This document shows, one piece after another, positions 1 to 64,000 of a stretch of 64,000 nucleotides of DNA. The position numbers and the translations under genes were made by a program. The notes under the pieces were generated by a model. That model ran no database searches. It worked only from the letters and a program-made list of their open reading frames with translations, and had not been told where the DNA came from. Within the stretch, counting starts at the first letter, position 1, and every line of letters starts with the position of its first letter. Where the stretch lies: IMG/VR virus record IMGVR_UViG_3300020810_001156, positions 186,001 through 250,000 of that record, one strand, 5' to 3'.

Positions 1-1
1 G

Positions 2-1648
2 TTCATTGATACCGCTCGAGGTATTTGTCACGCTGGGCATGTACCTTACGAAGATTTCGTTTATTCTTCAAAGTATTTGGAAGGAGCACTTTTATGTTAC
101 CTAAAAAGAAAGGGTATTGTTGCACCTAACAAACCAGCTGATAGAAGAGAACGAATGGAAGCTCTTAAAGAGAATAAAGAAGAGAAGTTTATCGGAGCAT
201 ATGTAAAAGCACCAATTGTTGGTAAATATGATTGGATATATGATTTGGATTTAACTTCCCTATATCCATCTATTATTATGACTATCAATATTTCACCTGA
301 AACTAAGATGGGTAAAATTGAAGATTGGAGTGCTGAGGATTATGTTAAAGATAAAAGGGATAGTTGGGTTATCAATGGTGATACAATCACACAAGAAAAT
401 CTAAAAAAGTTTTTTGAAAGAAGTAAGTTTTCAGTTGCATCAAATGGTGTTCTTTATAGAACGGATAAAGTGGGTTGTATTCCTGATATTTTGGACTTGT
501 GGTTCTCTCAGAGGGTTGAGTTCAAAAACAAAATGAAAGAATATGGAAACAGTGGAGAAAAAGAAAAATACGAATGGTATAAGAAACGTCAGTTGGTTCA
601 GAAAATTCTACTTAATTCTTTATATGGTGTGCTTGGCCTTCCTGCCTTTAGGTTCTATGATGTTGATAATGCTACCGCTGTTACCACAACGGGACAGACA
701 GTTATTAAATCAACTGCGGATATGGCTAACATCAAATACAATAAGGAGCTTGGTACTCCTAATGCTGACTCTAATATATACATTGATACTGATTCTGTAT
801 TTTTCTCAGCAGCTCCACTTTTAGACCATAGGATTCCAAATTGGAAAGATAATGAGCAAGATACTATTGCTGGATTCGTAAATGATATTGCAGGTGAAAT
901 GCAAGATTATCTAAATGATTTTTATGATATTCTTGCTGAAAAAGTATTCAATGTAGATAAGGATAAACATCGATTTGAGATTAAGAAAGAATATGTTTCT
1001 AAATCAGGTATTTGGATTGCTAAGAAACGATATGCACAATGGATTATTTCCGATAATGGTGTACCTGTTGATAAGTTGGATGTAAAAGGATTAGATGTTG
1101 TTCGTTCATCATATCCAGCAGCATTTAGAAAGTTTATGAGTGAGGTTCTGATTGAAATCCTTAGAGGTGATACTGAAGAACAACTTACGAATAAAGTGTA
1201 TGATTTTAAAAAGAATCTACCAAATATGGATGTGGTGAAGATTGCAAAAGCTGGAGCTGTGAAAAACTTATCAAAGTATATGCCAAAGAAAAAGAATCAA
1301 ACAGCTATGTTCCAATTTCCATCTGGTTGTCCGGCGCATGTTAAAGCAGCAATTGCATATAATCAATTACTAAAACACTTTGGGGTGGAAAATCAATACG
1401 AACCCCTAAAGGATGGTGATAAGATTAAGTGGGTTTATCTAAAACAAAATCCATATGGGTTGGATGGTGTAGCTATGAATGGTTACAATGACCCACCTCA
1501 GATTATGGAACTGATTAACACTTATATCAATCACGATAAAATCTTCGAAAGAGAACTTCTAAAAAAATTAGAAGATTTCTACGGAGCATTAGATTGGGGA
1601 GAAGTTTTATCCTCAACAAAAACAGCTGAGAAATTTTTCTCATTTTAA
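2..1648 (+). CDS. Family B DNA polymerase (T4 gp43-like), 5' truncated by the window edge
   Basis: Motif A DLDLTSLYPSII, motif B KILLNSLYG, motif C YIDTDS, KKRY and KGLDVVRS. The frame is open from position 2, so the track start at 77 is not the real start. Confidence 0.97.
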   Translation, partial: FIDTARGICHAGHVPYEDFVYSSKYLEGALLCYLKRKGIVAPNKPADRRERMEALKENKEEKFIGAYVKAPIVGKYDWIYDLDLTSLYPSIIMTINISPETKMGKIEDWSAEDYVKDKRDSWVINGDTITQENLKKFFERSKFSVASNGVLYRTDKVGCIPDILDLWFSQRVEFKNKMKEYGNSGEKEKYEWYKKRQLVQKILLNSLYGVLGLPAFRFYDVDNATAVTTTGQTVIKSTADMANIKYNKELGTPNADSNIYIDTDSVFFSAAPLLDHRIPNWKDNEQDTIAGFVNDIAGEMQDYLNDFYDILAEKVFNVDKDKHRFEIKKEYVSKSGIWIAKKRYAQWIISDNGVPVDKLDVKGLDVVRSSYPAAFRKFMSEVLIEILRGDTEEQLTNKVYDFKKNLPNMDVVKIAKAGAVKNLSKYMPKKKNQTAMFQFPSGCPAHVKAAIAYNQLLKHFGVENQYEPLKDGDKIKWVYLKQNPYGLDGVAMNGYNDPPQIMELINTYINHDKIFERELLKKLEDFYGALDWGEVLSSTKTAEKFFSF

Positions 1649-1680
1649 TTTGGATAATTAAAAAATTATTCGTATATTTG
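1649..1680 (+). promoter_or_regulatory. Bacteroidota-type housekeeping sigma promoter (-33 TTTG / -7 TAnnTTTG)
   Basis: TTTG-N20-TATATTTG upstream of the clamp gene. One of 13 copies with the same spacing. Confidence 0.8.
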
Positions 1681-1712
1681 TAACACTTAAAAATAAATCT
1701 TAAAAGTAAATT

Positions 1713-2408
1713 ATGGAAAAAGTAAAATTCGATGGTTTCATCAATCGATACAATCTCGGTGGAGAGGTTGAATCAGTAATGGTAAAATCAGAAGGTTCTG
1801 ACCTTTCAGTTAGAATGATTTCTGATGACAAAACTCTTTTAGGGGATGTAACTTCAGCTAATACTGATTTCCCAAATGGGGAATTTGGTATTTATACTAC
1901 ATCTCAGTTGAAAGGGTTATTGAGTGTGTTAGATAACACTATTGAAGTAGAAGAAGTAACTGGAGCACTAAAGTTCTCTGATAAGGGAACAAAGATGCAG
2001 TATATGTTAGCAGCACCATCAGTTATCCCAGCGGTACCTGATTTAAAAGCACTTCCTCCCTTCAATGTAGAAGTAACACTAAACGATGAGTTCGTAAACA
2101 AATTTATCAAATCTAAGGGAGCATTAGCAGATGCTGATACTTTCACATTCACTTGTAAAAATAACAATGGAGAGATTATCTTAGGTTATTCTTCAATCAA
2201 TTCAAATAGAATTTCTATCTCAGTTGATTGTACTTGTGATGGTGATGTTGAACCAATCGCATTCTCTGCGAAATATCTAAAAGCTATCCTATTGGCTAAT
2301 AAAGGTTCAAATTCTTCTTCATTGAAGATTTCATCACAAGGTTTGGCACATCTAAACTTTGTTGATGGAGATTATACCAGCAATTACTATCTCGTAGAAA
2401 TTAAGTAA
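1713..2408 (+). CDS. DNA sliding clamp (gp45/PCNA-like)
   Basis: 231 aa, beta-rich two-domain pattern, C-terminal YTSNYYLVEIK. Lies between the polymerase and the clamp loader. Confidence 0.7.
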   Translation: MEKVKFDGFINRYNLGGEVESVMVKSEGSDLSVRMISDDKTLLGDVTSANTDFPNGEFGIYTTSQLKGLLSVLDNTIEVEEVTGALKFSDKGTKMQYMLAAPSVIPAVPDLKALPPFNVEVTLNDEFVNKFIKSKGALADADTFTFTCKNNNGEIILGYSSINSNRISISVDCTCDGDVEPIAFSAKYLKAILLANKGSNSSSLKISSQGLAHLNFVDGDYTSNYYLVEIK

Positions 2409-2410
2409 TT

Positions 2411-3628
2411 ATGAGTTTTTGGGATACTGAACCAGCAAAGCCAGAATTCATCTTTGAGGAGGAAAAAAGAAAACTCAAAGAGAATATGGATTATCTAATG
2501 ACAATGAGTGTTGAAGAACAAACTCTATACAAAAAGTGGGTAGAGTTGCAAGAATCTTCAATGCTTAGAGATAAATCCCAAATCGCTACTCTTTATGATA
2601 CTCAATGGAAACCAACTGATATCAACAATAAAGAACTAACCATCAAAGAAATTGAAGAGTTAGAACCTTATGTTGAAATTGTAGAGGATTCAGCTGAAGC
2701 TACAAAGTGGACTTATCTTAGAAAGATGATTCACACTATGAGTTGGACAGCTAATCCTGGTCGAAATGTGAAATTGTTTATCAAAGATAAGAAGAGTGGT
2801 AAATTGTTAGGTTTGGTATCACTAGCCTCAGATGTTACTTCTATGAAAGTAAGAGATGATTACATCGGATGGACTAAAGAAGATAAATTCAAAAAGGGAA
2901 AGTTGAACTACACAACTATCGCTTCCACCATCGTTTGTACCCAACCTTTAGGTTACAACTTTTTAGGTGGTAAACTCACCGCAATGATGACTACAGTTCC
3001 AGAAGTTAGAAATTATTGGAAAGAAAAGTATGGGCAAACATTGATAGGTGTAGGTACAACTTCCCTTTATGGAATTCATTCACAATATAATGGTATTCCG
3101 CATTTTAAAACTTTAGGAGAATCCGCTGGTAAGATTGCAATCAAACCTGATGATGAGTTCTATGACCCTTGGCACCAATGGTTGAAGGAAAATAGAGCAG
3201 ATTGGTACGAAAATGCAATCACTAACGAAAGAATCAGAAATGGTAAAAATATGGGAACTGGTGAAGGTGCTAGTGGACCTGTAAGTGGTATCAAACAAAA
3301 GATTCTTTCTCAGATTCTAAGAGAATGTGGTATCAAAGCATCTGATTATCATCACGGATTTAAAAGAGGTGTATATCTTGCTATGATGTACGAAAACGGA
3401 CCTGAGTTCCTCCGTTCAGAAATTGAAGAATCGGAACTTGTTATGAAGAAAAAGTTTGAAGATGGTGTAGATTACATCAACAATTGGTGGAAAAAACAAG
3501 CAATCAAACGATATTCTAAGTTGCATGATGAAGGTAGATTAAAACCTGAAGATTTATTCTATATCGATGGTATTGGTAAAGATTGGGAAACCTTCAAATC
3601 AGAAAGATTAAAAGAAGTAGGTAGATAA
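2411..3628 (+). CDS. DUF4338 / Druantia DruA-like protein
   Basis: GRNVKLFIKD..GKLLGL, RDDYIGW, PLGYNFLGGKL and TTSLYG..SQYN match the DruA/DUF4338 signature. Confidence 0.75.
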   Translation: MSFWDTEPAKPEFIFEEEKRKLKENMDYLMTMSVEEQTLYKKWVELQESSMLRDKSQIATLYDTQWKPTDINNKELTIKEIEELEPYVEIVEDSAEATKWTYLRKMIHTMSWTANPGRNVKLFIKDKKSGKLLGLVSLASDVTSMKVRDDYIGWTKEDKFKKGKLNYTTIASTIVCTQPLGYNFLGGKLTAMMTTVPEVRNYWKEKYGQTLIGVGTTSLYGIHSQYNGIPHFKTLGESAGKIAIKPDDEFYDPWHQWLKENRADWYENAITNERIRNGKNMGTGEGASGPVSGIKQKILSQILRECGIKASDYHHGFKRGVYLAMMYENGPEFLRSEIEESELVMKKKFEDGVDYINNWWKKQAIKRYSKLHDEGRLKPEDLFYIDGIGKDWETFKSERLKEVGR

Positions 3629-3638
3629 AATATAAATT

Positions 3639-4586
3639 ATGGGATTTTTTGAAGAAACTAATAATGAACAAGTAGATAACTCACTTTGGGTAGAATCATA
3701 TCGCCCAACTACTTTAGAAAATTATGTGGGTAATGAACACTTAAAAGAAAAAGTAAGTGGTTATTTAGAAACAGGTGATGTACCTCACTTACTTCTTTAT
3801 GGTAGAGCTGGTACTGGTAAGACAACTCTTGCCAAATTGATTGTAAAATCATTAGATTGTGATTATATGGTAATCAACGCATCTGATGAGAACAATGTGG
3901 AAACTGTAAGAAATAAAGTAAAAGGATTCGCATCATCGATGGGATTCAAAAAGTATAAAATCATTATCTTAGATGAGTTTGATTATATGTCTCAGAACGC
4001 ACAAGCGATTCTTAGAAATCTTATGGAAACATTTTCACAACATTGTAGATTCATTTTGACTTGTAACTATGTTGAGAAAGTTATTGACCCTATCCAAAGT
4101 AGATGTCAAACTTTCCAAATCATTCCTCCTACTAAAAAGGATGTAGCAGTTCAAATCTCAAAGATTCTTAAAAATGAAGAAGTAAAGTTTGAACCAAAAG
4201 ATTTAGTTCCAATTATTGATGCTGGATATCCTGATATTAGAAAGATTATCAATACTTGTCAATTAAACTCAATCAAAGGTGAGTTGAAAGTAGATACTCA
4301 AAACCTTTTAGAGAATGATTACAAAATGAAAGTTTTGGATATCCTAAAATCTTCGGATGATAAGAGAAACAAATATGTGAATATGAGACAAACTATCATT
4401 GATAGTAGAGTAACTGATTTCTCAGAATTATTTACTCTCTTATATGAAAAGGTAGATGAGTACGCTCCACAAAACACAGCGAATGTAATCATCGCTCTTT
4501 CTGAAGGACAGAATAAACACTTCAACGCTATTGATAAAGAGATACCAATGGCAGCAACTTTGATTGAAATTTTAAACTTAATATAA
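3639..4586 (+). CDS. Clamp loader AAA+ subunit (RFC small subunit / T4 gp44-like)
   Basis: LWVESYRP, Walker A GRAGTGKT, INASD, Walker B ILDEFD and the SRC motif. Confidence 0.95.
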   Translation: MGFFEETNNEQVDNSLWVESYRPTTLENYVGNEHLKEKVSGYLETGDVPHLLLYGRAGTGKTTLAKLIVKSLDCDYMVINASDENNVETVRNKVKGFASSMGFKKYKIIILDEFDYMSQNAQAILRNLMETFSQHCRFILTCNYVEKVIDPIQSRCQTFQIIPPTKKDVAVQISKILKNEEVKFEPKDLVPIIDAGYPDIRKIINTCQLNSIKGELKVDTQNLLENDYKMKVLDILKSSDDKRNKYVNMRQTIIDSRVTDFSELFTLLYEKVDEYAPQNTANVIIALSEGQNKHFNAIDKEIPMAATLIEILNLI

Positions 4587-4897
4587 TGGCAAATATAATT
4601 GGTAAAGGTGGTAGTAAACCACAAAAAGCATCAGAACAAAGTACACAACAATCACCAAAGATTGATTTAGGTAAATCAACTCCCGTTGTTTGTGCTCATT
4701 GTGGATATGATGTATTTGTAGATGGTGCTAAATTTAGAAAAATCTCAAAACTAATCACTGGTACTCCGCAAGATGTAGTTGTACCAATTGAAGTAATGTT
4801 ATGTGGTAATTGTGGTGAGATTTGTGAAGAATTACTACCAGAACAAATGAAAGTATTAAACGAAATTGATAAAAGAAATTCTGAGGAGAATGCCTAA
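4586..4897 (+). CDS. Small zinc-ribbon protein
   Basis: CAHC...CGNC pairs; translationally coupled to its neighbours. Confidence 0.6.
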   Translation: MANIIGKGGSKPQKASEQSTQQSPKIDLGKSTPVVCAHCGYDVFVDGAKFRKISKLITGTPQDVVVPIEVMLCGNCGEICEELLPEQMKVLNEIDKRNSEENA

Positions 4898-5339
4898 ATC
4901 GTTGTTTGACCACATAAAAGCAATTACCAATGAGCAAGACCCTAAGTATTGGGATAAGTTAGAGGAAGCTGATAAGAAAACATTTTCTAACTATATGGTA
5001 CTTCGTTTTCTATCTATGAAATATGAGTGGGTAGAAACCATTGCAGCAGTTCAACCATATTTACAGGAAGTTCCTCCTAAAGCAATGTATTTGGCTATGA
5101 TTGATTTACTTCCAAAGGGTAGGCACTTTATGAAGTATATGAAAGCTAAAACTGCCGATAAATACGAAGGTTGGTTAGTAGAGTTGGTAGCTAAACATTA
5201 TGAAACCTCAAAGTTAGAAGCAGAAGATTACTTAAAGATTCTATATGCTAGTAGAACTGGTAAGGAAAGAATCAAACAATTATCAGAGGATTATGGAACT
5301 GACCCAAAGATAATTAAGAAATTAAAATTAAAAATATAA
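4890..5339 (+). CDS. Clamp loader small subunit (T4 gp62-like)
   Basis: FSNYMVLRFLSM, LPKGRHFMKYMK and ELVAKHY..S..EAEDYLKIL fit the gp62 pattern. Start moved to the ATG at 4890. Confidence 0.75.
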   Translation: MPKSLFDHIKAITNEQDPKYWDKLEEADKKTFSNYMVLRFLSMKYEWVETIAAVQPYLQEVPPKAMYLAMIDLLPKGRHFMKYMKAKTADKYEGWLVELVAKHYETSKLEAEDYLKILYASRTGKERIKQLSEDYGTDPKIIKKLKLKI

Positions 5340-5349
5340 TTGAGAAAAG

Positions 5350-5381
5350 TTTGGAAATCCCAAACTTTTTTCGTATATTTG
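5350..5381 (+). promoter_or_regulatory. Bacteroidota-type promoter with an inverted repeat over the -33 box
   Basis: TTTG-N20-TATATTTG with the palindrome AAAAGTTTGG-aaatc-CCAAACTTTT. Confidence 0.8.
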
Positions 5382-5399
5382 TATAACAAATAGAAGTTT

Positions 5400-6269
5400 A
5401 TGGCAAAAGTAAGTTTTTCACAATATCAACTATATTCATCTTGTCCTCGTGCATATAAACTGAGGTACATAGATAAGTTGGGTGAATCATCTGCTAACAT
5501 TTATACAATCTTCGGAACAGCTATCCACGAAACCATACAACATTTCCTTTCAGTTATGTATGGAGTTTCGAAAAAACAAGCTATGGAAATTGATACCGAT
5601 AAGTTGTTGTTAGAATGGATGCGAAAAGAATACATCAAAGAGAACGAAAAGTTGACGGAAGGGAGTGTATGTACTCAGTTGGAGTTAGAAGAGTTCTATG
5701 GTGATGGTAGAAGAATATTAGAATGGTTTAAAAAGAAATTAGATAAGTTTTACACAAAGACTGGTTTTGAATTGGTAGGTATTGAATTACCCCTAAACGC
5801 AAAAGTAAAGGAAGGTGTAAACTTCATCGGATTTGTGGATATCGTAATGAAAGATTTATCAGATAATTCAATCATCATTATTGATTTGAAAACATCAACA
5901 ATGGGTTGGAACAAATACGCTAAAGCTGATAAATACAAAAACGCTCAGATTGTTCTTTATAAGAAATACTATTCAGAACTATTCAATGTTCCTTTAGATA
6001 AAATCAAAGTTGAATATCAGATTATGAGGAGAAAACTCTATGAGGATGCTCCTTTCCCAATTCCTTATATGTCTAGGCATGTACCTGCTAATGGTAAACC
6101 AACTGTAAACAAAGTTTATAATGAGTTTATGGGATTCGTTAATGAGGTATTTGATGATGAAGGTAAGTTCAACGATTTGCCTTATCCAAAGGTGCCGGGT
6201 GAACGGAAAAAGAATTGTAAGTTTTGTGAATTCCTTCAAAGAGGAATTTGTGATGGAAATCCATCGTAA
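5400..6269 (+). CDS. PD-(D/E)XK exonuclease, RecB/Cas4-like with a probable Fe-S cluster
   Basis: SFSQ..CP, GTAIHE, GFVD, IIDLKT, and C-terminal CKFC...C. Confidence 0.85.
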   Translation: MAKVSFSQYQLYSSCPRAYKLRYIDKLGESSANIYTIFGTAIHETIQHFLSVMYGVSKKQAMEIDTDKLLLEWMRKEYIKENEKLTEGSVCTQLELEEFYGDGRRILEWFKKKLDKFYTKTGFELVGIELPLNAKVKEGVNFIGFVDIVMKDLSDNSIIIIDLKTSTMGWNKYAKADKYKNAQIVLYKKYYSELFNVPLDKIKVEYQIMRRKLYEDAPFPIPYMSRHVPANGKPTVNKVYNEFMGFVNEVFDDEGKFNDLPYPKVPGERKKNCKFCEFLQRGICDGNPS

Positions 6270-6283
6270 AAATATATTTCTAT

Positions 6284-6291
6284 ATACTTAT
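6284..6291 (+). promoter_or_regulatory. Putative phage late-promoter motif (ATAYTTAT)
   Basis: Intergenic ATACTTAT ahead of the glycan cluster; the motif recurs through the window. Confidence 0.5.
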
Positions 6292-6315
6292 ATATAAACA
6301 TATAATTTGTATATT

Positions 6316-6513
6316 ATGAGTGTAGAAACTAAACTAACAACTGTAAAGATTATAAAGGGTGTTTATTCTAACTTTAAAAGGGTTTCTTTTGAATCTGATG
6401 TAACACTTCAAAAATTAGTAAACAGAACAGTTGAACGATATGTAACCGATGAACAATTTAGAGAAGAGATGAATGAATATCTTAAACTCCAAATTTCAGG
6501 TTCACAATTTTAA
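6316..6513 (+). CDS. Small putative DNA-binding protein (ribbon-helix-helix-like)
   Basis: Beta strand LTTVKI followed by two helices (..TLQKLVNRTVERY). Confidence 0.45.
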   Translation: MSVETKLTTVKIIKGVYSNFKRVSFESDVTLQKLVNRTVERYVTDEQFREEMNEYLKLQISGSQF

Positions 6514-6535
6514 AAAAAAGTTATTTAAATAAGTT

Positions 6536-7927
6536 ATGAGTAAAAAGAAAAAGATTCTTCTTCTTTCAGATGATTTAAGAATGGCGAGTGGTATCGCCAC
6601 TATGAGTAAAGCGTTGGTAATGGGAACTGTTGATAAATACGATTGGTTCCAAGTAGGTGCAGCAATTAACCACCCTGATAAAGGTAAAATTTTAGATGTA
6701 TCGGCTGATATTCAAAAACAAACTGGTGTCGAAGATGCATCGGTTAAAATACTTCCGTGGACTGGATATGGTAACGCTGATTTGGTTAGACAATTACTAA
6801 ATACTGAAAGGCCTGATGCTATTCTTCACTTTACTGACCCAAGATATTGGATTTGGTTGTATGAAATGGAACATGAGTTAAGGCAAAACATTCCTATTTT
6901 ATTCTATGCAATTTGGGATGATTTACCAGACCCACTTTACAATAGAAATTATTATGAGAGTTGTGATTGGATTGGTTGTATTTCAAGACAAACTTATGGT
7001 ATTGTATCTCGTTTGACAAGTAGAACTGATAAACCAACTTGGAAACCTCATAAAGATTGGCAGGTATCTTATGTTCCTCATGGTATTAATCCAAATGAAT
7101 ACAAACCAATTGATGTACCTAAACCATTTAGAGATGAAATATTAGCTGGAAATGAGTACGATTATGTATTCTTCTGGTCAAATCGTAATATTCGTAGAAA
7201 ACAACCTTCGGATGTGATTATGGCATTTAAGGATTTTTGTAATAGAATAGGTGAAGAAAAAGCTAAGAAAGTTGCATTAGTAATGCATACCCAACCAACT
7301 GACCAAAATGGTACTGATTTACCAAAAGTTCATCAGACATTAGCACCCGAATGTAATGTAATATTTTCAGATAAACGAAGAAGCGTAGCTGAACTGAATT
7401 ATCTTTATAATATAGCAGATTGTACAATTAACATTGCAGGTAATGAAGGGTTTGGGTTAACAACTGCAGAATCGGTAATGAGTGGTACACCTATTATTGT
7501 AAATGTTACAGGTGGATTACAAGACCAATGTGGATTCAGATTTAAAGATACTGGAGAACTTCTAACTGCTGAAGATTACAAAGAAATCGGTTCACTTCAC
7601 AAATGGAGAGATTGGGAAGATAAACTAACTTGGGGAGAATGGGCAAGACCAGTTTGGAGTAGAGCCCAAACTATGGCAGGGTCAGTTCCTACCCCATATA
7701 TTTGGGATGATAAGATTGATGTATATGATGTGGCAACTGCTATGGAAGAAATGTACAAAAAACCCAAATCAGAACTGAAAGAAGCTGGTTTAAAAGGTAG
7801 AGAGATGTTCAAAGGTGAAATGGGGTTAGTAAACACAAATATGTGTCAAACTTTAGTAGATGGAATCGAAGGAACATTTGAAAATTGGAAACCAAGAAAA
7901 AAATACGAATTATTTAAAATTAAGTAA
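6536..7927 (+). CDS. Glycosyltransferase, GT-B fold (GT4-like)
   Basis: YVPHG, NRNIRRKQ and EGFGLTTAESVMSGTPII. Confidence 0.9.
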   Translation: MSKKKKILLLSDDLRMASGIATMSKALVMGTVDKYDWFQVGAAINHPDKGKILDVSADIQKQTGVEDASVKILPWTGYGNADLVRQLLNTERPDAILHFTDPRYWIWLYEMEHELRQNIPILFYAIWDDLPDPLYNRNYYESCDWIGCISRQTYGIVSRLTSRTDKPTWKPHKDWQVSYVPHGINPNEYKPIDVPKPFRDEILAGNEYDYVFFWSNRNIRRKQPSDVIMAFKDFCNRIGEEKAKKVALVMHTQPTDQNGTDLPKVHQTLAPECNVIFSDKRRSVAELNYLYNIADCTINIAGNEGFGLTTAESVMSGTPIIVNVTGGLQDQCGFRFKDTGELLTAEDYKEIGSLHKWRDWEDKLTWGEWARPVWSRAQTMAGSVPTPYIWDDKIDVYDVATAMEEMYKKPKSELKEAGLKGREMFKGEMGLVNTNMCQTLVDGIEGTFENWKPRKKYELFKIK

Positions 7928-7928
7928 T

Positions 7929-8285
7929 ATGAATGATGTAAACAATTGTAATCACATAAATAATCTATACTTTAGAGCATTTAATGAAAAAAATTTAGAT
8001 GTATTGGCATCTCAAGTATATTCACCAAATGTTGTATTAAAAGATTGGGTTGGTGAATGGGTTGGTAGAGATAATGTTTTGTTGGAAAATAAAAAGTTTT
8101 TTGAAAATGAGTTTACTTTAACAGTTGAAAATACAATTATGGGATTTGATAATGATATGCACTTAGTTACTGCAAAAAATGATATTGTTATTGAGATTGG
8201 TGGAGAAACTATAAACGCAGTTGATGAATTAGTATTTGAACAAAATTCATCACGCATAAGAAGTATTACAGCATATAAAAGATAA
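7929..8285 (+). CDS. NTF2/SnoaL-like protein
   Basis: YFRAFNEKNLD..L..VVLKDW..G, C-terminal IRSITAYK. Start moved to the ATG at 7929. Confidence 0.7.
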   Translation: MNDVNNCNHINNLYFRAFNEKNLDVLASQVYSPNVVLKDWVGEWVGRDNVLLENKKFFENEFTLTVENTIMGFDNDMHLVTAKNDIVIEIGGETINAVDELVFEQNSSRIRSITAYKR

Positions 8286-8291
8286 GAAGTT

Positions 8292-9593
8292 ATGAACAAA
8301 CCTTTATTAGTATTTCAAGCTCCTGTATTTACTCGAAGTGGTTATGGAGACCATTCGAGAGATATTCTTAGAAGCTTATTTAAAATGGAAAAGTACGATG
8401 TAAAAATTGTACCAATGAGGTGGGGAAATACCCCACAAGACCAAGCAGACCCTTCTACAGAATTTGGTCAGAAGATGTTATCAAATGTTGTAACTCAATT
8501 AGATAGAAAACCTGATATTTTTATGCAAATGTCAGTTGCAAACGAATTTGAACCAAAGGGTAACTTTAATATTGGTATTACTGCAGGTGTAGAAACTACA
8601 ATACTTCCAAAAGAATTTATTGAAGGTTCTAATAAAATGGATTTAATAATAGTACCATCAGAATTTACAAAAAAATTAATGATTGGAACTGCATATCAAG
8701 AAAAAAATCAACAAACAGGTCAAATTGTACGAGAAATTAGAGTTACAAAACCAGTTGAAGTTTTATTTGAAGGTGTTGATTTGGATAGATACTTAAACTA
8801 CCCAAAATCGGATACTGATATCTTAGAAGGTATTCAGACTGATTTCAACTTCTTATTTGTAGGACATTGGTTAAAGGGGCATTTAGGGCAGGATAGAAAA
8901 GATATTGGAATGATGATTAAAACATTCGCTACTGTATTTAAATTTTTACCAATGGAAAAAAGACCTGGTCTTATTCTTAAAACATCTCACGCTGGATTTT
9001 CTGTAATTGATAGAGAAAATATTAGAGAAAAGGTTGATAATATTCTTAATGGTATGGATAAAAAGGATATTCCACCAATTTACATATTACATGGTGATTT
9101 AGATGATACAGAAATGGGTCAACTATATAATCATCCAAAAGTAAAGGCAATGGTATCATTTACCAAAGGTGAAGGATACGGTAGACCACTTGCAGAATTT
9201 GCTTTAAGTGGTAAACCTATTATTGTTTCAAGGTGGAGTGGTCAAGTTGATTTCTTACCTGAACAACATACTGTTTTCTTAGATGGACAATTAACTCCGG
9301 TAGATGAATCAGCAGCTGATAAATTTATCTTAAAAGATTCTAAATGGTTTAGTGTAAACTACTCAGATGCAGCAAATAAATTTTATAAAGTTTTTAATGA
9401 ATATGATTCTTATTTAAAACAATCAGCTGGATTAAAAACAAATATTATCAATAATTTTAGTTTGGAAAAAATGGATAAAGTTTTTGAAGAAATGATGGAA
9501 AATTACACATCATCGGTTCCTCAAATAAAACCATTTAATTTACCCAAATTGAATAAAAATAAAATGAATATTCCTAAATTAAATAAAGTATAA
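8292..9593 (+). CDS. Glycosyltransferase, GT-B fold (GT4-like)
   Basis: SGYG, DRKDI and GEGYGRPLAEF..GKPII..WSGQVDF. Confidence 0.9.
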   Translation: MNKPLLVFQAPVFTRSGYGDHSRDILRSLFKMEKYDVKIVPMRWGNTPQDQADPSTEFGQKMLSNVVTQLDRKPDIFMQMSVANEFEPKGNFNIGITAGVETTILPKEFIEGSNKMDLIIVPSEFTKKLMIGTAYQEKNQQTGQIVREIRVTKPVEVLFEGVDLDRYLNYPKSDTDILEGIQTDFNFLFVGHWLKGHLGQDRKDIGMMIKTFATVFKFLPMEKRPGLILKTSHAGFSVIDRENIREKVDNILNGMDKKDIPPIYILHGDLDDTEMGQLYNHPKVKAMVSFTKGEGYGRPLAEFALSGKPIIVSRWSGQVDFLPEQHTVFLDGQLTPVDESAADKFILKDSKWFSVNYSDAANKFYKVFNEYDSYLKQSAGLKTNIINNFSLEKMDKVFEEMMENYTSSVPQIKPFNLPKLNKNKMNIPKLNKV

Positions 9594-10057
9594 TGAATTA
9601 CAGTTCACAATATAGACAGTATTTAGATTATGGCAATCGTGTATCTAAATCCAGTATACAGCCATATGGAATTTACAAAATTTCAACCTATAAGTATGTT
9701 GATGAAGGTAGACAGAGTCTAAAGGGTGAGTATGAAACTTTGATATTCGTTACGGGTATTTTTCAAAAGAAAGTTTCGGCACTGAAACTATCAAATATAC
9801 AACCACTTAAATTTTTAAATTGGTTTAAACGAATAGCTAATAATAAATACAATGAATCCGATTCTCAATATATTGGTTTATATGAAATAGAAACTCCAAT
9901 GGATATTGGTGGTAATCGTATTTATGATTCATACATCAGAAACAATAAAGATTTTGTAGCAAAAGGAGCAGCTTATAGAACTTATAAGTTAGAGGGTATT
10001 CAATACGCTACTGAAGTATTTTTAAAGAAAAACATATTAGAAAGATATTATGGTTAA
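9593..10057 (+). CDS. Hypothetical protein
   Basis: 154-aa ORF coupled to both neighbours. Confidence 0.6.
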   Translation: MNYSSQYRQYLDYGNRVSKSSIQPYGIYKISTYKYVDEGRQSLKGEYETLIFVTGIFQKKVSALKLSNIQPLKFLNWFKRIANNKYNESDSQYIGLYEIETPMDIGGNRIYDSYIRNNKDFVAKGAAYRTYKLEGIQYATEVFLKKNILERYYG

Positions 10058-10679
10058 TGTTACATATGCAATTACAGTTTGTAATGAGATAAATGAAATT
10101 ACAAAATTAATAAACTTTCTTCACCCAAGAATCCAATCAGATGATGAGATTTTGATTCAGTATGATGAAGATGGTGTTACTGATGATGTTATGGGTTATC
10201 TGAGAATCATAAATGATTTGCATGATAATGTAAATGTGATTGGATTCCCTCTAAATAAAGATTTTGCATCTTACAAAAACAATCTAAAGAATCATGCTAA
10301 AGGTATTTTCATCTTCCAAATCGATGCTGATGAATTACCAAATGAATATTTGATTACAAATATGCATGATTTATTAAATGCAAATTTAGATATCGATTTA
10401 TTCTTCGTTCCAAGAGTAAACACAGTTGAAGGATTGACACCAGAACATATCCAAAAATGGAGATGGAATGTAAATGAAAAAGGATGGGTGAATTGGCCTG
10501 ATGTACAAACTCGTTTATATAGAAGAACTTCTGAAATTGAGTGGGTTGGTAAAGTACATGAAAGAATCAAAGGTTATAATACAATGACTTATTTACCATT
10601 AGAAGAAGATTTCTCATTGTATCATCCAAAGGATATAGAAAGACAAGAAAAACAAAACGCATTATACGAAACTATATGA
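10050..10679 (+). CDS. Glycosyltransferase family 2
   Basis: ITVCNE, IDADE, PD.Q.RLY and W.GKVHE. Confidence 0.9.
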   Translation: MVNVTYAITVCNEINEITKLINFLHPRIQSDDEILIQYDEDGVTDDVMGYLRIINDLHDNVNVIGFPLNKDFASYKNNLKNHAKGIFIFQIDADELPNEYLITNMHDLLNANLDIDLFFVPRVNTVEGLTPEHIQKWRWNVNEKGWVNWPDVQTRLYRRTSEIEWVGKVHERIKGYNTMTYLPLEEDFSLYHPKDIERQEKQNALYETI

Positions 10680-11656
10680 AAGTAGCTTTTCTAACGGAAA
10701 TGGGATTTGAGGGAACTATTCCCAATGAACATCCAAACGCTAGAACTGAGTTTGCTTGGATGAACGCTTTAGATGCGGTTCATTACCCATTAACAAAATA
10801 CCAATCGGTAAGTGGATATGATGTTGTGTTTATCATCTTCCCAAAAGGTAAACTATTTTTATCAGCAGAGGGTTCTAAAATAGGAGAAGGATTCAATCCA
10901 GCTTCTCAATATCTAAATGAACCAATAGTAGATACTTTAAAGAGTGTAAACAAAAAAGTATATTATATTCAAGAAGGACCTCATTGGTGGTGGAATGATT
11001 ATGAGATTGTAGACCAAATTCAGTTCTATAATTTTTTAACAAAAACCGATGGTATCTTTGCACACAATGAATCCGATGTAAATTACTATAAAGGATTGTT
11101 ACCAAATAAAAAAATAAAAGTGATTAGAACCTTAATGATTGAAGATTTGATTAAAAACATAAAATCACAATCTGAAGATAAGGTGTTGATTGGTGGTAAC
11201 TTTGCAAGGTGGTATGGTGGATTCGAATCCTATATGGTAGCAACCGAATTTGGTGTTCCTATTTGGGGACAAGAATCTCATGCTAAGCGAAGTAACGAAG
11301 GAGCAATGGAAGATTTGAATCACTTTGATAGAATGGTTTGGATTGATTGGATGAAAGAAGTATCTAAGTTCAAATATGGGGTTCATCTAATGCCAACTGT
11401 AGCAGCTGGTACATTCTCACTTAATTGTGCATACTTTGGAATACCTGTAATTGGTAACATCAAAGTAGATACTCAAAAAACACTACATCCACTAACTTCA
11501 GTTGAAGTTGATGATGTGAAAGGTGCTAGAGAATTAGCTCAGAAATTAAGAGATGATAAAGATTTCTACAATCAATGTAGTAAGTTGGCTAGACAACAAT
11601 ATCAAAGTTATTACACCAAAGAAATTTGGTTAAATTATATGAAAGAAAGAATATGA
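10676..11656 (+). CDS. Putative glycosyltransferase (GT-B-like)
   Basis: C-terminal AAGTFSLNCAYFGIPVIG resembles a GT-B donor-binding segment; cluster context. Confidence 0.6.
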   Translation: MKVAFLTEMGFEGTIPNEHPNARTEFAWMNALDAVHYPLTKYQSVSGYDVVFIIFPKGKLFLSAEGSKIGEGFNPASQYLNEPIVDTLKSVNKKVYYIQEGPHWWWNDYEIVDQIQFYNFLTKTDGIFAHNESDVNYYKGLLPNKKIKVIRTLMIEDLIKNIKSQSEDKVLIGGNFARWYGGFESYMVATEFGVPIWGQESHAKRSNEGAMEDLNHFDRMVWIDWMKEVSKFKYGVHLMPTVAAGTFSLNCAYFGIPVIGNIKVDTQKTLHPLTSVEVDDVKGARELAQKLRDDKDFYNQCSKLARQQYQSYYTKEIWLNYMKERI

Positions 11657-12423
11657 TTACAGCAGTACTAAATGGTTACAAACGAGGAGATAACCTCAAC
11701 GAACAATTGGAAGCGTTAAAAAATCAAACCTTACCACCTGATGAGATTTTATTATGGTACAATAATCCAGGTGATAATGATTTATTAAATTATGATATTG
11801 GTGGTGAAATACCAGTAGCTTATTGTAATTACAACTTTGGGGTTTGGGCAAGATTCTACTTTGCTATGAACGCTAGAAATCCATATGTAGTGGTATTTGA
11901 TGATGATACAATTCCGGGTAAAAAGTGGTTAGAAAATTGTATGAACACAATGAATGAAAGGGAGGGTTTATTAGGTACTGTTGGATTACTTTATCCAAAT
12001 CCTCTCCCACCACAAAATTCTTCTTATTATGAACACTACCTCAGATTTGGCTGGCCAGAATTAGGTAACAATGATAGAACTGTTCAAGTTGATTTAGTTG
12101 GACATAGTTGGTTCTTCAAAAAAGAATGGTTATCTCATATGGTAAGAGAATTGCCTGACCCAAAATACAATACTTGCGGTGAGGATATGCACTTCTCTTA
12201 TATGTTACAAAAGTACGCTAATATTCCTACATTTGTACCACCACACCCTCGTTCAGATATGGAACTTTGGGGAAGTATTAAGGGTGGTGAGTATGGTGGA
12301 GATGTTAACTCTCTTTGGGAATCAAATCAAGTAAATGTAGAAGGTACACCATTCAAACAATTGATGAATCAATATTTTCACGAACAAAGAAATAAAGGCT
12401 GGAAATTAGTAAATGAAAAATAA
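11653..12423 (+). CDS. Glycosyltransferase, GT-A fold
   Basis: GYKR..L..Q, FDDD (DxD) and CGEDMHFS. Confidence 0.75.
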   Translation: MITAVLNGYKRGDNLNEQLEALKNQTLPPDEILLWYNNPGDNDLLNYDIGGEIPVAYCNYNFGVWARFYFAMNARNPYVVVFDDDTIPGKKWLENCMNTMNEREGLLGTVGLLYPNPLPPQNSSYYEHYLRFGWPELGNNDRTVQVDLVGHSWFFKKEWLSHMVRELPDPKYNTCGEDMHFSYMLQKYANIPTFVPPHPRSDMELWGSIKGGEYGGDVNSLWESNQVNVEGTPFKQLMNQYFHEQRNKGWKLVNEK

Positions 12424-13414
12424 ACCAATATTACTCTGCTTTGGGACAAGACCCGAATGGTTGAAAATTAAACCATTGATTAAACTTATGGATAGAAGTG
12501 AATATAAACTTCTATTCACAGGTCAACACCCTGATTTGTTGAAGGATGTGGAAGTTGATTATCAAATCAATATGAGTACAACTAACAATAGATTGGACTC
12601 TATCATTTCAGATTGTATGATTCAATTTCCAAATGGAGATTTTAAAGGTGTATTGGTACAGGGAGACACCGGTTCAGCATTTGGTTGCGCATTAGCCGCA
12701 TTTAATAGACAAATCCGAATCTATTATTTGGAAGCAGGATTAAGGAGTGGTGATTTACAACACCCATATCCTGAAGAAGGTTATAGACAGATGATTGCAA
12801 GAATCGCTGATGTAAACTTTACACCAACTGAATTATCGGCACAAAATCTTAAAGATGAAAAAGTACATGGAAGTATCTACACAGTTGGAAACTCAGTATT
12901 AGATAACTTAGTAGATTTTCCAAAACCTACAATGGAAAATATTATTTTGATTACTTTACATCGTAGAGAAAATCACCATTGGATGGATAAATGGTTTGAG
13001 GAGATTGAAAAACTTGCAGTTGAATATCCACATTATACATTTGTATTACCAATTCACCCAAACCCAAATGTAAAGAAACATAGACACATTTTAAAGAATG
13101 TAACTGTGGTAGAACCAATGGAACATACGCATATGATTAATACTCTAATCAAATCAAACCTAATCATTTCAGATAGTGGTGGTTTGCAAGAAGAGGGTTC
13201 ATTCTTCAATAAGAAAGTAATTGTATGTAGAAAAACAACCGAAAGACCTGAAGGTATAGAAACAGGTCATTTACATTTGTGTGATTCTCCTGAAGATTTG
13301 GGTGAATTATTTGGAAAACTAATAGAAAATCCGTATATTAGTGAAAATTGTCCTTATGGGGATGGATATACTTCACAAGCGGTATTAGAAATATTAAGAA
13401 ATGAAGAACTTTAG
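12413..13414 (+). CDS. wecB: UDP-N-acetylglucosamine 2-epimerase (non-hydrolysing)
   Basis: GTRPE.LK, TGQH, VQGDT, EAGLRS, PEE..R, TLHRREN, SDSGGLQEE, TERPE and PYGDG. Confidence 0.95.
   Translation: MKNKPILLCFGTRPEWLKIKPLIKLMDRSEYKLLFTGQHPDLLKDVEVDYQINMSTTNNRLDSIISDCMIQFPNGDFKGVLVQGDTGSAFGCALAAFNRQIRIYYLEAGLRSGDLQHPYPEEGYRQMIARIADVNFTPTELSAQNLKDEKVHGSIYTVGNSVLDNLVDFPKPTMENIILITLHRRENHHWMDKWFEEIEKLAVEYPHYTFVLPIHPNPNVKKHRHILKNVTVVEPMEHTHMINTLIKSNLIISDSGGLQEEGSFFNKKVIVCRKTTERPEGIETGHLHLCDSPEDLGELFGKLIENPYISENCPYGDGYTSQAVLEILRNEEL
13310..13341 (+). promoter_or_regulatory. Bacteroidota-type promoter inside the wecB 3' end
   Basis: TTTGGA...CGTATATTAG with an exact 20-bp spacer, about 60 nt before the next start codon. 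Confidence 0.55.
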
Positions 13415-14177
13415 AGGAGATTTTGTAAAACTAAAAACCAAATTAGAGAATCAAGAACACTTTGCATTCTCTCGTTATTCTGATGGTGAAATGTATATTC
13501 TACAAAATAAAGAATTGGTGTTGGATAATGGGTTGATTCAAATTGGTGATGAGAAGCAAGGTGGTGTTTATCAACCTGCTGATTTCAAACATTTTGACCC
13601 AAAAGAACATTCGTTTTACCAACAAAAGTTAGTGGAATCACTTCAGTACAAACAACCAAACTATTATAGAGGAATTAGTTGTAGTTGTTGTGTAGGTAAG
13701 GAACAATTTGATTGGCAAGTTGATTTAGCTGGTGGGGATGATGAAACTCTAACTTGGGCAAATCTTTGGGTAAATGGAAACTATCCTTTATTCATTACAC
13801 ACATTCTACCAATCCTTTATAGTAGAGATTGTGTATTCGTTGGACATGAAGATGCAAACTTAGATAGATTACCATTCTTTGTGAAAGATTTTAGAGTAGG
13901 TTACAACGCAATGATTAATGATTATGGAAAAATTGAAGAAATGGCTGAGTGGATTAAAGAAAACAACATTGAAAATCATGTATTCCTTTTCTCAGCATCC
14001 ACATTTACAAACTTGGCAGTATATCAGTTGTTCAGAGAGTTTCCTAATAATACCTATATTGATATTGGAACTTGTCTTACTCCTATGATGGATATGCCAA
14101 CACATAGGGGTTATTTACAAGCCTTTTGGAATTATAGACCTAATCAAGATATTCAAAAAGTATGCATATGGAATTAG
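13401..14177 (+). CDS. Putative GT-D fold glycosyltransferase (DUF1792-like)
   Basis: FSRYSDGE and YIDIG motifs resemble DUF1792 (RFGDGE ... IDIG). Confidence 0.6.
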   Translation: MKNFRGDFVKLKTKLENQEHFAFSRYSDGEMYILQNKELVLDNGLIQIGDEKQGGVYQPADFKHFDPKEHSFYQQKLVESLQYKQPNYYRGISCSCCVGKEQFDWQVDLAGGDDETLTWANLWVNGNYPLFITHILPILYSRDCVFVGHEDANLDRLPFFVKDFRVGYNAMINDYGKIEEMAEWIKENNIENHVFLFSASTFTNLAVYQLFREFPNNTYIDIGTCLTPMMDMPTHRGYLQAFWNYRPNQDIQKVCIWN

Positions 14178-14551
14178 TAGAATGTAGTAAAGAATATTGG
14201 GAATTCGTAAGAGTTCTTAGAAATGATGAAAGAGTTCAAAGTGGATTTATTCACAACAATTTTATCACCGAAGAAATGCAAAAAAAGTATATGAGTGGAA
14301 ACTCACAATACTATCGTATTGCTTTAGTAGATGGAGTGCCCGCTGGTTATGTGGGTGTTATCGAAGATGATATTAGAGTATGCACTGACCCTTTCTTTCA
14401 AGGTAAAGGAGTTGGTAAGTTTATGATAAATGAAATTATGAAAGAATATCCAACTGCATTTGCAAAAGTAAAAATAGATAATGAAGCAAGTTTGAGATTA
14501 TTTAGAAGTTGTGGATTTAAAAAGAAATTTTATATACTAACAAAAGATTAA
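14162..14551 (+). CDS. GNAT N-acetyltransferase (PseH-like)
   Basis: Acetyl-CoA loop FQGKGVG and N.AS..LF...GF; next to an aminotransferase. Confidence 0.85.
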   Translation: MHMELVECSKEYWEFVRVLRNDERVQSGFIHNNFITEEMQKKYMSGNSQYYRIALVDGVPAGYVGVIEDDIRVCTDPFFQGKGVGKFMINEIMKEYPTAFAKVKIDNEASLRLFRSCGFKKKFYILTKD

Positions 14552-14552
14552 G

Positions 14553-15179
14553 ATGAAACATAATCCATATAAAATCGTAAGAATGTTTGAAGAGGAGATT
14601 GCTGAATACACAGGTGCTCCCTATGCTATCTCAGTAGATAGTTGTACAAACGCACTATTTTTGGTTTGTAAGTGGATGGGAGTTAATGAAGTTACCATTC
14701 CATCTAAAACTTACTTATCAGTTCCTCAATCAATCACACACGCTGGTGGTGAGGTTATCTTTGATAAAAGAGCAGAAACAAATCATTGGAACGGAATGTA
14801 TCAATTGAAACCATACCCAATTTGGGATGCAGCTAAAAGATTGACAAGTGGGATGTATGTAGAAGGGCAGTTTATGTGTTTATCTTTCCACATCAAAAAA
14901 CTACTTCCAATTTGGAAAGGTGGTATGATTCTAACCGATAACGCTGAAGCAGCAGATTGGTTTAAGAAAGCAAGATATGAAGGTAGAAGTGAAAAGTACT
15001 ATAAAGATGATGATATCACATTCCACGGATGGAATATGTATATGACACCTCAACAAGCTGCACATGGATTGGCTATGTTCCAAAACTATCCTGAACATAT
15101 GAGTGATTTGGGTGAAGATAACGGATATAGAGATTTAACTGAATTTACGGTATTTAAAAATCATAGAACAATCGAATGA
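14553..15179 (+). CDS. Compact DegT/DnrJ/EryC1/StrS sugar aminotransferase
   Basis: FEEEIAEY.G, SCTNAL, DAA and the PLP-lysine motif SFHIKK...GGMILT. Only 208 aa. Confidence 0.85.
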   Translation: MKHNPYKIVRMFEEEIAEYTGAPYAISVDSCTNALFLVCKWMGVNEVTIPSKTYLSVPQSITHAGGEVIFDKRAETNHWNGMYQLKPYPIWDAAKRLTSGMYVEGQFMCLSFHIKKLLPIWKGGMILTDNAEAADWFKKARYEGRSEKYYKDDDITFHGWNMYMTPQQAAHGLAMFQNYPEHMSDLGEDNGYRDLTEFTVFKNHRTIE

Positions 15180-15796
15180 AAGTAATCATAGGTGGTATGG
15201 GGTTGAGTGGTAGCACTTTGTGTTATAATATATTTAGAGTTTTAAGAGATAACTCTGAATTGAATTATGAAGTCATAAAGATACATGAATATAATCATGC
15301 AGCTACTATGGGAAAAACTATTTTTATGATTAGAGATTTAAGAGATACTGTTGCATCTATGTTAAGGAAAGACCCAGAAAGATGGAATGGTGATGTTGAA
15401 GAAGCATCTAAGTATCAAATGATGTGGTACTATGATACTTGGAAAGATGTAAATAAAGATATTGTTTGGAAATATGAAGAGTATAAATCGAATCCATATG
15501 AACACACTTACTCAGCTATTAGTAAATTGGGATTGAATGTATCATATGATTTAGTAAAACAGGTTATAGATACTTGTGAAAATATAAAAGATATGAATAT
15601 TCCACATCACCAAGATTTTATACAAACTGAAGAAGAAGCTATTTTATGGGAAACCACAAAGATGAGTAAAAAACATATTACCAATGGTGGTAAGATTGGT
15701 GGATATAAAGAATATTTAACCGAAGAGCAAATTAGATTTATTGAAACAAAATATAAATACTTTTTTGAAGAACAAAATTATCAGTTAGATTATTAA
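15176..15796 (+). CDS. Sulfotransferase-domain protein
   Basis: GM.LSGST, RDLRDTVAS, KYEE and G.IGGYKEYLTEEQ. Confidence 0.65.
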   Translation: MKVIIGGMGLSGSTLCYNIFRVLRDNSELNYEVIKIHEYNHAATMGKTIFMIRDLRDTVASMLRKDPERWNGDVEEASKYQMMWYYDTWKDVNKDIVWKYEEYKSNPYEHTYSAISKLGLNVSYDLVKQVIDTCENIKDMNIPHHQDFIQTEEEAILWETTKMSKKHITNGGKIGGYKEYLTEEQIRFIETKYKYFFEEQNYQLDY

Positions 15797-15800
15797 AAAT

Positions 15801-16526
15801 ATGAAAGTAGCACTTTGTTTACATGGCTTATTTGATTCTTTGACAGATGAAAATTCAAAGGGATTGGATGGTTATAATCATATCAAAAAAAATATTTTGG
15901 ATGTGGTTGATACCGATGTATTTGTACACAGTTGGGAAATTGAAAAAATGGATGAGATTACTAAATTATATAATCCAAAATCTTCCATATTTGAAGGACA
16001 GAAAGATTTTACTAATATAATAAACAAAAACAAATTAAACACATTATCAGCTCCACCAAGACCACCATTTAGTGTTTTATCTCATCTTTATAGTGTAACT
16101 GAATCTATGAAGTTGGCATTTAATAGTGAGGTTGAATATGATATTATCATTAAGGCAAGATTTGATTTAGGAAGAATTAATAGAAGAACATCTGGGCCGG
16201 GTAGAGGTAATCCATATCCAGTTCAATGTATCAATTTTCAAACTGATATTGAAAAAGATAAGATTTATATGGCGAATTGGCAACACTTTCATATGGGACC
16301 TGCTGATATGTGGTTTTATGGTTCATCAAAAGTAATGAATCCTTTCACAACTTTATACAAATCGGTAGAAAAAAATATGAAGTTAGGTGGTGAGTTTCAT
16401 CAATTCGCTACATCAATAGAAGGTAATCCAAATGATTTATCGAATGCTATTGCATTTTATAAATGGTGGATGATAGGAAATGGATTATGGAATAAAAAAA
16501 TAAAATTAGATACAATATGGGAATAA
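15801..16526 (+). CDS. Putative glycan transferase (WavE-related family)
   Basis: KVALCLHG, DVFVHSWE, YDIIIKARFD and DMWFYG. Confidence 0.55.
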   Translation: MKVALCLHGLFDSLTDENSKGLDGYNHIKKNILDVVDTDVFVHSWEIEKMDEITKLYNPKSSIFEGQKDFTNIINKNKLNTLSAPPRPPFSVLSHLYSVTESMKLAFNSEVEYDIIIKARFDLGRINRRTSGPGRGNPYPVQCINFQTDIEKDKIYMANWQHFHMGPADMWFYGSSKVMNPFTTLYKSVEKNMKLGGEFHQFATSIEGNPNDLSNAIAFYKWWMIGNGLWNKKIKLDTIWE

Positions 16527-17215
16527 ACGTACCTTTAATAATTTATACACATTCGGATTATAAAGATGTGTGGAAACTTTTATTTGGTCAGTTAAAAAAA
16601 TACTTACCAAATCAAAAAGTATATGTTTTAAGTGATTCTAATGCAGAAGAAATACCATCGAATTATACTACAATAGTTTACGATGATTCTAAAGTTTATA
16701 CTGATAGATTAAAACAATGTCTTTCTCAGATTAATGAAGATGTGGTTCTATTTCAGCATGAGGATATGGTTCTTTTTAATGAACCTAAATTTGAATTGTT
16801 TGATAAGTACATAGATTATGTTAAAAATGAGATGGTTGATAGTGTTAAGTTGATTTATGTCCAAGAAAACGATGTGGTATCTGAATTAGATTCTACATTA
16901 ATTTCTAATTCATATTCTAAATTTTCTATTCAACCTACTTTGATAAAATTAAAAAATTTCGTATCTTTGTTAGATTCAACCGAACCTTTAAATATTTGGG
17001 ATTTTGAATTAGCAGTTCCTGCTGAAGGAAAACACTATATGGTAAGATTGGGTGATGAGAAAAAACGAGGATTATATCACTCTGATAGTATCATATATCC
17101 TTACATAGCAACTGCTATTACAAAAGGAAAGTGGAACTATGGTGAATATTCATTTGAATTCGATAAATTATTTAATGAATATGGTATTATACCATTTGAA
17201 AGAGGAATTTCATAA
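16517..17215 (+). CDS. Hypothetical protein, possibly GT-A-like
   Basis: HED, IWDFE and AITKGKW motifs; cluster context. Confidence 0.45.
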   Translation: MGINVPLIIYTHSDYKDVWKLLFGQLKKYLPNQKVYVLSDSNAEEIPSNYTTIVYDDSKVYTDRLKQCLSQINEDVVLFQHEDMVLFNEPKFELFDKYIDYVKNEMVDSVKLIYVQENDVVSELDSTLISNSYSKFSIQPTLIKLKNFVSLLDSTEPLNIWDFELAVPAEGKHYMVRLGDEKKRGLYHSDSIIYPYIATAITKGKWNYGEYSFEFDKLFNEYGIIPFERGIS

Positions 17216-17823
17216 TGAATAAAATAAAATTTGATATTGGTGCTAATAGTGGAAGTGATACTAGAAGAATGGCTTCGGATGGTTCTATTGTTTACGCATT
17301 TGAACCAACACATGAATTATTAATGAATCATCTCTGGCCACTTTCTAATCAGAATCCAAATATAAAAGTTATACCATTTGCGGTTGATGTTAAAAACTCA
17401 TTCCAAACATTCAATATTTCTGCAAATAGAGATTGGGGTTGTAGTAGTTTATATGAGTTTTCCGATGATATAGAGAAGAAATGGCCAAACAGACCCGATT
17501 TCAAAAAAACTCATTCTTATGAAGTTCCTACAATAACTTTATATGATTTTTGTAATTTGTATAACATAGATAGGATTGATATGTTACACATAGATGCACA
17601 GGGTAATGATTTTAATGTTCTATTGAGTTTAAAAGACAAAATATCAATAGTTAAAGAAGGGGTGGTTGAAGCATCTGATAAAGTTGATTTATACAGTGGA
17701 GCTACCAATAGAATAGAATACATAAGATATTTTTTAATATCGAATGGATTTAAGATTGTAAAAGAAACACCTAACGATGTTGTAGGTGCCGAAGTTAATA
17801 TAAGGTTTATAAAAAATGATTAA
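17215..17823 (+). CDS. FkbM family methyltransferase
   Basis: FDIGANSG, YAFEP, SSL and LHIDAQG.D..VL. Confidence 0.9.
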   Translation: MNKIKFDIGANSGSDTRRMASDGSIVYAFEPTHELLMNHLWPLSNQNPNIKVIPFAVDVKNSFQTFNISANRDWGCSSLYEFSDDIEKKWPNRPDFKKTHSYEVPTITLYDFCNLYNIDRIDMLHIDAQGNDFNVLLSLKDKISIVKEGVVEASDKVDLYSGATNRIEYIRYFLISNGFKIVKETPNDVVGAEVNIRFIKND

Positions 17824-19180
17824 GTTAGTTATATTTGATTTGGATGGTGTTCTTGTTGAAGCAAAAAACATCCACTATGATGCACTCAATGAAGCTTTGG
17901 GTGAACAATACGCAATTAGTTGGGCTGAACACCTATCAACTTACGATGGATTAAAAACCAATCAAAAGTTGGAGATGTTGAGTGAGATAAAAGGATTACC
18001 AACCGAACTACACAAAGAGATTTGGGAAGGTAAACAAAAATTGACATTACAAAAGTTGAAAGAGTTAAAACCAAACCAAACTCTACAATCGGTAATGAAC
18101 GCATTGGTTGAGGATGGATACAAAATAGCAGTTTGTTCCAATTCAATCAGAAAGACAGTTTTGACTGTACTTTCAAAGTTGGGTATTATGGAGTTTATGG
18201 ATTACATCATCTCAAACGAAGATGTACAAAACTCTAAACCACACCCTGAGATGTATTGGAGAGCAATCTCAAAGATGGGATGTTTACCATCTGAAACTCT
18301 AATCGTAGAGGATTCACCTTATGGGTTACTTGCAGCATCTCGTTCTAACGCTCATGTGTTGAGAGTTAGAAATCCACAAGAAGTAACCTACACAAACATA
18401 TTTAAAAAATTAACTGAAATAGAAATGGGACAAACAAATGATAAACCAAAATGGGTGGATAATAAGTTAAATGTATTAATTCCAATGGCTGGAGCTGGTA
18501 GTAGATTCCAACAAGCAGGATACACATTTCCAAAACCACTAATTGATGTGGAAGGTAAACCTATGATTCAGGTCGTGGTAGAAAATCTAAACATCGAAGC
18601 AAATTATATCTATGTAGTTCAGAAATCACATAGGGAGAAATTCAATTTGGATACCTTACTTAATCTTATTACTCCTAATTGTAAGATTGTAGAAGTAGAT
18701 GGTATTACCGAAGGAGCAGCTTGTACTGCACTTTTGGCTAAAGAACATATTGATAACGATAATCCATTATTCTTCGCTAACTCAGACCAATTTGTAGAAT
18801 GGGATTCAAATGAGTTCTTCTACAAAATGAATGAGAACGATGCTGATGGTGGTATCCCAACATTCAAAGCAACTCACCCAAAGTGGTCATTTGCTAAGTT
18901 GGATGAAGATGGTTTTGTGACCGAAGTGCAAGAGAAAAACCCAATCTCAGATTTAGCAACAGTGGGTTTCTATTATTGGAAACATGGTTCTGATTTTGTG
19001 AAATACGCTGAAGAAATGATTGAGCAGGATATTAGAGTAAACAATGAATTCTATGTTTGTCCTGTTTACAACAACGCAATTAAAGGTGGATTAAAGGTGA
19101 GAACATTTGATGTACCAAAGATGTGGGGACTTGGAACACCTGAAGATTTGAATAGATACTTAGAGAATTATGGTAAGTAG
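17816..19180 (+). CDS. HAD phosphatase fused to a nucleotidyltransferase
   Basis: N-terminal DLDGVL, KPHP and VEDS; C-terminal IPMAGAGSRF..PKPLI and GLGTPEDL. Confidence 0.9.
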   Translation: MIKLVIFDLDGVLVEAKNIHYDALNEALGEQYAISWAEHLSTYDGLKTNQKLEMLSEIKGLPTELHKEIWEGKQKLTLQKLKELKPNQTLQSVMNALVEDGYKIAVCSNSIRKTVLTVLSKLGIMEFMDYIISNEDVQNSKPHPEMYWRAISKMGCLPSETLIVEDSPYGLLAASRSNAHVLRVRNPQEVTYTNIFKKLTEIEMGQTNDKPKWVDNKLNVLIPMAGAGSRFQQAGYTFPKPLIDVEGKPMIQVVVENLNIEANYIYVVQKSHREKFNLDTLLNLITPNCKIVEVDGITEGAACTALLAKEHIDNDNPLFFANSDQFVEWDSNEFFYKMNENDADGGIPTFKATHPKWSFAKLDEDGFVTEVQEKNPISDLATVGFYYWKHGSDFVKYAEEMIEQDIRVNNEFYVCPVYNNAIKGGLKVRTFDVPKMWGLGTPEDLNRYLENYGK

Positions 19181-19859
19181 TGATAACAAATATACCAAAA
19201 TGCAAAAGGGTGCGTATAGAAGTGGAACTTCTAACCATCCTGAGCATAATGGTAATCCCGATTATTGGAATATTCTTTTAGGTGATTTAAAAGATAGAGA
19301 TAGTTGGGTAAATAAAGTTGGTTTAGATTTTGCTTGTGGTAAGGGTAGAAATGTAACAAATATGTTATCTTTATCCGATTGGAAACGAATTGATGGTATT
19401 GATATCTCAGAAGCTAACATTGTTTATTGTAAGGAAAATTATAAAGGACAAGATAGTGATTGGTATGTAAATAATGGAGTTGATGTATCTCAATTGAAAA
19501 ATAACGAATATGATTTCATCATGTCAACCATCGCACTACAACATATTCCAGTATATGATATCAGAAAATCACTAATAACCGATTTACTTAGAACTTTGAA
19601 ACCAGGTGGAATATTTTCATTCCAAATGGGATATGGTCAGGAAATAAAACCAAATGAAAATAGATATCCATACCACACAAACCATTATGATGCTGGTGGA
19701 ACTAATTCACATTCTGATGTGAGGGTACAAAGTGAATCTGAAATTATAGAAGATTTAACAAACATTGGATTTATCAATATAGAAACATATGTGAGAGATA
19801 CATTCTCAGATAATGGACATCCTCAATGGATATATGTAAAAGCTTATAAACCAGAATAA
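19170..19859 (+). CDS. Class I SAM-dependent methyltransferase
   Basis: LDFACGKG, GIDIS, ALQHI and LKPGG. Confidence 0.9.
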   Translation: MVSSDNKYTKMQKGAYRSGTSNHPEHNGNPDYWNILLGDLKDRDSWVNKVGLDFACGKGRNVTNMLSLSDWKRIDGIDISEANIVYCKENYKGQDSDWYVNNGVDVSQLKNNEYDFIMSTIALQHIPVYDIRKSLITDLLRTLKPGGIFSFQMGYGQEIKPNENRYPYHTNHYDAGGTNSHSDVRVQSESEIIEDLTNIGFINIETYVRDTFSDNGHPQWIYVKAYKPE

Positions 19860-21089
19860 ATGAAAAGAATAACATTTGTAATACCTTGTAGAAGTAATCT
19901 ACCATATCTACAACAAGCCGTAGGTTCTATTGAAGAACACTATGGTAATTCGCATGATGTGGTAATCTTAGATGATGCATCTGATGATAATAGTTGGAAT
20001 TGGATTACTGAATACTCAGAAGGTAGGGATAATATAATCGCTTATAGAAACGAAGGACCTGATAGAGTTGGACACACTGTATTGTATGATGTTGGTTTTG
20101 ATTTAGCAAAAACCGAAGTAGTATCAATTCTACACTCGGATATGGTGGTAACACCAAACTATGTGGAAAATATGTTGAAACACTTAGAAGTAAAAAAGGT
20201 AGTTTCAGCAACTCGAATTGAACCACCACTTCATCCACCTGGTCCTGAAAAGTATGTACAAAACTTTGGATTAGAAGTAGATGAGTTCTCAGAACAAAAA
20301 GAAAACTTTTTAAACTTCGTATCACAAAAGGAAATAGAAAATGAGGGTAAAGTTACTGATGGTATATTTGCACCTTGGATGATGTACAAAGAAGATTTTG
20401 TTGATATTGGTGGGCATGATTTCTTATTCGCACCAATGGAGTTAGAAGATTCTGATATCTTTAATAGATTTTTTCTAAATGGATACGAGTTGATTCAAAG
20501 TAGAGATGCATTTGTATATCATATGACTTGTAGGGGTAGTAGGTTCAAAGATGGAATTGAAATTGAAAAAGAAATTCCACTACCCGATGGCACAATTTGG
20601 TACAAACCAAAAGATTCCGAAGAGTACACTATTCTAAGACAACACAAATTTAGAGAATGGTGGAGAAAGTGGCATACTGATGTATTACATGATGAATTTA
20701 TGATGCCAATCGTTCCAAGTAGATATGATACTGGATTTATTGTTAAAAATTGTAATACTCAAATTCTATCCATCTTAGAACCTTGGTGTGATACAATCTA
20801 TGTTGATTGTGATTACAAAGCATATGTAGATGCTGAAAACGAAAAATCTGAATATGATATATCGGAATCGGTTAAACCATATGATAATGAAAAGAACAAT
20901 CACATATTGATTTCATTTGATGCAAGTAAATTAACAAATCAACACTTTACTGAATTCATCAAACAATTACCATTCATCATTGAAGAAACTGGTCAAACTG
21001 GTTCATTTAATTGGGATATCTTTCAAATAGATATTATCTCTTTAGAAGAAGTTGATATGATTAAACCACATTTTAAAAATATATTTTAA
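19860..21089 (+). CDS. Glycosyltransferase family 2
   Basis: FVIP, LDDASDD, HSDM and EDSD. Confidence 0.88.
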   Translation: MKRITFVIPCRSNLPYLQQAVGSIEEHYGNSHDVVILDDASDDNSWNWITEYSEGRDNIIAYRNEGPDRVGHTVLYDVGFDLAKTEVVSILHSDMVVTPNYVENMLKHLEVKKVVSATRIEPPLHPPGPEKYVQNFGLEVDEFSEQKENFLNFVSQKEIENEGKVTDGIFAPWMMYKEDFVDIGGHDFLFAPMELEDSDIFNRFFLNGYELIQSRDAFVYHMTCRGSRFKDGIEIEKEIPLPDGTIWYKPKDSEEYTILRQHKFREWWRKWHTDVLHDEFMMPIVPSRYDTGFIVKNCNTQILSILEPWCDTIYVDCDYKAYVDAENEKSEYDISESVKPYDNEKNNHILISFDASKLTNQHFTEFIKQLPFIIEETGQTGSFNWDIFQIDIISLEEVDMIKPHFKNIF

Positions 21090-21967
21090 TGAAAAATAAA
21101 TCAACTTTAGTATGTATGCATGTAATGCCTCAAGAGATAGAGATGTTCATACAACTAATAAATAATTATAAATTATCTCTTAAACATTTAGATGATAGTG
21201 ATGATGTTACTCTAAAAATATCATTAAACTTAAATCCTGAGTTAACGGATTGGGATAATACAAACGTACCTAAAGATGAATTTATCGGTGTTTTTAATGA
21301 TGTTACAAATGATATATCCAATTTAGATAAAGAAATTATAACCGATACTTCTTTGTGGGGAACAACCCAACAAAAAAGAGAAGCTATAAAATTAGATTAT
21401 GACCAATTTATCTTTTGTGATACTGATATAGTTTTACATCAACATCAATTAAAACATCAATTAAATGCAGCTAAACAATTAAATGGTATGTACATACTAT
21501 CACCAGCATTACCAAGATGGTGGGATAAAACATGGGATGTATTGGTATCATCAAATAGGTTAAATGGTGAATTTGGCGAAGCGTTTGAGAAAGAATGTAT
21601 AAAAGATGTACTAACACAAAAATATACCGATTTATCTTTAAGACTGGTTGCACCAATTAAATTTGGTAATGGTATGCACACATTATATTCAAAGGAGTTT
21701 TGGGATTTCATAAAAATACCAGAATCATTTGGTGGATATGGGCCTGAAGATACTTTTGCTATGTATGCATCCCATAACGCTATTGTAAGTAAACAATACC
21801 CAATAAAACAGTATGTATTAGATGGTATCTATATAACTGAAGATTATACTCATAGAATCCCAAGCTTTAACGATAACTTTACTTCTTTTAATAAAAAAGA
21901 TGAATTCTATAAAAAAGCAGAATCTCTCTTTGATAAAGAAATGGATAACTTTTTACAAAGAATCTGA
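21089..21967 (+). CDS. Putative GT-A glycosyltransferase
   Basis: CDTD (DxD) and FGGYGPED. Confidence 0.65.
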   Translation: MKNKSTLVCMHVMPQEIEMFIQLINNYKLSLKHLDDSDDVTLKISLNLNPELTDWDNTNVPKDEFIGVFNDVTNDISNLDKEIITDTSLWGTTQQKREAIKLDYDQFIFCDTDIVLHQHQLKHQLNAAKQLNGMYILSPALPRWWDKTWDVLVSSNRLNGEFGEAFEKECIKDVLTQKYTDLSLRLVAPIKFGNGMHTLYSKEFWDFIKIPESFGGYGPEDTFAMYASHNAIVSKQYPIKQYVLDGIYITEDYTHRIPSFNDNFTSFNKKDEFYKKAESLFDKEMDNFLQRI

Positions 21968-21974
21968 TATTTAT
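21967..21974 (+). promoter_or_regulatory. Putative late-promoter motif ATATTTAT
   Basis: Recurring intergenic motif. Confidence 0.55.
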
Positions 21975-22029
21975 ACCAAATAAGTTTCATTAATAGGTTA
22001 TAGTAAATTTAATCTAAAAGAAATTTATT

Positions 22030-22257
22030 ATGGCATTTAAAGATATGTTCAAAGACCAAAATGACATCAACGAAAAATCAGTAGTAGGGTTTGCATCATT
22101 CGCAATGATGTGTTTATTTGCAATCGCTGATATAGGTACTGGATTTTTCGGTAAAGATTTAGTTATCCAAGAATTCATTTACAATTCATTCGTAATCATC
22201 ACTCTTGGTTCGTTTGGTATTGCTGAAGTTGGTAAAGTCTTTGGTAAGAAAGAATAA
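22030..22257 (+). CDS. Small two-TM membrane protein (holin-like)
   Basis: Two hydrophobic helices and a charged C-terminus; has its own promoter motif and terminator. Confidence 0.55.
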   Translation: MAFKDMFKDQNDINEKSVVGFASFAMMCLFAIADIGTGFFGKDLVIQEFIYNSFVIITLGSFGIAEVGKVFGKKE

Positions 22258-22265
22258 AACATAAC

Positions 22266-22289
22266 CCCTCTTCGGAGGGTATTGTTTTT
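22266..22289 (+). terminator. Rho-independent terminator
   Basis: CCCTC-TTCG-GAGGG hairpin followed by a T-rich tract. Confidence 0.7.
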
Positions 22290-22309
22290 CCTTTAAATCA
22301 AAATAGATT

Positions 22310-22317
22310 ATATTTAT
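22310..22317 (+). promoter_or_regulatory. Putative late-promoter motif ATATTTAT
   Basis: Recurring intergenic motif. Confidence 0.55.
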
Positions 22318-22341
22318 CTTTAGATAACAAAGGTAACTGAT

Positions 22342-22932
22342 ATGGAAAAGTTAAAAAGGTATATCGTTGAAAACTATGATGGACAATTCACTTGGAAACA
22401 ATTAGTAAGTGAAGGAATCCCCAAGTTGTTTTTGAAGATAGAGGCTGTCAAAAAGGAAATTGCAAGATTAGAGGCTGAAAGAAGAGAAGCTGTAAAACCT
22501 TGGAAAACCGAAAAAGACCCAAAAAAGAAAGAAAAAATCCTAAATGTACTTAGAGATTTAACTAAGAAGATTAACGCTAGACAAAAGAATCTAACGCAAA
22601 TGTTAGATATGGAGGAGAAGTATATTTCTCAGATGGCTAAAGATACTGAGTTAGATGCTAAAGCATTTGATGGTGTTTTTGAAGATACTGATTTGGGACA
22701 CCAAGACAATGAACCTGGTATGTTAAGAGCTGATTTAAGTATCATCGAAAGATATGCTGAGGAATTGGGTGAAATGATGAAAGATTTCGATGAAATGAAT
22801 ACTGAAATCGATTTACCTCATTGGTGGCAATCTAAAATCATCAAAGCAAAGGATTACATAGTTGGGGCTAAGCACTATTTAAGAGCTGAGTTAGAAAAAA
22901 CTGACGGTATATTACATAATAAAGATAAATAA
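22342..22932 (+). CDS. Putative head-internal protein
   Basis: Coiled coil plus an LPHWWQSKI..AKDY module; N-terminal MEKLKRYIVE resembles a capsid-targeting leader. Confidence 0.5.
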   Translation: MEKLKRYIVENYDGQFTWKQLVSEGIPKLFLKIEAVKKEIARLEAERREAVKPWKTEKDPKKKEKILNVLRDLTKKINARQKNLTQMLDMEEKYISQMAKDTELDAKAFDGVFEDTDLGHQDNEPGMLRADLSIIERYAEELGEMMKDFDEMNTEIDLPHWWQSKIIKAKDYIVGAKHYLRAELEKTDGILHNKDK

Positions 22933-22934
22933 GA

Positions 22935-23249
22935 ATGCAACTAGAATCAATCTACGCAGTAATCATTACTCTTATCACAGTATTGGGTTCAGCAGGAGCT
23001 TGGAGATACTATGAAAAGCGTGCGCAAGAAAAGAAAGAAGAAGATGATTACATCAAAGATGATTGTGCGAAGAGAATAGATAGATTAGAAGAACTCTTAG
23101 AAAGAAGTTCAAGAGAAAAGGATGAACTTAGAGAGAAAATCTTAGAACTTACCAAAGATGTAGCCGAATTGACTATCAAAGTCAAATATCTTGAAATGGA
23201 AAACAAAAGATTATTAGAATTAAACAATCAGATTCTAAATAAATCGTAA
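22935..23249 (+). CDS. Membrane-anchored coiled-coil protein
   Basis: One N-terminal TM helix followed by heptad repeats. Confidence 0.6.
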   Translation: MQLESIYAVIITLITVLGSAGAWRYYEKRAQEKKEEDDYIKDDCAKRIDRLEELLERSSREKDELREKILELTKDVAELTIKVKYLEMENKRLLELNNQILNKS

Positions 23250-23254
23250 AAATA

Positions 23255-23286
23255 TTTGGATTTTTCCAAAAAATTTCGTATATTAG
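23255..23286 (+). promoter_or_regulatory. Bacteroidota-type promoter with an inverted repeat
   Basis: TTTG-N20-TATATTAG; TTTGGA-tttt-TCCAAA. Confidence 0.75.
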
Positions 23287-23311
23287 TATGTTTATCAAAG
23301 AACAAGAGGAT

Positions 23312-23845
23312 ATGATAGCTAGAAGTTTATTCACAGAATCAAAAAAACTCAGAGTATTTGATTTCGATGACACACTTGTTTTTACGAATTCTTACATTTA
23401 TGTAAAAACTATTGATGGTAAAGAGAAAAAGTTAACACCTGGTGAATATGCTCTTTACAATGAAAAGCCAGGTGAAGAATACGATTTCAGAGATTTCTAC
23501 TCTGTTCAAGAACCCCAAGAATTAAAAAAGATTACCAAAGTTCTTAAAAGAATAATCAATAAGAACAAAGGAGAGGGTGTATTCATTCTAACCGCAAGAC
23601 CTCAAGCGGTAGATAAGCATGTACAAAGATATTTAAAAGATATTGGTATTAATCAAAAAATACCAGTAATAGGTTTACAATCTAATAACCCAAAAGATAA
23701 ATCAGATTGGGTTGAAAAAAAGATTGATAACGAAGGTTATGATGATGTTTACTTTGCAGATGATTCTATTAAGAATGTTAATCAAATGAAAAAGATGTTA
23801 AGGGGTAAAAATATCAAATGGAGAGTTCAACACATTAAACATTAA
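23312..23845 (+). CDS. HAD-superfamily phosphatase (PNKP-phosphatase-like)
   Basis: DFDDTL, ILTAR, K and FADD. Start is probably 23312, because the ATG at 23288 abuts the -7 box. Confidence 0.75.
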   Translation: MIARSLFTESKKLRVFDFDDTLVFTNSYIYVKTIDGKEKKLTPGEYALYNEKPGEEYDFRDFYSVQEPQELKKITKVLKRIINKNKGEGVFILTARPQAVDKHVQRYLKDIGINQKIPVIGLQSNNPKDKSDWVEKKIDNEGYDDVYFADDSIKNVNQMKKMLRGKNIKWRVQHIKH

Positions 23846-23851
23846 AATCTT

Positions 23852-23859
23852 ATATTTAT
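23852..23859 (+). promoter_or_regulatory. Putative late-promoter motif ATATTTAT
   Basis: 5 nt before the ATG. Confidence 0.55.
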
Positions 23860-23864
23860 AGTAT

Positions 23865-24113
23865 ATGATTAGATTAACCGAAATATTGAACGAAGGAAAA
23901 GAACCTGAAATCATTACTCAATTAAGAGATGTATTGAAGAATGGGTATAAAACTCTTAAAGACCCAAAAAGTGGTAAGAGAATGAAAGTGGATACTTACT
24001 CAGCATCTGCAATCGTTGGTGTATATGATAAATTAAATCCATCTAATCAAGAAAAGTTTGTGAAGCAGGGTTTGTTGGGTATGCAATCATTAGCATTTAA
24101 ATTTATAAAATAA
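23865..24113 (+). CDS. Putative head-internal protein
   Basis: Leader MIRLTEILNE; KVDTYSASAIV.VYD.L module. Confidence 0.55.
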   Translation: MIRLTEILNEGKEPEIITQLRDVLKNGYKTLKDPKSGKRMKVDTYSASAIVGVYDKLNPSNQEKFVKQGLLGMQSLAFKFIK

Positions 24114-24114
24114 A

Positions 24115-24792
24115 GTGATTAAGTTAACTGACATATTAAATGAAGATTGTTGGAAGGGCTACAAACAAATTGGTGGCAAAATGAAGAATGGAAAGATGGT
24201 GCCAAATTGTGTTCCTGAATCGGTTGAAGAAAACTCAATCAATGAAGCTTCAATGACTGTTTCAATTGCAAATGTTGTAGATGAACTTTTTCCAAAGGAA
24301 TTCTTTTGGGTTTATAATCCACAAGATAAAGAAAGAGTAAAATCTGTGATTGGTGATTTGGTTAGAACTCTAAATACTTTCTACAAAAAGCAAGGTATTA
24401 AAGTTAGATTTACAGATTCTAATATTAGAATGAAAATGTACACTAAAGAATCGGCAAGAGAGGATTTAACATCTTCAGAGAGATTAGAACTATATAAGTT
24501 ATACTCAAAGGCGATGAAAGCAATGCCACAATCTCCAAACCAAAAAAAGATTATCAAACAAATTAATGTGTTAAGAACCAAAGCTGGTATGAAACCATTA
24601 AAAGAGGTAACTTTGAATGAGATTGGTATTTTTAATATACAAAGTTACACAAAGGGGATTTTACCTGCAGGATATATGGATACAACAACTCCTCAGAAAA
24701 AAGAAAAATATCGTTCAACAGTTAGAGATTTAATGCAAACATTAAATTCTTTTTGGAAAAGAAATAATATACCATTTAGAGTAAGAAAATGA
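24115..24792 (+). CDS. Putative head-internal modular protein
   Basis: Leader MIKLTDILNE, a CWKGY..VPNCVP module, and an internal duplication (DL..TLN.F.K). Confidence 0.55.
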   Translation: MIKLTDILNEDCWKGYKQIGGKMKNGKMVPNCVPESVEENSINEASMTVSIANVVDELFPKEFFWVYNPQDKERVKSVIGDLVRTLNTFYKKQGIKVRFTDSNIRMKMYTKESAREDLTSSERLELYKLYSKAMKAMPQSPNQKKIIKQINVLRTKAGMKPLKEVTLNEIGIFNIQSYTKGILPAGYMDTTTPQKKEKYRSTVRDLMQTLNSFWKRNNIPFRVRK

Positions 24793-25127
24793 TAAAGTTA
24801 GATGATTTATTACATGATATCGTAAACCATCCACTAAACGAAGATTTGAGAAAGTGGTTTGGTAAAGGAAAGACTGGTTCATCATCTGGTGGTGGTTGGG
24901 ATAGATACGGAACTGATGGACAGAAGTTAGGTAAATGTGGCGATGGTGAAGAAGGTGATGCTTATGCAGCTTGTTTATCTAAAGAAAAGGCAGCTAAGTT
25001 AGGACCTAAAGGTAGAGCTGCATTTGTAAAAAGAAAAAGAGCTGACCAAAAGAAAGCTGGTGATACTAAAAAAGGTGGAAATAGAAAAAAGGGTAAGACA
25101 CCTACCTTTTCAAAAACAGGTGCATAA
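24789..25127 (+). CDS. Putative head-internal basic protein
   Basis: Leader MIKLDDLL..PLNE followed by DLRKWFG..GGGW; Gly/Lys rich. Confidence 0.55.
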   Translation: MIKLDDLLHDIVNHPLNEDLRKWFGKGKTGSSSGGGWDRYGTDGQKLGKCGDGEEGDAYAACLSKEKAAKLGPKGRAAFVKRKRADQKKAGDTKKGGNRKKGKTPTFSKTGA

Positions 25128-25138
25128 TTGTTATTTTA

Positions 25139-25399
25139 ATGGGTAAAAAATTAGTTACTATAAAGGTAATAAAGGGAGATATTAATCGAGCTCTTAAAAA
25201 GTTTAAACGAGCGTGTTTTGATTCTGGACACTTACAAGAACTTAGGGAAAGGCAAACATATACTAAACCTAAAACAGTAAGAAGAACGAAAAAGTTAGAA
25301 GCTATCAGAAGGCAAGAGTGGGAAACTTTAAAAGAAAAGATTGATGGTGGGGATACCTCACTAAAATTATCTCCAAGAAAGAAAAAGAAAAAAAGATAA
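25139..25399 (+). CDS. rpsU: Phage-encoded ribosomal protein bS21
   Basis: I.V..GDINRALKKFKR....G.LQELRERQ.YTKP...RR is the S21 signature. Confidence 0.9.
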   Translation: MGKKLVTIKVIKGDINRALKKFKRACFDSGHLQELRERQTYTKPKTVRRTKKLEAIRRQEWETLKEKIDGGDTSLKLSPRKKKKKR

Positions 25400-25402
25400 G
25401 GA

Positions 25403-25410
25403 ATATTTAT
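25403..25410 (+). promoter_or_regulatory. Putative late-promoter motif ATATTTAT
   Basis: 6 nt before the ATG. Confidence 0.55.
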
Positions 25411-25416
25411 TAAGGT

Positions 25417-27903
25417 ATGGCAGATAATGTAAAAATATCAGATTTAACGGAATTAATATCGGGCTCTCTTAGAGATGTTACGATTTTTCCGGTTGTAGAT
25501 GGTGGTGCAACCCAAAAAGCTACATTACTATCTCTACAACAATATCTTGCTGATACTTTAGCAACTGATAGTGAATTAACAGCACAAATTTCTAATGTAA
25601 ATTCTACAATAAATGGATTGGATACAGATGATATAAGTGAGGGTTCAACTAATCAGTATTATACAAACGCAAGAGTTAATCAAATAATTCAAGGATTAAC
25701 AATCATAAGTGGTTCGGGTCAAATTGAAGATTTAGGATTTATTTCTTCAGGTACTAATATTGGACCACTAAATATATTTACAGCATCTTACTACGAAGAT
25801 TCTGCATCCTTTGAGACAAGAATTTTAGCAATATCTGCTAGTAGTGGAGATACTACGCCACAAGGAACTGTATCTAGTTCACAACAAATTACCGATTTAG
25901 GGTTTATACAATCATCAACAATTGATTCTTTATTTATTGCAGATAGATTACCAATTGATATTCTATCTTCATCAGAACAATTAGGACAATTAATTGCAAT
26001 TAATGGTGGTACTAATGTAACTGTTACTTCTGGTAGTGGTGACCAATTAAGTATTGAAATTTCATCTACTGGTGGTGGAGGTGGCGGAGTTGAATATGAT
26101 TCTGAATATGAAATCGTTTCACAATCAAACATTACTGATGAATCTAATGCTAGATTGAGTGGTATGTTGATAAGAGCTAATGATGAAACTACATTCGCTA
26201 ACTTCTCAGCATCTGTTGCTGCTGGTGCTGGTGGAGGTGGTGGTTCTACTGATTACATTTCAAATGTATCAAACACAATAGCTCATACAATTTCATTTAC
26301 TGGAGTTGGTTCAGCATTTAATGGAAGTATAAATCTACCCGATGGTATTGTATCATCATCAACTCAAATTGAAGATTTGGGATTTGCTGGTGGTGGAGAA
26401 AACATTATAGTTAGTGGATTACAAGCATATACTCAATCATTAAAATCAGTAGCTATAATTTCTGGCTCACAACAAATTACTGATTTTGGATTCGTTTCAG
26501 AATCATCAACAACTATTCCACAGGGAACTATTTCTGGTTCACAACAAATTACCGATTTAGGATTTCTTAGTAGTTCAGCCGATTTAACTGGTATTACATC
26601 ATCTGCTGGTGTTGTACTTGCTGACGCTGATAACACTGGATTTGATACATCATTTGTAGGAGAGAACCCATCTAACTTATATTATACTGATGCTAGAGTT
26701 GAAACTCACTTAGGGGTTATAGGTTTATTAACAGGTTCACAAGGATTAGCTAGTGGTTCGGTAACTTCATCCGCACAAATTAATTATGGTGAAATTAGAA
26801 ATATTCCTAAATTTTGGGGTGATGGCGTAACTATATCATCTGGTTCATCAGGTGATACTGCAAATTATATCCAAATTACATCAGCTGGTGGTGGTAGTGG
26901 TACATTATCATCCGAGTTCTACTCATTTACCGCATCATATGAATTAGAAAAAGTTAATTTTATAACTGGTTCTTCACAAATTGAAGCTTTAGGATTTGAC
27001 CCTAATGCTGGTGAAGTTGTAACTTTAAACGCTTGGACTGGTTCTGGTGGAGCATTTGGTATATTCTCACAATCAGTAGTAAACCAAATTGAAAACTTAG
27101 AAACTGGTTCACTTACTGATGATTTCAACTCATTATTGGAAAAAGATTTATTCTCAGGTTCTGCTCAAGTTAATTACGCACAAATACCTGATATACCAGA
27201 CTTTGTAGCTGGTCCTGGTATAGTAATCGCAATTAGTGGTAGTTCATTTGGACAAACCTTTGAAATTAGTAGTAGTGCAGCTTCTGGAGATTTTACAACA
27301 TTAACTGGAGTTCCAGAAGGATTAGTATCATCATCAACTCAAATTGAAAATTTAGGATTTGCAACAACTGGATACGCTGATGGTGTTGGTACAACAACTT
27401 CACAATCATTAGAATCAACATTTAATGGATTTAGAGGTGATATAGGTGCTATTCAAGCCGATTACGCTAATTTGGGTGGTAACACATTTACTGGTTCTCA
27501 ATTAATCAAAGCTTTAGTAACAGTTGATGAGGTTTATGTAACTGGTTCATTATCTTTAACTTCTGGTGAGGGTAAAATAAAAGTTAATACTGGGATTCCT
27601 TCGGATATAGTACAAATGACTGGTTCATTTAAAGTAACGGGTTCGATTGAAGCAGATGAGTTTATTGTAGGTTCTGCAGGAACACCAACCATTTCATCAG
27701 CAACTAATATTGAAGTATCGGCATCGGCTGATATTAATATGATAGCTCAGGAAGTTAACATTACTGATGTATTAACAATAACTCCAAGAACAACAACACC
27801 TTCATCACCATCATCTGGTAGTTTTATTGTAAGTGGTAGTGGAGCAACTATAAAGCCATTCTTCTATGATGGCAATCAATGGCAAGAGATATCATTCGTA
27901 TAA
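25417..27903 (+). CDS. Ser/Gly/Thr-rich virion fibre-like structural protein
   Basis: VKISDL N-terminus, EG..N.YYT.ARV repeats, about 10 S(G/S)S.QI.xLGF-type repeats and a FYDG..W C-terminus. Confidence 0.7.
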   Translation: MADNVKISDLTELISGSLRDVTIFPVVDGGATQKATLLSLQQYLADTLATDSELTAQISNVNSTINGLDTDDISEGSTNQYYTNARVNQIIQGLTIISGSGQIEDLGFISSGTNIGPLNIFTASYYEDSASFETRILAISASSGDTTPQGTVSSSQQITDLGFIQSSTIDSLFIADRLPIDILSSSEQLGQLIAINGGTNVTVTSGSGDQLSIEISSTGGGGGGVEYDSEYEIVSQSNITDESNARLSGMLIRANDETTFANFSASVAAGAGGGGGSTDYISNVSNTIAHTISFTGVGSAFNGSINLPDGIVSSSTQIEDLGFAGGGENIIVSGLQAYTQSLKSVAIISGSQQITDFGFVSESSTTIPQGTISGSQQITDLGFLSSSADLTGITSSAGVVLADADNTGFDTSFVGENPSNLYYTDARVETHLGVIGLLTGSQGLASGSVTSSAQINYGEIRNIPKFWGDGVTISSGSSGDTANYIQITSAGGGSGTLSSEFYSFTASYELEKVNFITGSSQIEALGFDPNAGEVVTLNAWTGSGGAFGIFSQSVVNQIENLETGSLTDDFNSLLEKDLFSGSAQVNYAQIPDIPDFVAGPGIVIAISGSSFGQTFEISSSAASGDFTTLTGVPEGLVSSSTQIENLGFATTGYADGVGTTTSQSLESTFNGFRGDIGAIQADYANLGGNTFTGSQLIKALVTVDEVYVTGSLSLTSGEGKIKVNTGIPSDIVQMTGSFKVTGSIEADEFIVGSAGTPTISSATNIEVSASADINMIAQEVNITDVLTITPRTTTPSSPSSGSFIVSGSGATIKPFFYDGNQWQEISFV

Positions 27904-27914
27904 AATAAACACCT

Positions 27915-29525
27915 ATGAGAACCTACAATGTAATACTCAAAAAAGGTGTAGATTATGAATCGTTTTGGGATGATATGGAAAATGAAAACGATGGGGGTAA
28001 TCTTTATATCCCTAATCGTAGAGTAGATTCTCCTAACCTTAGACCAGATTCACAAAGACAAACTTGGTACACTCTTTCGGATGAAGAAGCTGAAACTGTA
28101 AGAAATGATGAAAGAGTTCTTGCAGTTGAAATTCCACCCGAAGATAGGGATGATATCGTAATTGGACATCATGCAATCCAAGAGGGTGTATTTACCAAAA
28201 CAACTTCTGATAGTGGTAATTATCAAAATTGGGGATTAATAAGAACTTTATCTAAATCAAATAATTATGGTAGTTCAAATACCTCACCAACTACTGAATA
28301 TCCATATTCATTAACTGGTAAGGGGGTTGATGTTGTAATTCAAGATAGTGGTATTCAAATAGACCATCCAGAATGGGCAGATAGATTTGAATCGGTAGAT
28401 TGGGATACATGGGGTGCTTTTACACAATCATCAAATCACGATAGAGATTATGATGGACATGGTTCACATTGTGCTGGTATTGTAGCAGGTAAAACATTTG
28501 GGTATGCTAAAAAAGCAAAAGTATATCATCAAAAGATAAGTGGATTAGAAGGTAGTGGTGATAGTGGAACTGGTATTTCACCAACCTATGCATTTGATGC
28601 TATTAAAGGTTGGCATAATGCTAAATCAGTTGACCCAAATACTGGGTATGTTAGACCAACTGTGGTAAATATGAGTTGGGGTTATCTGAGAACATTTACA
28701 AATGCTCAAATATCAAACATAAATTATAGAGGTACTGATTATAGTGGTACTGATATTGATACTACAACTGAAAGAGAAAACAATTACGGATTGATGTATT
28801 CATTGTATTCAGTATCAGGTCCAACATATGCTAGTAATTTAAGAATAGCATCGGTTGATACTGATATTGAAGAGTTGTTAGAAGCGGGTGTTCATGTGTT
28901 TGTTGCTGCTGGAAATAGGAGTAATAAAGTAGATGAGAGTGGTGGTGCGGATTATGATAATAATTATACACACACATCATCGGGTACAACTTACTATCAC
29001 AGAGGTTCTTCTCCATATGGTGATGCAGGGCAAGATGGAACTGGACCAAGAGCAATCATAGTTGGTAATATGGATTCATCAGTACATGATACCACAACTG
29101 ATAGAAAAGCAACATCATCGGAAACTGGACCTGGTGTTGATATCTATGCACCTGGTACAAATGTTATGAGTGCAACTTCTAATACAAATAAGTGGGGAAG
29201 TGGTTCTCAAAATTATTATTTGAATTCATCATTTAAGCAAACTAATATATCTGGTACATCTATGGCATCTCCTCAAGTTGCAGGTGTTGCTGCATGTATT
29301 TTAGAATTATATCCACAATGGACACCATCTCAATTAAAACAATGGTTACTGGATAATGCAGGTTCTGCAATCTTAAATACTGGTACTGATAATGATTGGA
29401 CAAATGATAGAAGTTTGAAAGGTGGAGCAGAAAAAGTATTACATTTACCATTTACTTCATCAGAACCTGCAAAAATAAGTGGTTTCGATAATTTAACCTT
29501 TAACATAAAAATCAAAGAACAATAA
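27915..29525 (+). CDS. Subtilisin-like S8 serine protease
   Basis: Catalytic triad motifs QDSG, HGSHCAG and SGTSMASPQVAG; oxyanion motif AAGN. Confidence 0.93.
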   Translation: MRTYNVILKKGVDYESFWDDMENENDGGNLYIPNRRVDSPNLRPDSQRQTWYTLSDEEAETVRNDERVLAVEIPPEDRDDIVIGHHAIQEGVFTKTTSDSGNYQNWGLIRTLSKSNNYGSSNTSPTTEYPYSLTGKGVDVVIQDSGIQIDHPEWADRFESVDWDTWGAFTQSSNHDRDYDGHGSHCAGIVAGKTFGYAKKAKVYHQKISGLEGSGDSGTGISPTYAFDAIKGWHNAKSVDPNTGYVRPTVVNMSWGYLRTFTNAQISNINYRGTDYSGTDIDTTTERENNYGLMYSLYSVSGPTYASNLRIASVDTDIEELLEAGVHVFVAAGNRSNKVDESGGADYDNNYTHTSSGTTYYHRGSSPYGDAGQDGTGPRAIIVGNMDSSVHDTTTDRKATSSETGPGVDIYAPGTNVMSATSNTNKWGSGSQNYYLNSSFKQTNISGTSMASPQVAGVAACILELYPQWTPSQLKQWLLDNAGSAILNTGTDNDWTNDRSLKGGAEKVLHLPFTSSEPAKISGFDNLTFNIKIKEQ

Positions 29526-29547
29526 CAACTTTTTAGGTTTTTAATAT

Positions 29548-29555
29548 ATATTTAT
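29548..29555 (+). promoter_or_regulatory. Putative late-promoter motif ATATTTAT
   Basis: 7 nt before the ATG. Confidence 0.55.
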
Positions 29556-29562
29556 AGAGTAG

Positions 29563-32034
29563 ATGGGATGGAGTGAGAAATATAAGAAATCAATAGATTG
29601 TAACAACCCAAAAGGTTTCAGTCAAAAAGCCCATTGTGCTGGTAAAAAGAAAAACGAAGATATGGTATTTGAAGAAATAACCGAAGATATTCTAAATGAA
29701 AAGCTGATTACCTATGGTAATAGAAAACCATATGGTCAAGTAGTTTTTATGGCAGGTGGAGCTGGTAGTGGTAAAGGATTCGCTATCAAAAACTTTGTAG
29801 ATTCTGCATCTTTCAAAATTAGAGATGTGGATGAAATGAAGAAACAACTTCAAATTCTCAATAGATTAGGTAAATTAGATATTAGAAGTATCCTAAAAAA
29901 GTATGGTAGAAATATCAAACTTAAAGATTTAGATTTAATCAGAAAGATTGAAAAGGATGGGTACAAACTTCAAAACTTTAATCTTAAAAATCCAGACCAT
30001 GTAATGGCCCTTCACATTTTAGTAAAGGCAATGGGTATTAAAGATAATACTTTAGAAAAACTATTATTGGGTAAAAATAATCCTGAAACTCTTCCAAACA
30101 TTTTATTTGATATCACCGCAAAGGATGTAACCGATATCACTTCAGTTGTTCCAAAATTAAAAGAAGTTGGATACAAAGCAGATAATATTCACTTAACTTG
30201 GGTACTTACAAATTATGTAACTGCAATGGTTAATAATAAGAATAGAGCTAGAATGGTACCTGAGGATATCCTTTTAAAAACACATGAAGGTGCTGCAAAT
30301 ACTATTTGGGGATTAGTAACTAAAGCTCTTCCAAAAGGAATGAATGGTAGAGTTGATGTAATCCTTAATAACCCAGAACACACTGTATTCTATACTGATA
30401 CAGATGGTAAAACTATTAGTGGTGGTGTAAAGGGATTCCTCTCACTTCCACTTAAAAAAGAAAAGGGTGGTATCTTTCCAGAAAAAGTTTGGAAAGATAA
30501 GTTATTCAATTGGGTTAAAGATAATGCACCAGAATCAATCACATCAAATATGAAAGAATCAGTAAACGAAGGTAAGAAATCCAAAGATTCTACCGGTGTA
30601 AGAAAAGCAGAAGCTATTCATAATAATGCAGATACAATCATTGATTTGGTACTTAAAGATAAAAAAGATGTTAAAGAAGTAGTAAGTGTAATGGGGCCTG
30701 TATTGATTAATGCAATAAAAGCAACTTTAAAACATAAGTTCAAACCAATTACTGGTAATGAAGATGCATTAAAAAAGTTTCAATCTAAACTAAAAGATTT
30801 CCTTAAATTCACAGAAGCGTTAGTTAAAAAACCATCAAAGGTTGGTGTTAAAAGACTTGAAACTATGCACAGAGAATGGTGGAATTGGAACCATGGTGCA
30901 GATGTAGTATTAAATGGAAAAATAGGAAATACTATCATTGAATCAGTAAACGAAGGAAAATTCAAACCATCACAAGTTCGTTCAGCAATCTCAAAAGTTA
31001 AAAAAGGACTAATGAGAAAGTGGAAACAAAAAGGTGGATACGAAAACTTTGGACAAAAAGAACTATCTCAAATGAAAGATAAGTTTGATTACAATGCATA
31101 TGGAGATAAGGATGAAAGAGAAATTTCACATATGTTAGATGCATTTGATAATTGGGCAATGAACTACGATGGTAATATGAGAGAAGCAAGAAGGTCAGTA
31201 GTTCACAAAGCTGCAAAGAAAGGAAGTTTTCCAGTATCTTTAGTAGTGGTTAAAAATGGTAAAGTAATTGACCAAGAGTTAGTAAAAACTCCAGAAGCTG
31301 TACCTGCTGCATTTAATGTTATTCAATCAAAACACAAAGGAGCTACTGTTCATATTGAAGATAAAACAGGTAAAAGATTATTTTCAGAATCAATAGATGA
31401 GGGTATGTTCTCCCTTATAGACCAAATCAGAGATGAATCTAAGAATGTTAAAGATTTTATTAAGAATGTTCTTTCTGATAGAAACTTTAAGGATATGAAA
31501 AACGATAAACAATTTATCCAATACTTAGGTTCTATCTATGAATCGGTAAACGAAGCAATGGATATCAATGACCCTATCTTAGTAAGATTGAGAGCATCAG
31601 CGATTGAAAAAGCTGAAAAAGAAAAATTAGCAAAAATAAGAGCAGCCCAAATGAAGAAAAACCAAATGGCTGCTAAAAAACTCCAACAAGCAGAACTCAA
31701 AATCAAAGCACTCAAAAAGAAGAGAGCAGAGGTAATGAGAGATATGGAACAAGAAGCTGAAGCAGAAGGTGGACCAATCGCTGATAGATATGGTAACTTA
31801 TTAAATAAGATTGATAACGATATCATCAAATTGGGAGGTAATCCAATGAGTGAATCAATCGAAGAAAGAATCAATCTATTCGTAGAAGAAAACGTACCAA
31901 CTAAACCAGACAAATGGTCATATGCAGTTTCTCAAGCAAAAGAGAAATTTGATGTATATCCATCGGCATATGCAAATGCATGGGCTTCCAAGAAATATAA
32001 AGAACTTGGTGGTGGTTGGAGAAAGAAAAAGTAA
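29563..32034 (+). CDS. Modular head-internal polyprotein with a P-loop kinase domain (zeta-toxin/PNK-like)
   Basis: Walker A GGAGSGKG and R.R.VP lid; modules separated by ES(V/I)(N/D/E)E linkers. Confidence 0.65.
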   Translation: MGWSEKYKKSIDCNNPKGFSQKAHCAGKKKNEDMVFEEITEDILNEKLITYGNRKPYGQVVFMAGGAGSGKGFAIKNFVDSASFKIRDVDEMKKQLQILNRLGKLDIRSILKKYGRNIKLKDLDLIRKIEKDGYKLQNFNLKNPDHVMALHILVKAMGIKDNTLEKLLLGKNNPETLPNILFDITAKDVTDITSVVPKLKEVGYKADNIHLTWVLTNYVTAMVNNKNRARMVPEDILLKTHEGAANTIWGLVTKALPKGMNGRVDVILNNPEHTVFYTDTDGKTISGGVKGFLSLPLKKEKGGIFPEKVWKDKLFNWVKDNAPESITSNMKESVNEGKKSKDSTGVRKAEAIHNNADTIIDLVLKDKKDVKEVVSVMGPVLINAIKATLKHKFKPITGNEDALKKFQSKLKDFLKFTEALVKKPSKVGVKRLETMHREWWNWNHGADVVLNGKIGNTIIESVNEGKFKPSQVRSAISKVKKGLMRKWKQKGGYENFGQKELSQMKDKFDYNAYGDKDEREISHMLDAFDNWAMNYDGNMREARRSVVHKAAKKGSFPVSLVVVKNGKVIDQELVKTPEAVPAAFNVIQSKHKGATVHIEDKTGKRLFSESIDEGMFSLIDQIRDESKNVKDFIKNVLSDRNFKDMKNDKQFIQYLGSIYESVNEAMDINDPILVRLRASAIEKAEKEKLAKIRAAQMKKNQMAAKKLQQAELKIKALKKKRAEVMRDMEQEAEAEGGPIADRYGNLLNKIDNDIIKLGGNPMSESIEERINLFVEENVPTKPDKWSYAVSQAKEKFDVYPSAYANAWASKKYKELGGGWRKKK

Positions 32035-32066
32035 TTTGGAAAATCCAAATTAATTTCGTATATTTG
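32035..32066 (+). promoter_or_regulatory. Bacteroidota-type promoter with an inverted repeat
   Basis: TTTG-N20-TATATTTG; TAATTTGGA-aaa-TCCAAATTA. Confidence 0.8.
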
Positions 32067-32084
32067 AACAATTAAAATAAAGTT

Positions 32085-32570
32085 ATGGCAAAAGGTAACA
32101 TATACTGGTTTACAGGCCAACCGGCTCACGGAAAAACTGTACTCGGTAAGAAGTTAGTCGAACTCCTCCAAACCGAGAAAAGAAATTGGAGAAAAGATGT
32201 ATTCCATGTAGATGGTGATGACCTAAGAGCCCTCACTGTAAATAAAGATTATTCAGAACAAGGTAGAATTGATAACATTCGTAGAGCTCAGATGATTGCT
32301 GAGTATCTTTGTAATAACGAATGTGATGTGGTCGTATCATTAGTAGCACCTTATGAATGGTTAAGAGAAGAATTTAAAGAAAGAATCGGTTTAGATAATT
32401 TTCAAGAGTTCTATGTACATTGCGCTACTCCAAGAGAAAGAGACCACTTCCATGCAAAGGATTATGTAGCACCTCAAAAGAATTTTTTTGATGTTGATAC
32501 TACAAAAGACAATCCGAATCAATCATTCACAAAAATCGTAAATCATTTAAGAGAAACAAATAAGTTATAA
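32085..32570 (+). CDS. cysC: Adenylylsulfate (APS) kinase
   Basis: WFTG....GKT, DGDDLR, R..NIRR and SLVAPY...RE. Confidence 0.85.
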   Translation: MAKGNIYWFTGQPAHGKTVLGKKLVELLQTEKRNWRKDVFHVDGDDLRALTVNKDYSEQGRIDNIRRAQMIAEYLCNNECDVVVSLVAPYEWLREEFKERIGLDNFQEFYVHCATPRERDHFHAKDYVAPQKNFFDVDTTKDNPNQSFTKIVNHLRETNKL

Positions 32571-32968
32571 TGGCAAATTTTCAAGCAAAAGCAGACAAAG
32601 AGAGTTCCTCTACGGAAAAGAAATATTCAGTATTTTTCGGGAGATGGCAACCATTTCACAAAGGTCACTATTGGCTAATTAATGAAAGGTTGAAAGAAGG
32701 AAAAAATGTGTGGGTAGCAATCAGAGATGTAAAACCTGATGAGAAAAACCCTTGGACAGCACATGAAATAATGATGAACCTTTCAGAGGAATTAAAAGAC
32801 CTCATTGAAGAAGGTAAAATCTTTTTATCAATTGTTCCTGATATTGAATCAATCAATTATGGAAGAGGGGTAGGATACGATGTAATTGAACACGTACCAC
32901 CACAAGAAATAGGTGAAATCTCTGCAACTTCTATTAGAGAACAAATGAAAAAAGATGGTAAGTTATAA
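32570..32968 (+). CDS. HIGH-family nucleotidyltransferase (cytidyltransferase-like)
   Basis: GRWQPFHKGH and ISATSIRE. Confidence 0.85.
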   Translation: MANFQAKADKESSSTEKKYSVFFGRWQPFHKGHYWLINERLKEGKNVWVAIRDVKPDEKNPWTAHEIMMNLSEELKDLIEEGKIFLSIVPDIESINYGRGVGYDVIEHVPPQEIGEISATSIREQMKKDGKL

Positions 32969-33167
32969 GAGACACATTGCTAAAACTATAAGTTGGAGGA
33001 TTATTGGTACATTAGATACAATGATACTATCAGCTGTAATCACTGGAAGTTGGGAAATGGGATTAGCTATCGGAGGTGTAGAAGTATTCACAAAAATGAT
33101 ACTTTATTTCCTTCACGAAAGAGCTTGGTATAGATTTTCTAAGTTTGGTGTAGAAAAAAAGGATTAA
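32955..33167 (+). CDS. DUF2061 membrane protein
   Basis: RHIAKTISWRIIGTLDT...E...K..LYFLHERAW. Confidence 0.85.
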   Translation: MVSYKRHIAKTISWRIIGTLDTMILSAVITGSWEMGLAIGGVEVFTKMILYFLHERAWYRFSKFGVEKKD

Positions 33168-33170
33168 TCT

Positions 33171-33178
33171 ATATTTAT
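33171..33178 (+). promoter_or_regulatory. Putative late-promoter motif ATATTTAT
   Basis: Recurring intergenic motif. Confidence 0.5.
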
Positions 33179-33213
33179 ATACATAGAAACAAAAACATAA
33201 ATAGTATATAAAA

Positions 33214-33780
33214 ATGGAAGATGTTACAAATGGGGAATCATTATTTCCCCAATATGACCCAACCAAAGATTTATCACAAGCACCTAAACAAAGAACCAAA
33301 CGAGGTTTAGGAGCCAGACCACTTTTAGAATCTGAAATCAAAGAGATACAACAAAAGGCTCGTTCTGCGGCAGAAGCTGCAAGAATGTTGGGTGTATCCT
33401 ATAACACATATAAAAAATACGCTAAAGAATATGGTATCTTTGAGGATTTGAAAAATCCACATGGTATTGGTATTCGTAAGGGAACTAATCCTGGTACATT
33501 AGCACATTCTTTAGATGATATTTTAGAAGGAAAGTATCCAGATTATCCAGTTTGGAAACTTAAAAAGAGATTACTCAATAATGGGTATATGTTAGAGAAG
33601 TGTAACAACTGTGGATTCGAAGAAAGAAGGGTAACTGATTTCAGAGTTCCATTGGTGTTAGATTTCTTAGATGGGGATAGATGTAATCATAAACATGAGA
33701 ATCTTAGGATGTTATGTTTTAATTGTTCATTCCTTATAAATGGCAACCTTACAGGTCCAAAAAAAGAGTACGAATATTAA
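33214..33780 (+). CDS. HTH plus degenerate HNH zinc-finger protein
   Basis: SAAEAARMLGVSYNTYKKY (HTH); CNNC..LVLDFLDGD..N...ENLRMLCFNC. Confidence 0.7.
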   Translation: MEDVTNGESLFPQYDPTKDLSQAPKQRTKRGLGARPLLESEIKEIQQKARSAAEAARMLGVSYNTYKKYAKEYGIFEDLKNPHGIGIRKGTNPGTLAHSLDDILEGKYPDYPVWKLKKRLLNNGYMLEKCNNCGFEERRVTDFRVPLVLDFLDGDRCNHKHENLRMLCFNCSFLINGNLTGPKKEYEY

Positions 33781-33792
33781 TTTAATATTAAA

Positions 33793-33824
33793 TTTGGTTT
33801 TTTTGAATTTTTTTCGTATCTTTG
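33793..33824 (+). promoter_or_regulatory. Bacteroidota-type promoter
   Basis: TTTG-N20-TATCTTTG. Confidence 0.8.
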
Positions 33825-33856
33825 TTAAAATTAACAATATATAAAAATATAAACTT

Positions 33857-34066
33857 ATGAAATATTTTGAAGTTACAGTAGAAGTGGAAGTTGCAACACT
33901 TAAAAATGGCAACCCAAAACTAAGAAAAGAAATCTACTTGGTTGATGCTCAATCAGTAACCGAAGCAGAGGCAAGAGTTGTATCAGACTTTACCGATGCT
34001 GGAGTGAACATTGACTACAAAGTAAGTGGAGCAAAGGAGAGCAGAATTATAAGAGTTATTGAGTAA
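33857..34066 (+). CDS. DUF4494-like protein
   Basis: G..K..KE.YLVDA.S.TEAEAR signature. Confidence 0.8.
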   Translation: MKYFEVTVEVEVATLKNGNPKLRKEIYLVDAQSVTEAEARVVSDFTDAGVNIDYKVSGAKESRIIRVIE

Positions 34067-34332
34067 TGAGTAAAGAACCAGAAGTTATTACCGAAGAAGT
34101 AAAAGTAAAAGTTGCTAAAAGAGTTCCACCTGGTGATAGGTGGTCTCCTTTGGACAATACTTCTGTTGTTTTAGATTCATTGACAGATGTATTAGAGTAC
34201 ATTTATCAAAAAAATGGAAATACCCAATTCTATATGGATGCGAGAGAGGGCTTCACTTATGTGATTCAACAAGAAGAAAAAGTTATAGAGCCCGAACCAC
34301 AAAAAACGTATTCATTATATGGAGAGTATTAA
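34066..34332 (+). CDS. Hypothetical protein
   Basis: 88-aa ORF, translationally coupled. Confidence 0.6.
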   Translation: MSKEPEVITEEVKVKVAKRVPPGDRWSPLDNTSVVLDSLTDVLEYIYQKNGNTQFYMDAREGFTYVIQQEEKVIEPEPQKTYSLYGEY

Positions 34333-34468
34333 ACGGTATTTCCGAAACGCATTAATTGGATTAGCAAGCATGATTTTGGCATCAATGTCTGTTCATAACA
34401 ACCCAGAGTTACAAAACTTGGGTAAAAATGATGATGATAGTGACCAAGATTACCATATGTTTATCTAA
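34319..34468 (+). CDS. Small hypothetical protein (49 aa, not in the ORF track)
   Basis: MESIKRYFRNALIGLASMILAS...YHMFI fills the gap between genes. Confidence 0.4.
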   Translation: MESIKRYFRNALIGLASMILASMSVHNNPELQNLGKNDDDSDQDYHMFI

Positions 34469-34475
34469 CCTTTTA

Positions 34476-34483
34476 ATATTTAT
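34476..34483 (+). promoter_or_regulatory. Putative late-promoter motif ATATTTAT
   Basis: Recurring intergenic motif. Confidence 0.5.
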
Positions 34484-34504
34484 TAATAAATAAAAATCAA
34501 TTTT

Positions 34505-34936
34505 ATGGACACTATTTTAATTATTTTAGGACTCGTAGTAGTAGCTGCTGCAGTTTATTATTTCGGATTCTACAAACAAGGCAAAATCAATGACAGAGAT
34601 GGGGATTTTATTCCTGATGAAGTTGAAGATGCAGTAGAAGATGTTAAACAAACTGTAAAAACAGTTAAGAAAAGAGCTAAAAGAGTAGCAGAAGAAGCAA
34701 AAGATGTAGTGGAAGCTGTTAAAGAAGTTGTAGAACAATCAAAAGATGTTGTTGAAGCAGCTAAAGGTGGGGGTAGGAAAGGTAGAAAATCTAACAAAGT
34801 AACAAAATCTTCGTTAAGAGGAAAAACAAAAACAGAGTTAGTTTCTATTGCAAAATCAGAATTCGATGTAGAATTAGATTCTTCACTTACCAAAACAAAT
34901 CTTATCAATAAAGTTTACGCGTTATATAACAAGTAA
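34505..34936 (+). CDS. Membrane-anchored protein with a coiled coil and a C-terminal Rho-N/HeH-like domain
   Basis: N-terminal TM helix, DRDGDFIPDE, and L..KTKTELV.IA....LD..LTK..LI. Confidence 0.55.
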   Translation: MDTILIILGLVVVAAAVYYFGFYKQGKINDRDGDFIPDEVEDAVEDVKQTVKTVKKRAKRVAEEAKDVVEAVKEVVEQSKDVVEAAKGGGRKGRKSNKVTKSSLRGKTKTELVSIAKSEFDVELDSSLTKTNLINKVYALYNK

Positions 34937-34950
34937 TTTTATAGGTAAAG

Positions 34951-35262
34951 ATGGAAATGGAGTATTTTATCATATTTGGTTGTATATTAGTAGTAATAGC
35001 ATCACTAACATTTGTTATAATCAGATTAATGAGTTCACTTTCTGATTTGAAGTACGAACTCAAACTTGGTAAAATAAACTGCCAAAAAGATTTAGATAGA
35101 TTGGAGGACAAGATTAATAGGTTCTCCAATCAATCTTCTTCACAATCGCAATATTCAAAAGATATTGAAAAGTTAGATAAACTTATAAAATCTTTGAATA
35201 AAATGGTAGATGGGAAAATTGATGATATTCAATCTACTAAAAGGATTTTGGGAGATGAGTAG
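34951..35262 (+). CDS. Membrane-anchored hypothetical protein
   Basis: N-terminal TM helix plus coiled coil. Confidence 0.5.
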   Translation: MEMEYFIIFGCILVVIASLTFVIIRLMSSLSDLKYELKLGKINCQKDLDRLEDKINRFSNQSSSQSQYSKDIEKLDKLIKSLNKMVDGKIDDIQSTKRILGDE

Positions 35263-35431
35263 AATACCTTTATCAGAACTTATATTACTAATGTGTGTAG
35301 CGTTCTCTATTGGGTTCTCACTTTTCTTGTTTTTAATATTAGAAGAAAAAATGTTGGGATTGTTCATCGGAATGTGGGCACCAACGATTATGGGTTTAAT
35401 AAACTACATAAACATAAAATTTAAACGATAA
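35255..35431 (+). CDS. Small two-TM membrane protein
   Basis: GLFIGMWAPT motif. Start moved to the ATG at 35255. Confidence 0.55.
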   Translation: MSRIPLSELILLMCVAFSIGFSLFLFLILEEKMLGLFIGMWAPTIMGLINYINIKFKR

Positions 35432-35442
35432 CTTTAATTTTA

Positions 35443-36210
35443 ATGAAAAATGTTACAATTCTTTTGCAGGGTAAAATCTTGCAACCTACAATAGATTTCT
35501 ATGTTGAGAACTATCCAACCGCAAATGTGGTTATTTCTACTTGGATAGGTTCAGAATTGAATTTTTCAAATTTACCTGAAACTTACAAAGTGGTACTTAG
35601 TAAATTACCACCAAATTCCGGTTTCCAAAACATAAACTATCAACTTATATCTACGCTTACTGGTTTGAAGTTAGTAGATACTGATTATGTAATAAAAATA
35701 AGGGGAGATGAATATTTTTCAAATATGGAATATGTAGCTAATGAAGTTGCTATGAATCCAAAAAAAATACATTGTTCTCCGATATTTTTTAGACATTGGA
35801 GTTTCATACCATTTCATTTTTCAGACCATCTAATTGCATCAACTAAAGATAACCTTCAACTTATGTTTGAAAAAACTAAATTAAATGTTGATAACTTACT
35901 TATATGGTATGAAAAAGATGGTAAAAGGCAATCTTATTGGGAACCTGAAATTAATTTTACTCGTTCTTATTTAATGGCTAAAGAACCTGAAAGATGGGGT
36001 AATGTAGATGGTAGAAAATTAATGGTAGATAATTTTGAAATATTGAATATAAAAAAATTACATCCATATAAGATTGTAGCAAATATATTCAAAGCACAAT
36101 GGACAGATGGATTCATCCCAGAAAGAAATTTTAGTATATCTGATGTAAGACGATTATACTTAAACAAAGAACAAGCATATGATACTAATATCACACCGAG
36201 GCAACATTAA
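35443..36210 (+). CDS. WavE-like LPS/glycan synthesis protein
   Basis: ILLQG, VVISTW, NINYQ..ST..GL, K.R.D and FHFSD. Confidence 0.75.
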   Translation: MKNVTILLQGKILQPTIDFYVENYPTANVVISTWIGSELNFSNLPETYKVVLSKLPPNSGFQNINYQLISTLTGLKLVDTDYVIKIRGDEYFSNMEYVANEVAMNPKKIHCSPIFFRHWSFIPFHFSDHLIASTKDNLQLMFEKTKLNVDNLLIWYEKDGKRQSYWEPEINFTRSYLMAKEPERWGNVDGRKLMVDNFEILNIKKLHPYKIVANIFKAQWTDGFIPERNFSISDVRRLYLNKEQAYDTNITPRQH

Positions 36211-36634
36211 TCGTAAAAATATCGAAAAAGAAAATCATCCATCATATATCGATGAAGCTATTGAAGCTGGTTATGATGTTGAGATAGATATTTGGTATTT
36301 GGAGGGTAGGTTATTTTTAGGACATGATACTCCTGATTATTTAGTTGATATCAATTGGTTAGAAAATCGTTCTAATAAACTTTGGATTCATTGTAAGAAC
36401 ATGGATGCATTATCTTACTTCAATGAATATGAATGGAAGAAATCAATTCAATTCAATTACTTTTCACATGATGTAGATATGGGAGTTTTGACTTCACATA
36501 GCTATATTTGGTCAACCAATTTATATGATAGGGGTATTTTGGTTCTACCTGAGGTATTTAATAAAGAACCATTTAAAGGTACGATAGGAATTTGTTCAGA
36601 TGTAATAGAAAAGTATAAAGATGAAAGTAAATAA
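36179..36634 (+). CDS. PLC/GDPD-like phosphodiesterase-fold protein
   Basis: ISHRGN, EN, DVEID, LGHD, WIHCKN and GICSD. Confidence 0.75.
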   Translation: MILISHRGNINRKNIEKENHPSYIDEAIEAGYDVEIDIWYLEGRLFLGHDTPDYLVDINWLENRSNKLWIHCKNMDALSYFNEYEWKKSIQFNYFSHDVDMGVLTSHSYIWSTNLYDRGILVLPEVFNKEPFKGTIGICSDVIEKYKDESK

Positions 36635-36944
36635 ACTAAACGATATGTTCAGAGGATGGATAGTTGGAAACTTTGAACCATCACTTTGGAAAACTGATGA
36701 TGTTGAGGTTGCAGTAAAAACCTATAAAAAGGGTGATTACGAACAAAAACATTACCACAAAGTAGCAACTGAAATCACCATCATTTCAAAGGGTAGAGTT
36801 TTGATGAATAATGAACTTTACGAAGAAGGTGATATTATTACAATAGAGCCAGGAGAAGCAACTGATTTTAGAGTATTGGAAGATACTATAACAACTGTAA
36901 TTAAGTTTCCTTGTTTAACTGATGATAAATATTTAGTTAAGTGA
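36621..36944 (+). CDS. Cupin-domain protein
   Basis: GW..GNF.P, HYHK...E and GDII.IEPGE. Confidence 0.8.
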   Translation: MKVNKLNDMFRGWIVGNFEPSLWKTDDVEVAVKTYKKGDYEQKHYHKVATEITIISKGRVLMNNELYEEGDIITIEPGEATDFRVLEDTITTVIKFPCLTDDKYLVK

Positions 36945-38413
36945 ATTTAAGATTTATAAACATACCATTAACCGGTGGATTTCATTTTGAAAAAAACTTT
37001 GATTCAAGATGGGGAACTATAAACTCCCATCCATATAAAATAGTGAGTGTTGGTCATTCTTGGAACTACAAAACTCAGATTAAAGGATGGCAAGATTGGG
37101 ATTTTCCCAACCAACCTCAGAATGTAATGAGGGATGTAGCAGTATTTTCAGTTCCTAAAGATGATATATTGGTTACAACAATTAGAAATCCATTTGAAAT
37201 ATTATTTGAATATTACAATTATAATTGGGCTAGATGTAAAGTTCACACTAAATCAGAAACGTTTGAACACTTTGTTGATTCTTACTTAAATGAGGAATTT
37301 CATGCACCTGCATTTTCAAAAAGTTTATTTTCTCAATTAAAGGATATTGATGGCAATTGGTTAATCGATGATACATCAATAGTATTAAGATGGGAAACCT
37401 TAAAATTGGATTTTGAAAAGTTTGGAAAACATATAAAAGTAGATGTTACAGATTATAATTTTCCTAAAACAAATTTTGATTGGAAACAAAAATATAGAAA
37501 AGACCAGATTCATCAATTATCTAAACTATGGAAAGCTGATTTAGAATACTTTGGATATTCTTTTAATGGATTAACCCAAACAGTATCTAAAATAGAAATA
37601 AAAAAACCAAAGATAGCTATTTGTTTTTCTGGACACCTTAGAGATTTGGAAAGAACAAAAGATTATTGGAATGAGATGATTCGGAAGTATGATATGGATG
37701 TATATGCATCCTTTTGGGATATTGAAAATGAAAAATTGGGTGATACCTTAAATAACTTTAAAAAATTGTATAATACAAAGATAATTGAAGTGGATAACTA
37801 TTTAAATTTTCACAAATCAACTCAGGTATTAGTACAACCAACCTTAAATCCACCAAAAGAATTAGCACCTCAGTTGCAAGAAGCTACCAAAAGATTTGGA
37901 CAATTACCAATGTGGTATAAGATTTGGAAAGCTAATATGCTGACCAAAACGTTTGATATAGATTACGATATTGTGGTTAGAGCTAGAACCGATTCTTTTT
38001 TTATTGGAGATATTTCAATTGATAAAACCGATATGATAAATGTACCTATTGGTAGAAATCATATTAAAGTTTGGCCTAATTCCGAAGGTATTAATGATAT
38101 ATTTGCATATGGTTCTCCGAAACTTATGGATTACTACTCATCTACATTTATTCACATGATGGAATATCTTAATATGGGATATTACCCATTTCCACCAGAA
38201 CACTTTTTAAGAGTTCATTTAAGTAGAATAGATACTATTGTTAGATTTATTCCCAATTATATTACAATAACAAGAACATCACTGGGCCGAGAAGATGAAA
38301 TTTATAATAACTTCGTAAAAAATCTTCAAGAAGAGCGAATACATACTTCTAATATGCGATTTGAATTACCAAGTTCAAATAAATTTACAAAACCAATATC
38401 TGATTCTTTTTGA
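36941..38413 (+). CDS. Fusion of a sulfotransferase-2-like domain and a WavE-related domain
   Basis: N-terminal FINIP.TGG, IRNPF and D.EYFGY; C-terminal KIAICFSG..R, YDIVVRARTD and NDIFAYG. Confidence 0.6.
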   Translation: MNLRFINIPLTGGFHFEKNFDSRWGTINSHPYKIVSVGHSWNYKTQIKGWQDWDFPNQPQNVMRDVAVFSVPKDDILVTTIRNPFEILFEYYNYNWARCKVHTKSETFEHFVDSYLNEEFHAPAFSKSLFSQLKDIDGNWLIDDTSIVLRWETLKLDFEKFGKHIKVDVTDYNFPKTNFDWKQKYRKDQIHQLSKLWKADLEYFGYSFNGLTQTVSKIEIKKPKIAICFSGHLRDLERTKDYWNEMIRKYDMDVYASFWDIENEKLGDTLNNFKKLYNTKIIEVDNYLNFHKSTQVLVQPTLNPPKELAPQLQEATKRFGQLPMWYKIWKANMLTKTFDIDYDIVVRARTDSFFIGDISIDKTDMINVPIGRNHIKVWPNSEGINDIFAYGSPKLMDYYSSTFIHMMEYLNMGYYPFPPEHFLRVHLSRIDTIVRFIPNYITITRTSLGREDEIYNNFVKNLQEERIHTSNMRFELPSSNKFTKPISDSF

Positions 38414-38458
38414 TTTTTTAAAAACTCTATATTTAATCCAAACAATATTAGATTAACT

Positions 38459-38611
38459 ATGGAAGATAAAGTTAGAGATATATTAGAAAATTTAGAAGAA
38501 GCTATTTCTTATGAGGATTGGAGTAGAGTTGAAGATGTAAGAAAAGAATTACTCTTCTTATTAGATGAGTTAGAGTCCGATTTTCCATCCAACTTCGATG
38601 AAGATTATTAA
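38459..38611 (+). CDS. Small acidic protein (50 aa, not in the ORF track)
   Basis: MEDKVRDILENLEEAISYEDW...FDEDY; 18 of 50 residues are D/E. Confidence 0.55.
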   Translation: MEDKVRDILENLEEAISYEDWSRVEDVRKELLFLLDELESDFPSNFDEDY

Positions 38612-38673
38612 AAAATAATTCACAAAAAGCTTGCATGTTTCAATAATTATTTGTATATTAGTACTGTAATTGA
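38605..38673 (+). repeat. Early-type promoter repeat, copy 1
   Basis: TTATTAAAAA(A)TAATTCACAAAA.GCTTG-N20-TATATTAGTACTGTAATTGA. Confidence 0.8.
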
Positions 38674-38680
38674 TTGAGAT

Positions 38681-38917
38681 ATGAATAATAATACACTACT
38701 TACCAACGCTGTAAACCAAATGATTATCAACGGATTTCATAAATTGGAATCAGTTGGATGTTTATTGGATTCAGATGTTGGTTCTGTTTATCCTATGAAT
38801 GAGGATGGAACTCCTGATTGGAATTGTGAAATTTCCCTTATCGATGATGAGGTAAATTCTGAATGGTGGGAAGCTCTTTCCCCAGAAGATTACAAACTTT
38901 GTAAAGAATTTTATTAA
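38681..38917 (+). CDS. Small acidic hypothetical protein
   Basis: 78 aa, flanked by the two promoter repeats. Confidence 0.65.
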   Translation: MNNNTLLTNAVNQMIINGFHKLESVGCLLDSDVGSVYPMNEDGTPDWNCEISLIDDEVNSEWWEALSPEDYKLCKEFY

Positions 38918-38978
38918 AAATAATTCACAAAAGGCTTGTATATGTCAAAAATTATACATATATTAGTACTGTAATTGA
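38911..38978 (+). repeat. Early-type promoter repeat, copy 2
   Basis: Near-identical to copy 1 outside the spacer. Confidence 0.8.
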
Positions 38979-39007
38979 GAGATAAGTTAAAACCTAAAAC
39001 AAATAAT

Positions 39008-41125
39008 ATGAGTAAATACGGAAATTCTTCTTACTGGTTGCAAGATTGGGAAGATGATGATATTGTAGTTGATACGATGACCGATGTAGAGAAGAAATCA
39101 CATGACCTCTACAAATTATCAGCTGGTAAACGAGCTATCTCAAACTTCGTTAATATCGTTACCAATGATTCCATTCCAGTAAAATTCAACACTAGAGGTG
39201 ATTCCTACACCGATGGTAAATCAGTAGTAATTGGTTCTAATATTGTAGAACCTAAAGATTTCGATATCGCTGTTGGTTTGGCACTGCACGAAGGTTCACA
39301 CATCAAACTTTCAGATTTTAATGTTCTAAGAGATATTTACAATTTGATTCCCGATTATGTAAAGGATGGGGCAATCAAAAAAGGTATTTACAATGTAACC
39401 TCAGTAATCAAAGATATTTGGAATGTGATTGAGGACCGAAGAATTGATAGATTCGTATTTGATTCGGCTCCAGGTTATAGAGATTACTACCGAGCAATGT
39501 ACGATAAGTACTTCAACGATAAGTTGATTGATAAAGGATTACTTTCAGATGAATATACTGAAGAGAGTGTTGATTCTTATATGTTCCGAATTATCAACCT
39601 TCACAACAAAAATACTGACCTTAACGCTTTAAAGGGGCTTAGAGAGATTTATAAGGTAATTGGGTTAGGTAGTATAGATAGATTAAAAAACACCTCAGAT
39701 TCCTTTGAAGTGGCTCTAAAGGTATTCCAAATCATTATGAGTAACTTACCATCGGCTGAAAATGGTGAAGGTGAGGGTTCTGGTAATGGTGACCAGAACG
39801 AAGAACTTCAACCTCAGAATTCTGAAGGTAATGGTGGTAATAGTTCTGATGAGCCAAGAGAGATGACTGATGAAGAGTTCGAAGATTTTTCAAATGGAAT
39901 GAATGGTTCAGCTCCTTCTGGTGGTGGTGATGATACTCCAACTGGTGGTAGTGGAATGAATGTTGATAATATGCCCGATGAGATGGGTGGTAACCCATCT
40001 AATTCATCATCTAAGGGTGGTAAAGAAGTTGAAAAGGTAAAACTATCAGATAGACAAAAAGACCTTCTTCAAAAGAAGATTGAAAAACAAAAGAAGTTTA
40101 TGGATGGTGATATTCGTAAGAAAACCATCTCTAAAAAAGATAATGATAACCTTCAAGCAATTGATGAGAGTGGTTCTGAAGCAGTAACTGTTGGACAGAA
40201 TATTGAGCAAGGTTGGGGAAGTGTTTCCAAAGGTGTTCAATGTATTGTGGTTAAGAAATTAACTCAATCACTATTGGAATCAGAAATGTTCCCAATGACT
40301 TACAATAACTATTGGAATACTTCTGAAGAGGGTGTAATCAAACGATATAACGAAAAAGAAGTAATCGAAGGTATCAAACTTGGTACTATCTTAGGTAAGA
40401 AACTTCAAGTAAGAGGTGAAGATAGAAACACAATCTTTAATCGCCAGAAGCATGGTAAGATTGATAAGAGAATGATTTCTTCTTTAGGATTTGGTAATGA
40501 GAATGTTTTCTCTTACATTGAAACTGATTCTTACAAAAAAGCTAATCTTCACATCTCAATCGATGCTAGTGGTTCGATGAATGGTGATAAGTGGAATAAG
40601 ACTATGACTAATGTGGTTGCACTTTGTAAGGCAGTTGATATGATTCAGAATCTTTCAATTCAGGTTTCATTTAGAACTACTTCACAAAATACTCCTTACA
40701 TTGTGATGGCTTATGATTCTAAAGTAGATAAGTTCTCTAAAGTAAAAAAGATGTTTCCAACACTTAATCCTGGTGGAACTACTCCTGAGGGGTTATGTTA
40801 TGAAGCAATTATGAAAAACTTTTTGAGTTCTAACAATGATATGGATTCATACTTCCTTAATATTTCAGATGGTGAACCTTACTTTGGTACTACTGGAATG
40901 TACTACTCTGGTGATATCGCTTTCAATCACACTAGAAAAATGGTGAAGCAGATTGAGGGAATGGGAATCAAAACTCTTTCTTACTTTGTAGAGACTTGGG
41001 TAAAAGAAGGTGGTGAACCATCCGATGGATTTAAGAAGATGTATGGTAAGGCAGCAAAACTGATTGATGTAACCAATGTTGCTCAGATTACCAAAACAAT
41101 GAATCAACTATTTTTAACAAAATAA
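39008..41125 (+). CDS. VWA-domain protein with an N-terminal HExxH metallopeptidase-like domain (CobT-like)
   Basis: LALHEGSH, N.IED.RI, acidic linker, MIDAS DASGSM, GGTTP and ISDG.P. Start at the ATG at 39008. Confidence 0.85.
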   Translation: MSKYGNSSYWLQDWEDDDIVVDTMTDVEKKSHDLYKLSAGKRAISNFVNIVTNDSIPVKFNTRGDSYTDGKSVVIGSNIVEPKDFDIAVGLALHEGSHIKLSDFNVLRDIYNLIPDYVKDGAIKKGIYNVTSVIKDIWNVIEDRRIDRFVFDSAPGYRDYYRAMYDKYFNDKLIDKGLLSDEYTEESVDSYMFRIINLHNKNTDLNALKGLREIYKVIGLGSIDRLKNTSDSFEVALKVFQIIMSNLPSAENGEGEGSGNGDQNEELQPQNSEGNGGNSSDEPREMTDEEFEDFSNGMNGSAPSGGGDDTPTGGSGMNVDNMPDEMGGNPSNSSSKGGKEVEKVKLSDRQKDLLQKKIEKQKKFMDGDIRKKTISKKDNDNLQAIDESGSEAVTVGQNIEQGWGSVSKGVQCIVVKKLTQSLLESEMFPMTYNNYWNTSEEGVIKRYNEKEVIEGIKLGTILGKKLQVRGEDRNTIFNRQKHGKIDKRMISSLGFGNENVFSYIETDSYKKANLHISIDASGSMNGDKWNKTMTNVVALCKAVDMIQNLSIQVSFRTTSQNTPYIVMAYDSKVDKFSKVKKMFPTLNPGGTTPEGLCYEAIMKNFLSSNNDMDSYFLNISDGEPYFGTTGMYYSGDIAFNHTRKMVKQIEGMGIKTLSYFVETWVKEGGEPSDGFKKMYGKAAKLIDVTNVAQITKTMNQLFLTK

Positions 41126-41141
41126 ATGAAAAATAAATGAG

Positions 41142-41191
41142 AAAAGGCTTGCATGTTTCAAATCTTTTTCTTATATTAGTATAGTAATTGA
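41142..41191 (+). promoter_or_regulatory. Early-type promoter repeat, copy 3
   Basis: AAAAGGCTTG-N20-TATATTAGTATAGTAATTGA, followed by the stem-loop TGGGAG-agaaa-CTCCCA (41193-41209). Confidence 0.75.
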
Positions 41192-41238
41192 GTGGGAGAG
41201 AAACTCCCAAAGTTTAAAACCCTAAAATAATAAAAGTT

Positions 41239-42450
41239 ATGACAGATTTTAAAATTGGTTTTGTAAAGAATGAAGTTTATAAGGTGGAGGCCTTTGGTAA
41301 CTCATTTAAACTGATTGATACTAAAGGTACGAAAGTTGGTACTTTGGGTATCGGAACTGGTACTCGTAAGAGCGCCTATGAGAATGGAGAAGCTCTCCAA
41401 GCTTATGTTCAAAAGAATGGTAAGAAAGTTTACCGAAAAGTTGGTATGGATGTTTACAACAACTTAGTTGCTCCGATGGCTACCGAAAATGGTGGTGTTC
41501 AATTCGAAGATAAATCGGACCATACGGCTATTAAAGATTTTATCCACAAAGGTTCAGTAAACCTTAAACCAACTGAGTTGGTGATGACTGAACTAAAGTG
41601 GAAGTATCTCATCAGAAGTGCGGTGAGAGCTAAGAATATTATGATGACAGGACCTGCTGGTTGTGGTAAAACTATGGCCGCTAAAGCATTGGTTAAAGCA
41701 CTTGACCGTCCTGATTTTTACTTCAACTTAGGAGCAACGCAAGACCCGCGAGCTACCCTAATTGGTAACACACAATTCGATTCTAAGAATGGTACTTACT
41801 TCTCAGAATCATCATTCATCAAAGCAATCAAAACTCCAAACGCAGTTATCCTATTGGATGAGTTGAGTAGAGCTCACCCTGATGCTTGGAACATTTTGAT
41901 GACCGTTTTAGATGGTGGACAACGATACATCCGATTGGATGAAGCAGAAGGTTCACCAATTGTGAAAGTTGCTGAAGGAGTTACCTTCATCGCTACGGCT
42001 AACATTGGTAATGAATATACATCGACCAGAGTTATTGACCGAGCGATTCTTGACCGATTCGTTACCATTGAAATGGATGTTCTAAATGATGAGCAAGAAT
42101 TTGGTTTGTTGAAGTTTATGTTCCCTGAGGTGAACGAAGAAGATTTAAAAGCTGTAGCGGAAATCGCACACCATACTCGAACTCAATCGATGAGTGATAG
42201 TGGTAAAGTTACAGCAATGGTTTCCACTCGTGCTAGTGTTGAGATGGCTGGATTGATTTATGATGGTTTCGATTTATTCGAAGCAGCTGAGATTTCAATC
42301 TTCCCATTCTTCTCTAACGATGGTGGAGTTGATTCTGAAAGAACTTACATTAAGCAGTTAGTTCAGAAGTATGTGAAAGATGAGGGTGAAGCTCTCTTCA
42401 ATGAGCAGGAAACCGAAACGAATTCGGAAGATGAGATTCCGATGTTTTAG
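41239..42450 (+). CDS. MoxR/CbbQ/CobS-type AAA+ ATPase
   Basis: GPAGCGKT, LLDELSR, IATAN, D.AILDRF and STR. Confidence 0.92.
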   Translation: MTDFKIGFVKNEVYKVEAFGNSFKLIDTKGTKVGTLGIGTGTRKSAYENGEALQAYVQKNGKKVYRKVGMDVYNNLVAPMATENGGVQFEDKSDHTAIKDFIHKGSVNLKPTELVMTELKWKYLIRSAVRAKNIMMTGPAGCGKTMAAKALVKALDRPDFYFNLGATQDPRATLIGNTQFDSKNGTYFSESSFIKAIKTPNAVILLDELSRAHPDAWNILMTVLDGGQRYIRLDEAEGSPIVKVAEGVTFIATANIGNEYTSTRVIDRAILDRFVTIEMDVLNDEQEFGLLKFMFPEVNEEDLKAVAEIAHHTRTQSMSDSGKVTAMVSTRASVEMAGLIYDGFDLFEAAEISIFPFFSNDGGVDSERTYIKQLVQKYVKDEGEALFNEQETETNSEDEIPMF

Positions 42451-42473
42451 GGTTAATCAATTACGCTGAGAAA

Positions 42474-42507
42474 TGGGGGAGCTCTCAACTCCCCCAAATC
42501 TCTTTTT
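42474..42507 (+). terminator. Rho-independent terminator
   Basis: TGGGGGAG-N7-CTCCCCCA followed by a T tract. Confidence 0.75.
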
Positions 42508-42523
42508 AATTAAAACCTAAATT

Positions 42524-42844
42524 ATGTTAAGAAAAATAAACTGGAAATTTAGAAAAACACATATATCAATCACACCTATCAGCTTATTCATAAATGAAAG
42601 ATGGGAAGGTTGGGGATTTGATATTTTGAATGTAAAGTATAACCTTTGGGAAGGTTCTCTTCTCAAAATGACTTGGACTCTACCTAATGGAGCCGAAAAG
42701 AAATTCTCGTTTAGTGGTGATTTCCTATTCCTCAGACAAAAGTTGATAAAACAAATGTCTGATGTAAGTGATAGAATGTTATGGGGAACTGCTACTACTT
42801 GGGATGTAAACAAATATTGGATATTAAAATTTATATTTAAATAA
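42524..42844 (+). CDS. Hypothetical protein
   Basis: 106-aa ORF with an A-rich leader. Confidence 0.55.
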   Translation: MLRKINWKFRKTHISITPISLFINERWEGWGFDILNVKYNLWEGSLLKMTWTLPNGAEKKFSFSGDFLFLRQKLIKQMSDVSDRMLWGTATTWDVNKYWILKFIFK

Positions 42845-42984
42845 TGAGTAAGCAAACAAAAGATTGGATGGAAAAGTTAGTTGAAAACTATCGGATTCCA
42901 ACTGAGGAAGAAACTCAGAAAAAAGTAGAACCTAAAAAGATGTTAAACGAATCTCAGCTTAAAAAGATTTTAAGTAAAGATTAA
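42844..42984 (+). CDS. Small hypothetical protein (46 aa, not in the ORF track)
   Basis: MSKQTKDWMEKLVE...KMLNESQLKKILSKD. Confidence 0.5.
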   Translation: MSKQTKDWMEKLVENYRIPTEEETQKKVEPKKMLNESQLKKILSKD

Positions 42985-42989
42985 TAATG

Positions 42990-43021
42990 TTTGTTTAATT
43001 AAACATTTTTTCGTATATTTG
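42990..43021 (+). promoter_or_regulatory. Bacteroidota-type promoter
   Basis: TTTG-N20-TATATTTG; palindrome TGTTTAATTAAACA. Confidence 0.78.
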
Positions 43022-43039
43022 TATTATTAATTAAACATT

Positions 43040-43195
43040 ATGAAAATTAAATCTGAATTACATAAGTTGCACGAAATAGAAAGAACTCTAAAGTTCGATA
43101 TTGAGGCAAGTTATGATGAAGTAAAATCAGATAAGTTATCTAAACATCACGATAATATATTAAGTTTAATCAAAGATTTAGAAGATGGGATATAA
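43040..43195 (+). CDS. Small hypothetical protein (51 aa, not in the ORF track)
   Basis: MKIKSELHKLHEIE...DLEDGI directly after the promoter. Confidence 0.5.
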   Translation: MKIKSELHKLHEIERTLKFDIEASYDEVKSDKLSKHHDNILSLIKDLEDGI

Positions 43196-43673
43196 TCCGT
43201 TTAGATATTATACTCAGGGTAAATATAGAAAAAGACCTTTAAAATCATATTCACCATTATTACTAAAAATCAGAAATGGTGATTTCGAATACTCACCTTA
43301 CTTTTTAGAAGCAGATGATAATCATAAGTTGTACGATAAGATGTACAATGAATATATGAAAACTTCTCATCTTAAAAATATAAACGATAAGAAGCATGAA
43401 GCTCATCAAGTTGCTAAGATGAAAAGAATCAAAGCACATAAGTTGATGGAAGTCGGTATGGTAGAAGAACAAAGTAGATTATACCAACTTAGAAAAGAAC
43501 TAACTGCTGAGTTCGGAAAAGATTTGTGGGATAAAGCTCATGAAAGACAGAGAGGTAAAGGAACAACCGAAGATTTGTATTGGTGGTATAAGAAGCAAGT
43601 AGGAATGGGACAAACACCATCAGAGATGGCAATCACGTTAGGTAGAAAAACAACTAAAGGATTACAACCATGA
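43185..43673 (+). CDS. Hypothetical protein
   Basis: 162 aa; LL.KI.NGDFEYS motif. Confidence 0.65.
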   Translation: MGYNPFRYYTQGKYRKRPLKSYSPLLLKIRNGDFEYSPYFLEADDNHKLYDKMYNEYMKTSHLKNINDKKHEAHQVAKMKRIKAHKLMEVGMVEEQSRLYQLRKELTAEFGKDLWDKAHERQRGKGTTEDLYWWYKKQVGMGQTPSEMAITLGRKTTKGLQP

Positions 43674-43855
43674 TAGAATCATATATGAAAGTAGTTAGAA
43701 CCATTCAAAGTGCTCATTATCAACATATGACCAATGGTTCAGTAATTAATCTAATAAATAATTTTGGTAATATGTATAATAAGGATAGGCATTATAGTGA
43801 TTTAATGCGTATCTATAACGAAAAGTTAAATCAATTAGAAACAACTAAGAGTTAA
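43670..43855 (+). CDS. Hypothetical protein
   Basis: ATGA overlap with the upstream gene. Confidence 0.5.
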   Translation: MIESYMKVVRTIQSAHYQHMTNGSVINLINNFGNMYNKDRHYSDLMRIYNEKLNQLETTKS

Positions 43856-43860
43856 TAAAA

Positions 43861-44136
43861 ATGGAAATTGTAAAGAGTAGATATGGTTTAGATAGAACCA
43901 TTGAGAAAATCGGTTCAGACCGATTAAGAGTTATGGGGGAATCACAGTTCTCAAGACAAGCTCAAAATGATGAAGGTAAAATTACAATGTTTGACTTTGA
44001 AGGAGGTCCTTGTTTATCTGTTGGTGGAGATATTCACTACCAAAAGATGAAATGGAAAATCAAATCAATCACACCCGAAGTAAGTCCACATGAGGGATTA
44101 GGTAGTTGTATCCTTTCAGTAGTACCAAACTATTAA
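43861..44136 (+). CDS. Hypothetical protein
   Basis: SRYG..R and DFEGGP...VG motifs. Confidence 0.65.
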   Translation: MEIVKSRYGLDRTIEKIGSDRLRVMGESQFSRQAQNDEGKITMFDFEGGPCLSVGGDIHYQKMKWKIKSITPEVSPHEGLGSCILSVVPNY

Positions 44137-44345
44137 TGAACAACATATTCAATTATATTACAGATAATGATGATAGTATCATCAAAGACCCATTAATTAC
44201 AAAGGAAATATTATCACAACTTACTCCTGCTCAGAATAGATTTTTGAATAAAGGTAAAATGTTATTTAATCCTATTAATGGTGATATGATTGTACCAATG
44301 ATGACTCAAAACGGAATAGCAAAAATCATAGTAAATATATTCTAA
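44136..44345 (+). CDS. Hypothetical protein
   Basis: TAATG coupling; start moved to 44136. Confidence 0.5.
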   Translation: MNNIFNYITDNDDSIIKDPLITKEILSQLTPAQNRFLNKGKMLFNPINGDMIVPMMTQNGIAKIIVNIF

Positions 44346-44509
44346 TGGTTAATAAAAAAGAAGTATTCGTATATTTCAACGAAGAGTGGAACGAGCACCC
44401 CACCGATGGAGATGACGGGGATGAAGATTTTATAGATGGTGTGGATACATATTATCCACCAAAAGAAGATTTAACTTATTACGATGATTACGAAGATTAT
44501 GGTTGTTAA
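44345..44509 (+). CDS. Small very acidic protein (54 aa, not in the ORF track)
   Basis: MVNKKEVFVYFNEEWNEHPTDGDDGDEDF...DDYEDYGC; 18 of 54 residues are D/E. Confidence 0.5.
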   Translation: MVNKKEVFVYFNEEWNEHPTDGDDGDEDFIDGVDTYYPPKEDLTYYDDYEDYGC

Positions 44510-44510
44510 C

Positions 44511-44559
44511 CCCATTACCTCCTTTTGGTGGGGTGGGAGTCGTTGACCTAATTTTTTTT
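44511..44559 (+). terminator. Imperfect GC-rich hairpin, probable terminator
   Basis: CCCAT-TACC-loop-GGTG-gg-GTGGG with a downstream T run. Confidence 0.4.
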
Positions 44560-44576
44560 GATAGTAAATTTTCGTT

Positions 44577-44584
44577 ATATTTAT
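44577..44584 (+). promoter_or_regulatory. Putative late-promoter motif ATATTTAT
   Basis: Recurring intergenic motif. Confidence 0.5.
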
Positions 44585-44600
44585 ACATATAAATTAATAT

Positions 44601-44795
44601 ATGAAGATTGATTACATCATATACTCAGTTCAACATTCGATAGGTATCCAGCCCAAATGGGAAACCGAGCTTATCGAATCGGATACTCACTTAAAAACCT
44701 ATAAAGGGTGGATGAGTAAAGAAAGGGTATGTAAGAAAAAATGTGATGAGTTATATCACAATCGATTAAACTTTCTAAAGGGATGGCTAAGATAA
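44601..44795 (+). CDS. Hypothetical protein
   Basis: 64-aa ORF. Confidence 0.5.
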   Translation: MKIDYIIYSVQHSIGIQPKWETELIESDTHLKTYKGWMSKERVCKKKCDELYHNRLNFLKGWLR

Positions 44796-44870
44796 AGAAG
44801 TTCATCCTTCGTATGGGAGAGGAAATGTGGAAGAGTATTGAAATGGGATTTTATCCCTTTTGGTTTTAAT

Positions 44871-45047
44871 ATGGGGCACTTAAAAGAAAATAATATTACT
44901 TATTGGAAACATTGGGCCTTTGCGATGAAACTTTCCCTCGCTCTTTTTATACACGGATGGTTTCCTAACATCCTCACCGATTACGCATCCAAAGAGATGG
45001 AAAAATCAAAAGGAAAAAAGGATATCAACATTACGGATTATTTTTAA
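44871..45047 (+). CDS. DUF6356-like small protein
   Basis: HL.E...TY..H..FA...FIHG.FP. Start moved to the ATG at 44871. Confidence 0.6.
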   Translation: MGHLKENNITYWKHWAFAMKLSLALFIHGWFPNILTDYASKEMEKSKGKKDINITDYF

Positions 45048-45050
45048 CAA

Positions 45051-45674
45051 ATGGAAAACAAAATGAAAAAATACTTAAATTTATTACTACTTATCATCCT
45101 ATTTGGATGTACTGCTGAAGCGCAGGAAATCACTCCATCTCAAGACCTGAGAGAAGAGGTAATTGTGGAAACTCCTATCTTTAAAGTGTGGTACTCTGAA
45201 GTGAAGGAACAACCCACAAAAGTGACCTATACGGTCTTATGTCCTACACCCGGTGTGAGTAGAGATGGATTAGATTTTTATACGGAATCGGATTATCATA
45301 CTTCGGATGATGATGATTATTATTCTAATCCTTGGGATAAGGGACATATGGCACCTGCTGCGGCATTTAATTGTAGTAGGGATATGTTGAAACAAACATT
45401 TACTTATCTAAATTCTGCTCTACAATATGAATCTCTAAATAGAGGAGTTTGGAATAAGTTAGAGGAATTTGAAAGAAATCTTGCTAACTTTTATGAAGTT
45501 AATGTAGAGATACAAATTAACTTTGTAGAGAATCCACCTAAAGTAAGTGGTGGAGCTTCAATACCCGAATCGTTTTTAAAGATAATTAGATGGGGAGATA
45601 AAGAAGAGAGATTTTTATTTCCTAATCAAAATACTTCGGGAACGGATTGGACTGATTATATAGTAATAGATTAG
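45051..45674 (+). CDS. Exported DNA/RNA non-specific endonuclease (NucA-type)
   Basis: Signal peptide with a possible lipobox LFGC; DKGHMAP, N..LQ...LNRG.W..LE. Confidence 0.88.
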   Translation: MENKMKKYLNLLLLIILFGCTAEAQEITPSQDLREEVIVETPIFKVWYSEVKEQPTKVTYTVLCPTPGVSRDGLDFYTESDYHTSDDDDYYSNPWDKGHMAPAAAFNCSRDMLKQTFTYLNSALQYESLNRGVWNKLEEFERNLANFYEVNVEIQINFVENPPKVSGGASIPESFLKIIRWGDKEERFLFPNQNTSGTDWTDYIVID

Positions 45675-45693
45675 AAAAAATTAAATAAAGGTT

Positions 45694-47034
45694 ATGATAA
45701 CACCCTTTTCGGTATTAGATACTCGAACAAAGGAATGGAAGAAAAAGAAAGAAGAGTGGATTGCTACCTACGGAATTCAATCTGAGTTAGGTAGGGAGGA
45801 TACCCAATCGAAAACCCAATTTTGGGATTCTCCAACTAACGTTTCTATTTTTGACCCGGTTCTTTGTGAAGTAATGTACGATTGGTTCGTACCGAAGGGT
45901 GGAAAAATCCTAGACCCATTTGCTGGTGGAAGTGTAAGAGGAATCGTAGCTGAAGAAATGGGGTACAAATATGTAGGTATCGACCTTTCTAAAAAACAAA
46001 TCCTTGCAAATCAAAAACAAAGTTCAAAACCCTTTTGGATTGATGGAGATGCTGATAAAGTTCTCTTTAATTTAGAAGGTGGATTCGATTTTGTATTTAC
46101 CTGCCCTCCTTATTATGATTTAGAAGTGTATTCGGATTCTCCTTATGATTTATCGAATATGAAAGAAAAACAATTTGATGATAAATTGGATTCTATCATT
46201 TATAAATCTGCTCTGAAGTTGAAAGAGAACCGATTTTTTGGGATTGTGGTAAGTGAGGTGAGAAATCCTTCAACGACTGGGAATTATTCCATAGGTAATT
46301 ATAGAGGATTGGTTTGGAAAACAATAAAGATGTGTGAATCACACGGATTGAAGTTCTATAATGATATGATATTATTCAATTCCCAACATCAGGCATCTCG
46401 AGTAGGTAAAACTTACTTTGAAAGAAATAGAAAAATACCATCAGTACATCAAAATGTATTGATATTTGTTAAGGGGAATCCCGATATTGCTACCGAAGAA
46501 ATCAAAGGTGGTGAGTTTGAATGTCAAGTAAAGGGTACAAAATACTTGACTTTCAGACACGCTGCTATTTCAATCGACCCAAACAAATTAGTTGCTTCTG
46601 AAGTTAAAAGAAGATGTGTAAGTAGAAAATCAAAATATAAAGATTGGCAGATAATTGGTGAGGAGACTCGACCAGAGATAAAATATGTTATAGGAGATAT
46701 TCCATTTGAATCACCTTTACAAGTTTTGGAAGTTATTCCTGAATTAACTGAATCACAATGTAGAAATTACTTTGAATCAAACTCTAAGAAGTTTCAACAT
46801 TGGAAAAGAGTGAATCCATCGGATTGGAATATATCTTATAAACAAATGGAGGATTTATGGAATTTATCTGATAAAGCAGGTGGAATAAGTATTTACTCCG
46901 AAACCATTCAATGTGGTGATAAAAAATTCATTTCAGTTAACGAAGCTGCAAAGGAATTTGGAATAAGTGGAGAACGAGTTAGACAAAAGTTAAGGTCTGA
47001 TAATTATAAAGACTGGAAATATTTGGATAATTAA
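45694..47034 (+). CDS. DNA amino-methyltransferase with C-terminal NUMOD1/HTH-like repeats
   Basis: LDPFAGG and TCPPY; three C-terminal repeats ending in K.W. Confidence 0.8.
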   Translation: MITPFSVLDTRTKEWKKKKEEWIATYGIQSELGREDTQSKTQFWDSPTNVSIFDPVLCEVMYDWFVPKGGKILDPFAGGSVRGIVAEEMGYKYVGIDLSKKQILANQKQSSKPFWIDGDADKVLFNLEGGFDFVFTCPPYYDLEVYSDSPYDLSNMKEKQFDDKLDSIIYKSALKLKENRFFGIVVSEVRNPSTTGNYSIGNYRGLVWKTIKMCESHGLKFYNDMILFNSQHQASRVGKTYFERNRKIPSVHQNVLIFVKGNPDIATEEIKGGEFECQVKGTKYLTFRHAAISIDPNKLVASEVKRRCVSRKSKYKDWQIIGEETRPEIKYVIGDIPFESPLQVLEVIPELTESQCRNYFESNSKKFQHWKRVNPSDWNISYKQMEDLWNLSDKAGGISIYSETIQCGDKKFISVNEAAKEFGISGERVRQKLRSDNYKDWKYLDN

Positions 47035-47053
47035 AATAAATTTCGTATATTTG
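47022..47053 (+). promoter_or_regulatory. Bacteroidota-type promoter
   Basis: TTTG-N20-TATATTTG; shares ATTTGGATAATTAAAA with the promoter at 1649. Confidence 0.8.
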
Positions 47054-47071
47054 TAAAATTAAACTAAAAAA

Positions 47072-49048
47072 ATGAAAAAAATATTGGTAATTATGTTGAG
47101 TATGGTGAGTATTTCCCTATCTGCTCAACAAAGTGATACGACTATCGTATTAGATGATGTAGTAATAACTGCTACTAGAAGTGAGATAAGTTTGGAAGAT
47201 TCACCCGTACCAACGGAAGTGATTGGAAAGAAAGAGATTGAAGAACTAAATTTAATTACGATGCAAGACCTCCTTAATTTAAAAGGATTTGTTGCACCGA
47301 TGAAAAGTGGAGGTTTCCAATTAAGAGGATTATCTTCCGAATATGTTTTAGTAATGATTGATGGAGTTCCAATCGCAGGTAGAGAAAGTGGTGCATTAGA
47401 TATCTCGAATATCAACCTTGCAAATGTGGAAAGAGTTGAAATTGTAAAAGGTTCAATGTCTGCACTTTGGGGTAACCATGCAATTGGTGGTGTAATCAAC
47501 ATCATTACAAAGAAGAGTGGAGAACCATCTATAATGTTGAATACACAATATGGAACAAACAACACATCATTAGTTGGATTAACTTCAACAGTGGGTAAAG
47601 ATAAATTTAAGAACATATCTAAGATTACATTAGGAAGTTCAGATGGTTTTGATATCGACCCATTAACTTATGGTCAAAATCAATTACCATTTAAGTTGTT
47701 GAATATTACCAATAGAACTACTTACGATGATGGAACGAACCAATACTCATTAGGATTAACTCACTTAGGAAAAACATCCGAAGGTGAAACTGTAACTGAA
47801 ACAAATACTCAGGGGCAATTAGTACCAGTTGATGAGGTAAACGAATCCCAAAACTTTATTGTTGATTTGAACTACAAAAGAAGTTTTGGTAAATATGTGA
47901 GTGAGATTAAAGTATCTAATTCAAACTTCAGTAACTCAAACAAATCTTCTTTTGAATATTTCGGACAACAAGTAGTTCAGTTAGATGAGAGTGACCAAAA
48001 CATTTTCCAACCTGAGATGATTAACAATTACAATTGGAATTCTAAAAACTCAACTACATTTGGATTTGGTTATAGAGGACACGATTACGATACTGAAAGA
48101 TATGGTGGTGATAAATCTCTAAACTCTTACTTTGGATATGTTCAACATTATCTAAACTTAGATAAACTAAATTTAGTAGTTGGTGGTAGATACGATAACT
48201 ATTCAGATTTTGGAAACAACTTCTCACCAAAAGTATCTGCAACTTATGATTTGGGGAAATTCAAATTGAGTTCATCGGTTGGTTATGGATTCAGAGTACC
48301 TGATTTTAGAACCTTATACATTAACTATGGTGGATTCTCATCTGGGTATTGGGTATTAGGTTCGTATAACATTGAAGAACAAATCAATTTTTATTCTCAA
48401 CAAAATCTAATTGCATTTGTATCTTATGGATTAGAAGATATTACTCAACTAAGTCCTGAAACTTCTATCTCATATGATTTTGGTGTATCGTATAAATTAA
48501 ATGAGAGTAGTAAAGTAGGATTAAACTTATTTAGAACCAATACAACTGATTTGATTGAATCAGTTCTTGCTGGAATGTTTGTAAACCAAACTTTACTTTT
48601 TGGATACACAAATATCTCAGAAGCAACATTTACAGGTTTAGAGTTTGAAACTTTGATTCAAAAAGATAGATTTAGATTTGATGGTTCTTATCAGTATTTA
48701 GAAACTGAAGCAAATAAAGCAGATGGAACTGAATTCTTTTTGGGTGAAAGACCTAAACATTTAGTTAACCTTGCAACTACTTATACATTGAAGAATGGTT
48801 TATCATTAACTTTAAATGGAGTTCATAAATCAGAGTACTTCTTTAGAGATGTTGATAGAAGTGGAACTCAGGACGCAAATGAGTTTGTACCTTCTCACAC
48901 ATTGTTGAATACTTTGATAAGTTCTCCTGTTGTTAAGAATATGACAGTTGGTGTTGGTGTTAACAATATTTTAGATTTTACTAATGTAGAGTATCTAAAA
49001 CAACAAAATGGTAGAACCATTTTTGGAAAAGTAACTTATAAATTTTAA
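47072..49048 (+). CDS. TonB-dependent outer-membrane receptor
   Basis: Signal peptide, TonB box LDDVVITATR, plug motif VERVEIVKG.MSALWG..AIGGVINIITK, GGRYD, and C-terminal VTYKF. Confidence 0.95.
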   Translation: MKKILVIMLSMVSISLSAQQSDTTIVLDDVVITATRSEISLEDSPVPTEVIGKKEIEELNLITMQDLLNLKGFVAPMKSGGFQLRGLSSEYVLVMIDGVPIAGRESGALDISNINLANVERVEIVKGSMSALWGNHAIGGVINIITKKSGEPSIMLNTQYGTNNTSLVGLTSTVGKDKFKNISKITLGSSDGFDIDPLTYGQNQLPFKLLNITNRTTYDDGTNQYSLGLTHLGKTSEGETVTETNTQGQLVPVDEVNESQNFIVDLNYKRSFGKYVSEIKVSNSNFSNSNKSSFEYFGQQVVQLDESDQNIFQPEMINNYNWNSKNSTTFGFGYRGHDYDTERYGGDKSLNSYFGYVQHYLNLDKLNLVVGGRYDNYSDFGNNFSPKVSATYDLGKFKLSSSVGYGFRVPDFRTLYINYGGFSSGYWVLGSYNIEEQINFYSQQNLIAFVSYGLEDITQLSPETSISYDFGVSYKLNESSKVGLNLFRTNTTDLIESVLAGMFVNQTLLFGYTNISEATFTGLEFETLIQKDRFRFDGSYQYLETEANKADGTEFFLGERPKHLVNLATTYTLKNGLSLTLNGVHKSEYFFRDVDRSGTQDANEFVPSHTLLNTLISSPVVKNMTVGVGVNNILDFTNVEYLKQQNGRTIFGKVTYKF

Positions 49049-49055
49049 AAACTAT

Positions 49056-50222
49056 ATGAAAAAGATGATTTTATGTGGATTGATGTTGCTGATGGGTACA
49101 TCATCTTTTGCTTCTCACCTATTGGGTGGGTACATTCAAACAACTCAAAGGAATTCAAGTGATACTGTTGATGTGGTAGTAACTTTATTTACTGACCCTC
49201 AAGGAATTGGTAATCCAACTTCTATTTCTTTAGCGGAATGGAAATTGGTAAATGGTTTTTATCAAACCAATGGTAACTTTACACTTTCTCAACAACTAAC
49301 TGGAAGTTGGCAAGGTGTAAATGTGTATGTGTATAGTGGTATTAGAATATTAAGTAGTGGTGATTATCGTTTCATCTACACCAATTGTTGTAGAGGAATG
49401 TTGAGTAACGCATCATCTGCAATGAATAGTAACTTTACTATTGCAATGGATTACAAAAAATCACTTCTACCAAACTCAGCACCTATCATTCTCAACCCAC
49501 TTCCAATCAATTGGGTAAATGGTGATACTGCACAATCAATTCTATTTGCGGTAGATGTAGATGGTGATTCGGTAATGGTTGAAAAGGATGATGCTATTAA
49601 CCAACACTCAAACAATACATTTGTACCACTTTCACCATTTACTCAATTAGGTAGTTATGGTAGTTATTATGTGGATGTAAATGGAACAATTGAATGGGCT
49701 CCAAATACCAATGGAACATTTGGTACTGGATATAAAGTAAGTGAAATCAGAAATGGACAAGTTATTGGAGTGAATAGAATTCAACAAGTCTATATGGTTC
49801 AACCTGGTTCAACACCAAATGTACCAAACTTAAACCCAATGATTACAGCCGATTTGGTAAATGGTGATTCACTTCAATATACCACATCCATTTCAAACGC
49901 AACTTCAACTGAGTTGATTATTCCAAATGTAGATGTAACTCAAACTTCAGATTCAACTTGGACTTTGAATAATCTTCAAATGGGAACATACAATGGAGTA
50001 TTGAGAGCTAGTAGTAACTCATCAAATATGGATTATTACATTACTTTAGTGGTAACATCTACAATCGGAATCGAAGAGAATGTTTCAGATATGGATACTT
50101 CTTACGAAGTTTACGATTGGACTGGAAAATACATTGGTAAAGATGTAAATTGGGAGCAATTAAATGGTTTGTATATAATTAAACATAGTAACGGAACAAT
50201 AGAAAAAATCTACAATATATGA
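49056..50222 (+). CDS. Secreted surface protein with a T9SS-like C-terminal domain
   Basis: Signal peptide ending ASH..GG, NCCR, NSAP; C-terminal IGIEE...VYDWTGK...GLYII....KI. Confidence 0.65.
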   Translation: MKKMILCGLMLLMGTSSFASHLLGGYIQTTQRNSSDTVDVVVTLFTDPQGIGNPTSISLAEWKLVNGFYQTNGNFTLSQQLTGSWQGVNVYVYSGIRILSSGDYRFIYTNCCRGMLSNASSAMNSNFTIAMDYKKSLLPNSAPIILNPLPINWVNGDTAQSILFAVDVDGDSVMVEKDDAINQHSNNTFVPLSPFTQLGSYGSYYVDVNGTIEWAPNTNGTFGTGYKVSEIRNGQVIGVNRIQQVYMVQPGSTPNVPNLNPMITADLVNGDSLQYTTSISNATSTELIIPNVDVTQTSDSTWTLNNLQMGTYNGVLRASSNSSNMDYYITLVVTSTIGIEENVSDMDTSYEVYDWTGKYIGKDVNWEQLNGLYIIKHSNGTIEKIYNI

Positions 50223-51076
50223 AGATATTAGTAACTGGCGGGAACGGCTTTATCGGTTCAAATCTAATTAAGAAACTATTATCTGAAGGACACGAAGTGG
50301 TATCTTTGGATGATTTATCAACTGGGTTAAAAGAGTACGAAGTTGAAGGATGTAATTATGTTTATGGAGATATTGAAAATCTTCTGTATTGGAAAGGTGA
50401 ATCTTTTGATTTATGTTATCATCTCGCTGCGTTAGCTAGAATCGTTCCATCATTTGAGGACCCGATGGAAACCTTTAGAGTAGACACTCAAGGTGTAATG
50501 GTAGTTGCTGAATGGGCTAGACAAAATAATGTAAAGGTTGTATATAGTGGTTCATCATCTCGTTGGTGTAATCCCGAAACTTCACCATATGCAACTTGTA
50601 AAAAATTAGGTGAAGATATTCTCAAAATGTATCGAACTGCTTATGGATGTGATTTTGAAATCGCAAGATTCTATAATGTATATGGACCAAATGAATTGGT
50701 TGATGGACAGTGGGCAGCTGTGATTGGTATTTGGAGAAAACAAATCGAAGAAGGTAAACCAATCACAATTATATCAGATGGAGAACAAAGAAGAGATTTT
50801 ACTCATGTAGATGATATTTGTGATGCTCTATATAAGATTGGTACAAGTGATAAAAAGCATGAAGATGCTTGGGAATTGGGTACAGGTATGAATTACTCAA
50901 TTAATGAAGTATTTGATTTCTTCCAAGAATCATTTGGTGATTTGGAAAAAGTACATCTGCCTGATGTACCAGGAAATTATAGACAAACTCTTAGAGAGAA
51001 TGATGATACTTTGGAGAGATTGGAATGGGCACCCAAAGATAGTTTAAGAGATTATATTTTATCTCTTAACAAGTAA
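50219..51076 (+). CDS. NAD-dependent epimerase/dehydratase
   Basis: TGGNGFIG, SSS, PYATCK, RFYNVYGP and RDFTHV.D. Confidence 0.92.
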   Translation: MKILVTGGNGFIGSNLIKKLLSEGHEVVSLDDLSTGLKEYEVEGCNYVYGDIENLLYWKGESFDLCYHLAALARIVPSFEDPMETFRVDTQGVMVVAEWARQNNVKVVYSGSSSRWCNPETSPYATCKKLGEDILKMYRTAYGCDFEIARFYNVYGPNELVDGQWAAVIGIWRKQIEEGKPITIISDGEQRRDFTHVDDICDALYKIGTSDKKHEDAWELGTGMNYSINEVFDFFQESFGDLEKVHLPDVPGNYRQTLRENDDTLERLEWAPKDSLRDYILSLNK

Positions 51077-51108
51077 AAAGAGGTTTAACGAATAAAATAT
51101 TATCGGTT

Positions 51109-51303
51109 ATGAAATATGGTATATTGTTTATCATTGTTATTTTATTTTCTGGTTTTTCACAAACTGAAAGTGAGTGGGAAAAGAAATACAACTCGGTGAA
51201 GGAAGAAAGAGATATGTACAAAAAGACATCAGAGATGTTGTTGAAAAATTGGAAAGAGTGTGAAGAAAAAGTAACAAAGATTATTAGTGAGCAAGTTAAT
51301 TAA
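51109..51303 (+). CDS. Small exported or membrane coiled-coil protein
   Basis: Hydrophobic N-terminus. Confidence 0.5.
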   Translation: MKYGILFIIVILFSGFSQTESEWEKKYNSVKEERDMYKKTSEMLLKNWKECEEKVTKIISEQVN

Positions 51304-51841
51304 TTTATTTGGAGGACCAGGCATAGGAAAATCAGGCATATCAGCTGGATTAACTTATGAATTAAAGAAAAGACATATTAGTTGTAATAACCCATATGAG
51401 TTTCCAAAGAGATTAGCATGGGATAACAACATACCAGCGATACAAGACCAATTGTATGTATTCGCTAACCAACATAGAGGAATCGCAGAATCCTTTGGTA
51501 AAGTAGATTATATCGTTATTGATTCACCAATTCTATTTTCTACAATTTATCACACATATTATACTGAAGGGTATCCTGCTGAGTTTTATGGTGAAGAGTT
51601 TCACAAATTTGTGATTCATCTTCACAAACAATACACAAGTATCAATATTCTTTTGGAAAGAGGTGATACAATTCACAATGATGATGAAAGATTCCAAAAT
51701 CTAAAACAATCATTGGAGATAGATGATTTGTGTAAAAAAATATTAAAAGATAATGATGAAACTTATCACACAATCAAAGTAGATGAGTTTACTGTTGAAA
51801 AGATTTTAACATTATTGGATTTAAATAATGAAAAAAGATAA
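51287..51841 (+). CDS. NadR/Ttd14-like P-loop kinase (AAA_28)
   Basis: INLFGGPGIGKS, E..K, DSP and R.Q. Confidence 0.8.
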   Translation: MSKLINLFGGPGIGKSGISAGLTYELKKRHISCNNPYEFPKRLAWDNNIPAIQDQLYVFANQHRGIAESFGKVDYIVIDSPILFSTIYHTYYTEGYPAEFYGEEFHKFVIHLHKQYTSINILLERGDTIHNDDERFQNLKQSLEIDDLCKKILKDNDETYHTIKVDEFTVEKILTLLDLNNEKR

Positions 51842-52037
51842 ACGCTGGAATAGGGAAATGAAAAGGTATCGTATCATTGAACACAAACATCGGGATAAAT
51901 CTGTGTTCATTGTTGAGTGGAATGATAGATGGTTTTTAGGATTGTGGGGAAGATGGCATGGTAAATTTCAGAGTTTAAAAATTGAAGAAGCTATTTCTAA
52001 AATACAAAGATTAGTACACATTAAAATAAATAAATGA
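51828..52037 (+). CDS. Hypothetical protein
   Basis: 69 aa, translationally coupled. Confidence 0.5.
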   Translation: MKKDKRWNREMKRYRIIEHKHRDKSVFIVEWNDRWFLGLWGRWHGKFQSLKIEEAISKIQRLVHIKINK

Positions 52038-52936
52038 GAATAGTAGTTACAGGCGGTTGTGGGTTTATTGGTTCATCTTTTGTAAATCTTATAAATAAAG
52101 TTCCAAATACTGAAATAGTTGTTATAGATAAATTAACCTATGCAGCTAATCCATTTTTAATTTCCAAAGATATACCTCTTATTAAAAAAGATATTTGTGA
52201 TATCACTTTAGATGATATTGGATATGCTGATTATATTGTAAACTTTGCTGCTGAATCTCATGTTGATAATTCAATCTCAAATGGATTACCTTTTGTGAAA
52301 ACTAATGTAGAAGGTACATTCAATATGTTAGAGGTTGCTAGAAAAATTCCTAACCTAAAGAAGTTCATTCAAATATCTACTGATGAGGTTTATGGTGATA
52401 TGGAAAGTAGAAATATTATGGAAGCTAATGAAAACACATCATTAGAACCATCCTCTTATTATTCAGCTACTAAAGCAGCAGCTGACCATTTAGTTGAATC
52501 TGCTGGTAGAACTTATGGTTTACCTTATTTAATTACGAGAACTTGTAACAATTATGGTGTAAATCAACACCACGAAAAATTCTTACCTACAATAGCTAAA
52601 TCAATCAAAGAAGATAAACCAATTCCTCTTTATGGAGATGGTAAACAAATGAGAGAGTGGATTTGGGTTGAAGATAATGTTCAATTGATTTATGATTTGA
52701 TGATATCACAAAACGGAATATGGAATATTGGTAGTGGAGATACTTGGACTAATAGAAGTATCGTTCAACAAATTGGAGTGATTCTAAATAAAAAAGTAAA
52801 GTTAGAGCATGTTGAAGATAGATTAGGACATGATAGAAGGTACTCAATAAATTTCAGTAAATTGATGCACTTCAAAAATAGCTATAACATAACCACAAAA
52901 AATTTAGAAAAATTTCTTACAGAAACATTTGGATAA
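52034..52936 (+). CDS. rfbB: dTDP-glucose 4,6-dehydratase
   Basis: GGCGFIG, DKLTYA, AAESHVD, STDEVYG, YSATK and RLGHD.RY. Confidence 0.93.
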   Translation: MRIVVTGGCGFIGSSFVNLINKVPNTEIVVIDKLTYAANPFLISKDIPLIKKDICDITLDDIGYADYIVNFAAESHVDNSISNGLPFVKTNVEGTFNMLEVARKIPNLKKFIQISTDEVYGDMESRNIMEANENTSLEPSSYYSATKAAADHLVESAGRTYGLPYLITRTCNNYGVNQHHEKFLPTIAKSIKEDKPIPLYGDGKQMREWIWVEDNVQLIYDLMISQNGIWNIGSGDTWTNRSIVQQIGVILNKKVKLEHVEDRLGHDRRYSINFSKLMHFKNSYNITTKNLEKFLTETFG

Positions 52937-52970
52937 TTCAAATATTTTTCTTATATTAGAGTTGTAATTG
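52928..52970 (+). promoter_or_regulatory. Bacteroidota-type promoter with the early-class downstream element
   Basis: TTTG-N20-TATATTAG followed by ..GTAATTG, as at 41142. Confidence 0.75.
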
Positions 52971-52985
52971 TAAAAAGACCTTAAT

Positions 52986-53327
52986 ATGAGTAAAGTAATT
53001 GGAACAAAGTACGGAATTGAGATTACCAAACCTTGGAATCAAAAGATGTACGATTGGAACGAATTAGTTGGAAAGCTAATTAAAATTGATTTGTATAATA
53101 AATTAGAAGAGTTCTACAAAAAAGGTGATAAAGCTGGTATGAACAAAATTGCTAATTCATTCGGACCTTCTTATGGTGATGGTTATGATATTGATGCAGT
53201 ATTCGATGGTGTATTTGAAGATATTGCACAACTTCAAAATTATCAAATCAATGAAGAGTTGGAATACTTAGTAAAAGATGGATTAGTTAAAGAACCAAAG
53301 TACGGATTTGTTGGATACGATAAATAA
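52986..53327 (+). CDS. Hypothetical protein
   Basis: 113 aa, directly after the promoter. Confidence 0.65.
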   Translation: MSKVIGTKYGIEITKPWNQKMYDWNELVGKLIKIDLYNKLEEFYKKGDKAGMNKIANSFGPSYGDGYDIDAVFDGVFEDIAQLQNYQINEELEYLVKDGLVKEPKYGFVGYDK

Positions 53328-53332
53328 AAGTT

Positions 53333-53542
53333 ATGAGTTTAAGAGATACAGTAAAAGATTGGTTAAAGGAGGGTAAAGAAATTAAAGCTCCAAATCCTCT
53401 TTGTTCGAAAAGATTGGTTATTAAAAATCTAAATCAGATTCAACAACTATTGGAAGAAGATTCTCCAATGATTGCAAAAATGAGAATAGAGATGTTGATA
53501 TCTGATATTGAAAATGGTAAATTAAACGCAGGAGAACTATAA
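53333..53542 (+). CDS. Hypothetical protein
   Basis: 69-aa ORF. Confidence 0.55.
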   Translation: MSLRDTVKDWLKEGKEIKAPNPLCSKRLVIKNLNQIQQLLEEDSPMIAKMRIEMLISDIENGKLNAGEL

Positions 53543-53544
53543 GA

Positions 53545-53694
53545 GTGGAATATCTAATTTACATCGGCTTATACTTGTTTATAACTGGTTCAATAATATT
53601 TTGGGCAGTAATAAACGCACCAATGGTTGATGATGATTATAAAATTATAGAAGAATCAAAATGGCAAAAATGGAAAAAACGGAGAAAAAAGTAA
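53545..53694 (+). CDS. Small membrane protein (49 aa, GTG start, not in the ORF track)
   Basis: TM helix, NAP, basic tail. Confidence 0.4.
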   Translation: MEYLIYIGLYLFITGSIIFWAVINAPMVDDDYKIIEESKWQKWKKRRKK

Positions 53695-53834
53695 GACAGT
53701 ATAGAAGTAGACAAGGTAGAAGTGATAAACAATATGAATCATCTATGAAGGCAATGACTTATGGCTGTGGTTTATTTTTAGTTATTCTTATAGTTTATGG
53801 TATTGTAAATACACTTATGAATGTATTGGGTTAA
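53661..53834 (+). CDS. Small membrane protein (57 aa, not in the ORF track)
   Basis: RQYRSRQGRS.KQ plus a C-terminal TM helix. Confidence 0.45.
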   Translation: MAKMEKTEKKVRQYRSRQGRSDKQYESSMKAMTYGCGLFLVILIVYGIVNTLMNVLG

Positions 53835-54318
53835 ACGAAAAATCCAACAAATCAAAAGGGTGATTGATTTTTTCCCTTTAATTTGGAATGGGTTTGATTT
53901 TGATTATCGTTATGCATTAGACCTTTTCAAAAAACAATTGGAAAGGCAAGTTAAGTTTATGGAATCCGATAGAGCAATGACTTTAGAGGCTAAAAACAAT
54001 GCTAATAAAATCAAAACTGCAATCCAATTGATGGATAAAGTTTATGATGGGGAATATGCAATGGAGTATCATTCTACAATAGATAAACTCTATGGAACAA
54101 CACATTATGATTTTGAAGAATTGGATAAGTTAGATGAAAATGGAGAACCTTTGTATCGAATGAAACTTTGGAATGAGAATGCAGTTGATGATTCTCATCA
54201 GAAAGAGATTGATGAGGTTCGAACCGAAATGATGTTATTAGGTAGAGATAAACAAAGGAGAGCACATAAACTACTTTGGGATTTTATAGAACATAATATA
54301 CAAAGATGGTGGGATTGA
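53821..54318 (+). CDS. Hypothetical protein
   Basis: P.IW...DFDY; C-terminal WWD. Confidence 0.7.
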   Translation: MYWVKRKIQQIKRVIDFFPLIWNGFDFDYRYALDLFKKQLERQVKFMESDRAMTLEAKNNANKIKTAIQLMDKVYDGEYAMEYHSTIDKLYGTTHYDFEELDKLDENGEPLYRMKLWNENAVDDSHQKEIDEVRTEMMLLGRDKQRRAHKLLWDFIEHNIQRWWD

Positions 54319-54319
54319 T

Positions 54320-54538
54320 ATGGGAAATATGAATAGTCAATTACCTGTTGTGGTGGTTCACAAAGGGCCTCGTAAAAACTCTAAAATACATTTAGAGGTC
54401 TTTGAAAATACCAGAGTTGATGATATTATATCAACAACAAAAAGGAAACCTCTGATACCAAAGGATAATGAAATATTAGACTTAGGTGTTGGTGAAAGTT
54501 TCATTGAAAAATATAAACACAAACATAAATTAAAATAA
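54320..54538 (+). CDS. Hypothetical protein
   Basis: 72-aa ORF. Confidence 0.55.
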   Translation: MGNMNSQLPVVVVHKGPRKNSKIHLEVFENTRVDDIISTTKRKPLIPKDNEILDLGVGESFIEKYKHKHKLK

Positions 54539-54545
54539 AAGTATT

Positions 54546-55127
54546 GTGAAAAACCTAATAGTAATAGGACATCCTAACAAAGATTCATTTTGCTATAATG
54601 GTATTATGAAAACCATTAAACGGGAACTTCGTAAACACAATGAACCAATCAAAGTTATTGATTTGTATAGAGATTCCTTTGCGAGACCAAGAACCGATTT
54701 GGTTAAAAGATATCAAGAATTAGTAACTTGGTCAGATAGAATTTATTTTATCTCACCAGTTTGGTGGTTTAGATTAACTCCACGAATGGAAGTATTCTTT
54801 GATGAAGTATTCACACCAGGATTTGCTTATAACTTTGTAAACATTACAAAATTATATGCTTATCCTAAACCACATTTAAGTGATAAAAAAGTTAGAACTT
54901 ATATCACACATGGAGCACCTTCATTACCAGTTAGAACTTTGTATCTTAACTCAGTCAAACTAAGATTGGTGTTGGGTGTATTTACTTTTGTATTTGGTTG
55001 GAAGTTGGGTAGATGGAGAAAAACTAAACAATTTTGGTCAGTACCATTTGTATCTGATGAAAAGAGAAGAAAGTACTTACAACGAGTTAAAAAAGATGTT
55101 AGAAAAGATTTAAAGTTTGAAATATGA
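54546..55127 (+). CDS. Flavodoxin-like NAD(P)H-dependent oxidoreductase (Flavodoxin_2)
   Basis: GHPN..SF, IDLY, PVWWF...P....FFD.VF.PGFAY. Confidence 0.85.
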   Translation: MKNLIVIGHPNKDSFCYNGIMKTIKRELRKHNEPIKVIDLYRDSFARPRTDLVKRYQELVTWSDRIYFISPVWWFRLTPRMEVFFDEVFTPGFAYNFVNITKLYAYPKPHLSDKKVRTYITHGAPSLPVRTLYLNSVKLRLVLGVFTFVFGWKLGRWRKTKQFWSVPFVSDEKRRKYLQRVKKDVRKDLKFEI

Positions 55128-55489
55128 TAGGTGGAGTACAACCAAAAGTATTACTAACTCAAGATGAGGATGGTAATTTGAAATTAGATGAAAACTTTAA
55201 GGAAATGATTTATGGTGACCCAAAAATGAATTGGAAATTGGTTAGAGAAAGAGATGGATTAACCAAAGAATCCAATGGTATTATGTGGATTGAATTCAAT
55301 GAAGAAGGAAGAGGTAAATCGAAACACGAAGAACCAGCAATTGGTAGAAGTTTAATCATGTCTCCATTCAATGATTTCTTTACTTGGCAAACCACTACAA
55401 TCACCGAAATTGTGGAACAAACTAATAATTATATTAAGTTCAAAACAATGAACTCTAACTACGAATTATTTAAATTAGAAAATGAGTAA
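55124..55489 (+). CDS. Hypothetical protein
   Basis: 121 aa; WQTT.ITEI...F.T.NS.Y. Confidence 0.65.
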   Translation: MIGGVQPKVLLTQDEDGNLKLDENFKEMIYGDPKMNWKLVRERDGLTKESNGIMWIEFNEEGRGKSKHEEPAIGRSLIMSPFNDFFTWQTTTITEIVEQTNNYIKFKTMNSNYELFKLENE

Positions 55490-56156
55490 AAAGACTTGTG
55501 TTTTATTATCAGGTCAGTTAAGAGAAGCTACCCATTATTATAAAAACATTAAGAAAAATCTTATTGATGTTTATAACGCTGATGTTTTTATTTCTACTTG
55601 GGAAAATTCTGGTAGAGATTGTTCAATCGAAGATGTGGTTGATTTATATAAACCAATAGCTTATGAAGTTGAAAATGAAAATCTTCAATTTTTAAAACAA
55701 ATGGTTTCCCCATATGAGTGGAGAAAGCCAGATACAGCTACTGATTCAGTATCAACATTTGCTATGTTCTATAAAATATTGAGAGTACATAGATTAAAAC
55801 ATATCCACGATAGTATGCGATTGGATAAATATGATACTGTAATTAGATGTAGATTTGATTTAGAAATAAATTCTCCTATTACATTGATAGAACCAAAAGA
55901 AAATACACTATACATTCCAAAAGGATGGGATTGGCATAAAGGTTATAATGATTTATTTGCATTAGGTGATTCTAAAGTTATGAATTACTATTCAAATATA
56001 TTCTATCATTTATTGGGGTTATTGGATGAAGGTTATATGTTACATCCAGAATATTTATTAAAAACATATTTAGATAAATCAGTATTTAATATAGAAAGAC
56101 CATTAATGGATATATCATTATTAGGTAGAAAAATATTTGAACACGGAGTCAATTAA
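55482..56156 (+). CDS. Putative glycan transferase (WavE-related family)
   Basis: LLSGQLR, DVFISTWE, YDTVIRCRFD, NDLFALG and HPE. Confidence 0.55.
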   Translation: MSKKTCVLLSGQLREATHYYKNIKKNLIDVYNADVFISTWENSGRDCSIEDVVDLYKPIAYEVENENLQFLKQMVSPYEWRKPDTATDSVSTFAMFYKILRVHRLKHIHDSMRLDKYDTVIRCRFDLEINSPITLIEPKENTLYIPKGWDWHKGYNDLFALGDSKVMNYYSNIFYHLLGLLDEGYMLHPEYLLKTYLDKSVFNIERPLMDISLLGRKIFEHGVN

Positions 56157-56168
56157 AAACAAAAACAA

Positions 56169-56996
56169 ATGAGTAACATAGAAAAACAATATCAAGGTAT
56201 CCTCAGAAAGTTGGTACTTTATGGAAAAGAAAAGGGAGATAGAACTGGAACTGGAACTCTATCTTACTTTGGGGAACAAATCAGACACAATATGGCTGAT
56301 GGATTTCCACTTCTTACTACAAAGAAGATGGCTATTAAATCTGTAATGACTGAACTAAAATGGTTTCTAAAAGGAAGAACTGATATCCAATATTTGAGAG
56401 ATAATAATTGTAAAATTTGGGATGGTGATTATGAAAAGAGTGGTAGAACCGATGGAACATTAGGGCCAATCTATGGTAAGCAATGGAGAGATTGGGATGG
56501 TAGACAAGAACGGGATGGTTCTTATGATATGAGCCTTGACCAAATTGCTAATCTGATATTTCTATTGAAAAGAAATCCAGACTCAAGGCGTTTAATGGTT
56601 AATGCTTGGAATGTAGGTGAGTTAAATGAAATGGTTCTACCACCTTGCCACTACGGATTCCAATGTTATGTATCTGAAGGTAAACTATCTCTAATGTGGA
56701 ATCAGAGAAGTGTAGATACGTTCTTAGGTTTACCATTTAACATTGCAAGTTATGGAACACTACTCCTTTTATTATGTGAAGAGACAGGGTTACAACCTGG
56801 TGAACTGATTGGGAACTTAGGTGATGTACATTTATATAAGAATCACATTCAACAAGCAAAAGAACAAATTGTAAGAGAACCATATAAGTTACCAACTATT
56901 GAACTTTCAAATGTGGATATACTTAAAGGAGAGTTCGATTACGAAATCAAAGATTATGAATATCACCCAAGTATAAAGGCACCATTAAGTAACTAA
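56169..56996 (+). CDS. thyA: Thymidylate synthase
   Basis: DRTGTGT, FPLLTTKK, GPIYG.QWR, LPPCH, QRSVD.FLG.PFN and H.Y.NH. Confidence 0.98.
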   Translation: MSNIEKQYQGILRKLVLYGKEKGDRTGTGTLSYFGEQIRHNMADGFPLLTTKKMAIKSVMTELKWFLKGRTDIQYLRDNNCKIWDGDYEKSGRTDGTLGPIYGKQWRDWDGRQERDGSYDMSLDQIANLIFLLKRNPDSRRLMVNAWNVGELNEMVLPPCHYGFQCYVSEGKLSLMWNQRSVDTFLGLPFNIASYGTLLLLLCEETGLQPGELIGNLGDVHLYKNHIQQAKEQIVREPYKLPTIELSNVDILKGEFDYEIKDYEYHPSIKAPLSN

Positions 56997-56997
56997 T

Positions 56998-57210
56998 ATG
57001 GGTTTAGAACTAAAATCAATTGATGATAATAATATAGAGGTTTACTCTAATTTAAAATTGGCAGGAACTATTATAAGACCAGAAATACCTACTCATCCTG
57101 ATGGAACCTTTAAGTGGTTCTTTAAACCCAATAAAGATTGTGGTTGTGTTTGGACAGATGTAAGTTTATTAGAATTGGGAACTATAATTAAAAAGATGAA
57201 TCAAAAATGA
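56998..57210 (+). CDS. Hypothetical protein
   Basis: 70-aa ORF. Confidence 0.5.
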   Translation: MGLELKSIDDNNIEVYSNLKLAGTIIRPEIPTHPDGTFKWFFKPNKDCGCVWTDVSLLELGTIIKKMNQK

Positions 57211-57389
57211 AAAAATTCAAAAGAAGTAAATTAAATAGAAAATTAAGTGGAATTTGTGGAGGATTGGGTGATTACTTTGATACTGACCCATTACTTTGGA
57301 GATTATTATTTGTATTACTATTCTTTATCCCCGCAATTCCAATTTTTATTCTATACATCATAACAACATTAATAACTGAATCCGAATGA
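57207..57389 (+). CDS. PspC-domain membrane protein
   Basis: RS...RKLSGICGGLG.YF..DP...RL. Confidence 0.88.
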   Translation: MKKFKRSKLNRKLSGICGGLGDYFDTDPLLWRLLFVLLFFIPAIPIFILYIITTLITESE

Positions 57390-57901
57390 AACCATTAAAA
57401 GAAGCAACGCACGATAAACACAAAGAGGCTGAAAGAATGTTGTTCAACACTAAAATGTTCAAAGGTGAATTAAGTGTAGAACAATATACAAAGTATCTTC
57501 TTTCACAATTAGAAATCTTCTCAACTATTGAAGAAAACTTTGAAATGCCACACAATGGATTGAGAAGAAAAGAAGCAGTTATGAAAGATTTAAAAGGAAT
57601 GGGTGTAAGACAATTAGAAATCTCAGACCCTGCTACTTTAAATTATACTACATATCTGAGAGGATTATCACAAGAGGATATTAATCCACATATTTATCTT
57701 AACTATCTTGCGATTATGTTTGGTGGACAGATGATGAAAAAAAATACACCCGGTCCTGGTAATATGTATGATTTCGATAACATGATGGAGTCAATGCAAT
57801 CAGTTAGAAATATACAAAAAGATGAGTGGGCAGATGAAGTGAATCGTGGATTTGATTTTATGATTGATATATTTAAAGAGTTAGAAAAATGTATAAACTA
57901 A
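57386..57901 (+). CDS. Heme oxygenase (biliverdin-producing)
   Basis: LKEAT...H..AE carrying the proximal His; H.Y..YLA.MFGGQ distal helix; E....F. Confidence 0.9.
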   Translation: MKPLKEATHDKHKEAERMLFNTKMFKGELSVEQYTKYLLSQLEIFSTIEENFEMPHNGLRRKEAVMKDLKGMGVRQLEISDPATLNYTTYLRGLSQEDINPHIYLNYLAIMFGGQMMKKNTPGPGNMYDFDNMMESMQSVRNIQKDEWADEVNRGFDFMIDIFKELEKCIN

Positions 57902-58560
57902 AAGATAGAATATTCCATCATTCAGAAAAGTTCAAAAATCTAATTGAACAACAAGAGGGTGTTCAGTTAATTGATACTGATGATTATGGTTGGGAAAACT
58001 ATCGTTATGAAAATGATAGATTCAGACTTGCCCATGTTGAACGATATTCTCATATGGGATTGGAGGTTGTACACATAACTTGTTTTCCAAGAGAAAACTC
58101 AAAGATGCCTGTTTTTGGATTTGATGTAGTTGGATATCAAAACGATGAAAAAGAAATGTCAAAAATTAGTGGAGTGTTTATTGATTGGTCACCAATCTTA
58201 ACTCACGATAAATGGCACGATACTCAATGGAACAAAGATAGAAAGTTACCTTATTGGGCAACTGTATTTTCAGAAGATTTTATAGCAGTAAGACCTACTG
58301 AAGATGAATACGAAAAAGTATTCGAAGTTGGGTTTGATGCATTCGAAAGATGGTTAGAAAGATTAAATACCGATGAGGATTTAACTGATGATGTAAGTGA
58401 GATTGAACAAATTATTGAAAGGCAAAACACTTATTGTGAACATCAAGCATCAAACAAACGAACAATGGGTGCTTTAACTGCTAACATTGGAGAGGAAAAA
58501 GCAAGACATTTTATGACAGAAGTTCTATTCCCTAAGATAAAAACTGACAATTTGTCATAA
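57889..58560 (+). CDS. Ferredoxin-dependent bilin reductase (PcyA/PcyX family)
   Basis: FR.AHVE, H...FP, PVFGFDVV, D.SP, R.LP.W..VFS, Q..YC..Q..N..T and FM..VLF. Confidence 0.9.
   Translation: MYKLKDRIFHHSEKFKNLIEQQEGVQLIDTDDYGWENYRYENDRFRLAHVERYSHMGLEVVHITCFPRENSKMPVFGFDVVGYQNDEKEMSKISGVFIDWSPILTHDKWHDTQWNKDRKLPYWATVFSEDFIAVRPTEDEYEKVFEVGFDAFERWLERLNTDEDLTDDVSEIEQIIERQNTYCEHQASNKRTMGALTANIGEEKARHFMTEVLFPKIKTDNLS
58545..58557. promoter_or_regulatory. Palindromic putative operator TGACA-N3-TGTCA
   Basis: Perfect inverted repeat 13 nt upstream of the -33 box of the groESL-region promoter. Confidence 0.4.
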
Positions 58561-58570
58561 TTGAGGATTA

Positions 58571-58602
58571 TTTGGAATTGTGGAATAAATTTCGTATATT
58601 AG
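58571..58602 (+). promoter_or_regulatory. Bacteroidota-type promoter
   Basis: TTTG-N20-TATATTAG. Confidence 0.75.
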
Positions 58603-58607
58603 TAGAT

Positions 58608-58871
58608 ATGTTTAACGCAGAAGAAATTAAAACAGTAGAAGGTTTCAAAAGACATTTTGGTGAACCTAAAGAAGGAATGTTAATCGATTTAACTCAAGAG
58701 TTCATTGAAGCATACCATAGACATGGGGTTGACCCATTTGAATTGGTAGATGGATTTGGATTGGATTGGGTTCAACTAATAATGAATTACAATGAAGATG
58801 TAGAAGAATATGAATTATGCGCAATCTTCAGAGATTTAATAAATGATTATATAAAAATAAAAACAAAGTAA
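58608..58871 (+). CDS. Hypothetical protein with a UVR-like E.YE.CA motif
   Basis: Start moved to the ATG at 58608, because the track start lies inside the promoter. Confidence 0.6.
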   Translation: MFNAEEIKTVEGFKRHFGEPKEGMLIDLTQEFIEAYHRHGVDPFELVDGFGLDWVQLIMNYNEDVEEYELCAIFRDLINDYIKIKTK

Positions 58872-58880
58872 ATTAAGTTT

Positions 58881-59171
58881 ATGGCAAATATTGGTAAACC
58901 CCTTGCAGATAGGGTTCTTCTTAAATTAGAAGATGTATCTGAATCAAAATCAAGTGGTGGTATTATACTCAACACAACCACACAAACCATTCAAACTGCG
59001 GAAGTAGTTGAAGTATCCGATGGATTTATTGGAAACAATGGTGAATTAATCAAATTAAGTGTAAATAGAGGTGATAAAGTTCTCATCAATAACGGAGCTG
59101 GGCAAAAGGTAAAGTTAGATGGAGTAGATTATCACTTAGTTAGAGAATCAGAAATTTTAATGGTAGTATAA
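58881..59171 (+). CDS. groES: Co-chaperonin GroES
   Basis: KPLADRVL, S.GGIIL, V..GDKVL and RESEIL. Confidence 0.95.
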   Translation: MANIGKPLADRVLLKLEDVSESKSSGGIILNTTTQTIQTAEVVEVSDGFIGNNGELIKLSVNRGDKVLINNGAGQKVKLDGVDYHLVRESEILMVV

Positions 59172-60800
<1,629 letters not shown>

Positions 60801-60827
60801 TATCGCATATTCCGATATCCGATATTC

Positions 60828-60859
60828 AAAAGGGAGGACGGTTGGTTCTCCCTTTTTTT
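60828..60859 (+). terminator. Rho-independent terminator
   Basis: AAAAGGGAG...CTCCCTTTT followed by a T run. Confidence 0.8.
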
Positions 60860-60878
60860 ATGTCCAAATTGTTAAATT

Positions 60879-60911
60879 TTTACAATTTCTTTACAATTTC
60901 TTAACATTGGA
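60879..60911 (+). repeat. 11-bp periodic direct repeats (putative response-regulator box)
   Basis: TTTACAATTTC-TTTACAATTTC-TTAACATTGGA. Confidence 0.55.
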
Positions 60912-60912
60912 T

Positions 60913-60920
60913 ATACTTAT
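60913..60920 (+). promoter_or_regulatory. Putative late-promoter motif ATACTTAT
   Basis: Followed by an AAGGAGG Shine-Dalgarno and the ATG at 60938. Confidence 0.5.
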
Positions 60921-60937
60921 ATATAAAGGAGGATATT

Positions 60938-61291
60938 ATGTTAAATCGAAAAAGAGTATTTTACCTCCTCTTTATTACATTCATTCTTACTATTGGAAAT
61001 GTGTTTGGTCAAGAAAGAGTTATTCATCAAATTGATGATAATTTGTATTCTTACAAGTATGTAAATGAAGAAGGAGAAGTAACACAAAAAGGCTTCTACA
61101 AAAAAGTAGATAATGTATTCAGACCGCATGGAATTTGGAGTGATTTTGTGGGAACAAAGGCTGAATACAAAGAAGGTATTATGGTATGGATTAAACCAAA
61201 AGGTGATAAAAAGTACACATATAAAGACCTAGAAATCCAAAGATTGAGGAATCGAATCACAAGATTGGAGAAAAAAATTACCTCATTATAA
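60938..61291 (+). CDS. Exported protein with a MORN-like beta hairpin
   Basis: Signal peptide; G.V.QKGFY...HG.W. Confidence 0.6.
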   Translation: MLNRKRVFYLLFITFILTIGNVFGQERVIHQIDDNLYSYKYVNEEGEVTQKGFYKKVDNVFRPHGIWSDFVGTKAEYKEGIMVWIKPKGDKKYTYKDLEIQRLRNRITRLEKKITSL

Positions 61292-61330
61292 CACACAAAA
61301 CTTCATAATTGTTTATTGTAATATATAAAA

Positions 61331-61354
61331 GACCCTACTTCGGTAGGGTTTTTT
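61331..61354 (+). terminator. Rho-independent terminator
   Basis: GACCCTAC-TTCG-GTAGGGTT followed by a T run. Confidence 0.85.
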
Positions 61355-61365
61355 ATTTTATTTCC

Positions 61366-61373
61366 ATATTTAT
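61366..61373 (+). promoter_or_regulatory. Putative late-promoter motif ATATTTAT
   Basis: Directly after a terminator. Confidence 0.5.
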
Positions 61374-61442
61374 TTTTGGAATTCCGATGTTTTTGAAAAG
61401 GGAGAAGTTATATCGACTTTAATTAAAACAAAGGAGAACATT

Positions 61443-61679
61443 ATGGACTTTCTTAAAAAGATTGGCTCTTGGGCTAATCAACTTGTAGAAGTAGGTACAA
61501 CTCTAATTGCATTAGGTGTAGTTTTTGAAGTACTATTTAAAGGGATGAGCATTCCGTTCTGGCCAAACATTTCTGTAGTAGATAATATTATGGGAATCAT
61601 CGGTGGATTATCTGCTGAAGGATTGGTTGGATTAGTAGGGGCATTCGTTCTTTACCACATCCTTAAAAAGAAGGATTAA
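61443..61679 (+). CDS. Small hydrophobic membrane protein
   Basis: LIALGVV.EVLF.G..IPFW and GLVGLV; AAGGAG Shine-Dalgarno. Confidence 0.75.
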   Translation: MDFLKKIGSWANQLVEVGTTLIALGVVFEVLFKGMSIPFWPNISVVDNIMGIIGGLSAEGLVGLVGAFVLYHILKKKD

Positions 61680-61714
61680 GTTAACCAATAAAGGTTAAGA
61701 AGAAATAGCTATTT

Positions 61715-61749
61715 GAAACCCTCAACTTATGTTGGGGGTTTCTTTTTTT
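61715..61749 (+). terminator. Rho-independent terminator
   Basis: GAAACCCTCAAC-TTAT-GTTGGGGGTTTC followed by T7. Confidence 0.85.
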
Positions 61750-61752
61750 GTA

Positions 61753-61760
61753 ATATTTAT
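61753..61760 (+). promoter_or_regulatory. Putative late-promoter motif ATATTTAT
   Basis: Directly after a terminator. Confidence 0.55.
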
Positions 61761-61777
61761 ATACAAAGAATAAAAGA

Positions 61778-62266
61778 ATGGCATTACCAGCATCAGGACA
61801 ATTAGGACTATCTCAGATAAATTCTGAGTTAGGTAGAACTGCATCTTCACAAATCTCTTTGGATACTGCTGAAAATGGTGGATATGGTGCAATTAATAGA
61901 AACTCTCGAAGTTATCCAAATGCAACAAATCCTGCTTCAGTATCAGAATGGTATTCCTATAACCACAGTGCAGGTGGTGGTGGTGGTGGAGGACTTACTG
62001 CAATTGATTTGGGATATTCAGGTAGAGCTGAGGATTCTAATTTTGGTGAACTTGAAGCATGTAGTGAATTCTCTTCAGAACGAACACCAACCTATTACAA
62101 CGCAAGTGGTGGTGACTGGTGGAATGTACCGATTTTCTCAAACAGCGCTGGAAGTGTTTATGCTACAGCGGGTTGGTATTCTGACCAACCTTATGCTGGT
62201 GGATTTACTGTTAGATATTGGAGAGGTTCAAGTTGGTCTTCCGAAGCAGCACTTTGTACACTTTAA
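61778..62266 (+). CDS. Putative virion structural or fibre-associated protein
   Basis: MALPASG.L..SQIN.ELG and SEWYSY.H N-terminal domain, poly-Gly hinge, GWYSD domain. Confidence 0.6.
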
Positions 62267-62269
62267 TTT

Positions 62270-62283
62270 ATACTTATATTTAT
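62270..62283 (+). promoter_or_regulatory. Overlapping ATACTTAT/ATATTTAT late-type motifs
   Basis: 4 nt before the ATG at 62288. Confidence 0.5.
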
Positions 62284-62287
62284 ATAC

Positions 62288-63118
62288 ATGAGAAGAATAA
62301 TCATTTTAATACTTTTAGGATTTCTATTAACATCTTGTGGAAGTATGTATCAATTTTCCACAATCAATCACACACCAGAATATATTGGTGATGTGAGAGT
62401 TGATAAGATTGAAAATAGAATGGATTTGAATTGGAAGTTAAGAACTGATAATCAATTCAGATGGAATTTTGCTCAATATGCACAGAACCAACCTTTGAGT
62501 TGGTATTACGATAACTCTTGGGAGTTAGGATTATATACGAACCCATACTTTACTACTTGGGATTTTTACTTCAATAGAACTCAACTTTGGTGGGATTGGA
62601 GTTTCAACTATCCTTACAATTGGGGATGGAACCGTTGGTATCCATTTGGATACAATAGATGGGGTTGGAACTATGGATTCAGAAACAATTGGGCATGGGG
62701 ATATAATCCTTACAGATGGAATAGTGGATTTGTTCATAATCCTCAACCAATAAGAAATAGAAATGTTGTTGTGGTGAATGGTAGAAGAGGTTCTAACAAC
62801 ACAAACATTATAATAAACAGAGGCAGGTCGAATAATTCGACCACCAATAATTCCAATGTTAGAGTTAGAAGGTATGATAACAAAGATAGAATTGTACCTC
62901 GTAGAGATTATAACGATATAAAGAGTAGAGTTAGAACACCTATAAACAATAACTCAACACCTACGAGAAATTATAATGTACCAAGACCTAATAACAATAA
63001 CAATATAAGAAGAACTCCACCACCGCCTCCAACAAGACCTGTGGTTAGACCAAATGTAAGTAGAGGTTCAAATGTAGGTAGAAGTTCATCTCAGGTTATC
63101 AAAAGAAATAATGAGTAA
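62288..63118 (+). CDS. Lipoprotein with W/Y/N-rich and R/N/P-rich low-complexity regions
   Basis: Lipobox LTSC; Bacteroidota-style disordered tail. Confidence 0.7.
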   Translation: MRRIIILILLGFLLTSCGSMYQFSTINHTPEYIGDVRVDKIENRMDLNWKLRTDNQFRWNFAQYAQNQPLSWYYDNSWELGLYTNPYFTTWDFYFNRTQLWWDWSFNYPYNWGWNRWYPFGYNRWGWNYGFRNNWAWGYNPYRWNSGFVHNPQPIRNRNVVVVNGRRGSNNTNIIINRGRSNNSTTNNSNVRVRRYDNKDRIVPRRDYNDIKSRVRTPINNNSTPTRNYNVPRPNNNNNIRRTPPPPPTRPVVRPNVSRGSNVGRSSSQVIKRNNE

Positions 63119-64000
63119 TCTAAAACTAAACATACCAAAGGATGTAATCAAGATACATAAGGCATTCAAAAAGAATGGTAAAAAACTTTATGTAGTTGGT
63201 GGTGCGGTTAGAGATGCCATCTTAGGTAAATCACCTAAAGATTTCGATTTAGCAACTGATGCAAAACCTGAAGAAGTTGAGAAGATAGCAAAAGATAATG
63301 GAATATCATCTAAACCACTTGGAAAGGCATTTGGTGTTGTTTCACTTTTTATTAATAATGAAGAATATGAGATTGCAACTTTCAGAAAAGATATCGGAAA
63401 AGGTAGGAGACCTTCATCGGTAGATTACACAGATATACATGGTGATGTTAAGAGAAGGGATTTAACTGTAAATGCCTTATTCTATGACATCGATAGAAAA
63501 GAGATTGTAGATTTAGTTGGTGGTATAGAAGATTTGAAAAAGAAAAACATCAGAACTGTTGGTAAAGCAAAAGAAAGATTTGATGAGGACCCGTTAAGAA
63601 AGTTAAGAGCATTAAGATTTTGGACAAGATTGGGTGGTAAGTTAGATAAAGAGTTATTAGATGCTTTACAAAATGACCCATCAATAAAAGGAGTTAGTTC
63701 TGAAAGAATTAGAGATGAATTCTTAAAATCAATCAAATCATCAAAGAATACAAAAGAGTATATGGAGATGTGTGATAAGATTGGATTTACTTCTCAGATA
63801 CTTCCAAATCTAAAAGTATCAAAACCATATCCTAAAACAAACGATTATATTTTATTCTTAGCATGGGTATTAAGAAAGAACTCACCAGTTGTACTATCTA
63901 AAATTCTAAATAAGATAAACTATACAAATGATGAAAGAGATGAAATAGTTTATCTAAATACACTTCAAGATTTCAAACCTGAAAATGTTTTAGTTTATAA
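63111..64000 (+). CDS. cca: CCA-adding tRNA nucleotidyltransferase (class II), 3' truncated by the window edge, not in the ORF track
   Basis: VGGAVRD..LG..PKDFDLAT, EIATFR, RRDLTVNAL and FDEDPLR.LRALRF. Confidence 0.9.
   Translation, partial: MSNLKLNIPKDVIKIHKAFKKNGKKLYVVGGAVRDAILGKSPKDFDLATDAKPEEVEKIAKDNGISSKPLGKAFGVVSLFINNEEYEIATFRKDIGKGRRPSSVDYTDIHGDVKRRDLTVNALFYDIDRKEIVDLVGGIEDLKKKNIRTVGKAKERFDEDPLRKLRALRFWTRLGGKLDKELLDALQNDPSIKGVSSERIRDEFLKSIKSSKNTKEYMEMCDKIGFTSQILPNLKVSKPYPKTNDYILFLAWVLRKNSPVVLSKILNKINYTNDERDEIVYLNTLQDFKPENVLVY

What the first reader, a model, noticed from the sequence alone, without database searches (positions are those of the whole stretch)
2411..3628. DruA/DUF4338-like protein embedded in the phage replisome operon
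Seen: the gene sits between the sliding clamp and the clamp loader with 2-10 nt gaps, and no other Druantia genes are in the window. Known: DruA is named from a bacterial anti-phage system, and DUF4338 has been linked to Mom-like GNAT-fold DNA-modifying enzymes. Inference: this is a replication-coupled phage DNA base-modification or anti-restriction enzyme rather than a defence gene.
Basis: partly seen in the sequence, partly recalled or inferred. Interest (0 to 1): 0.65.

Follow-up and report, generated by a model that had tools for sequence, protein, structure and literature searches.

The report
Orphan DruA-type GNAT in phage replisome operon
A large marine phage carries, wedged between its sliding-clamp and clamp-loader genes, a well-conserved stand-alone enzyme of the DruA/DUF4338 family whose predicted fold is an acyltransferase most like the DNA-modifying protein Mom of phage Mu, so it probably marks DNA chemically, but this is untested.

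Summary
ORF 2411-3628 (+, 405 aa) lies 2 nt after the sliding-clamp gene and 10 nt before the clamp-loader ATPase gene. It scores 78.5 bits on Pfam DruA (cut-off 27). The whole 252.6-kb phage genome has no DruE-type domain.

The AlphaFold model is confident (pLDDT 93) and has a GNAT acyltransferase core. In two exhaustive PDB searches the best match is Mu Mom (8bv8; Z 10.0 and 11.4), only about 1.3 above generic GNATs. By sequence it is not a Mom-family member.

The gene is accessory: the nearest isolate, Microcystis phage Mel-JY01, has the same gene block without it. It is under purifying selection (dN/dS 0.08). The family is large and mostly viral. Relatives are fused to ParB_N, UDG-type, DUF3102, HNH-like and GIY-YIG/NUMOD3 modules, to a DndFGH-like context protein and to IS4 transposases. 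Most of these partners act on DNA.

In T4-like phages the gene recurs in the replication/recombination module, but in three different slots that follow three clades.

Most likely it is a self-sufficient nucleic-acid (DNA) acyl- or aminoacyl-transferase made together with the replisome, the counterpart of an orphan methylase. Donor, target base and any coupling to replication are inferred only. DruA-like genes in cyanophages were already noted in the literature.

The parts
2411..3628 (+). DruA/DUF4338-family gene, 405 aa (P0001)
   Evidence: ORF; Pfam DruA 78.5 bits, PADLOC DruA 64 bits, phrog_19197; model pLDDT 92.9, pTM 0.89; dN/dS 0.08
2411..2452 (+). N-terminal tail, residues 1-14, with the 'SFWD' aromatic motif
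   Evidence: Residues 1-5 have pLDDT under 50. An FFD[IL]-like motif occurs in only 9 of 107 full-length representatives, those nearest the query. Its role is unknown; the clamp-docking test gave no verdict.
2453..2659 (+). N-terminal helical domain, residues 15-83
   Evidence: Five helices in the model. It was not covered by the structure matches, which span residues 79-351, so its fold is unassigned.
2660..3430 (+). GNAT-fold core, residues 84-340
   Evidence: VIA search of 48,161 chains: Mom 8bv8_B Z 10.0 (whole model) and 11.4 (core model). In the core-model search 101 chains reach Z>=8, and the 50 listed rows are GNAT-type acyltransferases.
2942..2977 (+). beta4-alpha3 loop 'QPLGYNFLGGKL', residues 178-189, at the place of GNAT motif A (cofactor phosphate-binding loop)
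   Evidence: Q178, P179, G181, G186, G187, K188 and L189 are conserved in 90% or more of 84 diverse sequences. The motif is kept in cyanophage and pelagiphage homologs. Its placement after strand 168-176 follows the DSSP of the model.
3056..3088 (+). End of beta5 and the alpha4 region, 'TTSLYGIHSQY', residues 216-226, with invariant Y226
   Evidence: T216, T217, S218, L219 and G221 are nearly invariant and Y226 is invariant. This is the position of the GNAT alpha4 tyrosine, which is Y149 in Mom. The equivalence is inferred from topology.
3140..3364 (+). About 75-residue helical insertion between beta6 and beta7, residues 244-318, followed by conserved R319-G320
   Evidence: DSSP of the model, with a disordered loop at 277-293. 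R319 is conserved in 82 of 84 sequences and G320 is invariant. Mom has its essential insertion at the same topological place. The only local sequence echo is 'RGVYL' (E 0.041, not significant).
3431..3625 (+). C-terminal helical region, residues 341-405, with the basic helix 'WWKKQAIKRYSKL' and a conserved terminal Arg
   Evidence: W360 and R367 are nearly invariant, and K361 is K/R in 71 of 84. The protein ends in ...VGR here and in pelagiphages and in ...IIR in cyanophages.
2..1648 (+). C-terminal part of family-B DNA polymerase (gp43-like), ending ...AEKFFSF
   Evidence: Pfam DNA_pol_B 1.3e-42, phrog_262 2e-120; sequence
1713..2408 (+). Sliding clamp (gp45-like)
   Evidence: phrog_223 'DNA polymerase processivity factor' 8e-13. 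It is 44% identical to the gene in the same position next to P0122.
3639..4586 (+). Clamp-loader ATPase (gp44-like)
   Evidence: phrog_168 2e-79; Pfam AAA and DNA_pol3_delta2
4586..4897 (+). 103-aa ORF of unknown function between the two loader genes
   Evidence: No family hit. It is conserved in position among relatives. Mel-JY01 has an 81-aa ORF there.
4866..5339 (+). Small clamp-loader subunit (gp62-like)
   Evidence: phrog_225 1.6e-16; Pfam Phage_clamp_A 1e-5, just under the cut-off
5341..5373 (+). Terminator-like hairpin (14-bp stem and T run) closing the clamp/loader block
   Evidence: Scan. It is a consensus match only. No intergenic terminator lies between the clamp, the DruA-like gene and gp44.

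Best explanation
The gene encodes a stand-alone viral member of the DruA/DUF4338 family. It has three parts: an N-terminal helical domain, a GNAT-fold catalytic core with a large helical insertion between beta6 and beta7, and a C-terminal helical region with a basic helix.

Shown here:
- Family membership and the GNAT fold.
- Strong purifying selection.
- The gene is accessory: it is inserted in an otherwise conserved polB-clamp-loader block.
- It has no room for signals of its own (2-nt and 10-nt gaps; terminator-like hairpin only after gp62), so it is very probably made together with the replisome proteins.

Inferred:
- It works alone, like an orphan DNA methylase or like Mom.
- It takes an activated acyl or aminoacyl group. 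The donor could be an acyl-CoA bound at the conserved QPxGxN..GGK loop, or a charged tRNA as in Mom.
- It transfers that group onto a base of DNA, marking newly made phage DNA so that host nucleases that read unmodified DNA no longer cut it.
- The conserved S140, R148, K188, T216-S218, Y226 and R319 would line the active cleft between beta4 and beta5.
For: Family and fold:
- Pfam and PADLOC DruA hits.
- Confident models.
- The best solved structural neighbour in two exhaustive searches is the DNA-modifying GNAT Mom: Z 10.0 with 172 of 202 residues aligned, and Z 11.4 with 167 of 202.

Links to DNA:
- Relatives are fused to ParB_N (8 of 28 long representatives), a UDG-superfamily domain, DUF3102, GIY-YIG/NUMOD3 and HNH-like Cys motifs.
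- The domain also heads the large first protein of DndFGH-like operons and IS4/Tn5-type transposases.
- The Atlas clusters are 97% and 80% viral.

Self-sufficiency:
- The gene travels singly in very different phage and mobile-element contexts.
- No Druantia partner occurs in the genome.

Likely activity:
- The motif-A-like loop and the TTS...Y motif are nearly invariant across 84 sequences of 27-50% identity and in isolates.
- dN/dS is 0.08, against 0.105 for the clamp and 0.077 for gp44.

Expression context:
- Clamp|X|gp44 is kept in the fetched close relatives: clamp adjacent in 68 of 70, gp44 adjacent in 64 of 79.
- polB-clamp-X is kept down to 50% identity.
- A separate cyanophage clade sits between gp44 and gp62.
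Against: - No biochemical datum exists for any DruA-family protein (literature searches).
- There is no detectable sequence similarity to Mom: no PF25680 hit, and hhalign finds nothing.
- Mom leads generic GNATs by only about 1.3 Z, and Foldseek does not rank it in the top 50.
- By topology, Mom's essential R111, S124, D149 and R151 have no evident counterparts.
- The protein is charge-neutral (pI 7.1), whereas Mom is very basic (pI 9.9).
- The gp45-gp44-gp62 region of T4-like phages also takes up unrelated accessory genes such as denV, speD and purS. The position may therefore reflect a permissive insertion site rather than function.
- GNATs act on many substrate classes.
Confidence: 0.45

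Rival explanations
1. It is an acyltransferase for something other than DNA: a host or phage protein (for example a replisome or nucleoid protein), an aminoacyl-tRNA, or a small molecule such as a polyamine or nucleotide. It would serve host takeover or metabolism.
For: The structure searches return protein, aminoglycoside, polyamine and tRNA-related GNATs only about 1.3 Z below Mom. The protein is charge-neutral. A motif-A-like loop is typical of acyl-CoA-using GNATs with many acceptor types.
Against: The fusion partners and system contexts are DNA-related throughout: ParB_N, UDG, HNH, GIY-YIG, DndFGH-like operons and transposases. The best solved neighbour is a DNA modifier.
Confidence: 0.2
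2. It is a counter-defence decoy: a phage copy of a defence-system component (DruA or DndF-type) that poisons or titrates the host system rather than acting as an enzyme on phage DNA.
For: It is homologous to a defence protein, with PADLOC DruA models matched over most of their length. Phages are known to carry homologs of defence components (general knowledge).
Against: The presumed catalytic motifs are nearly invariant across over a thousand 50%-identity clusters of mostly viral proteins. A pure decoy would not need them. No evidence was gathered that the hosts carry Druantia I.
Confidence: 0.1
3. It is a phage-carried defence or superinfection-exclusion gene that marks or senses foreign DNA to the benefit of the resident phage.
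For: The family name and the defence contexts in bacteria.
Against: It is a single gene without any effector partner. It sits in a lytic T4-like replication operon and is conserved as strongly as the replication genes.
Confidence: 0.1
4. It is a non-catalytic DNA-binding accessory factor of replication or recombination that uses a GNAT-like scaffold, like the half-domain at the N-terminus of IS4-type transposases.
For: The N-terminal half of the domain occurs fused to Tn5/IS4 transposases, where catalysis by it is unlikely. The gene is placed next to clamp, loader or gp46/47 genes.
Against: The full domain keeps nearly invariant Gly-rich loop and Ser/Thr/Tyr motifs at canonical GNAT active-site positions. 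The gene is absent from the closest isolate with the same replisome block, so it is not a core replication factor.
Confidence: 0.1

Closest known systems
DruA of Druantia type I (Pfam PF14236, formerly DUF4338; PADLOC DruA)
   Same: The sequence family is the same: 78.5 bits on Pfam and 64 bits on a PADLOC DruA model, covering positions 87-369 of 407. The overall size and three-part layout are similar.
   Different: There is no DruB-E; no DUF1998/MZB domain occurs in the whole phage genome. It is encoded by a lytic-type T4-like phage inside the replisome operon. It belongs to clusters that are mostly viral. DruA's own biochemical role is unpublished, as far as the searches show.
Mom of phage Mu (Pfam PF25680; PDB 8bv8), a GNAT that transfers glycine from Gly-tRNA to N6 of adenine in dsDNA (PMC13219725)
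   Same: GNAT fold. Mom is the best solved structural match in two exhaustive searches (Z 10.0 and 11.4). Both have an insertion between beta6 and beta7 with a conserved Arg(-Gly) just before beta7. Both are single stand-alone phage genes.
   Different: There is no sequence-level similarity. No evident counterparts exist for the essential R111, S124, D149 and R151. The protein has 405 aa against about 240, with extra N- and C-terminal helical domains and a roughly 75-residue insertion against about 35. It is neutral rather than strongly basic. It keeps a Q-x-x-G-type loop. It lies among early/middle replication genes, whereas mom is a late gene.
Cyanophage and pelagiphage homologs: 'T4-like GC 1216 putative cytoplasmic protein', S-SCSM2R ORF152 'methylcarbamoylase mom', the S-PRM1 'DruA-like' protein of the Phold preprint, and Mosig 'DUF4338'
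   Same: They belong to the same family (26-36% identity) with the same core motifs. They are also placed in the T4-like replication/recombination module.
   Different: They form different clades and occupy different slots: gp44|X|gp62, or beside gp46/47. Cyanophage members have SP instead of SD at 140-141, lack G320, end in IIR and lack the N-terminal aromatic motif. The window's phage has no psbA, and its polymerase is only about 31% identical to theirs.
ParB_N-fused and other orphan DNA methyltransferases of phages and plasmids (functional analogy; my own knowledge)
   Same: These are stand-alone modification enzymes without a cognate nuclease. A sister clade of this protein carries the same ParB_N front end.
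   Different: The fold and the chemistry differ: GNAT acyl transfer rather than SAM methyl transfer. The phage also has a separate N6/N4 methylase gene at 45694-47034.
DUF4338 GNAT domain at the N-terminus of DndF-type proteins (PMC10853773)
   Same: The domain family is the same. Loci of that layout were found here in Paenibacillus and Plesiocystis.
   Different: There the domain is one module of a multi-gene DNA-restriction system with a large FtsK/HerA-type ATPase. Here it is a free-standing protein.

Membership tests
DruA/DUF4338 protein family (PF14236) | Score above the curated Pfam gathering threshold over most of the domain | tested here: met
   78.5 bits against a cut-off of 27; residues 82-335 match profile positions 46-296 of 297. 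PADLOC DruA gives 64 bits.
DruA/DUF4338 protein family (PF14236) | Family motifs conserved (PGR, SD..R.xYIGW, QPxGxNxxGGKL, TTSLYG..SQY, RG, WWKK..KRY) | tested here: met
   The positions are invariant or 90% or more conserved in 84 sequences and are present in the query.
Druantia type I defence system | DruA encoded together with DruB, DruC, DruD and the large DruE helicase (DUF1998/MZB domain) | tested here: not met
   No MZB/DUF1998 match occurs in the whole 252.6-kb genome. No Druantia model hits the ten largest ORFs of the window. The flanking genes are clamp and clamp loader.
GNAT superfamily | Fold beta1-alpha1-alpha2-beta2-beta3-beta4-alpha3-beta5-alpha4-beta6-beta7 | tested here: met
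   The models have pLDDT 93. With the core model, 101 of 48,161 chains reach Z>=8, and the 50 listed rows are GNAT-type acyltransferases.
GNAT superfamily | Motif A loop Q/R-x-x-G-x-G/A after beta4 that binds the CoA pyrophosphate | tested here: inconclusive
   Q178-P-L-G181-Y-N183 followed by G186-G187-K188 is nearly invariant. The last position is N rather than G/A, and the loop is longer than usual. No coordinates were available to inspect a pocket.
GNAT superfamily | Binds and uses an acyl-CoA (or another activated acyl donor) | not testable with these tools
   This needs binding or activity assays.
Mom family (PF25680) | Match to the Mom profile, or profile-profile similarity | tested here: not met
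   Mu Mom hits PF25680 at 253 bits. P0001 has no hit to it at E<=0.01. hhalign of 84 family sequences against 38 Mom sequences gives probability under 1%.
Mom family (PF25680) | Essential residues R111, S124, D149 and R151 (2026 numbering; R101, S114, D139, R141 in the annotated protein) | tested here: inconclusive
   A topological mapping from the DSSP of the model and the two family alignments puts T173/I174, G186-K188 and T217-G221 at those places. Only the generic alpha4 Tyr (Y226, equivalent to Y149) is shared. No residue-level superposition could be computed, because coordinates are not exposed.
Mom family (PF25680) | Essential HTH-like insertion between beta6 and beta7 | tested here: inconclusive
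   An insertion lies at the same topological place but is about 75 rather than about 35 residues long. It is unrelated in sequence apart from the conserved R(G) before beta7.
Mom family (PF25680) | Gly-tRNA-dependent modification of N6-adenine in dsDNA | not testable with these tools
   This needs expression with nucleoside LC-MS, or an in-vitro assay as in PMC13219725.

The most novel reading that the evidence does not exclude
The viral DruA-like proteins are a second, much larger and independent family of GNAT-fold DNA base acyl- or aminoacyl-transferases beside Mom. They would be abundant in marine T4-like phages and made with the replisome, so a still unknown acyl-type DNA modification would be common in ocean phage DNA. 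By extension, DruA in Druantia I and the DndF-type fusions would be the 'self-marking' or sensing enzyme of those systems.
Probability: 0.35. Interest if true: 0.8.

Novelty: new member of a known kind. Interest (0 to 1): 0.5.

Why it matters
No member of the DruA/DUF4338 family has a published activity. The viral branch is large: 1,079 clusters at 50% identity and thousands at 90%, mostly from marine metagenomes. It sits in the genomes of abundant ocean phages.

If these enzymes put an acyl-type mark on DNA, three things would follow:
- A new, widespread DNA modification would be added to the known ones.
- It would help explain how these phages evade host nucleases.
- It would give a testable handle on the unexplained first gene of Druantia type I and on the GNAT heads of DndF-type proteins.

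The present window adds a clear natural comparison: the same replisome block with and without the gene. It also supplies a short list of residues to mutate.

Tried and rejected
- Clamp docking. I tested whether the disordered N-terminal 'SFWD' tail (residues 1-85) binds the phage clamp. The job returned no verdict (score 0.17, mark 0.34), so it counts neither way.
- Sequence search of PDB with the protein and with the family profile: no hit.
- hhalign of the family against Mu Mom, as a single sequence and as a 38-sequence profile, with default and permissive settings. Only insignificant local matches appeared.
- Foldseek of the whole model against PDB gave nothing at E<=1e-3. With the core model it gave malonyl-CoA decarboxylase and ordinary GNATs, and Mom was not in the top 50.
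- tblastn against plasmids: no match.
- The search for related loci with the 84-sequence alignment failed for lack of a conserved stretch. It worked with a 10-sequence alignment.
- 'Relatives' cannot be drawn for a viral record.
No read-level or expression evidence was obtained, and read laying was not used.
- Literature: no paper combines DruA with GNAT. The YprA and CoCoNuT papers say nothing on DruA itself. The MetaGPA study does not list DUF4338 or Mom in its text or in the seven held supplements.
- P0146's 231-aa upstream neighbour is not a clamp.
- I considered that the downstream glycosyltransferases might glycosylate DNA together with this enzyme. I set this aside because they open a long sugar/LPS-type cluster (GT2s, UDP-GlcNAc 2-epimerase, DegT aminotransferase) beyond a terminator-like hairpin.
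- No other genetic code was needed.
Full report
OBSERVATION

The window is bases 186,001-250,000 of a 252,603-bp viral record rated complete. ORF 2411-3628 (+) runs from ATG to TAA and encodes 405 aa.
- It starts 2 nt after the stop of the gene at 1713-2408 and ends 10 nt before the gene at 3639-4586.
- The upstream genes are the C-terminal part of a family-B DNA polymerase (Pfam 1.3e-42; phrog_262 2e-120) and a processivity factor (phrog_223 8e-13).
- The downstream genes are the clamp-loader ATPase (phrog_168 2e-79), a 103-aa ORF, and the small loader subunit (phrog_225 1.6e-16).
- A terminator-like hairpin with a 14-bp stem follows the small loader subunit at 5341-5373. No intergenic terminator lies between the clamp, the ORF and the loader.

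The ORF scores 78.5 bits on Pfam DruA (PF14236, cut-off 27), 64 bits on a PADLOC DruA model, and 2e-32 on phrog_19197, a family of unknown function.

No MZB/DUF1998 domain, the mark of DruE, occurs anywhere in the phage genome. None of the ten largest ORFs of the window hits a Druantia model.

IS IT A WORKING GENE?

The word search found 3,074 relatives. The top 120 are 82-95% identical and come from marine metagenome contigs of up to 265 kb.

The exhaustive search of 50%-identity representatives found 1,079 clusters at E<=1e-3 and 145 at E<=1e-30. I used that costly search because the family scans left the function open and the close relatives were too alike for a fold or a conservation analysis.

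I compared the window's copy with close viral-contig relatives. The median dN/dS is 0.081 for this gene, 0.105 for the clamp and 0.077 for the loader ATPase. The gene is thus constrained like its essential neighbours.

STRUCTURE

An 84-sequence alignment (27-92% identity to the query) gave an AlphaFold2 model with mean pLDDT 92.9 and pTM 0.89. The layout is:
- a short disordered tail (residues 1-14)
- a helical domain (15-83)
- a beta/alpha core (84-340)
- a helical C-terminal region (341-405)

The core has the GNAT strand order. An insertion of about 75 residues, with helices and a disordered loop at 277-293, lies between the sixth and seventh strands.

Foldseek against PDB gave nothing at E<=1e-3 for the whole model. 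The exhaustive aligner, run against 48,161 chains, ranked the crystal structure of phage Mu Mom first (8bv8_B; Z 10.0, rmsd 4.0, 172 of 202 residues). Generic GNATs followed at Z 8.7 or less.

Because the model is just over 400 residues, I folded residues 76-345 alone (pLDDT 93.0) and searched again. Mom was first once more (Z 11.4, 167 residues), ahead of three GNATs at 10.1. 101 chains reached Z>=8, and the 50 listed rows are GNAT-type acyltransferases. Foldseek with this core model gave malonyl-CoA decarboxylase (4e-4), NatD and SpeG, and did not place Mom in the top 50.

The GNAT fold is therefore solid. The special closeness to Mom is reproducible with one aligner, but the margin is small.

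RELATION TO MOM

The 2026 study of Mom shows that it is a GNAT. It moves glycine from Gly-tRNA(Gly) to N6 of adenine in double-stranded DNA, after which the adduct rearranges. R111, S124, D149 and R151 are needed, and an HTH-like insertion (residues 175-209) is essential. Mom is a dimer. The 2020 study uses numbers 10 lower, which match the annotated protein I fetched.

By sequence the two families are unrelated as far as the tools can see:
- Mom belongs to PF25680 (253 bits), and the query has no hit there.
- Profile-profile comparison of 84 family members with 38 Mom homologs gives probability below 1%.
- The only echo is 'RGVYL' (residues 319-323) against the same five letters in Mom's insertion (E 0.041). 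In cyanophage members only the Arg remains.

I placed the two family alignments on the GNAT topology by hand, since no coordinates are exposed. The generic alpha4 tyrosine is shared (Y226 here, Y149 in the annotated Mom). Mom's Arg on beta4, Ser at alpha3 and the Asp-x-Arg after beta5 have no evident counterparts.

This family instead keeps its own nearly invariant set:
- G117-R118
- S140(-D141) and R148 with I152-G153-W154
- Q178-P179-x-G181 and G186-G187-K188-L189
- T216-T217-S218-L219 and G221
- Y226
- R319-G320
- W360 and R367

. The stretch QPxGxN..GGK lies where GNATs have their cofactor phosphate-binding loop and looks more canonical than Mom's.

The protein is neutral (pI 7.1, net charge 0), whereas Mom is strongly basic (pI 9.9, net +17).

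In short, it works from the same scaffold as Mom and has an insertion in the same place, but it is not a Mom-family member.

WHAT THE RELATIVES SAY

In the metagenomic structure atlas the nearest clusters are a stand-alone DruA cluster (136 members, 97% viral, TM 0.92) and a ParB_N-DruA fusion cluster (235 members, 80% viral, TM 0.85). BFVD adds homologs in giant viruses: Faunusvirus, Yasminevirus and Dasosvirus.

Of the 28 representatives of 500 aa or more, 8 carry ParB_N. One each carries a UDG-superfamily domain, DUF3102, GIY-YIG with NUMOD3, and a weak HobA match. Three more have HNH-like cysteine motifs.

A scan of prokaryote genomes found 77 loci.
- In Paenibacillus curdlanolyticus and Plesiocystis pacifica the domain is part of a large protein. 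ORFs of about 500 aa and an FtsK/HerA-type ATPase of about 1,500 aa follow it. This is the DndFGH-like layout for which DUF4338 was described as a GNAT head of DndF.
- In several alphaproteobacterial genomes, five to seven copies per genome carry only the first half of the domain fused to a Tn5/IS4-type transposase.

Most of the identified partners act on DNA. Distant stand-alone members sit in unrelated contexts: arrays of small early-type ORFs, an element with serine recombinases, and a region with Vsr, an Eco57I-type enzyme and a C5 methylase. This argues that the protein does its job alone.

SYNTENY

In the 80 closest viral contigs the order clamp-X-loader is kept. The clamp is adjacent in 68 of 70 loci with enough flank. 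gp44 is adjacent in 64 of 79 by my gap criterion. At 50% identity (P0122) the order polB-clamp-X persists, with the clamp 44% identical, but other genes follow.

The nearest isolate by polymerase is Microcystis phage Mel-JY01 (53.5% identical; all others about 32% or less). It has polB, a clamp-sized gene, the loader ATPase, a small ORF and the small loader subunit in the same order, but nothing between clamp and loader. It also gave no hit with the protein. The gene is therefore an accessory insertion.

In six isolated cyanophages the homolog lies between gp44 and gp62. In S-B68 and in the pelagiphages Mosig and HTVC008M it lies beside gp46/gp47.

A maximum-likelihood tree separates three groups:
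- a cyanophage clade (support 100/100, with S-B68 nested inside)
- a pelagiphage clade (100/99)
- the query's clade (97/93), which groups weakly (84/86) with the ParB_N-fused clade

. Slots follow clades. Placement in the replication/recombination module therefore arose or shifted more than once.

This is compatible with selection for expression alongside replication. However, the same region of cyanophage genomes also holds unrelated accessory genes such as denV, speD and purS, so a permissive insertion site is an equally simple reading.

The direct test of replication coupling was docking of the N-terminal tail on the clamp. I prompted it because the polymerase ends in AEKFFSF and this clade begins with SFWD or FFD[IL]. 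It returned no verdict.

MECHANISM

Shown:
- family membership and the GNAT fold
- nearly invariant residues at the canonical GNAT active-site elements (end of beta3, the beta4-alpha3 loop, the end of beta5, alpha4, the start of beta7)
- single-gene mobility and mainly DNA-related fusion partners
- co-linear, gap-free placement in the replisome block
- purifying selection

Inferred: the protein binds an activated acyl or aminoacyl donor at the Gly-rich loop. The donor could be an acyl-CoA, or a charged tRNA as in Mom. The protein transfers the group to a DNA base, using the insertion and the basic C-terminal helix to hold the DNA. This marks phage DNA as it is made and blunts host nucleases. 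In that reading it is the acyl-transfer counterpart of an orphan methylase. I put this at 0.45.

Rivals:
- an acyltransferase for protein, tRNA or a small molecule (0.2)
- a decoy of a defence component (0.1)
- a phage-borne exclusion gene (0.1)
- a non-catalytic DNA-binding factor (0.1)

COMPARISON AND NOVELTY

The family and its presence in phages are already on record:
- Pfam names it DruA.
- Aravind's group calls DUF4338 a GNAT.
- The Phold preprint reports DruA-like folds in six Synechococcus phages.
- The S-SCSM2R paper annotates its copy as 'methylcarbamoylase mom' from structural similarity. That label goes beyond the evidence, given the failed sequence tests above.

What this analysis adds:
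- the size and mostly viral nature of the branch
- the natural empty site
- the three slots and three clades
- the fusion census
- the half-domain in transposases
- the finding that the solved Mom structure is the nearest neighbour although Mom's catalytic residues are not evidently shared

The item is a new member of a known, biochemically uncharacterised kind. Interest is moderate now and would be high if a DNA adduct is found.

LIMITS

No coordinates were available, so residue equivalences with Mom rest on topology. No read or expression data could be obtained. The N- and C-terminal domains were not searched on their own. No alternative genetic code was used, and nothing resembling human sequence was met.

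Noticed in passing
window 47072-49048 (+): A 658-aa phage ORF with the Plug and beta-barrel domains of a TonB-dependent outer-membrane receptor (3e-21 and 3e-35). This is an unusual auxiliary gene that points to a Gram-negative host. The phage has no psbA.
   Followed up: no
window 45694-47034 (+): A 446-aa ORF with an N6_N4 DNA methylase domain (1.8e-11) and PADLOC type II methyltransferase hits. The phage therefore carries at least one conventional DNA-modifying enzyme besides the DruA-like gene.
   Followed up: partly
window 6536 to about 21967 (+), and 52034-52936: A long, tightly packed sugar/LPS-type cluster lies just after the replisome block. It holds two GT4 glycosyltransferases (one with a weak 'GT4 in conflict systems' hit), two GT2s, a UDP-GlcNAc 2-epimerase, a small GNAT and a DegT-type aminotransferase. 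A NAD-dependent epimerase/dehydratase lies further on. Whether any of these acts on DNA rather than on cell-surface sugars is open.
   Followed up: partly
window 59175-60800, 41239-42450, 27915-29525 (+): A GroEL-type chaperonin (1e-75), a CobS/MoxR-like AAA ATPase, and a subtilase-like protein (PADLOC subtilase 2e-20) are encoded by the phage.
   Followed up: no
L158:9698-11920 and L162:9668-11983 (alphaproteobacterial assemblies; 5-7 copies per genome): Multi-copy ORFs of 740-771 aa join the first half of the DruA domain (Pfam profile positions 52-178) to Tnp_DNA_bind or DDE_Tnp_1. This looks like an IS4/Tn5-type transposase with a half-GNAT head.
   Followed up: partly
L146:9407-19198 (Paenibacillus curdlanolyticus YK9) and L149:9479-19168 (Plesiocystis pacifica SIR-1): DruA-domain proteins of 698 and 1,215 aa are followed by ORFs of about 500 aa and by FtsK/HerA-type ATPases of about 1,500 aa. 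This is a DndFGH-like layout rather than DruABCDE, so a Pfam 'DruA' hit alone does not indicate Druantia.
   Followed up: partly
P0140 (640 aa), P0240, P0241, P0247 and P0268 (representatives): Further fusions of the DruA-like domain: an N-terminal UDG-superfamily domain (P0140, assigned from its N-terminal sequence; the scan counts one member without naming it), HNH-like cysteine motifs, and C-terminal GIY-YIG with NUMOD3.
   Followed up: partly
BFVD hits: Structural homologs occur in giant viruses: Faunusvirus 469 aa (E 1.5e-19), Yasminevirus 1,260 aa and Dasosvirus 1,157 aa. The family therefore reaches the Nucleocytoviricota.
   Followed up: no
window 3611-3625 (residues 401-405) and 2411-2425 (residues 1-5): The protein ends exactly in a conserved Arg across clades: ...VGR here and in pelagiphages, ...IIR in cyanophages. 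Only the query's clade begins with an aromatic 'SFWD' or 'FFD[IL]' motif. Neither feature is explained.
   Followed up: partly
L096 (Microcystis phage Mel-JY01, PP395634.1 73198-78233): The nearest isolate by polymerase (53.5% identical) is a freshwater Microcystis phage with the same polB-clamp-loader order. The window's phage is only about 31% identical in polymerase to marine T4-like cyanophages, so it belongs to a poorly sampled lineage.
   Followed up: partly
L004 (S-SCSM2R ORF152) and L092 (S-CREM1): Public annotations of homologs differ: 'methylcarbamoylase mom', 'iron-binding protein', 'putative cytoplasmic protein'. None rests on an assay. The 'mom' label is not backed by sequence similarity to the Mom family.
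   Followed up: yes

Follow-up and report, generated by a model that had tools for sequence, protein, structure and literature searches.

A 253-kb salt-marsh phage that uses Bacteroidota-type promoters was found to encode a ribosomal protein bS21 with two arginines at the positions where the bS21 of its inferred Bacteroidota hosts carries the residues that hide the anti-Shine-Dalgarno (anti-SD) tail of the ribosome. In four complete genomes with this type of bS21, SD-like motifs were absent from the first genes behind early-type promoters and present on a subset of those behind late-type promoters. That the phage retunes host ribosomes is a hypothesis consistent with these data and has not been shown, as nothing here demonstrates that the protein enters ribosomes.

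The analysed window comprised 64,000 nucleotides, bases 186001-250000 of a single 252,603-bp contig (IMG/VR record IMGVR_UViG_3300020810_001156, rated 100% complete) with 33% G+C and about 97% of ORFs on one strand. A tRNA scan found no tRNA genes, and a near-identity DNA search of the phage collection found no match. PHROG matches identified a distant T4-like myovirus, with the large terminase at genome position 94612, the portal at 97004, a gp23-type capsid protein at 105614 and a baseplate wedge at 55028. The ORF at window positions 25139-25399 (+) encodes 86 amino acids and is unambiguously bS21. It matched Pfam PF01165 Ribosomal_S21 (E 4.9e-15, 55.4 bits against a cut-off of 27, profile positions 1-54 of 55), TIGR00030 (1.3e-12, 47.4 bits against a cut-off of 28.95) and phrog_21469, and it is the only PF01165 match in the genome. 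The phages encode no bS18 or bS6. The protein is rich in Lys and Arg, and 24 PDB bS21 chains matched it at E below 0.01. An AlphaFold2 model (mean pLDDT 72.8) gave predicted helices at residues 15-27, 30-37 and 47-69, the last of which was confidently modelled, followed by an unstructured tail. The C-terminal extension GGDTSLKLSPRKKKKKR (residues 70-86, 25346-25396 (+)) lies beyond the length of cellular bS21 and ends in KKKKKR, as noted in the preliminary description. The divergent tail is not peculiar to this phage, however, as a conserved ILEKIxxGDxxLxL plus poly-Lys extension is shared by the whole viral family.

A word search returned 200 homologs of 86-124 amino acids, all PF01165 and mostly from marine or aquatic metagenomes, while a scan of IMG/VR found 100 loci, of which 80 were retained. 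The family has its own signature motifs (KGDINRAL, SGHLxELRER), and these were not carried by any genome among 185,579 prokaryotic species, so the family appears to be virus-specific. A second scan of the same species genomes with the phage GroEL, intended to provide a handle on the host lineage, also returned no confirmed relative.

The position equivalent to Tyr54 of Flavobacterium johnsoniae bS21 was identified by chained alignments. [quoted passage not shown] Arg57 and Arg58 of the window protein (codons AGA AGG, 25307-25312 (+)) therefore correspond to Tyr54 and Ile55, confirming the preliminary description, which had placed an Arg at the tyrosine position. An ungapped alignment to E. coli bS21 places Lys54/Arg55 at these positions, so that the phage reads A-I-R-R-Q, E. 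coli A-V-K-R-H and F. johnsoniae A-A-Y-I-Q. In F. johnsoniae Tyr54 stacks on A1534 and Ile55 packs against the 16S 3' tail; the tyrosine is conserved across the phylum as a signature, and the Bacteroidetes C-terminus is less basic than that of other phyla (PMC7797042). Among the 80 viral relatives 73 have Arg and 7 have Tyr (for example KAIYIQK in loci L057-L059). A tree of the family was poorly resolved at its base, requiring at least two changes of state without revealing their direction.

There is no direct link to a host, but the transcription signals suggest a member of the Bacteroidota. K-mer enrichment in intergenic DNA revealed TTTG-N20-(TTTCG)TATATTTG, which is the -33 TTTG / -7 TAnnTTTG architecture of Bacteroidota primary promoters. 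TTTG-N18-21-TAnnTTTG occurs 25 times on the coding strand against 3.6 in shuffles, with a spacing mode of 20. One example (TTTGG-N20-TATATTTG) lies at 47013-47053 (+), with its -7 element at 47046-47053, before the TonB-dependent receptor gene, and further copies have their -7 element at window positions 1673, 5374, 32059 and 43014. Three complete relatives with the same bS21 type, G001 (276 kb), G002 (271 kb) and G003 (289 kb), contain 8, 25 and 12 coding-strand copies of the strict form, with 0 in the reversed-pattern control. Sigma-70 -35/-10 sites were not enriched (46 against 50.2). The capsid protein is 52% identical to that of Flavobacterium phage vB_FspM_immuto, the nearest cultured relative, and 39% identical to that of Rhodothermus phage RM378.

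A second motif, TATATTTATA without a -33 element, precedes genes of the structural module, next to the terminase and portal genes, the adaptor-like gene and the baseplate and tail region. This class-2 motif was treated as late-type by analogy with TATAAATA of T4, which is an inference. The bS21 gene lies in such a unit, headed by TATATTTATA at 23851-23860 (+) and running from 23865 to 29525 with no convincing + strand terminator between. The ATG at 23865 follows the motif by 4 nt, so this first gene looks leaderless. A class-1b promoter-like site of the Bacteroidota sigma-A type (TTTG-N20-TATATTAG) lies at 23255-23286 (+), just upstream of the ORF at 23288, and an intrinsic-terminator-like hairpin CCCTCTTCGGAGGG followed by a T-run closes the preceding unit at 22266-22289 (+). 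Immediately downstream of bS21 is an 828-aa Gly/Ser-rich repeat protein (25417-27903 (+)), which is fibre-like but has no family match, followed by a 536-aa subtilisin-like protein with weak tail-fibre PHROG matches (27915-29525 (+); phrog_9158 8e-79, phrog_3677, phrog_15006), the last gene of the unit. The next TATATTTATA motif is at 29547-29556 (+), 6 nt before the ATG at 29563, again a leaderless-like arrangement. In relatives L016 and L025 the late-type motif sits directly in front of bS21. The claim of the preliminary description that bS21 lies among late genes is thus supported only indirectly, and the gene, at genome position 211139, is more than 100 kb from the terminase, portal and capsid genes at 94.6-107 kb. 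Its further suggestion that some late-type genes are leaderless is plausible, without transcription start data, for 6 of 36 genes whose ATG lies 1-6 nt after the late-type motif. Contigs from four independent metatranscriptome runs cover the gene, although with contigs alone DNA carry-over is not excluded and no timing, strand or 5' ends are given.

The leaders of this phage are A-rich (A 0.43-0.60 and G at most 0.19 at positions -14..-3), and most lack an SD. When SD use was first measured as overall anti-SD pairing energy no enrichment was seen, with pairing of -4.4 kcal/mol or stronger at 14% of starts against 16.6% at random positions; the signal appears only when motif position and promoter class are considered. 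The two strong SD sites highlighted in the preliminary description are real: AAGGAGG at 60926-60932 (+), 5 nt before the ATG at 60938, and AAGGAG at 61431-61436 (+), 6 nt before the ATG at 61443, are the second and third strongest anti-SD pairings in the genome (-11.6 and -8.7 kcal/mol). They belong, however, to a 117-aa secreted protein and a 78-aa membrane protein of unknown function located just after GroES/GroEL, neither of which has a Pfam or PHROG match that would make it a recognisable late gene. Both sites are poorly conserved, the G003 ortholog of the first having only AGGA and the G001 ortholog of the second AAGGAA. There is nonetheless a sharp positional peak, with SD-like 5-mers starting at -13..-11 in 20 of 273 genes against about 2 expected. 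By transcription unit, SD-like motifs occur in 19/113 late-type genes against 8/156 early-type genes (p 0.002), and for the first gene behind a promoter the counts are 7/32 against 0/33 (p 0.005). Depending on the definition, 83-94% of genes in late-type units still lack an SD-like element.

The same crude ORF caller was applied to all genomes, and gene starts and promoter classes come from this caller and from regular expressions. Core SDs (GGAG/GAGG) at -14..-8 compared with upstream control windows numbered only 13 against 8.0 (1.6x) in this genome (G000), 30 against 7.0 (4.3x) in G001, 10 against 6.7 (1.5x) in G002 and 29 against 6.3 (4.6x) in G003, all of which are Arg-type. The Flavobacteriia phages immuto and Colly_1, which have no bS21, gave 3 against 9.7 (0.3x) and 5 against 7.3 (0.7x), the partial sequences of LR756504 (Tyr) and LR756508 (Met) gave 2 against 2.3 (0.9x) and 3 against 4.0 (0.8x), and phage RM378, which has no bS21, gave 16 against 1.7 (9.6x). 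Across the four Arg-type genomes the first gene behind an early-type promoter had an SD-like motif in 0/105 cases, whereas behind the late-type motif 43/156 did (p 2e-11). Immuto uses the same TATTTATA motif but has 0/40. SD-like presence is conserved on orthologs at 54-67% amino-acid identity (G000-G001 10 of 11, p 2e-6; G001-G003 p 6e-11), and on the capsid, adaptor-like and 769-aa and 162-aa tail-module genes the sequence changes while complementarity and spacing are kept. The orthologs in immuto and LR756508 lack these elements (12 to 1 and 9 to 0). In the roughly 12-kb flanks of bS21 across IMG/VR, 122/538 genes next to Arg-type bS21 (23%) have an SD core against 1/74 (1%) next to Tyr-type (p 7e-7). 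The Arg-type genomes are related to one another, so these counts are not independent. Furthermore, G004, a 57-kb fragment of a sister phage with Tyr-type bS21, is syntenic with window positions 5400-62288 (61 reciprocal best hits, 66% identity, with the ortholog of the 828-aa protein again following bS21) and has 5 SD-like genes in the shared region where this phage has 2, although the fragment does not include the structural module.

The best-supported reading, which remains tentative, is that the gene encodes a virus-specific bS21 variant made from a late-type transcription unit of a jumbo T4-like myophage infecting a member of the Bacteroidota. The protein would bind the bS21 site of host 30S subunits through its conserved N-terminal helices, with Arg57/Arg58 replacing the Tyr54/Ile55 that hold the 3' tail of 16S rRNA in the platform pocket. 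Such ribosomes would keep the general role of bS21 in initiation but have an accessible anti-SD, favouring the subset of phage late mRNAs carrying short SD-like elements (AGGA, GGAG, AAGGAG) 6-9 nt before the start codon. Published work makes this biochemically plausible: in F. johnsoniae Y54A or other pocket mutations free the anti-SD tail and raise translation of SD-bearing mRNAs (PMC9976891, PMC13000457), with Y54A raising output from a strong-SD reporter by 70% in vivo and 3-fold in vitro while SD-less translation is unchanged (PMC9976891). However, Y54A ribosomes initiated worse on a weak-SD mRNA, large gains needed very long SDs, and the natural autoregulatory SD forms a 13-bp helix that actually excludes bS21. 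The early/late split of SD-like elements within genomes that use Bacteroidota promoters is hard to explain if the host ribosome were unchanged. The interpretation of the preliminary description, that the phage bS21 frees the anti-SD and retunes initiation toward late mRNAs, is partly supported, while the host phylum, late timing, release of the anti-SD and any translational benefit are inferred, and incorporation into ribosomes, displacement of host bS21 and any effect on leaderless mRNAs are purely inferred. A broader possibility, considered unlikely but not excluded, is that a widespread clade of aquatic jumbo phages of Bacteroidota reprograms start-site selection during infection, with early genes written in the SD-less dialect of the host and late structural genes carrying short SDs readable only after phage bS21 replaces host bS21, which would constitute a virus-made specialised ribosome acting as a temporal switch.

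A less likely alternative is that the phage simply supplies bS21, a loosely bound and late-assembling protein, to keep ribosomes initiation-competent after host shut-off or to out-compete host bS21 through its Lys-rich tail. In this case Arg57/Arg58 would only add rRNA affinity and the SD-like motifs would be an independent lineage trait. Phage bS21 is widespread in phages of many hosts and this general model is the published one (PMC9723584, PMC9976891). F. johnsoniae ribosomes lacking the bS21 C-terminal region translate SD-less mRNAs 2-fold worse, the basic tail is conserved across the viral family, and both the many late-unit genes without SD-like elements and the counts in G004 fit this view. 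It does not explain the difference between the flanks of Arg-type and Tyr-type loci, the absence of SD-like elements behind early-type promoters and in bS21-less immuto, or the replacement of both tail-contact residues by the residues found in SD-using bacteria.

It is more doubtful that the purine-rich AGGAG/AGGA elements are not SD sites but part of the late transcription-start region or the binding site of another phage factor. In G001 and G003 the motif often appears as a fixed TATTTATA-N6-12-(A/T)AGGAGA arrangement, the recurring AGGAGA extends beyond perfect anti-SD complementarity, and in many relatives the bS21 gene itself has AAGGAGA abutting its ATG, a spacing useless for SD function. 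Against this, the motif is positioned relative to start codons, 18 of 23 SD-like genes in this phage have no promoter motif within 110 nt, and orthologs vary the sequence but keep anti-SD complementarity and spacing. Host mimicry, in which a Bacteroidota or FCB host already lacks Tyr54 and reads SDs to some extent, draws on the absence of Tyr54 from Chlorobia bS21, the SD excess of RM378, the lack of an identified host and the best PDB scores being to gammaproteobacterial bS21, but appears the least likely reading given that the signature motifs were absent from the cellular genomes scanned, that the complete lack of SD-like elements on first genes behind early-type promoters would be unexpected, that promoter type, G+C content and nearest cultured relative point to Flavobacteriia-like hosts, that RM378 lacks the TTTG/TAnnTTTG enrichment, and that family members with KAIYIQK show the Bacteroidia signature within the same family and synteny.

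Phage-encoded bS21 is the commonest viral ribosomal protein, and its late expression and the substitution model have already been published. What is new is the Arg-for-Tyr54 family in phages with Bacteroidota-type promoters and its association with late-gene SD-like sites, neither of which was described in any paper found in the literature searched. The bS21 proteins of freshwater Bacteroidetes-infecting jumbo phages (Chen et al. 2022, PMC9723584) are likewise encoded by large myophages predicted to infect Bacteroidota, are expressed or placed with late genes, have clade-specific C-termini and are proposed to substitute into host ribosomes. Those proteins all keep an aromatic residue at position 54 (54 of 61 Tyr) and their genes sit next to the terminase, capsid and portal genes on the reverse strand, whereas the gene described here encodes Arg, is distant from the head genes and is on the common coding strand; release of the anti-SD would also explain why this family differs from the Tyr-keeping phage bS21. 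LR756508, the closest capsid relative, has the Chen-like position 2 kb from its capsid gene, but with Met at this site. The bS21 of Pelagibacter phage HTVC008M (Mizuno et al. 2019) comes from a different host phylum in which no anti-SD sequestration issue arises, and it was not retrieved by tblastn at E 1e-3. The bS21 of E. coli and other gammaproteobacteria (many PDB entries, e.g. 8rd8) has a basic pair at the equivalent positions, a basic C-terminal helix and the best sequence scores in the PDB (4.6e-8 to 5e-7), and on those ribosomes bS21 coexists with a short SD-anti-SD helix, but it is only about 35-45% identical over about 50 residues. The F. johnsoniae protein and its Y54A, delta-C and pocket mutants (PMC7797042, PMC9976891, PMC13000457) share the same family and the same helix, and the laboratory mutants remove the contact that the phage protein naturally lacks. 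The cellular protein is 64 amino acids long, less basic, and its own mRNA carries a very long SD used for autoregulation, whereas the phage gene, preceded by caggtgcataattgttatttta ATG, has no SD at functional spacing and encodes a 17-residue Lys-rich extension.

A 658-aa TonB-dependent outer-membrane receptor, containing Plug and beta-barrel domains together with a signal peptide, is encoded by the phage at window 47072-49048 (+), which is an unusual auxiliary gene. The gene lies behind an early-type TTTG-N20-TATATTTG promoter, the -7 element of which is located at 47046-47053. An ortholog of 660 aa with 71% identity is present in G004, the syntenic sister phage fragment. A GroES/GroEL pair is encoded at window 58881-59171 and 59175-60800 (+) and was identified by matches to phrog_3188 (1.9e-18) and PF00118 (1e-75). 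Flavobacterium phage immuto has one as well, while a scan of genome contigs using the GroEL found no close cellular relative. A VWA-domain protein of 716 aa is encoded next to a MoxR-type AAA+ ATPase of 403 aa at window 38975-41125 and 41239-42450 (+), a pairing that is typical of MoxR-VWA chaperone systems. Outside the window, the structural region of the same phage genome contains four giant ORFs of 4828, 4590, 3866 and 2802 aa, at genome positions 110811-125297, 126219-139991, 142082-153682 and 75880-84288.

A promoter variant, GCTTGCATGTTTCAAA-N-TATATTAGTACTGTAATTGAG, was observed at window 38654-38690, 38959-39008 and 41172-41240 and at genome positions 14984, 39733 and 182158. The variant is followed by near-identical long leaders (…GAGAGATAAGTTAAAACCTAAAACAAAT), giving a repeated 5' leader element of unknown function.

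The gene that directly follows bS21, at window 25417-27903 (+), encodes an 828-aa Gly/Ser-rich protein with repeated 'SGSQQITDLGF'-like units and no family match. The metatranscriptome contigs revealed variant forms of this gene, with two runs showing a joint that skips 26084-26224. When the region upstream of bS21 was compared among the viral relatives, about half of the distinct relatives (loci L016-L036, L047-L060 and L081, at about 5975-6000 in each locus), including complete phage G001, were found to have a conserved GTTACAyTAAATwAGGAGA that abuts the ATG; the SD-like core is only 1 nt from the start. This may be a regulatory element reminiscent of host rpsU autoregulation, however it is absent in the window phage.

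The sister fragment G004 (IMGVR_UViG_3300031658_003389, loci L151-L153) is 57 kb in length and is syntenic with window 5400-62288, with 61 reciprocal best hits at 66% identity, but it carries a Tyr-type bS21 ('KAIYIQK'). The bS21 proteins are only 55% identical, which is below the genome average. The uncultured 484-kb phage LR756508.1, which has the closest capsid protein (56% identity), contains a 79-aa bS21 (locus L168:1489-1728, at about 169.7 kb) located 2 kb upstream of its capsid gene. This protein has Met at the Tyr54 position, giving a third state besides Tyr and Arg. Rhodothermus phage RM378 (loci L176-L182) shows a strong SD excess of 16 against 1.7 (9.6-fold) and no TTTG/TAnnTTTG enrichment, and SD-blindness therefore does not extend to phages of Rhodothermus.

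What the first reader, a model, noticed from the sequence alone, without database searches (positions are those of the whole stretch)
25417..27903. Candidate phage O-glycosylation sequon [S/T]-x-S saturating a virion fibre protein
Seen: by hand I count 19 SGS/TGS tripeptides in 828 aa, plus a similar number of SAS/TAS/SSS/TSS/SQS/TQS. They occur inside the S(G/S)S.QI.xLGF repeats and also in unrelated contexts (ISGSL, FTASY, FSQSV, WTGSG, VTGSL, MTGSF), usually after a hydrophobic residue. Recurrence in non-homologous contexts suggests selection on a short linear motif rather than simple duplication. Inference: this is the acceptor sequon for the neighbouring phage glycosyltransferases, giving a self-encoded virion glycan coat distinct from the host D-(S/T)-hydrophobic O-glycosylation motif.
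Basis: partly seen in the sequence, partly recalled or inferred. Interest (0 to 1): 0.78.

Follow-up and report, generated by a model that had tools for sequence, protein, structure and literature searches.

The report
Serine-glycine-serine-rich fibre protein of a marine jumbo phage
The counted Ser/Thr-Gly-Ser excess in this 828-residue phage fibre-like protein is real, conserved and sits next to a large sugar-synthesis gene island. The sequence evidence fits a structural turn element of the fibre better than a proven glycosylation site, and only protein chemistry can settle it.

Summary
ORF 25417-27903 (828 aa) has 19 [ST]GS against 3.7 expected from its own composition (z about 8) and 32 hydrophobic-[ST]-x-S against 9.3. 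None of the other 71 ORFs in the window is enriched. The excess survives masking of the main internal repeat and persists in homologues down to about 30% identity.

The protein is a modular fibre-like protein of an uncultured 252-kb marine jumbo phage and matches no curated family. It lies between a soluble glycan-synthesis island (five glycosyltransferase-like genes plus sugar-modifying enzymes) and an APS kinase. The nearer part of that arrangement recurs in distant relatives.

No test gave evidence specific to a sequon:
- All three positions, the Gly included, are the most conserved residue class in the protein.
- The motif holds fixed positions in about four structural modules.
- In a neighbouring fibre protein of a related contig it is one spelling of a strict six-residue periodic turn, interchangeable with x-G-N.
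- It is neither avoided nor enriched in the other proteins of the window.

The best reading is a structural turn element (about 0.6). A glycosylation acceptor remains possible (about 0.15) and cannot be tested by sequence. Two monomer structure predictions failed, so the motif has no 3D placement.

The parts
25417..27903 (+). 828-aa fibre-like protein carrying the [ST]GS excess
   Evidence: 379 metagenomic homologues. No Pfam, PHROG or PDB sequence match.
25417..25701 (+). Conserved N-terminal region (aa 1-95), the best conserved part of the family. It holds the first copy of the N-x-Y-Y-T-x-A-R-V motif.
   Evidence: 12 of the 21 invariant columns of alignment A1 lie here. This region alone recovers loci L005-L008. 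It has weak similarity to cyanophage 'YadA domain-containing structural protein' genes, E about 1, which is a lead only.
25705..25740 (+). QI..LGF repeat, copy 1 (I-S-G-S-G-Q-I-E-D-L-G-F)
   Evidence: Repeat family D1; protein-level repeat.
25870..25905 (+). QI..LGF repeat, copy 2
26350..26385 (+). QI..LGF repeat, copy 3
26458..26493 (+). QI..LGF repeat, copy 4
26530..26565 (+). QI..LGF repeat, copy 5
26962..26997 (+). QI..LGF repeat, copy 6
27325..27360 (+). QI..LGF repeat, copy 7
25966..26001 (+). Degenerate copy of the same repeat (aa 184-195, S-S-S-E-Q-L...)
   Evidence: alignment; S-x-Q is invariant across the 10 aligned units.
26764..26799 (+). Degenerate copy (aa 450-461, T-S-S-A-Q-I-N-Y...)
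   Evidence: [ST]xS is kept in 100% of distant homologues.
27154..27189 (+). Degenerate copy (aa 580-591, S-G-S-A-Q-V-N-Y...)
26008..26067 (+). Strand-SGS-strand module, copy 1 (aa 198-217)
   Evidence: The low-confidence AF2 model places strands 201-204 and 212-215 on either side of S-G-S. DNA repeat D6.
26818..26886 (+). Strand-SGS-strand module, copy 2 (aa 468-490)
   Evidence: D6.
27211..27276 (+). Strand-SGS-strand module, copy 3 (aa 599-620)
   Evidence: D6.
27484..27900 (+). C-terminal beta-rich region (aa 690-828) with the T-G-S-hydrophobic-x-hydrophobic units and a small terminal domain
   Evidence: Alignment A2. It is the only part of the first AF2 model with pLDDT 70-82. Weak profile match to strands of the trimeric beta-helix spike of T5 pb4, E 0.059. 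The best structural match is a tailspike N-terminal domain, Z 4.2, which is weak.
25139..25399 (+). Ribosomal protein S21 homologue, 17 nt upstream. Conserved neighbour of the fibre gene.
27915..29525 (+). Subtilase (S8) protein, 11 nt downstream. Conserved neighbour in most relatives.
   Evidence: The same position is occupied in L002, L003 and L011.
6536..21089 (+). Glycan-synthesis island. Genes: GT1/GT4-like 6536, GT 8292, GT2 10050, GT2 11626, UDP-GlcNAc 2-epimerase 12413, GNAT 14162, DegT fragment 14553, sulfotransferase-like 15176 (below the Pfam cut-off), FkbM methyltransferase 17215, HAD + nucleotidyltransferase 17816, methyltransferase 19170, GT2 19860.
   Evidence: No predicted membrane segment in any of them. 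The same order is seen in a relative.
32085..32968 (+). APS kinase and a cytidylyltransferase-like gene downstream of the fibre gene
   Evidence: An APS kinase follows the fibre gene in L010 and L011.

Best explanation
The ORF encodes a modular, probably trimeric, fibre or receptor-binding-type protein of an uncultured marine jumbo phage. The tripeptide hydrophobic-[S/T]-G-S is a structural element of that fibre: a tight turn or cap with a small residue, Gly, then a small residue. It recurs at a fixed position in each of about four short building modules:
- the hydrophobic-[ST][GS]S-x-Q-I..LGF unit;
- a strand-SGS-strand unit;
- [F/Y]-[ST]-[AQ]-S units, which I suspected to be helix starts;
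- the C-terminal T-G-S-hydrophobic-x-hydrophobic units.

Shown: the excess, its specificity to fibre proteins, its conservation, and its fixed register within modules. Inferred: the turn or cap role and the trimeric state. No reliable 3D model could be obtained.
For: 1. The three motif positions are the most conserved residue class in distant homologues. Identity is 0.51, 0.60 and 0.56, against 0.33 for hydrophobic residues and 0.38 for all S/T or all G. The middle Gly is as constrained as the serines and is replaced almost only by S or A.
2. The contexts are not unrelated. They fall into recurring modules.
3. The same excess marks seven fibre-region proteins of an unrelated myovirus contig (z 4.6-15.6) but not its capsid, adaptor, sheath or tube proteins. 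It is about 2-fold across 74 Ser-rich large ORFs of 79 other phage fibre loci.
4. In L016:6737-8089, 15 successive Gly are spaced exactly 6 residues apart (autocorrelation 0.78 at lag 6). [S/T]-G-S occupies the same register as x-G-N, which also explains the hydrophobic residue before the motif.
5. The C-terminal T-G-S-I-T/E-A-D-x-F-I-V-G unit aligns weakly (E 0.059) with N-G-T-I-T-A-D-K-I-V-A-G, which follows the decoration-domain insert (residues 484-626) of the trimeric beta-helix spike of T5 pb4.
6. About 80% of substitutions at the third position lose the hydroxyl (T 21%, A+N+G 47%), much as for ordinary serines.
7. The motif is neither avoided nor enriched in the other 71 ORFs of the window. 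That fits poorly with a three-residue motif sufficing for cytoplasmic modification.
8. Fibre identity: a distant homologue lies between the head-tail adaptor and tail-fibre genes. Relatives carry C1q or PTL_trimer heads in place of this C-terminus.
Against: - No structure was obtained. AF2 monomer models of the whole protein (pLDDT 44) and of residues 296-440 (pLDDT 47) are unreliable.
- No solved structure contains the main repeat.
- T4 long tail fibre proteins show no such excess, so it is not a general property of fibres.
- The strong preference for Ser over Thr at position 3, and recurrence in several different modules, are also what an enzyme recognition motif would give.
- The gene sits inside a conserved island of soluble glycan enzymes.
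Confidence: 0.6

Rival explanations
1. One reading: the Ser of hydrophobic-[S/T]-x-S is O-glycosylated in the cytoplasm by the phage's own soluble glycosyltransferases, giving a glycan-coated fibre. This may be combined with the structural reading, with the turn acting as a structural sequon, as with autotransporter heptosyltransferases (my own knowledge).
For: - The excess is real, Ser-specific at position 3, strongly conserved, and found only in fibre proteins.
- The fibre gene lies between five glycosyltransferase-like genes with sugar-modifying enzymes upstream and an APS kinase downstream. All lack membrane segments, and I recognised no flippase, polymerase or initiating transferase in the window.
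- The nearer part of the arrangement (nucleotidyltransferase, GT2, fibre gene, APS kinase) recurs in distant relatives. The full upstream island recurs in one relative.
- The best solved relative of GT 6536 is a chlorovirus glycosyltransferase, E 1.6e-8.
- Virion glycosylation by phage enzymes is known in mycobacteriophages (Freeman et al. 2023, as cited in PMC12619734).
Against: - No direct evidence of modification.
- The Gly is as conserved as the serines, and the motif has a fixed register in periodic modules where x-G-N replaces it.
- Substitutions do not favour Thr.
- There is no avoidance in non-target proteins.
- None of the glycosyltransferases reaches the cut-off of a protein-glycosylating family.
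- The co-occurrence test had no power. The relatives checked that far upstream carry sugar genes, and the comparison phage HTVC008M carries some too.
- The island could instead serve DNA or host surface modification.
Confidence: 0.15
2. The count is a by-product of Ser/Gly-rich composition or of recent internal duplication, with no selection on the tripeptide.
For: The protein is rich in S, G and T and holds internal repeats.
Against: - No shuffle in 2000 reaches the observed count.
- z is 6.4 after masking the main repeat.
- The DNA copies are 62-87% identical and use both AGY and TCN serine codons.
- The excess persists in homologues at 30-40% identity.
- Other S/G-rich ORFs of the window are not enriched.
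Confidence: 0.03
3. The motif marks another modification or processing event, such as phosphorylation, direct sulfation, or cleavage and maturation by the subtilase encoded 11 nt downstream.
For: An S8 subtilase follows the fibre gene in most relatives. An APS kinase and a weak sulfotransferase-like gene are in the neighbourhood.
Against: - No evidence links these enzymes to the motif.
- The subtilase is absent from the L010 relative, although that fibre is enriched in the hydrophobic-[ST]xS form (z 5-6 in near relatives) and more weakly in [ST]GS (z 4-5).
- 19 to 49 cleavage sites per fibre is implausible.
Confidence: 0.05

Closest known systems
Modular trimeric phage tail fibres and spikes, for example the beta-helix spike of T5 pb4 (PDB 8hre) and tailspikes with exchangeable heads
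   Same: - Ser/Gly/Thr-rich, built of short repeated modules.
- A homologue lies in a virion structural module.
- C-terminal heads are swapped among relatives (C1q, PTL_trimer).
- Weak motif-level match of the C-terminal unit to pb4 spike strands.
   Different: - No significant match to any curated fibre family or solved structure.
- The QI..LGF repeat is undescribed as far as these libraries show.
- T4 fibres lack the tripeptide excess.
- The gene is embedded among sugar genes rather than in a recognised structural module.
Mycobacteriophage virion glycosylation (Freeman et al. 2023, cited in PMC12619734)
   Same: Phage-encoded glycosyltransferases and a virion protein as the presumed target.
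   Different: There the glycans sit on C-termini of capsid and tail tube subunits, and modification was shown by experiment. Here the candidate is a fibre with an internal repeated tripeptide, in a phage of an uncultured marine host, and nothing has been measured.
Giant-virus self-encoded glycosylation (chlorovirus capsid, mimivirus fibrils; my own knowledge)
   Same: A large virus-encoded set of soluble sugar-making and sugar-transferring enzymes. GT 6536 has chlorovirus B736L as its closest solved relative.
   Different: Those are eukaryotic viruses with different target proteins. The similarity is limited to the C-terminal GT-B half at E 1.6e-8.
Bacteroidota general O-glycosylation at D-(S/T)-(A/I/L/V/M/T)
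   Same: A three-residue Ser/Thr motif. A Bacteroidota host is plausible but not shown.
   Different: That motif is not enriched here (5 against 4.8 expected). The protein has no signal peptide, so it would not reach the periplasmic machinery.
Periodic beta-solenoid or hexapeptide-type repeats
   Same: In L016:6737-8089 the tripeptide is the turn of a strict six-residue repeat.
   Different: The target itself shows no global six-residue periodicity. Pfam Hexapep did not match the L016 protein.

Membership tests
Phage tail fibre / receptor-binding fibre | Homologues encoded within a virion structural gene module | tested here: met
   The L004 homologue (26% identity over residues 6-734) lies after the major head and adaptor genes and before tail fibre, sheath and tube genes. 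In the window itself no capsid or tail gene is nearby.
Phage tail fibre / receptor-binding fibre | Match to a curated fibre family or solved fibre structure | tested here: not met
   No Pfam or PHROG family. No PDB sequence match for the whole profile or the repeat. Only weak hits were found: E 0.059 to T5 pb4 and Z 4.2 to a tailspike N-domain.
Phage tail fibre / receptor-binding fibre | Exchangeable C-terminal head domains among relatives | tested here: met
   P0061 has a C1q domain. P0038-P0043 carry PF26696, named PTL_trimer.
Phage tail fibre / receptor-binding fibre | Trimeric elongated structure and presence in virions | not testable with these tools
   Only monomer prediction is offered, and both models were unreliable. 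There is no isolate or proteome.
Protein O-glycosylation sequon served by phage glycosyltransferases | Motif enriched beyond composition in the target protein | tested here: met
   z 8.2, and z 6.4 after masking the repeats.
Protein O-glycosylation sequon served by phage glycosyltransferases | Enrichment tracks the presence of the glycosyltransferases across phages | tested here: inconclusive
   The relatives carry the same island or at least its nearer genes. HTVC008M also has sugar genes and only a mild excess. T4 has neither. No glycosyltransferase-free complete genome with an enriched fibre could be found.
Protein O-glycosylation sequon served by phage glycosyltransferases | Constraint falls on the acceptor hydroxyl rather than on backbone geometry | tested here: not met
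   The Gly is the most conserved position (0.60). At position 3 only 21% of substitutions are Thr, against 47% for Ala, Asn and Gly together.
Protein O-glycosylation sequon served by phage glycosyltransferases | A glycosyltransferase assignable to a protein-glycosylating family | tested here: not met
   Only generic GT1/GT4 and GT2 matches were found. All NCBIfam hits are far below their cut-offs.
Protein O-glycosylation sequon served by phage glycosyltransferases | Sugar detected on the serines | not testable with these tools
   Needs mass spectrometry.
Bacteroidota general O-glycosylation | D-(S/T)-(A/I/L/V/M/T) sites on an exported protein | tested here: not met
   5 sites against 4.8 expected. 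There is no hydrophobic N-terminal segment.
Strictly periodic beta-solenoid (six-residue) repeat protein | Regular Gly and hydrophobic periodicity | tested here: not met
   The target has no lag-6 signal over the whole protein or over residues 690-790. The L016 450-aa protein has it at 0.78.

The most novel reading that the evidence does not exclude
The fibres of this widespread family of marine jumbo phages, and perhaps of pelagic myoviruses with the same tripeptide excess, are O-glycosylated in the cytoplasm. The acceptor would be the Ser of hydrophobic-[S/T]-G-S turns. The enzymes would be the phage's own soluble glycosyltransferases, and the sugars would be aminated, acetylated, methylated and possibly sulfated by the neighbouring enzymes. 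As far as I know this would be the first sequon-defined, self-encoded glycan coat on a fibre of a tailed phage.
Probability: 0.13. Interest if true: 0.8.

Novelty: new member of a known kind. Interest (0 to 1): 0.4.

Why it matters
If the motif is only structural, the finding documents an uncharacterised but abundant fibre family. It has at least 379 homologues in metagenomes, no curated family, and a clear repeat grammar that could seed a new profile and help annotate receptor-binding proteins of marine phages.

If the fibre is glycosylated, it would extend phage virion glycosylation from mycobacteriophages to marine phages. It would also give a function to the many sugar genes of large marine phages, which are usually filed as auxiliary metabolic genes, and offer a short acceptor motif for glyco-engineering.

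The sequence data make the question concrete: which serines, which enzymes, and which control mutants.

Tried and rejected
- **AF2 of the whole protein** with a 42-sequence alignment gave pLDDT 44. **AF2 of residues 296-440** with a 39-sequence alignment gave pLDDT 47. Neither places the motif in 3D.
- **Helix-cap idea.** I suspected N-caps from visual inspection.
- **Fold searches** gave only weak matches: best Z 4.2, and the BFVD full-length hits were meaningless.
- **PDB profile searches** with the whole protein and with the 26-residue repeat found nothing.
- **tblastn and megablast against cultured phages** found nothing significant, including with the C-terminal region and an L004 fibre. 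No glycosyltransferase-free cultured comparator could therefore be found.
- **Co-occurrence test.** I walked upstream in a relative's contig and found the same island. This is uninformative.
- **HTVC008M** as a comparator has sugar genes and only a mild excess.
- **Substitution spectrum at position 3** resembles that of ordinary serines. It discriminates only weakly.
- **Host inference** from the TonB-dependent receptor found no close cellular relative.
- **Promoter and terminator scan** around the gene gave nothing above shuffles for promoters.
- **'Moraphage' paper** (PMC12619734): I could not tie this contig to that lineage.
Full report
**What is there.** The window is positions 186,001-250,000 of a 252.6-kb viral contig, IMGVR_UViG_3300020810_001156. 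It has 32% G+C and nearly all long ORFs are on the + strand. ORF 25417-27903 encodes 828 residues with S 14.9%, G 12.3% and T 10.3%.

**Checking the observation.**
- There are 19 [ST]GS and 18 [ST][AQS]S, and every quoted context is present.
- Against 2000 shuffles of the same protein, [ST]GS is expected 3.7 times (z 8.2), all [ST]xS 30.8 times (49 observed, z 4.1), and hydrophobic-[ST]-x-S 9.3 times (32 observed, z 8.2).
- The other 71 ORFs of the window pooled give 10 [ST]GS against 9.7 expected, including other Ser/Gly-rich ORFs.
- The third position is Ser-specific: [ST]GT is 2 against 2.6 expected.

The excess is not a by-product of duplication.
- After masking the ten units that fit hydrophobic-[ST][GSA]S-x-Q-[IVL], 13 [ST]GS remain in 579 residues against 2.8 expected (z 6.4).
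- The DNA copies of the main repeat are only 62-87% identical and spell the serines with both AGY and TCN codons.
- The excess holds in homologues down to about 30% identity (z 2 to 10).

**What the protein is.** It matches no Pfam or PHROG family and no PDB sequence. It has at least 379 homologues in marine and other metagenomes. Four lines point to a phage fibre or receptor-binding-type protein:
- A distant homologue (L004, 26% identity over residues 6-734) lies in a myovirus structural module. That module holds the major head protein, a head-tail adaptor, several fibre proteins, sheath and tube.
- Relatives replace the C-terminus by a C1q domain (P0061) or by PF26696, named PTL_trimer.
- The language-model look-alikes are viral tail-fibre clusters. 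This is a lead only.
- The C-terminal 84 residues, the only moderately confident part of the model, resemble tailspike N-terminal domains weakly (Z 4.2). A C-terminal unit aligns at E 0.059 with a stretch of the T5 pb4 central fibre, whose C-terminal part forms a trimeric beta-helix spike.

Membership of a named fibre family is not established. 'Fibre-like' is the supported level.

**Anatomy of the motif.** The contexts are not unrelated. They fall into about four recurring modules:
- 7 canonical and several degenerate hydrophobic-[ST][GS]S-x-Q-I..LGF units;
- three strand-SGS-strand units;
- [F/Y]-[ST]-[AQ]-S-[YVL] units;
- C-terminal T-G-S-hydrophobic-x-hydrophobic units.

In 33 homologues below 55% identity the three motif positions are the most conserved residue class. 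Identity is 0.51, 0.60 and 0.56, against 0.33 for hydrophobic residues and 0.38 for all S/T or all G. Motif S/T against other S/T is 0.49 against 0.27, P = 1e-6. The middle Gly is replaced almost only by Ser or Ala. At the third position 62% stay Ser. Of the substitutions, 21% are Thr and 47% are Ala, Asn or Gly, much like ordinary serines.

**Beyond this protein.**
- T4 gp34-37 show no excess.
- In the L004/L016 myovirus contig, seven fibre-region proteins are enriched (z 4.6 to 15.6), including the 368-, 343- and 450-aa proteins of unknown role. The capsid, adaptor, sheath and tube proteins are not.
- Pelagibacter phage HTVC008M fibres are mildly enriched (z about 3).
- Across 79 further phage fibre loci the tripeptide is about 2-fold over expectation in Ser-rich large ORFs.

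The most telling case is L016:6737-8089. Fifteen successive Gly lie exactly six residues apart (autocorrelation 0.78 at lag 6). The hexad reads hydrophobic-[S/T/I/K]-G-[S/N]-x-x. There [S/T]-G-S is simply the commonest spelling of a periodic turn, interchangeable with x-G-N, and the hydrophobic residue before it is the last residue of the preceding unit. The target itself lacks global six-residue periodicity, so this is an analogy within the same class of virion proteins and not a proof for the target.

**The neighbourhood.** They are part of a large island:
- GT1/GT4-like 6536 (closest solved relative chlorovirus B736L, E 1.6e-8);
- GT 8292, GT2 10050, GT2 11626 and GT2 19860;
- UDP-GlcNAc 2-epimerase 12413, GNAT 14162 and a DegT fragment 14553;
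- a sulfotransferase-like gene 15176 (below the Pfam cut-off), FkbM methyltransferase 17215, HAD plus nucleotidyltransferase 17816 and methyltransferase 19170;
- downstream of the fibre gene, APS kinase 32085 and a cytidylyltransferase-like gene 32570.

None of these has a predicted membrane segment. I recognised no flippase, polymerase or initiating transferase in the window, though several ORFs remain unannotated. The order nucleotidyltransferase, GT2, S21, fibre, subtilase or APS kinase recurs in relatives whose fibres are only 31-40% identical. One relative's contig shows the upstream island in the same order. This is genuine circumstantial support for the idea that the phage glycosylates some cytoplasmic acceptor. 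It does not identify the acceptor: DNA and host envelope precursors remain candidates.

**Weighing the two readings.**

For a structural turn or cap:
- the Gly is as constrained as the serines;
- the register within modules is fixed;
- the motif is equivalent to x-G-N in a strictly periodic relative;
- the C-terminal unit resembles an N-G-T unit of T5 pb4;
- Thr is not preferred on substitution;
- the motif is not avoided in other proteins, so three residues alone are unlikely to suffice for a cytoplasmic enzyme.

For a sequon:
- position 3 is Ser-specific;
- the motif recurs in several module types;
- the excess is restricted to fibre proteins;
- sugar genes flank the fibre gene in distant relatives.

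The two are not exclusive, since a conserved turn could be the structural feature an enzyme recognises. No test gave evidence specific to glycosylation. The one test that could have refuted it by sequence, an enriched fibre in a genome without glycosylation genes, could not be completed. I found no suitable complete genome, and every relative I could inspect has sugar genes.

I could not place the motif in 3D. Both monomer predictions were unreliable.

The host-type Bacteroidota motif is not enriched and the protein has no export signal.

**Verdict.** The protein is a new, abundant, uncharacterised fibre-like family of marine jumbo phages. The best-supported explanation of the tripeptide is a structural turn element of modular fibres (0.6). 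The glycosylation sequon is unproven but alive (about 0.15). Composition or duplication alone is rejected.

I file it as a new member of a known kind. Interest is moderate, because the sequence data turn a vague idea (what the sugar genes of large marine phages are for) into a defined experiment, but they do not answer it.

Noticed in passing
window 25139-25399 (+): A ribosomal protein S21 homologue lies directly upstream of the fibre gene. It holds the same position in distant relatives (L010, L011).
   Followed up: partly
window 47072-49048 (+): A complete TonB-dependent receptor (Plug plus 22-strand-barrel Pfam domains) is encoded by the phage. No close cellular relative was found in one genome per species.
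   Followed up: partly
window 59175-60800 (+): A phage-encoded GroEL, about 55% identical to copies in Bacteroides phages. Flavobacterium and Cellulophaga phages are among the 255 matching records. This is a hint, not proof, of a Bacteroidota host.
   Followed up: partly
window 38975-41125 and 41239-42450 (+): A VWA/CobT-like protein lies next to a CobS-like AAA ATPase, a pair common in marine phages.
   Followed up: no
window 23865-24113, 24115-24792, 24789-25127 (+): Three consecutive small ORFs share the N-terminus MI(K/R)L(T/D)(E/D)(I/L)L followed by N or H. The middle one matches only the C-terminal ends of several PHROGs of unknown function.
   Followed up: no
window 14553-15179 (+): Only a 208-aa piece of a DegT-type aminotransferase is present. 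The best match covers profile positions 23-90 of 360. It may be a truncated or split gene.
   Followed up: no
window 15176-15796 and 32085-32570 (+): A sulfotransferase-like gene (E 4.6e-4, below the Pfam cut-off) and an APS kinase flank the fibre region. The island may make a sulfated product.
   Followed up: no
window 27915-29525 (+): An S8 subtilase lies 11 nt downstream of the fibre gene and is conserved there in most relatives. Part of it matches a PHROG annotated as tail fibre protein. Its role is unknown: fibre maturation or a virion enzyme.
   Followed up: partly
L016:6737-8089 (+): A 450-aa protein in a myovirus fibre module has 15 Gly exactly six residues apart and 19 [ST]GS against 1.3 expected. 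This is a very regular six-residue repeat that no Pfam model recognised.
   Followed up: yes
window 6536-7927 (+): The closest solved relative of this GT1/GT4-like enzyme is chlorovirus glycosyltransferase B736L (3oy2), E 1.6e-8 over the C-terminal half.
   Followed up: partly
window 61778-62266 and 61875-62291 (+): Two overlapping ORFs. The first is 16% Ser and 14% Gly but has no [ST]GS at all, which makes it a useful internal negative control.
   Followed up: no
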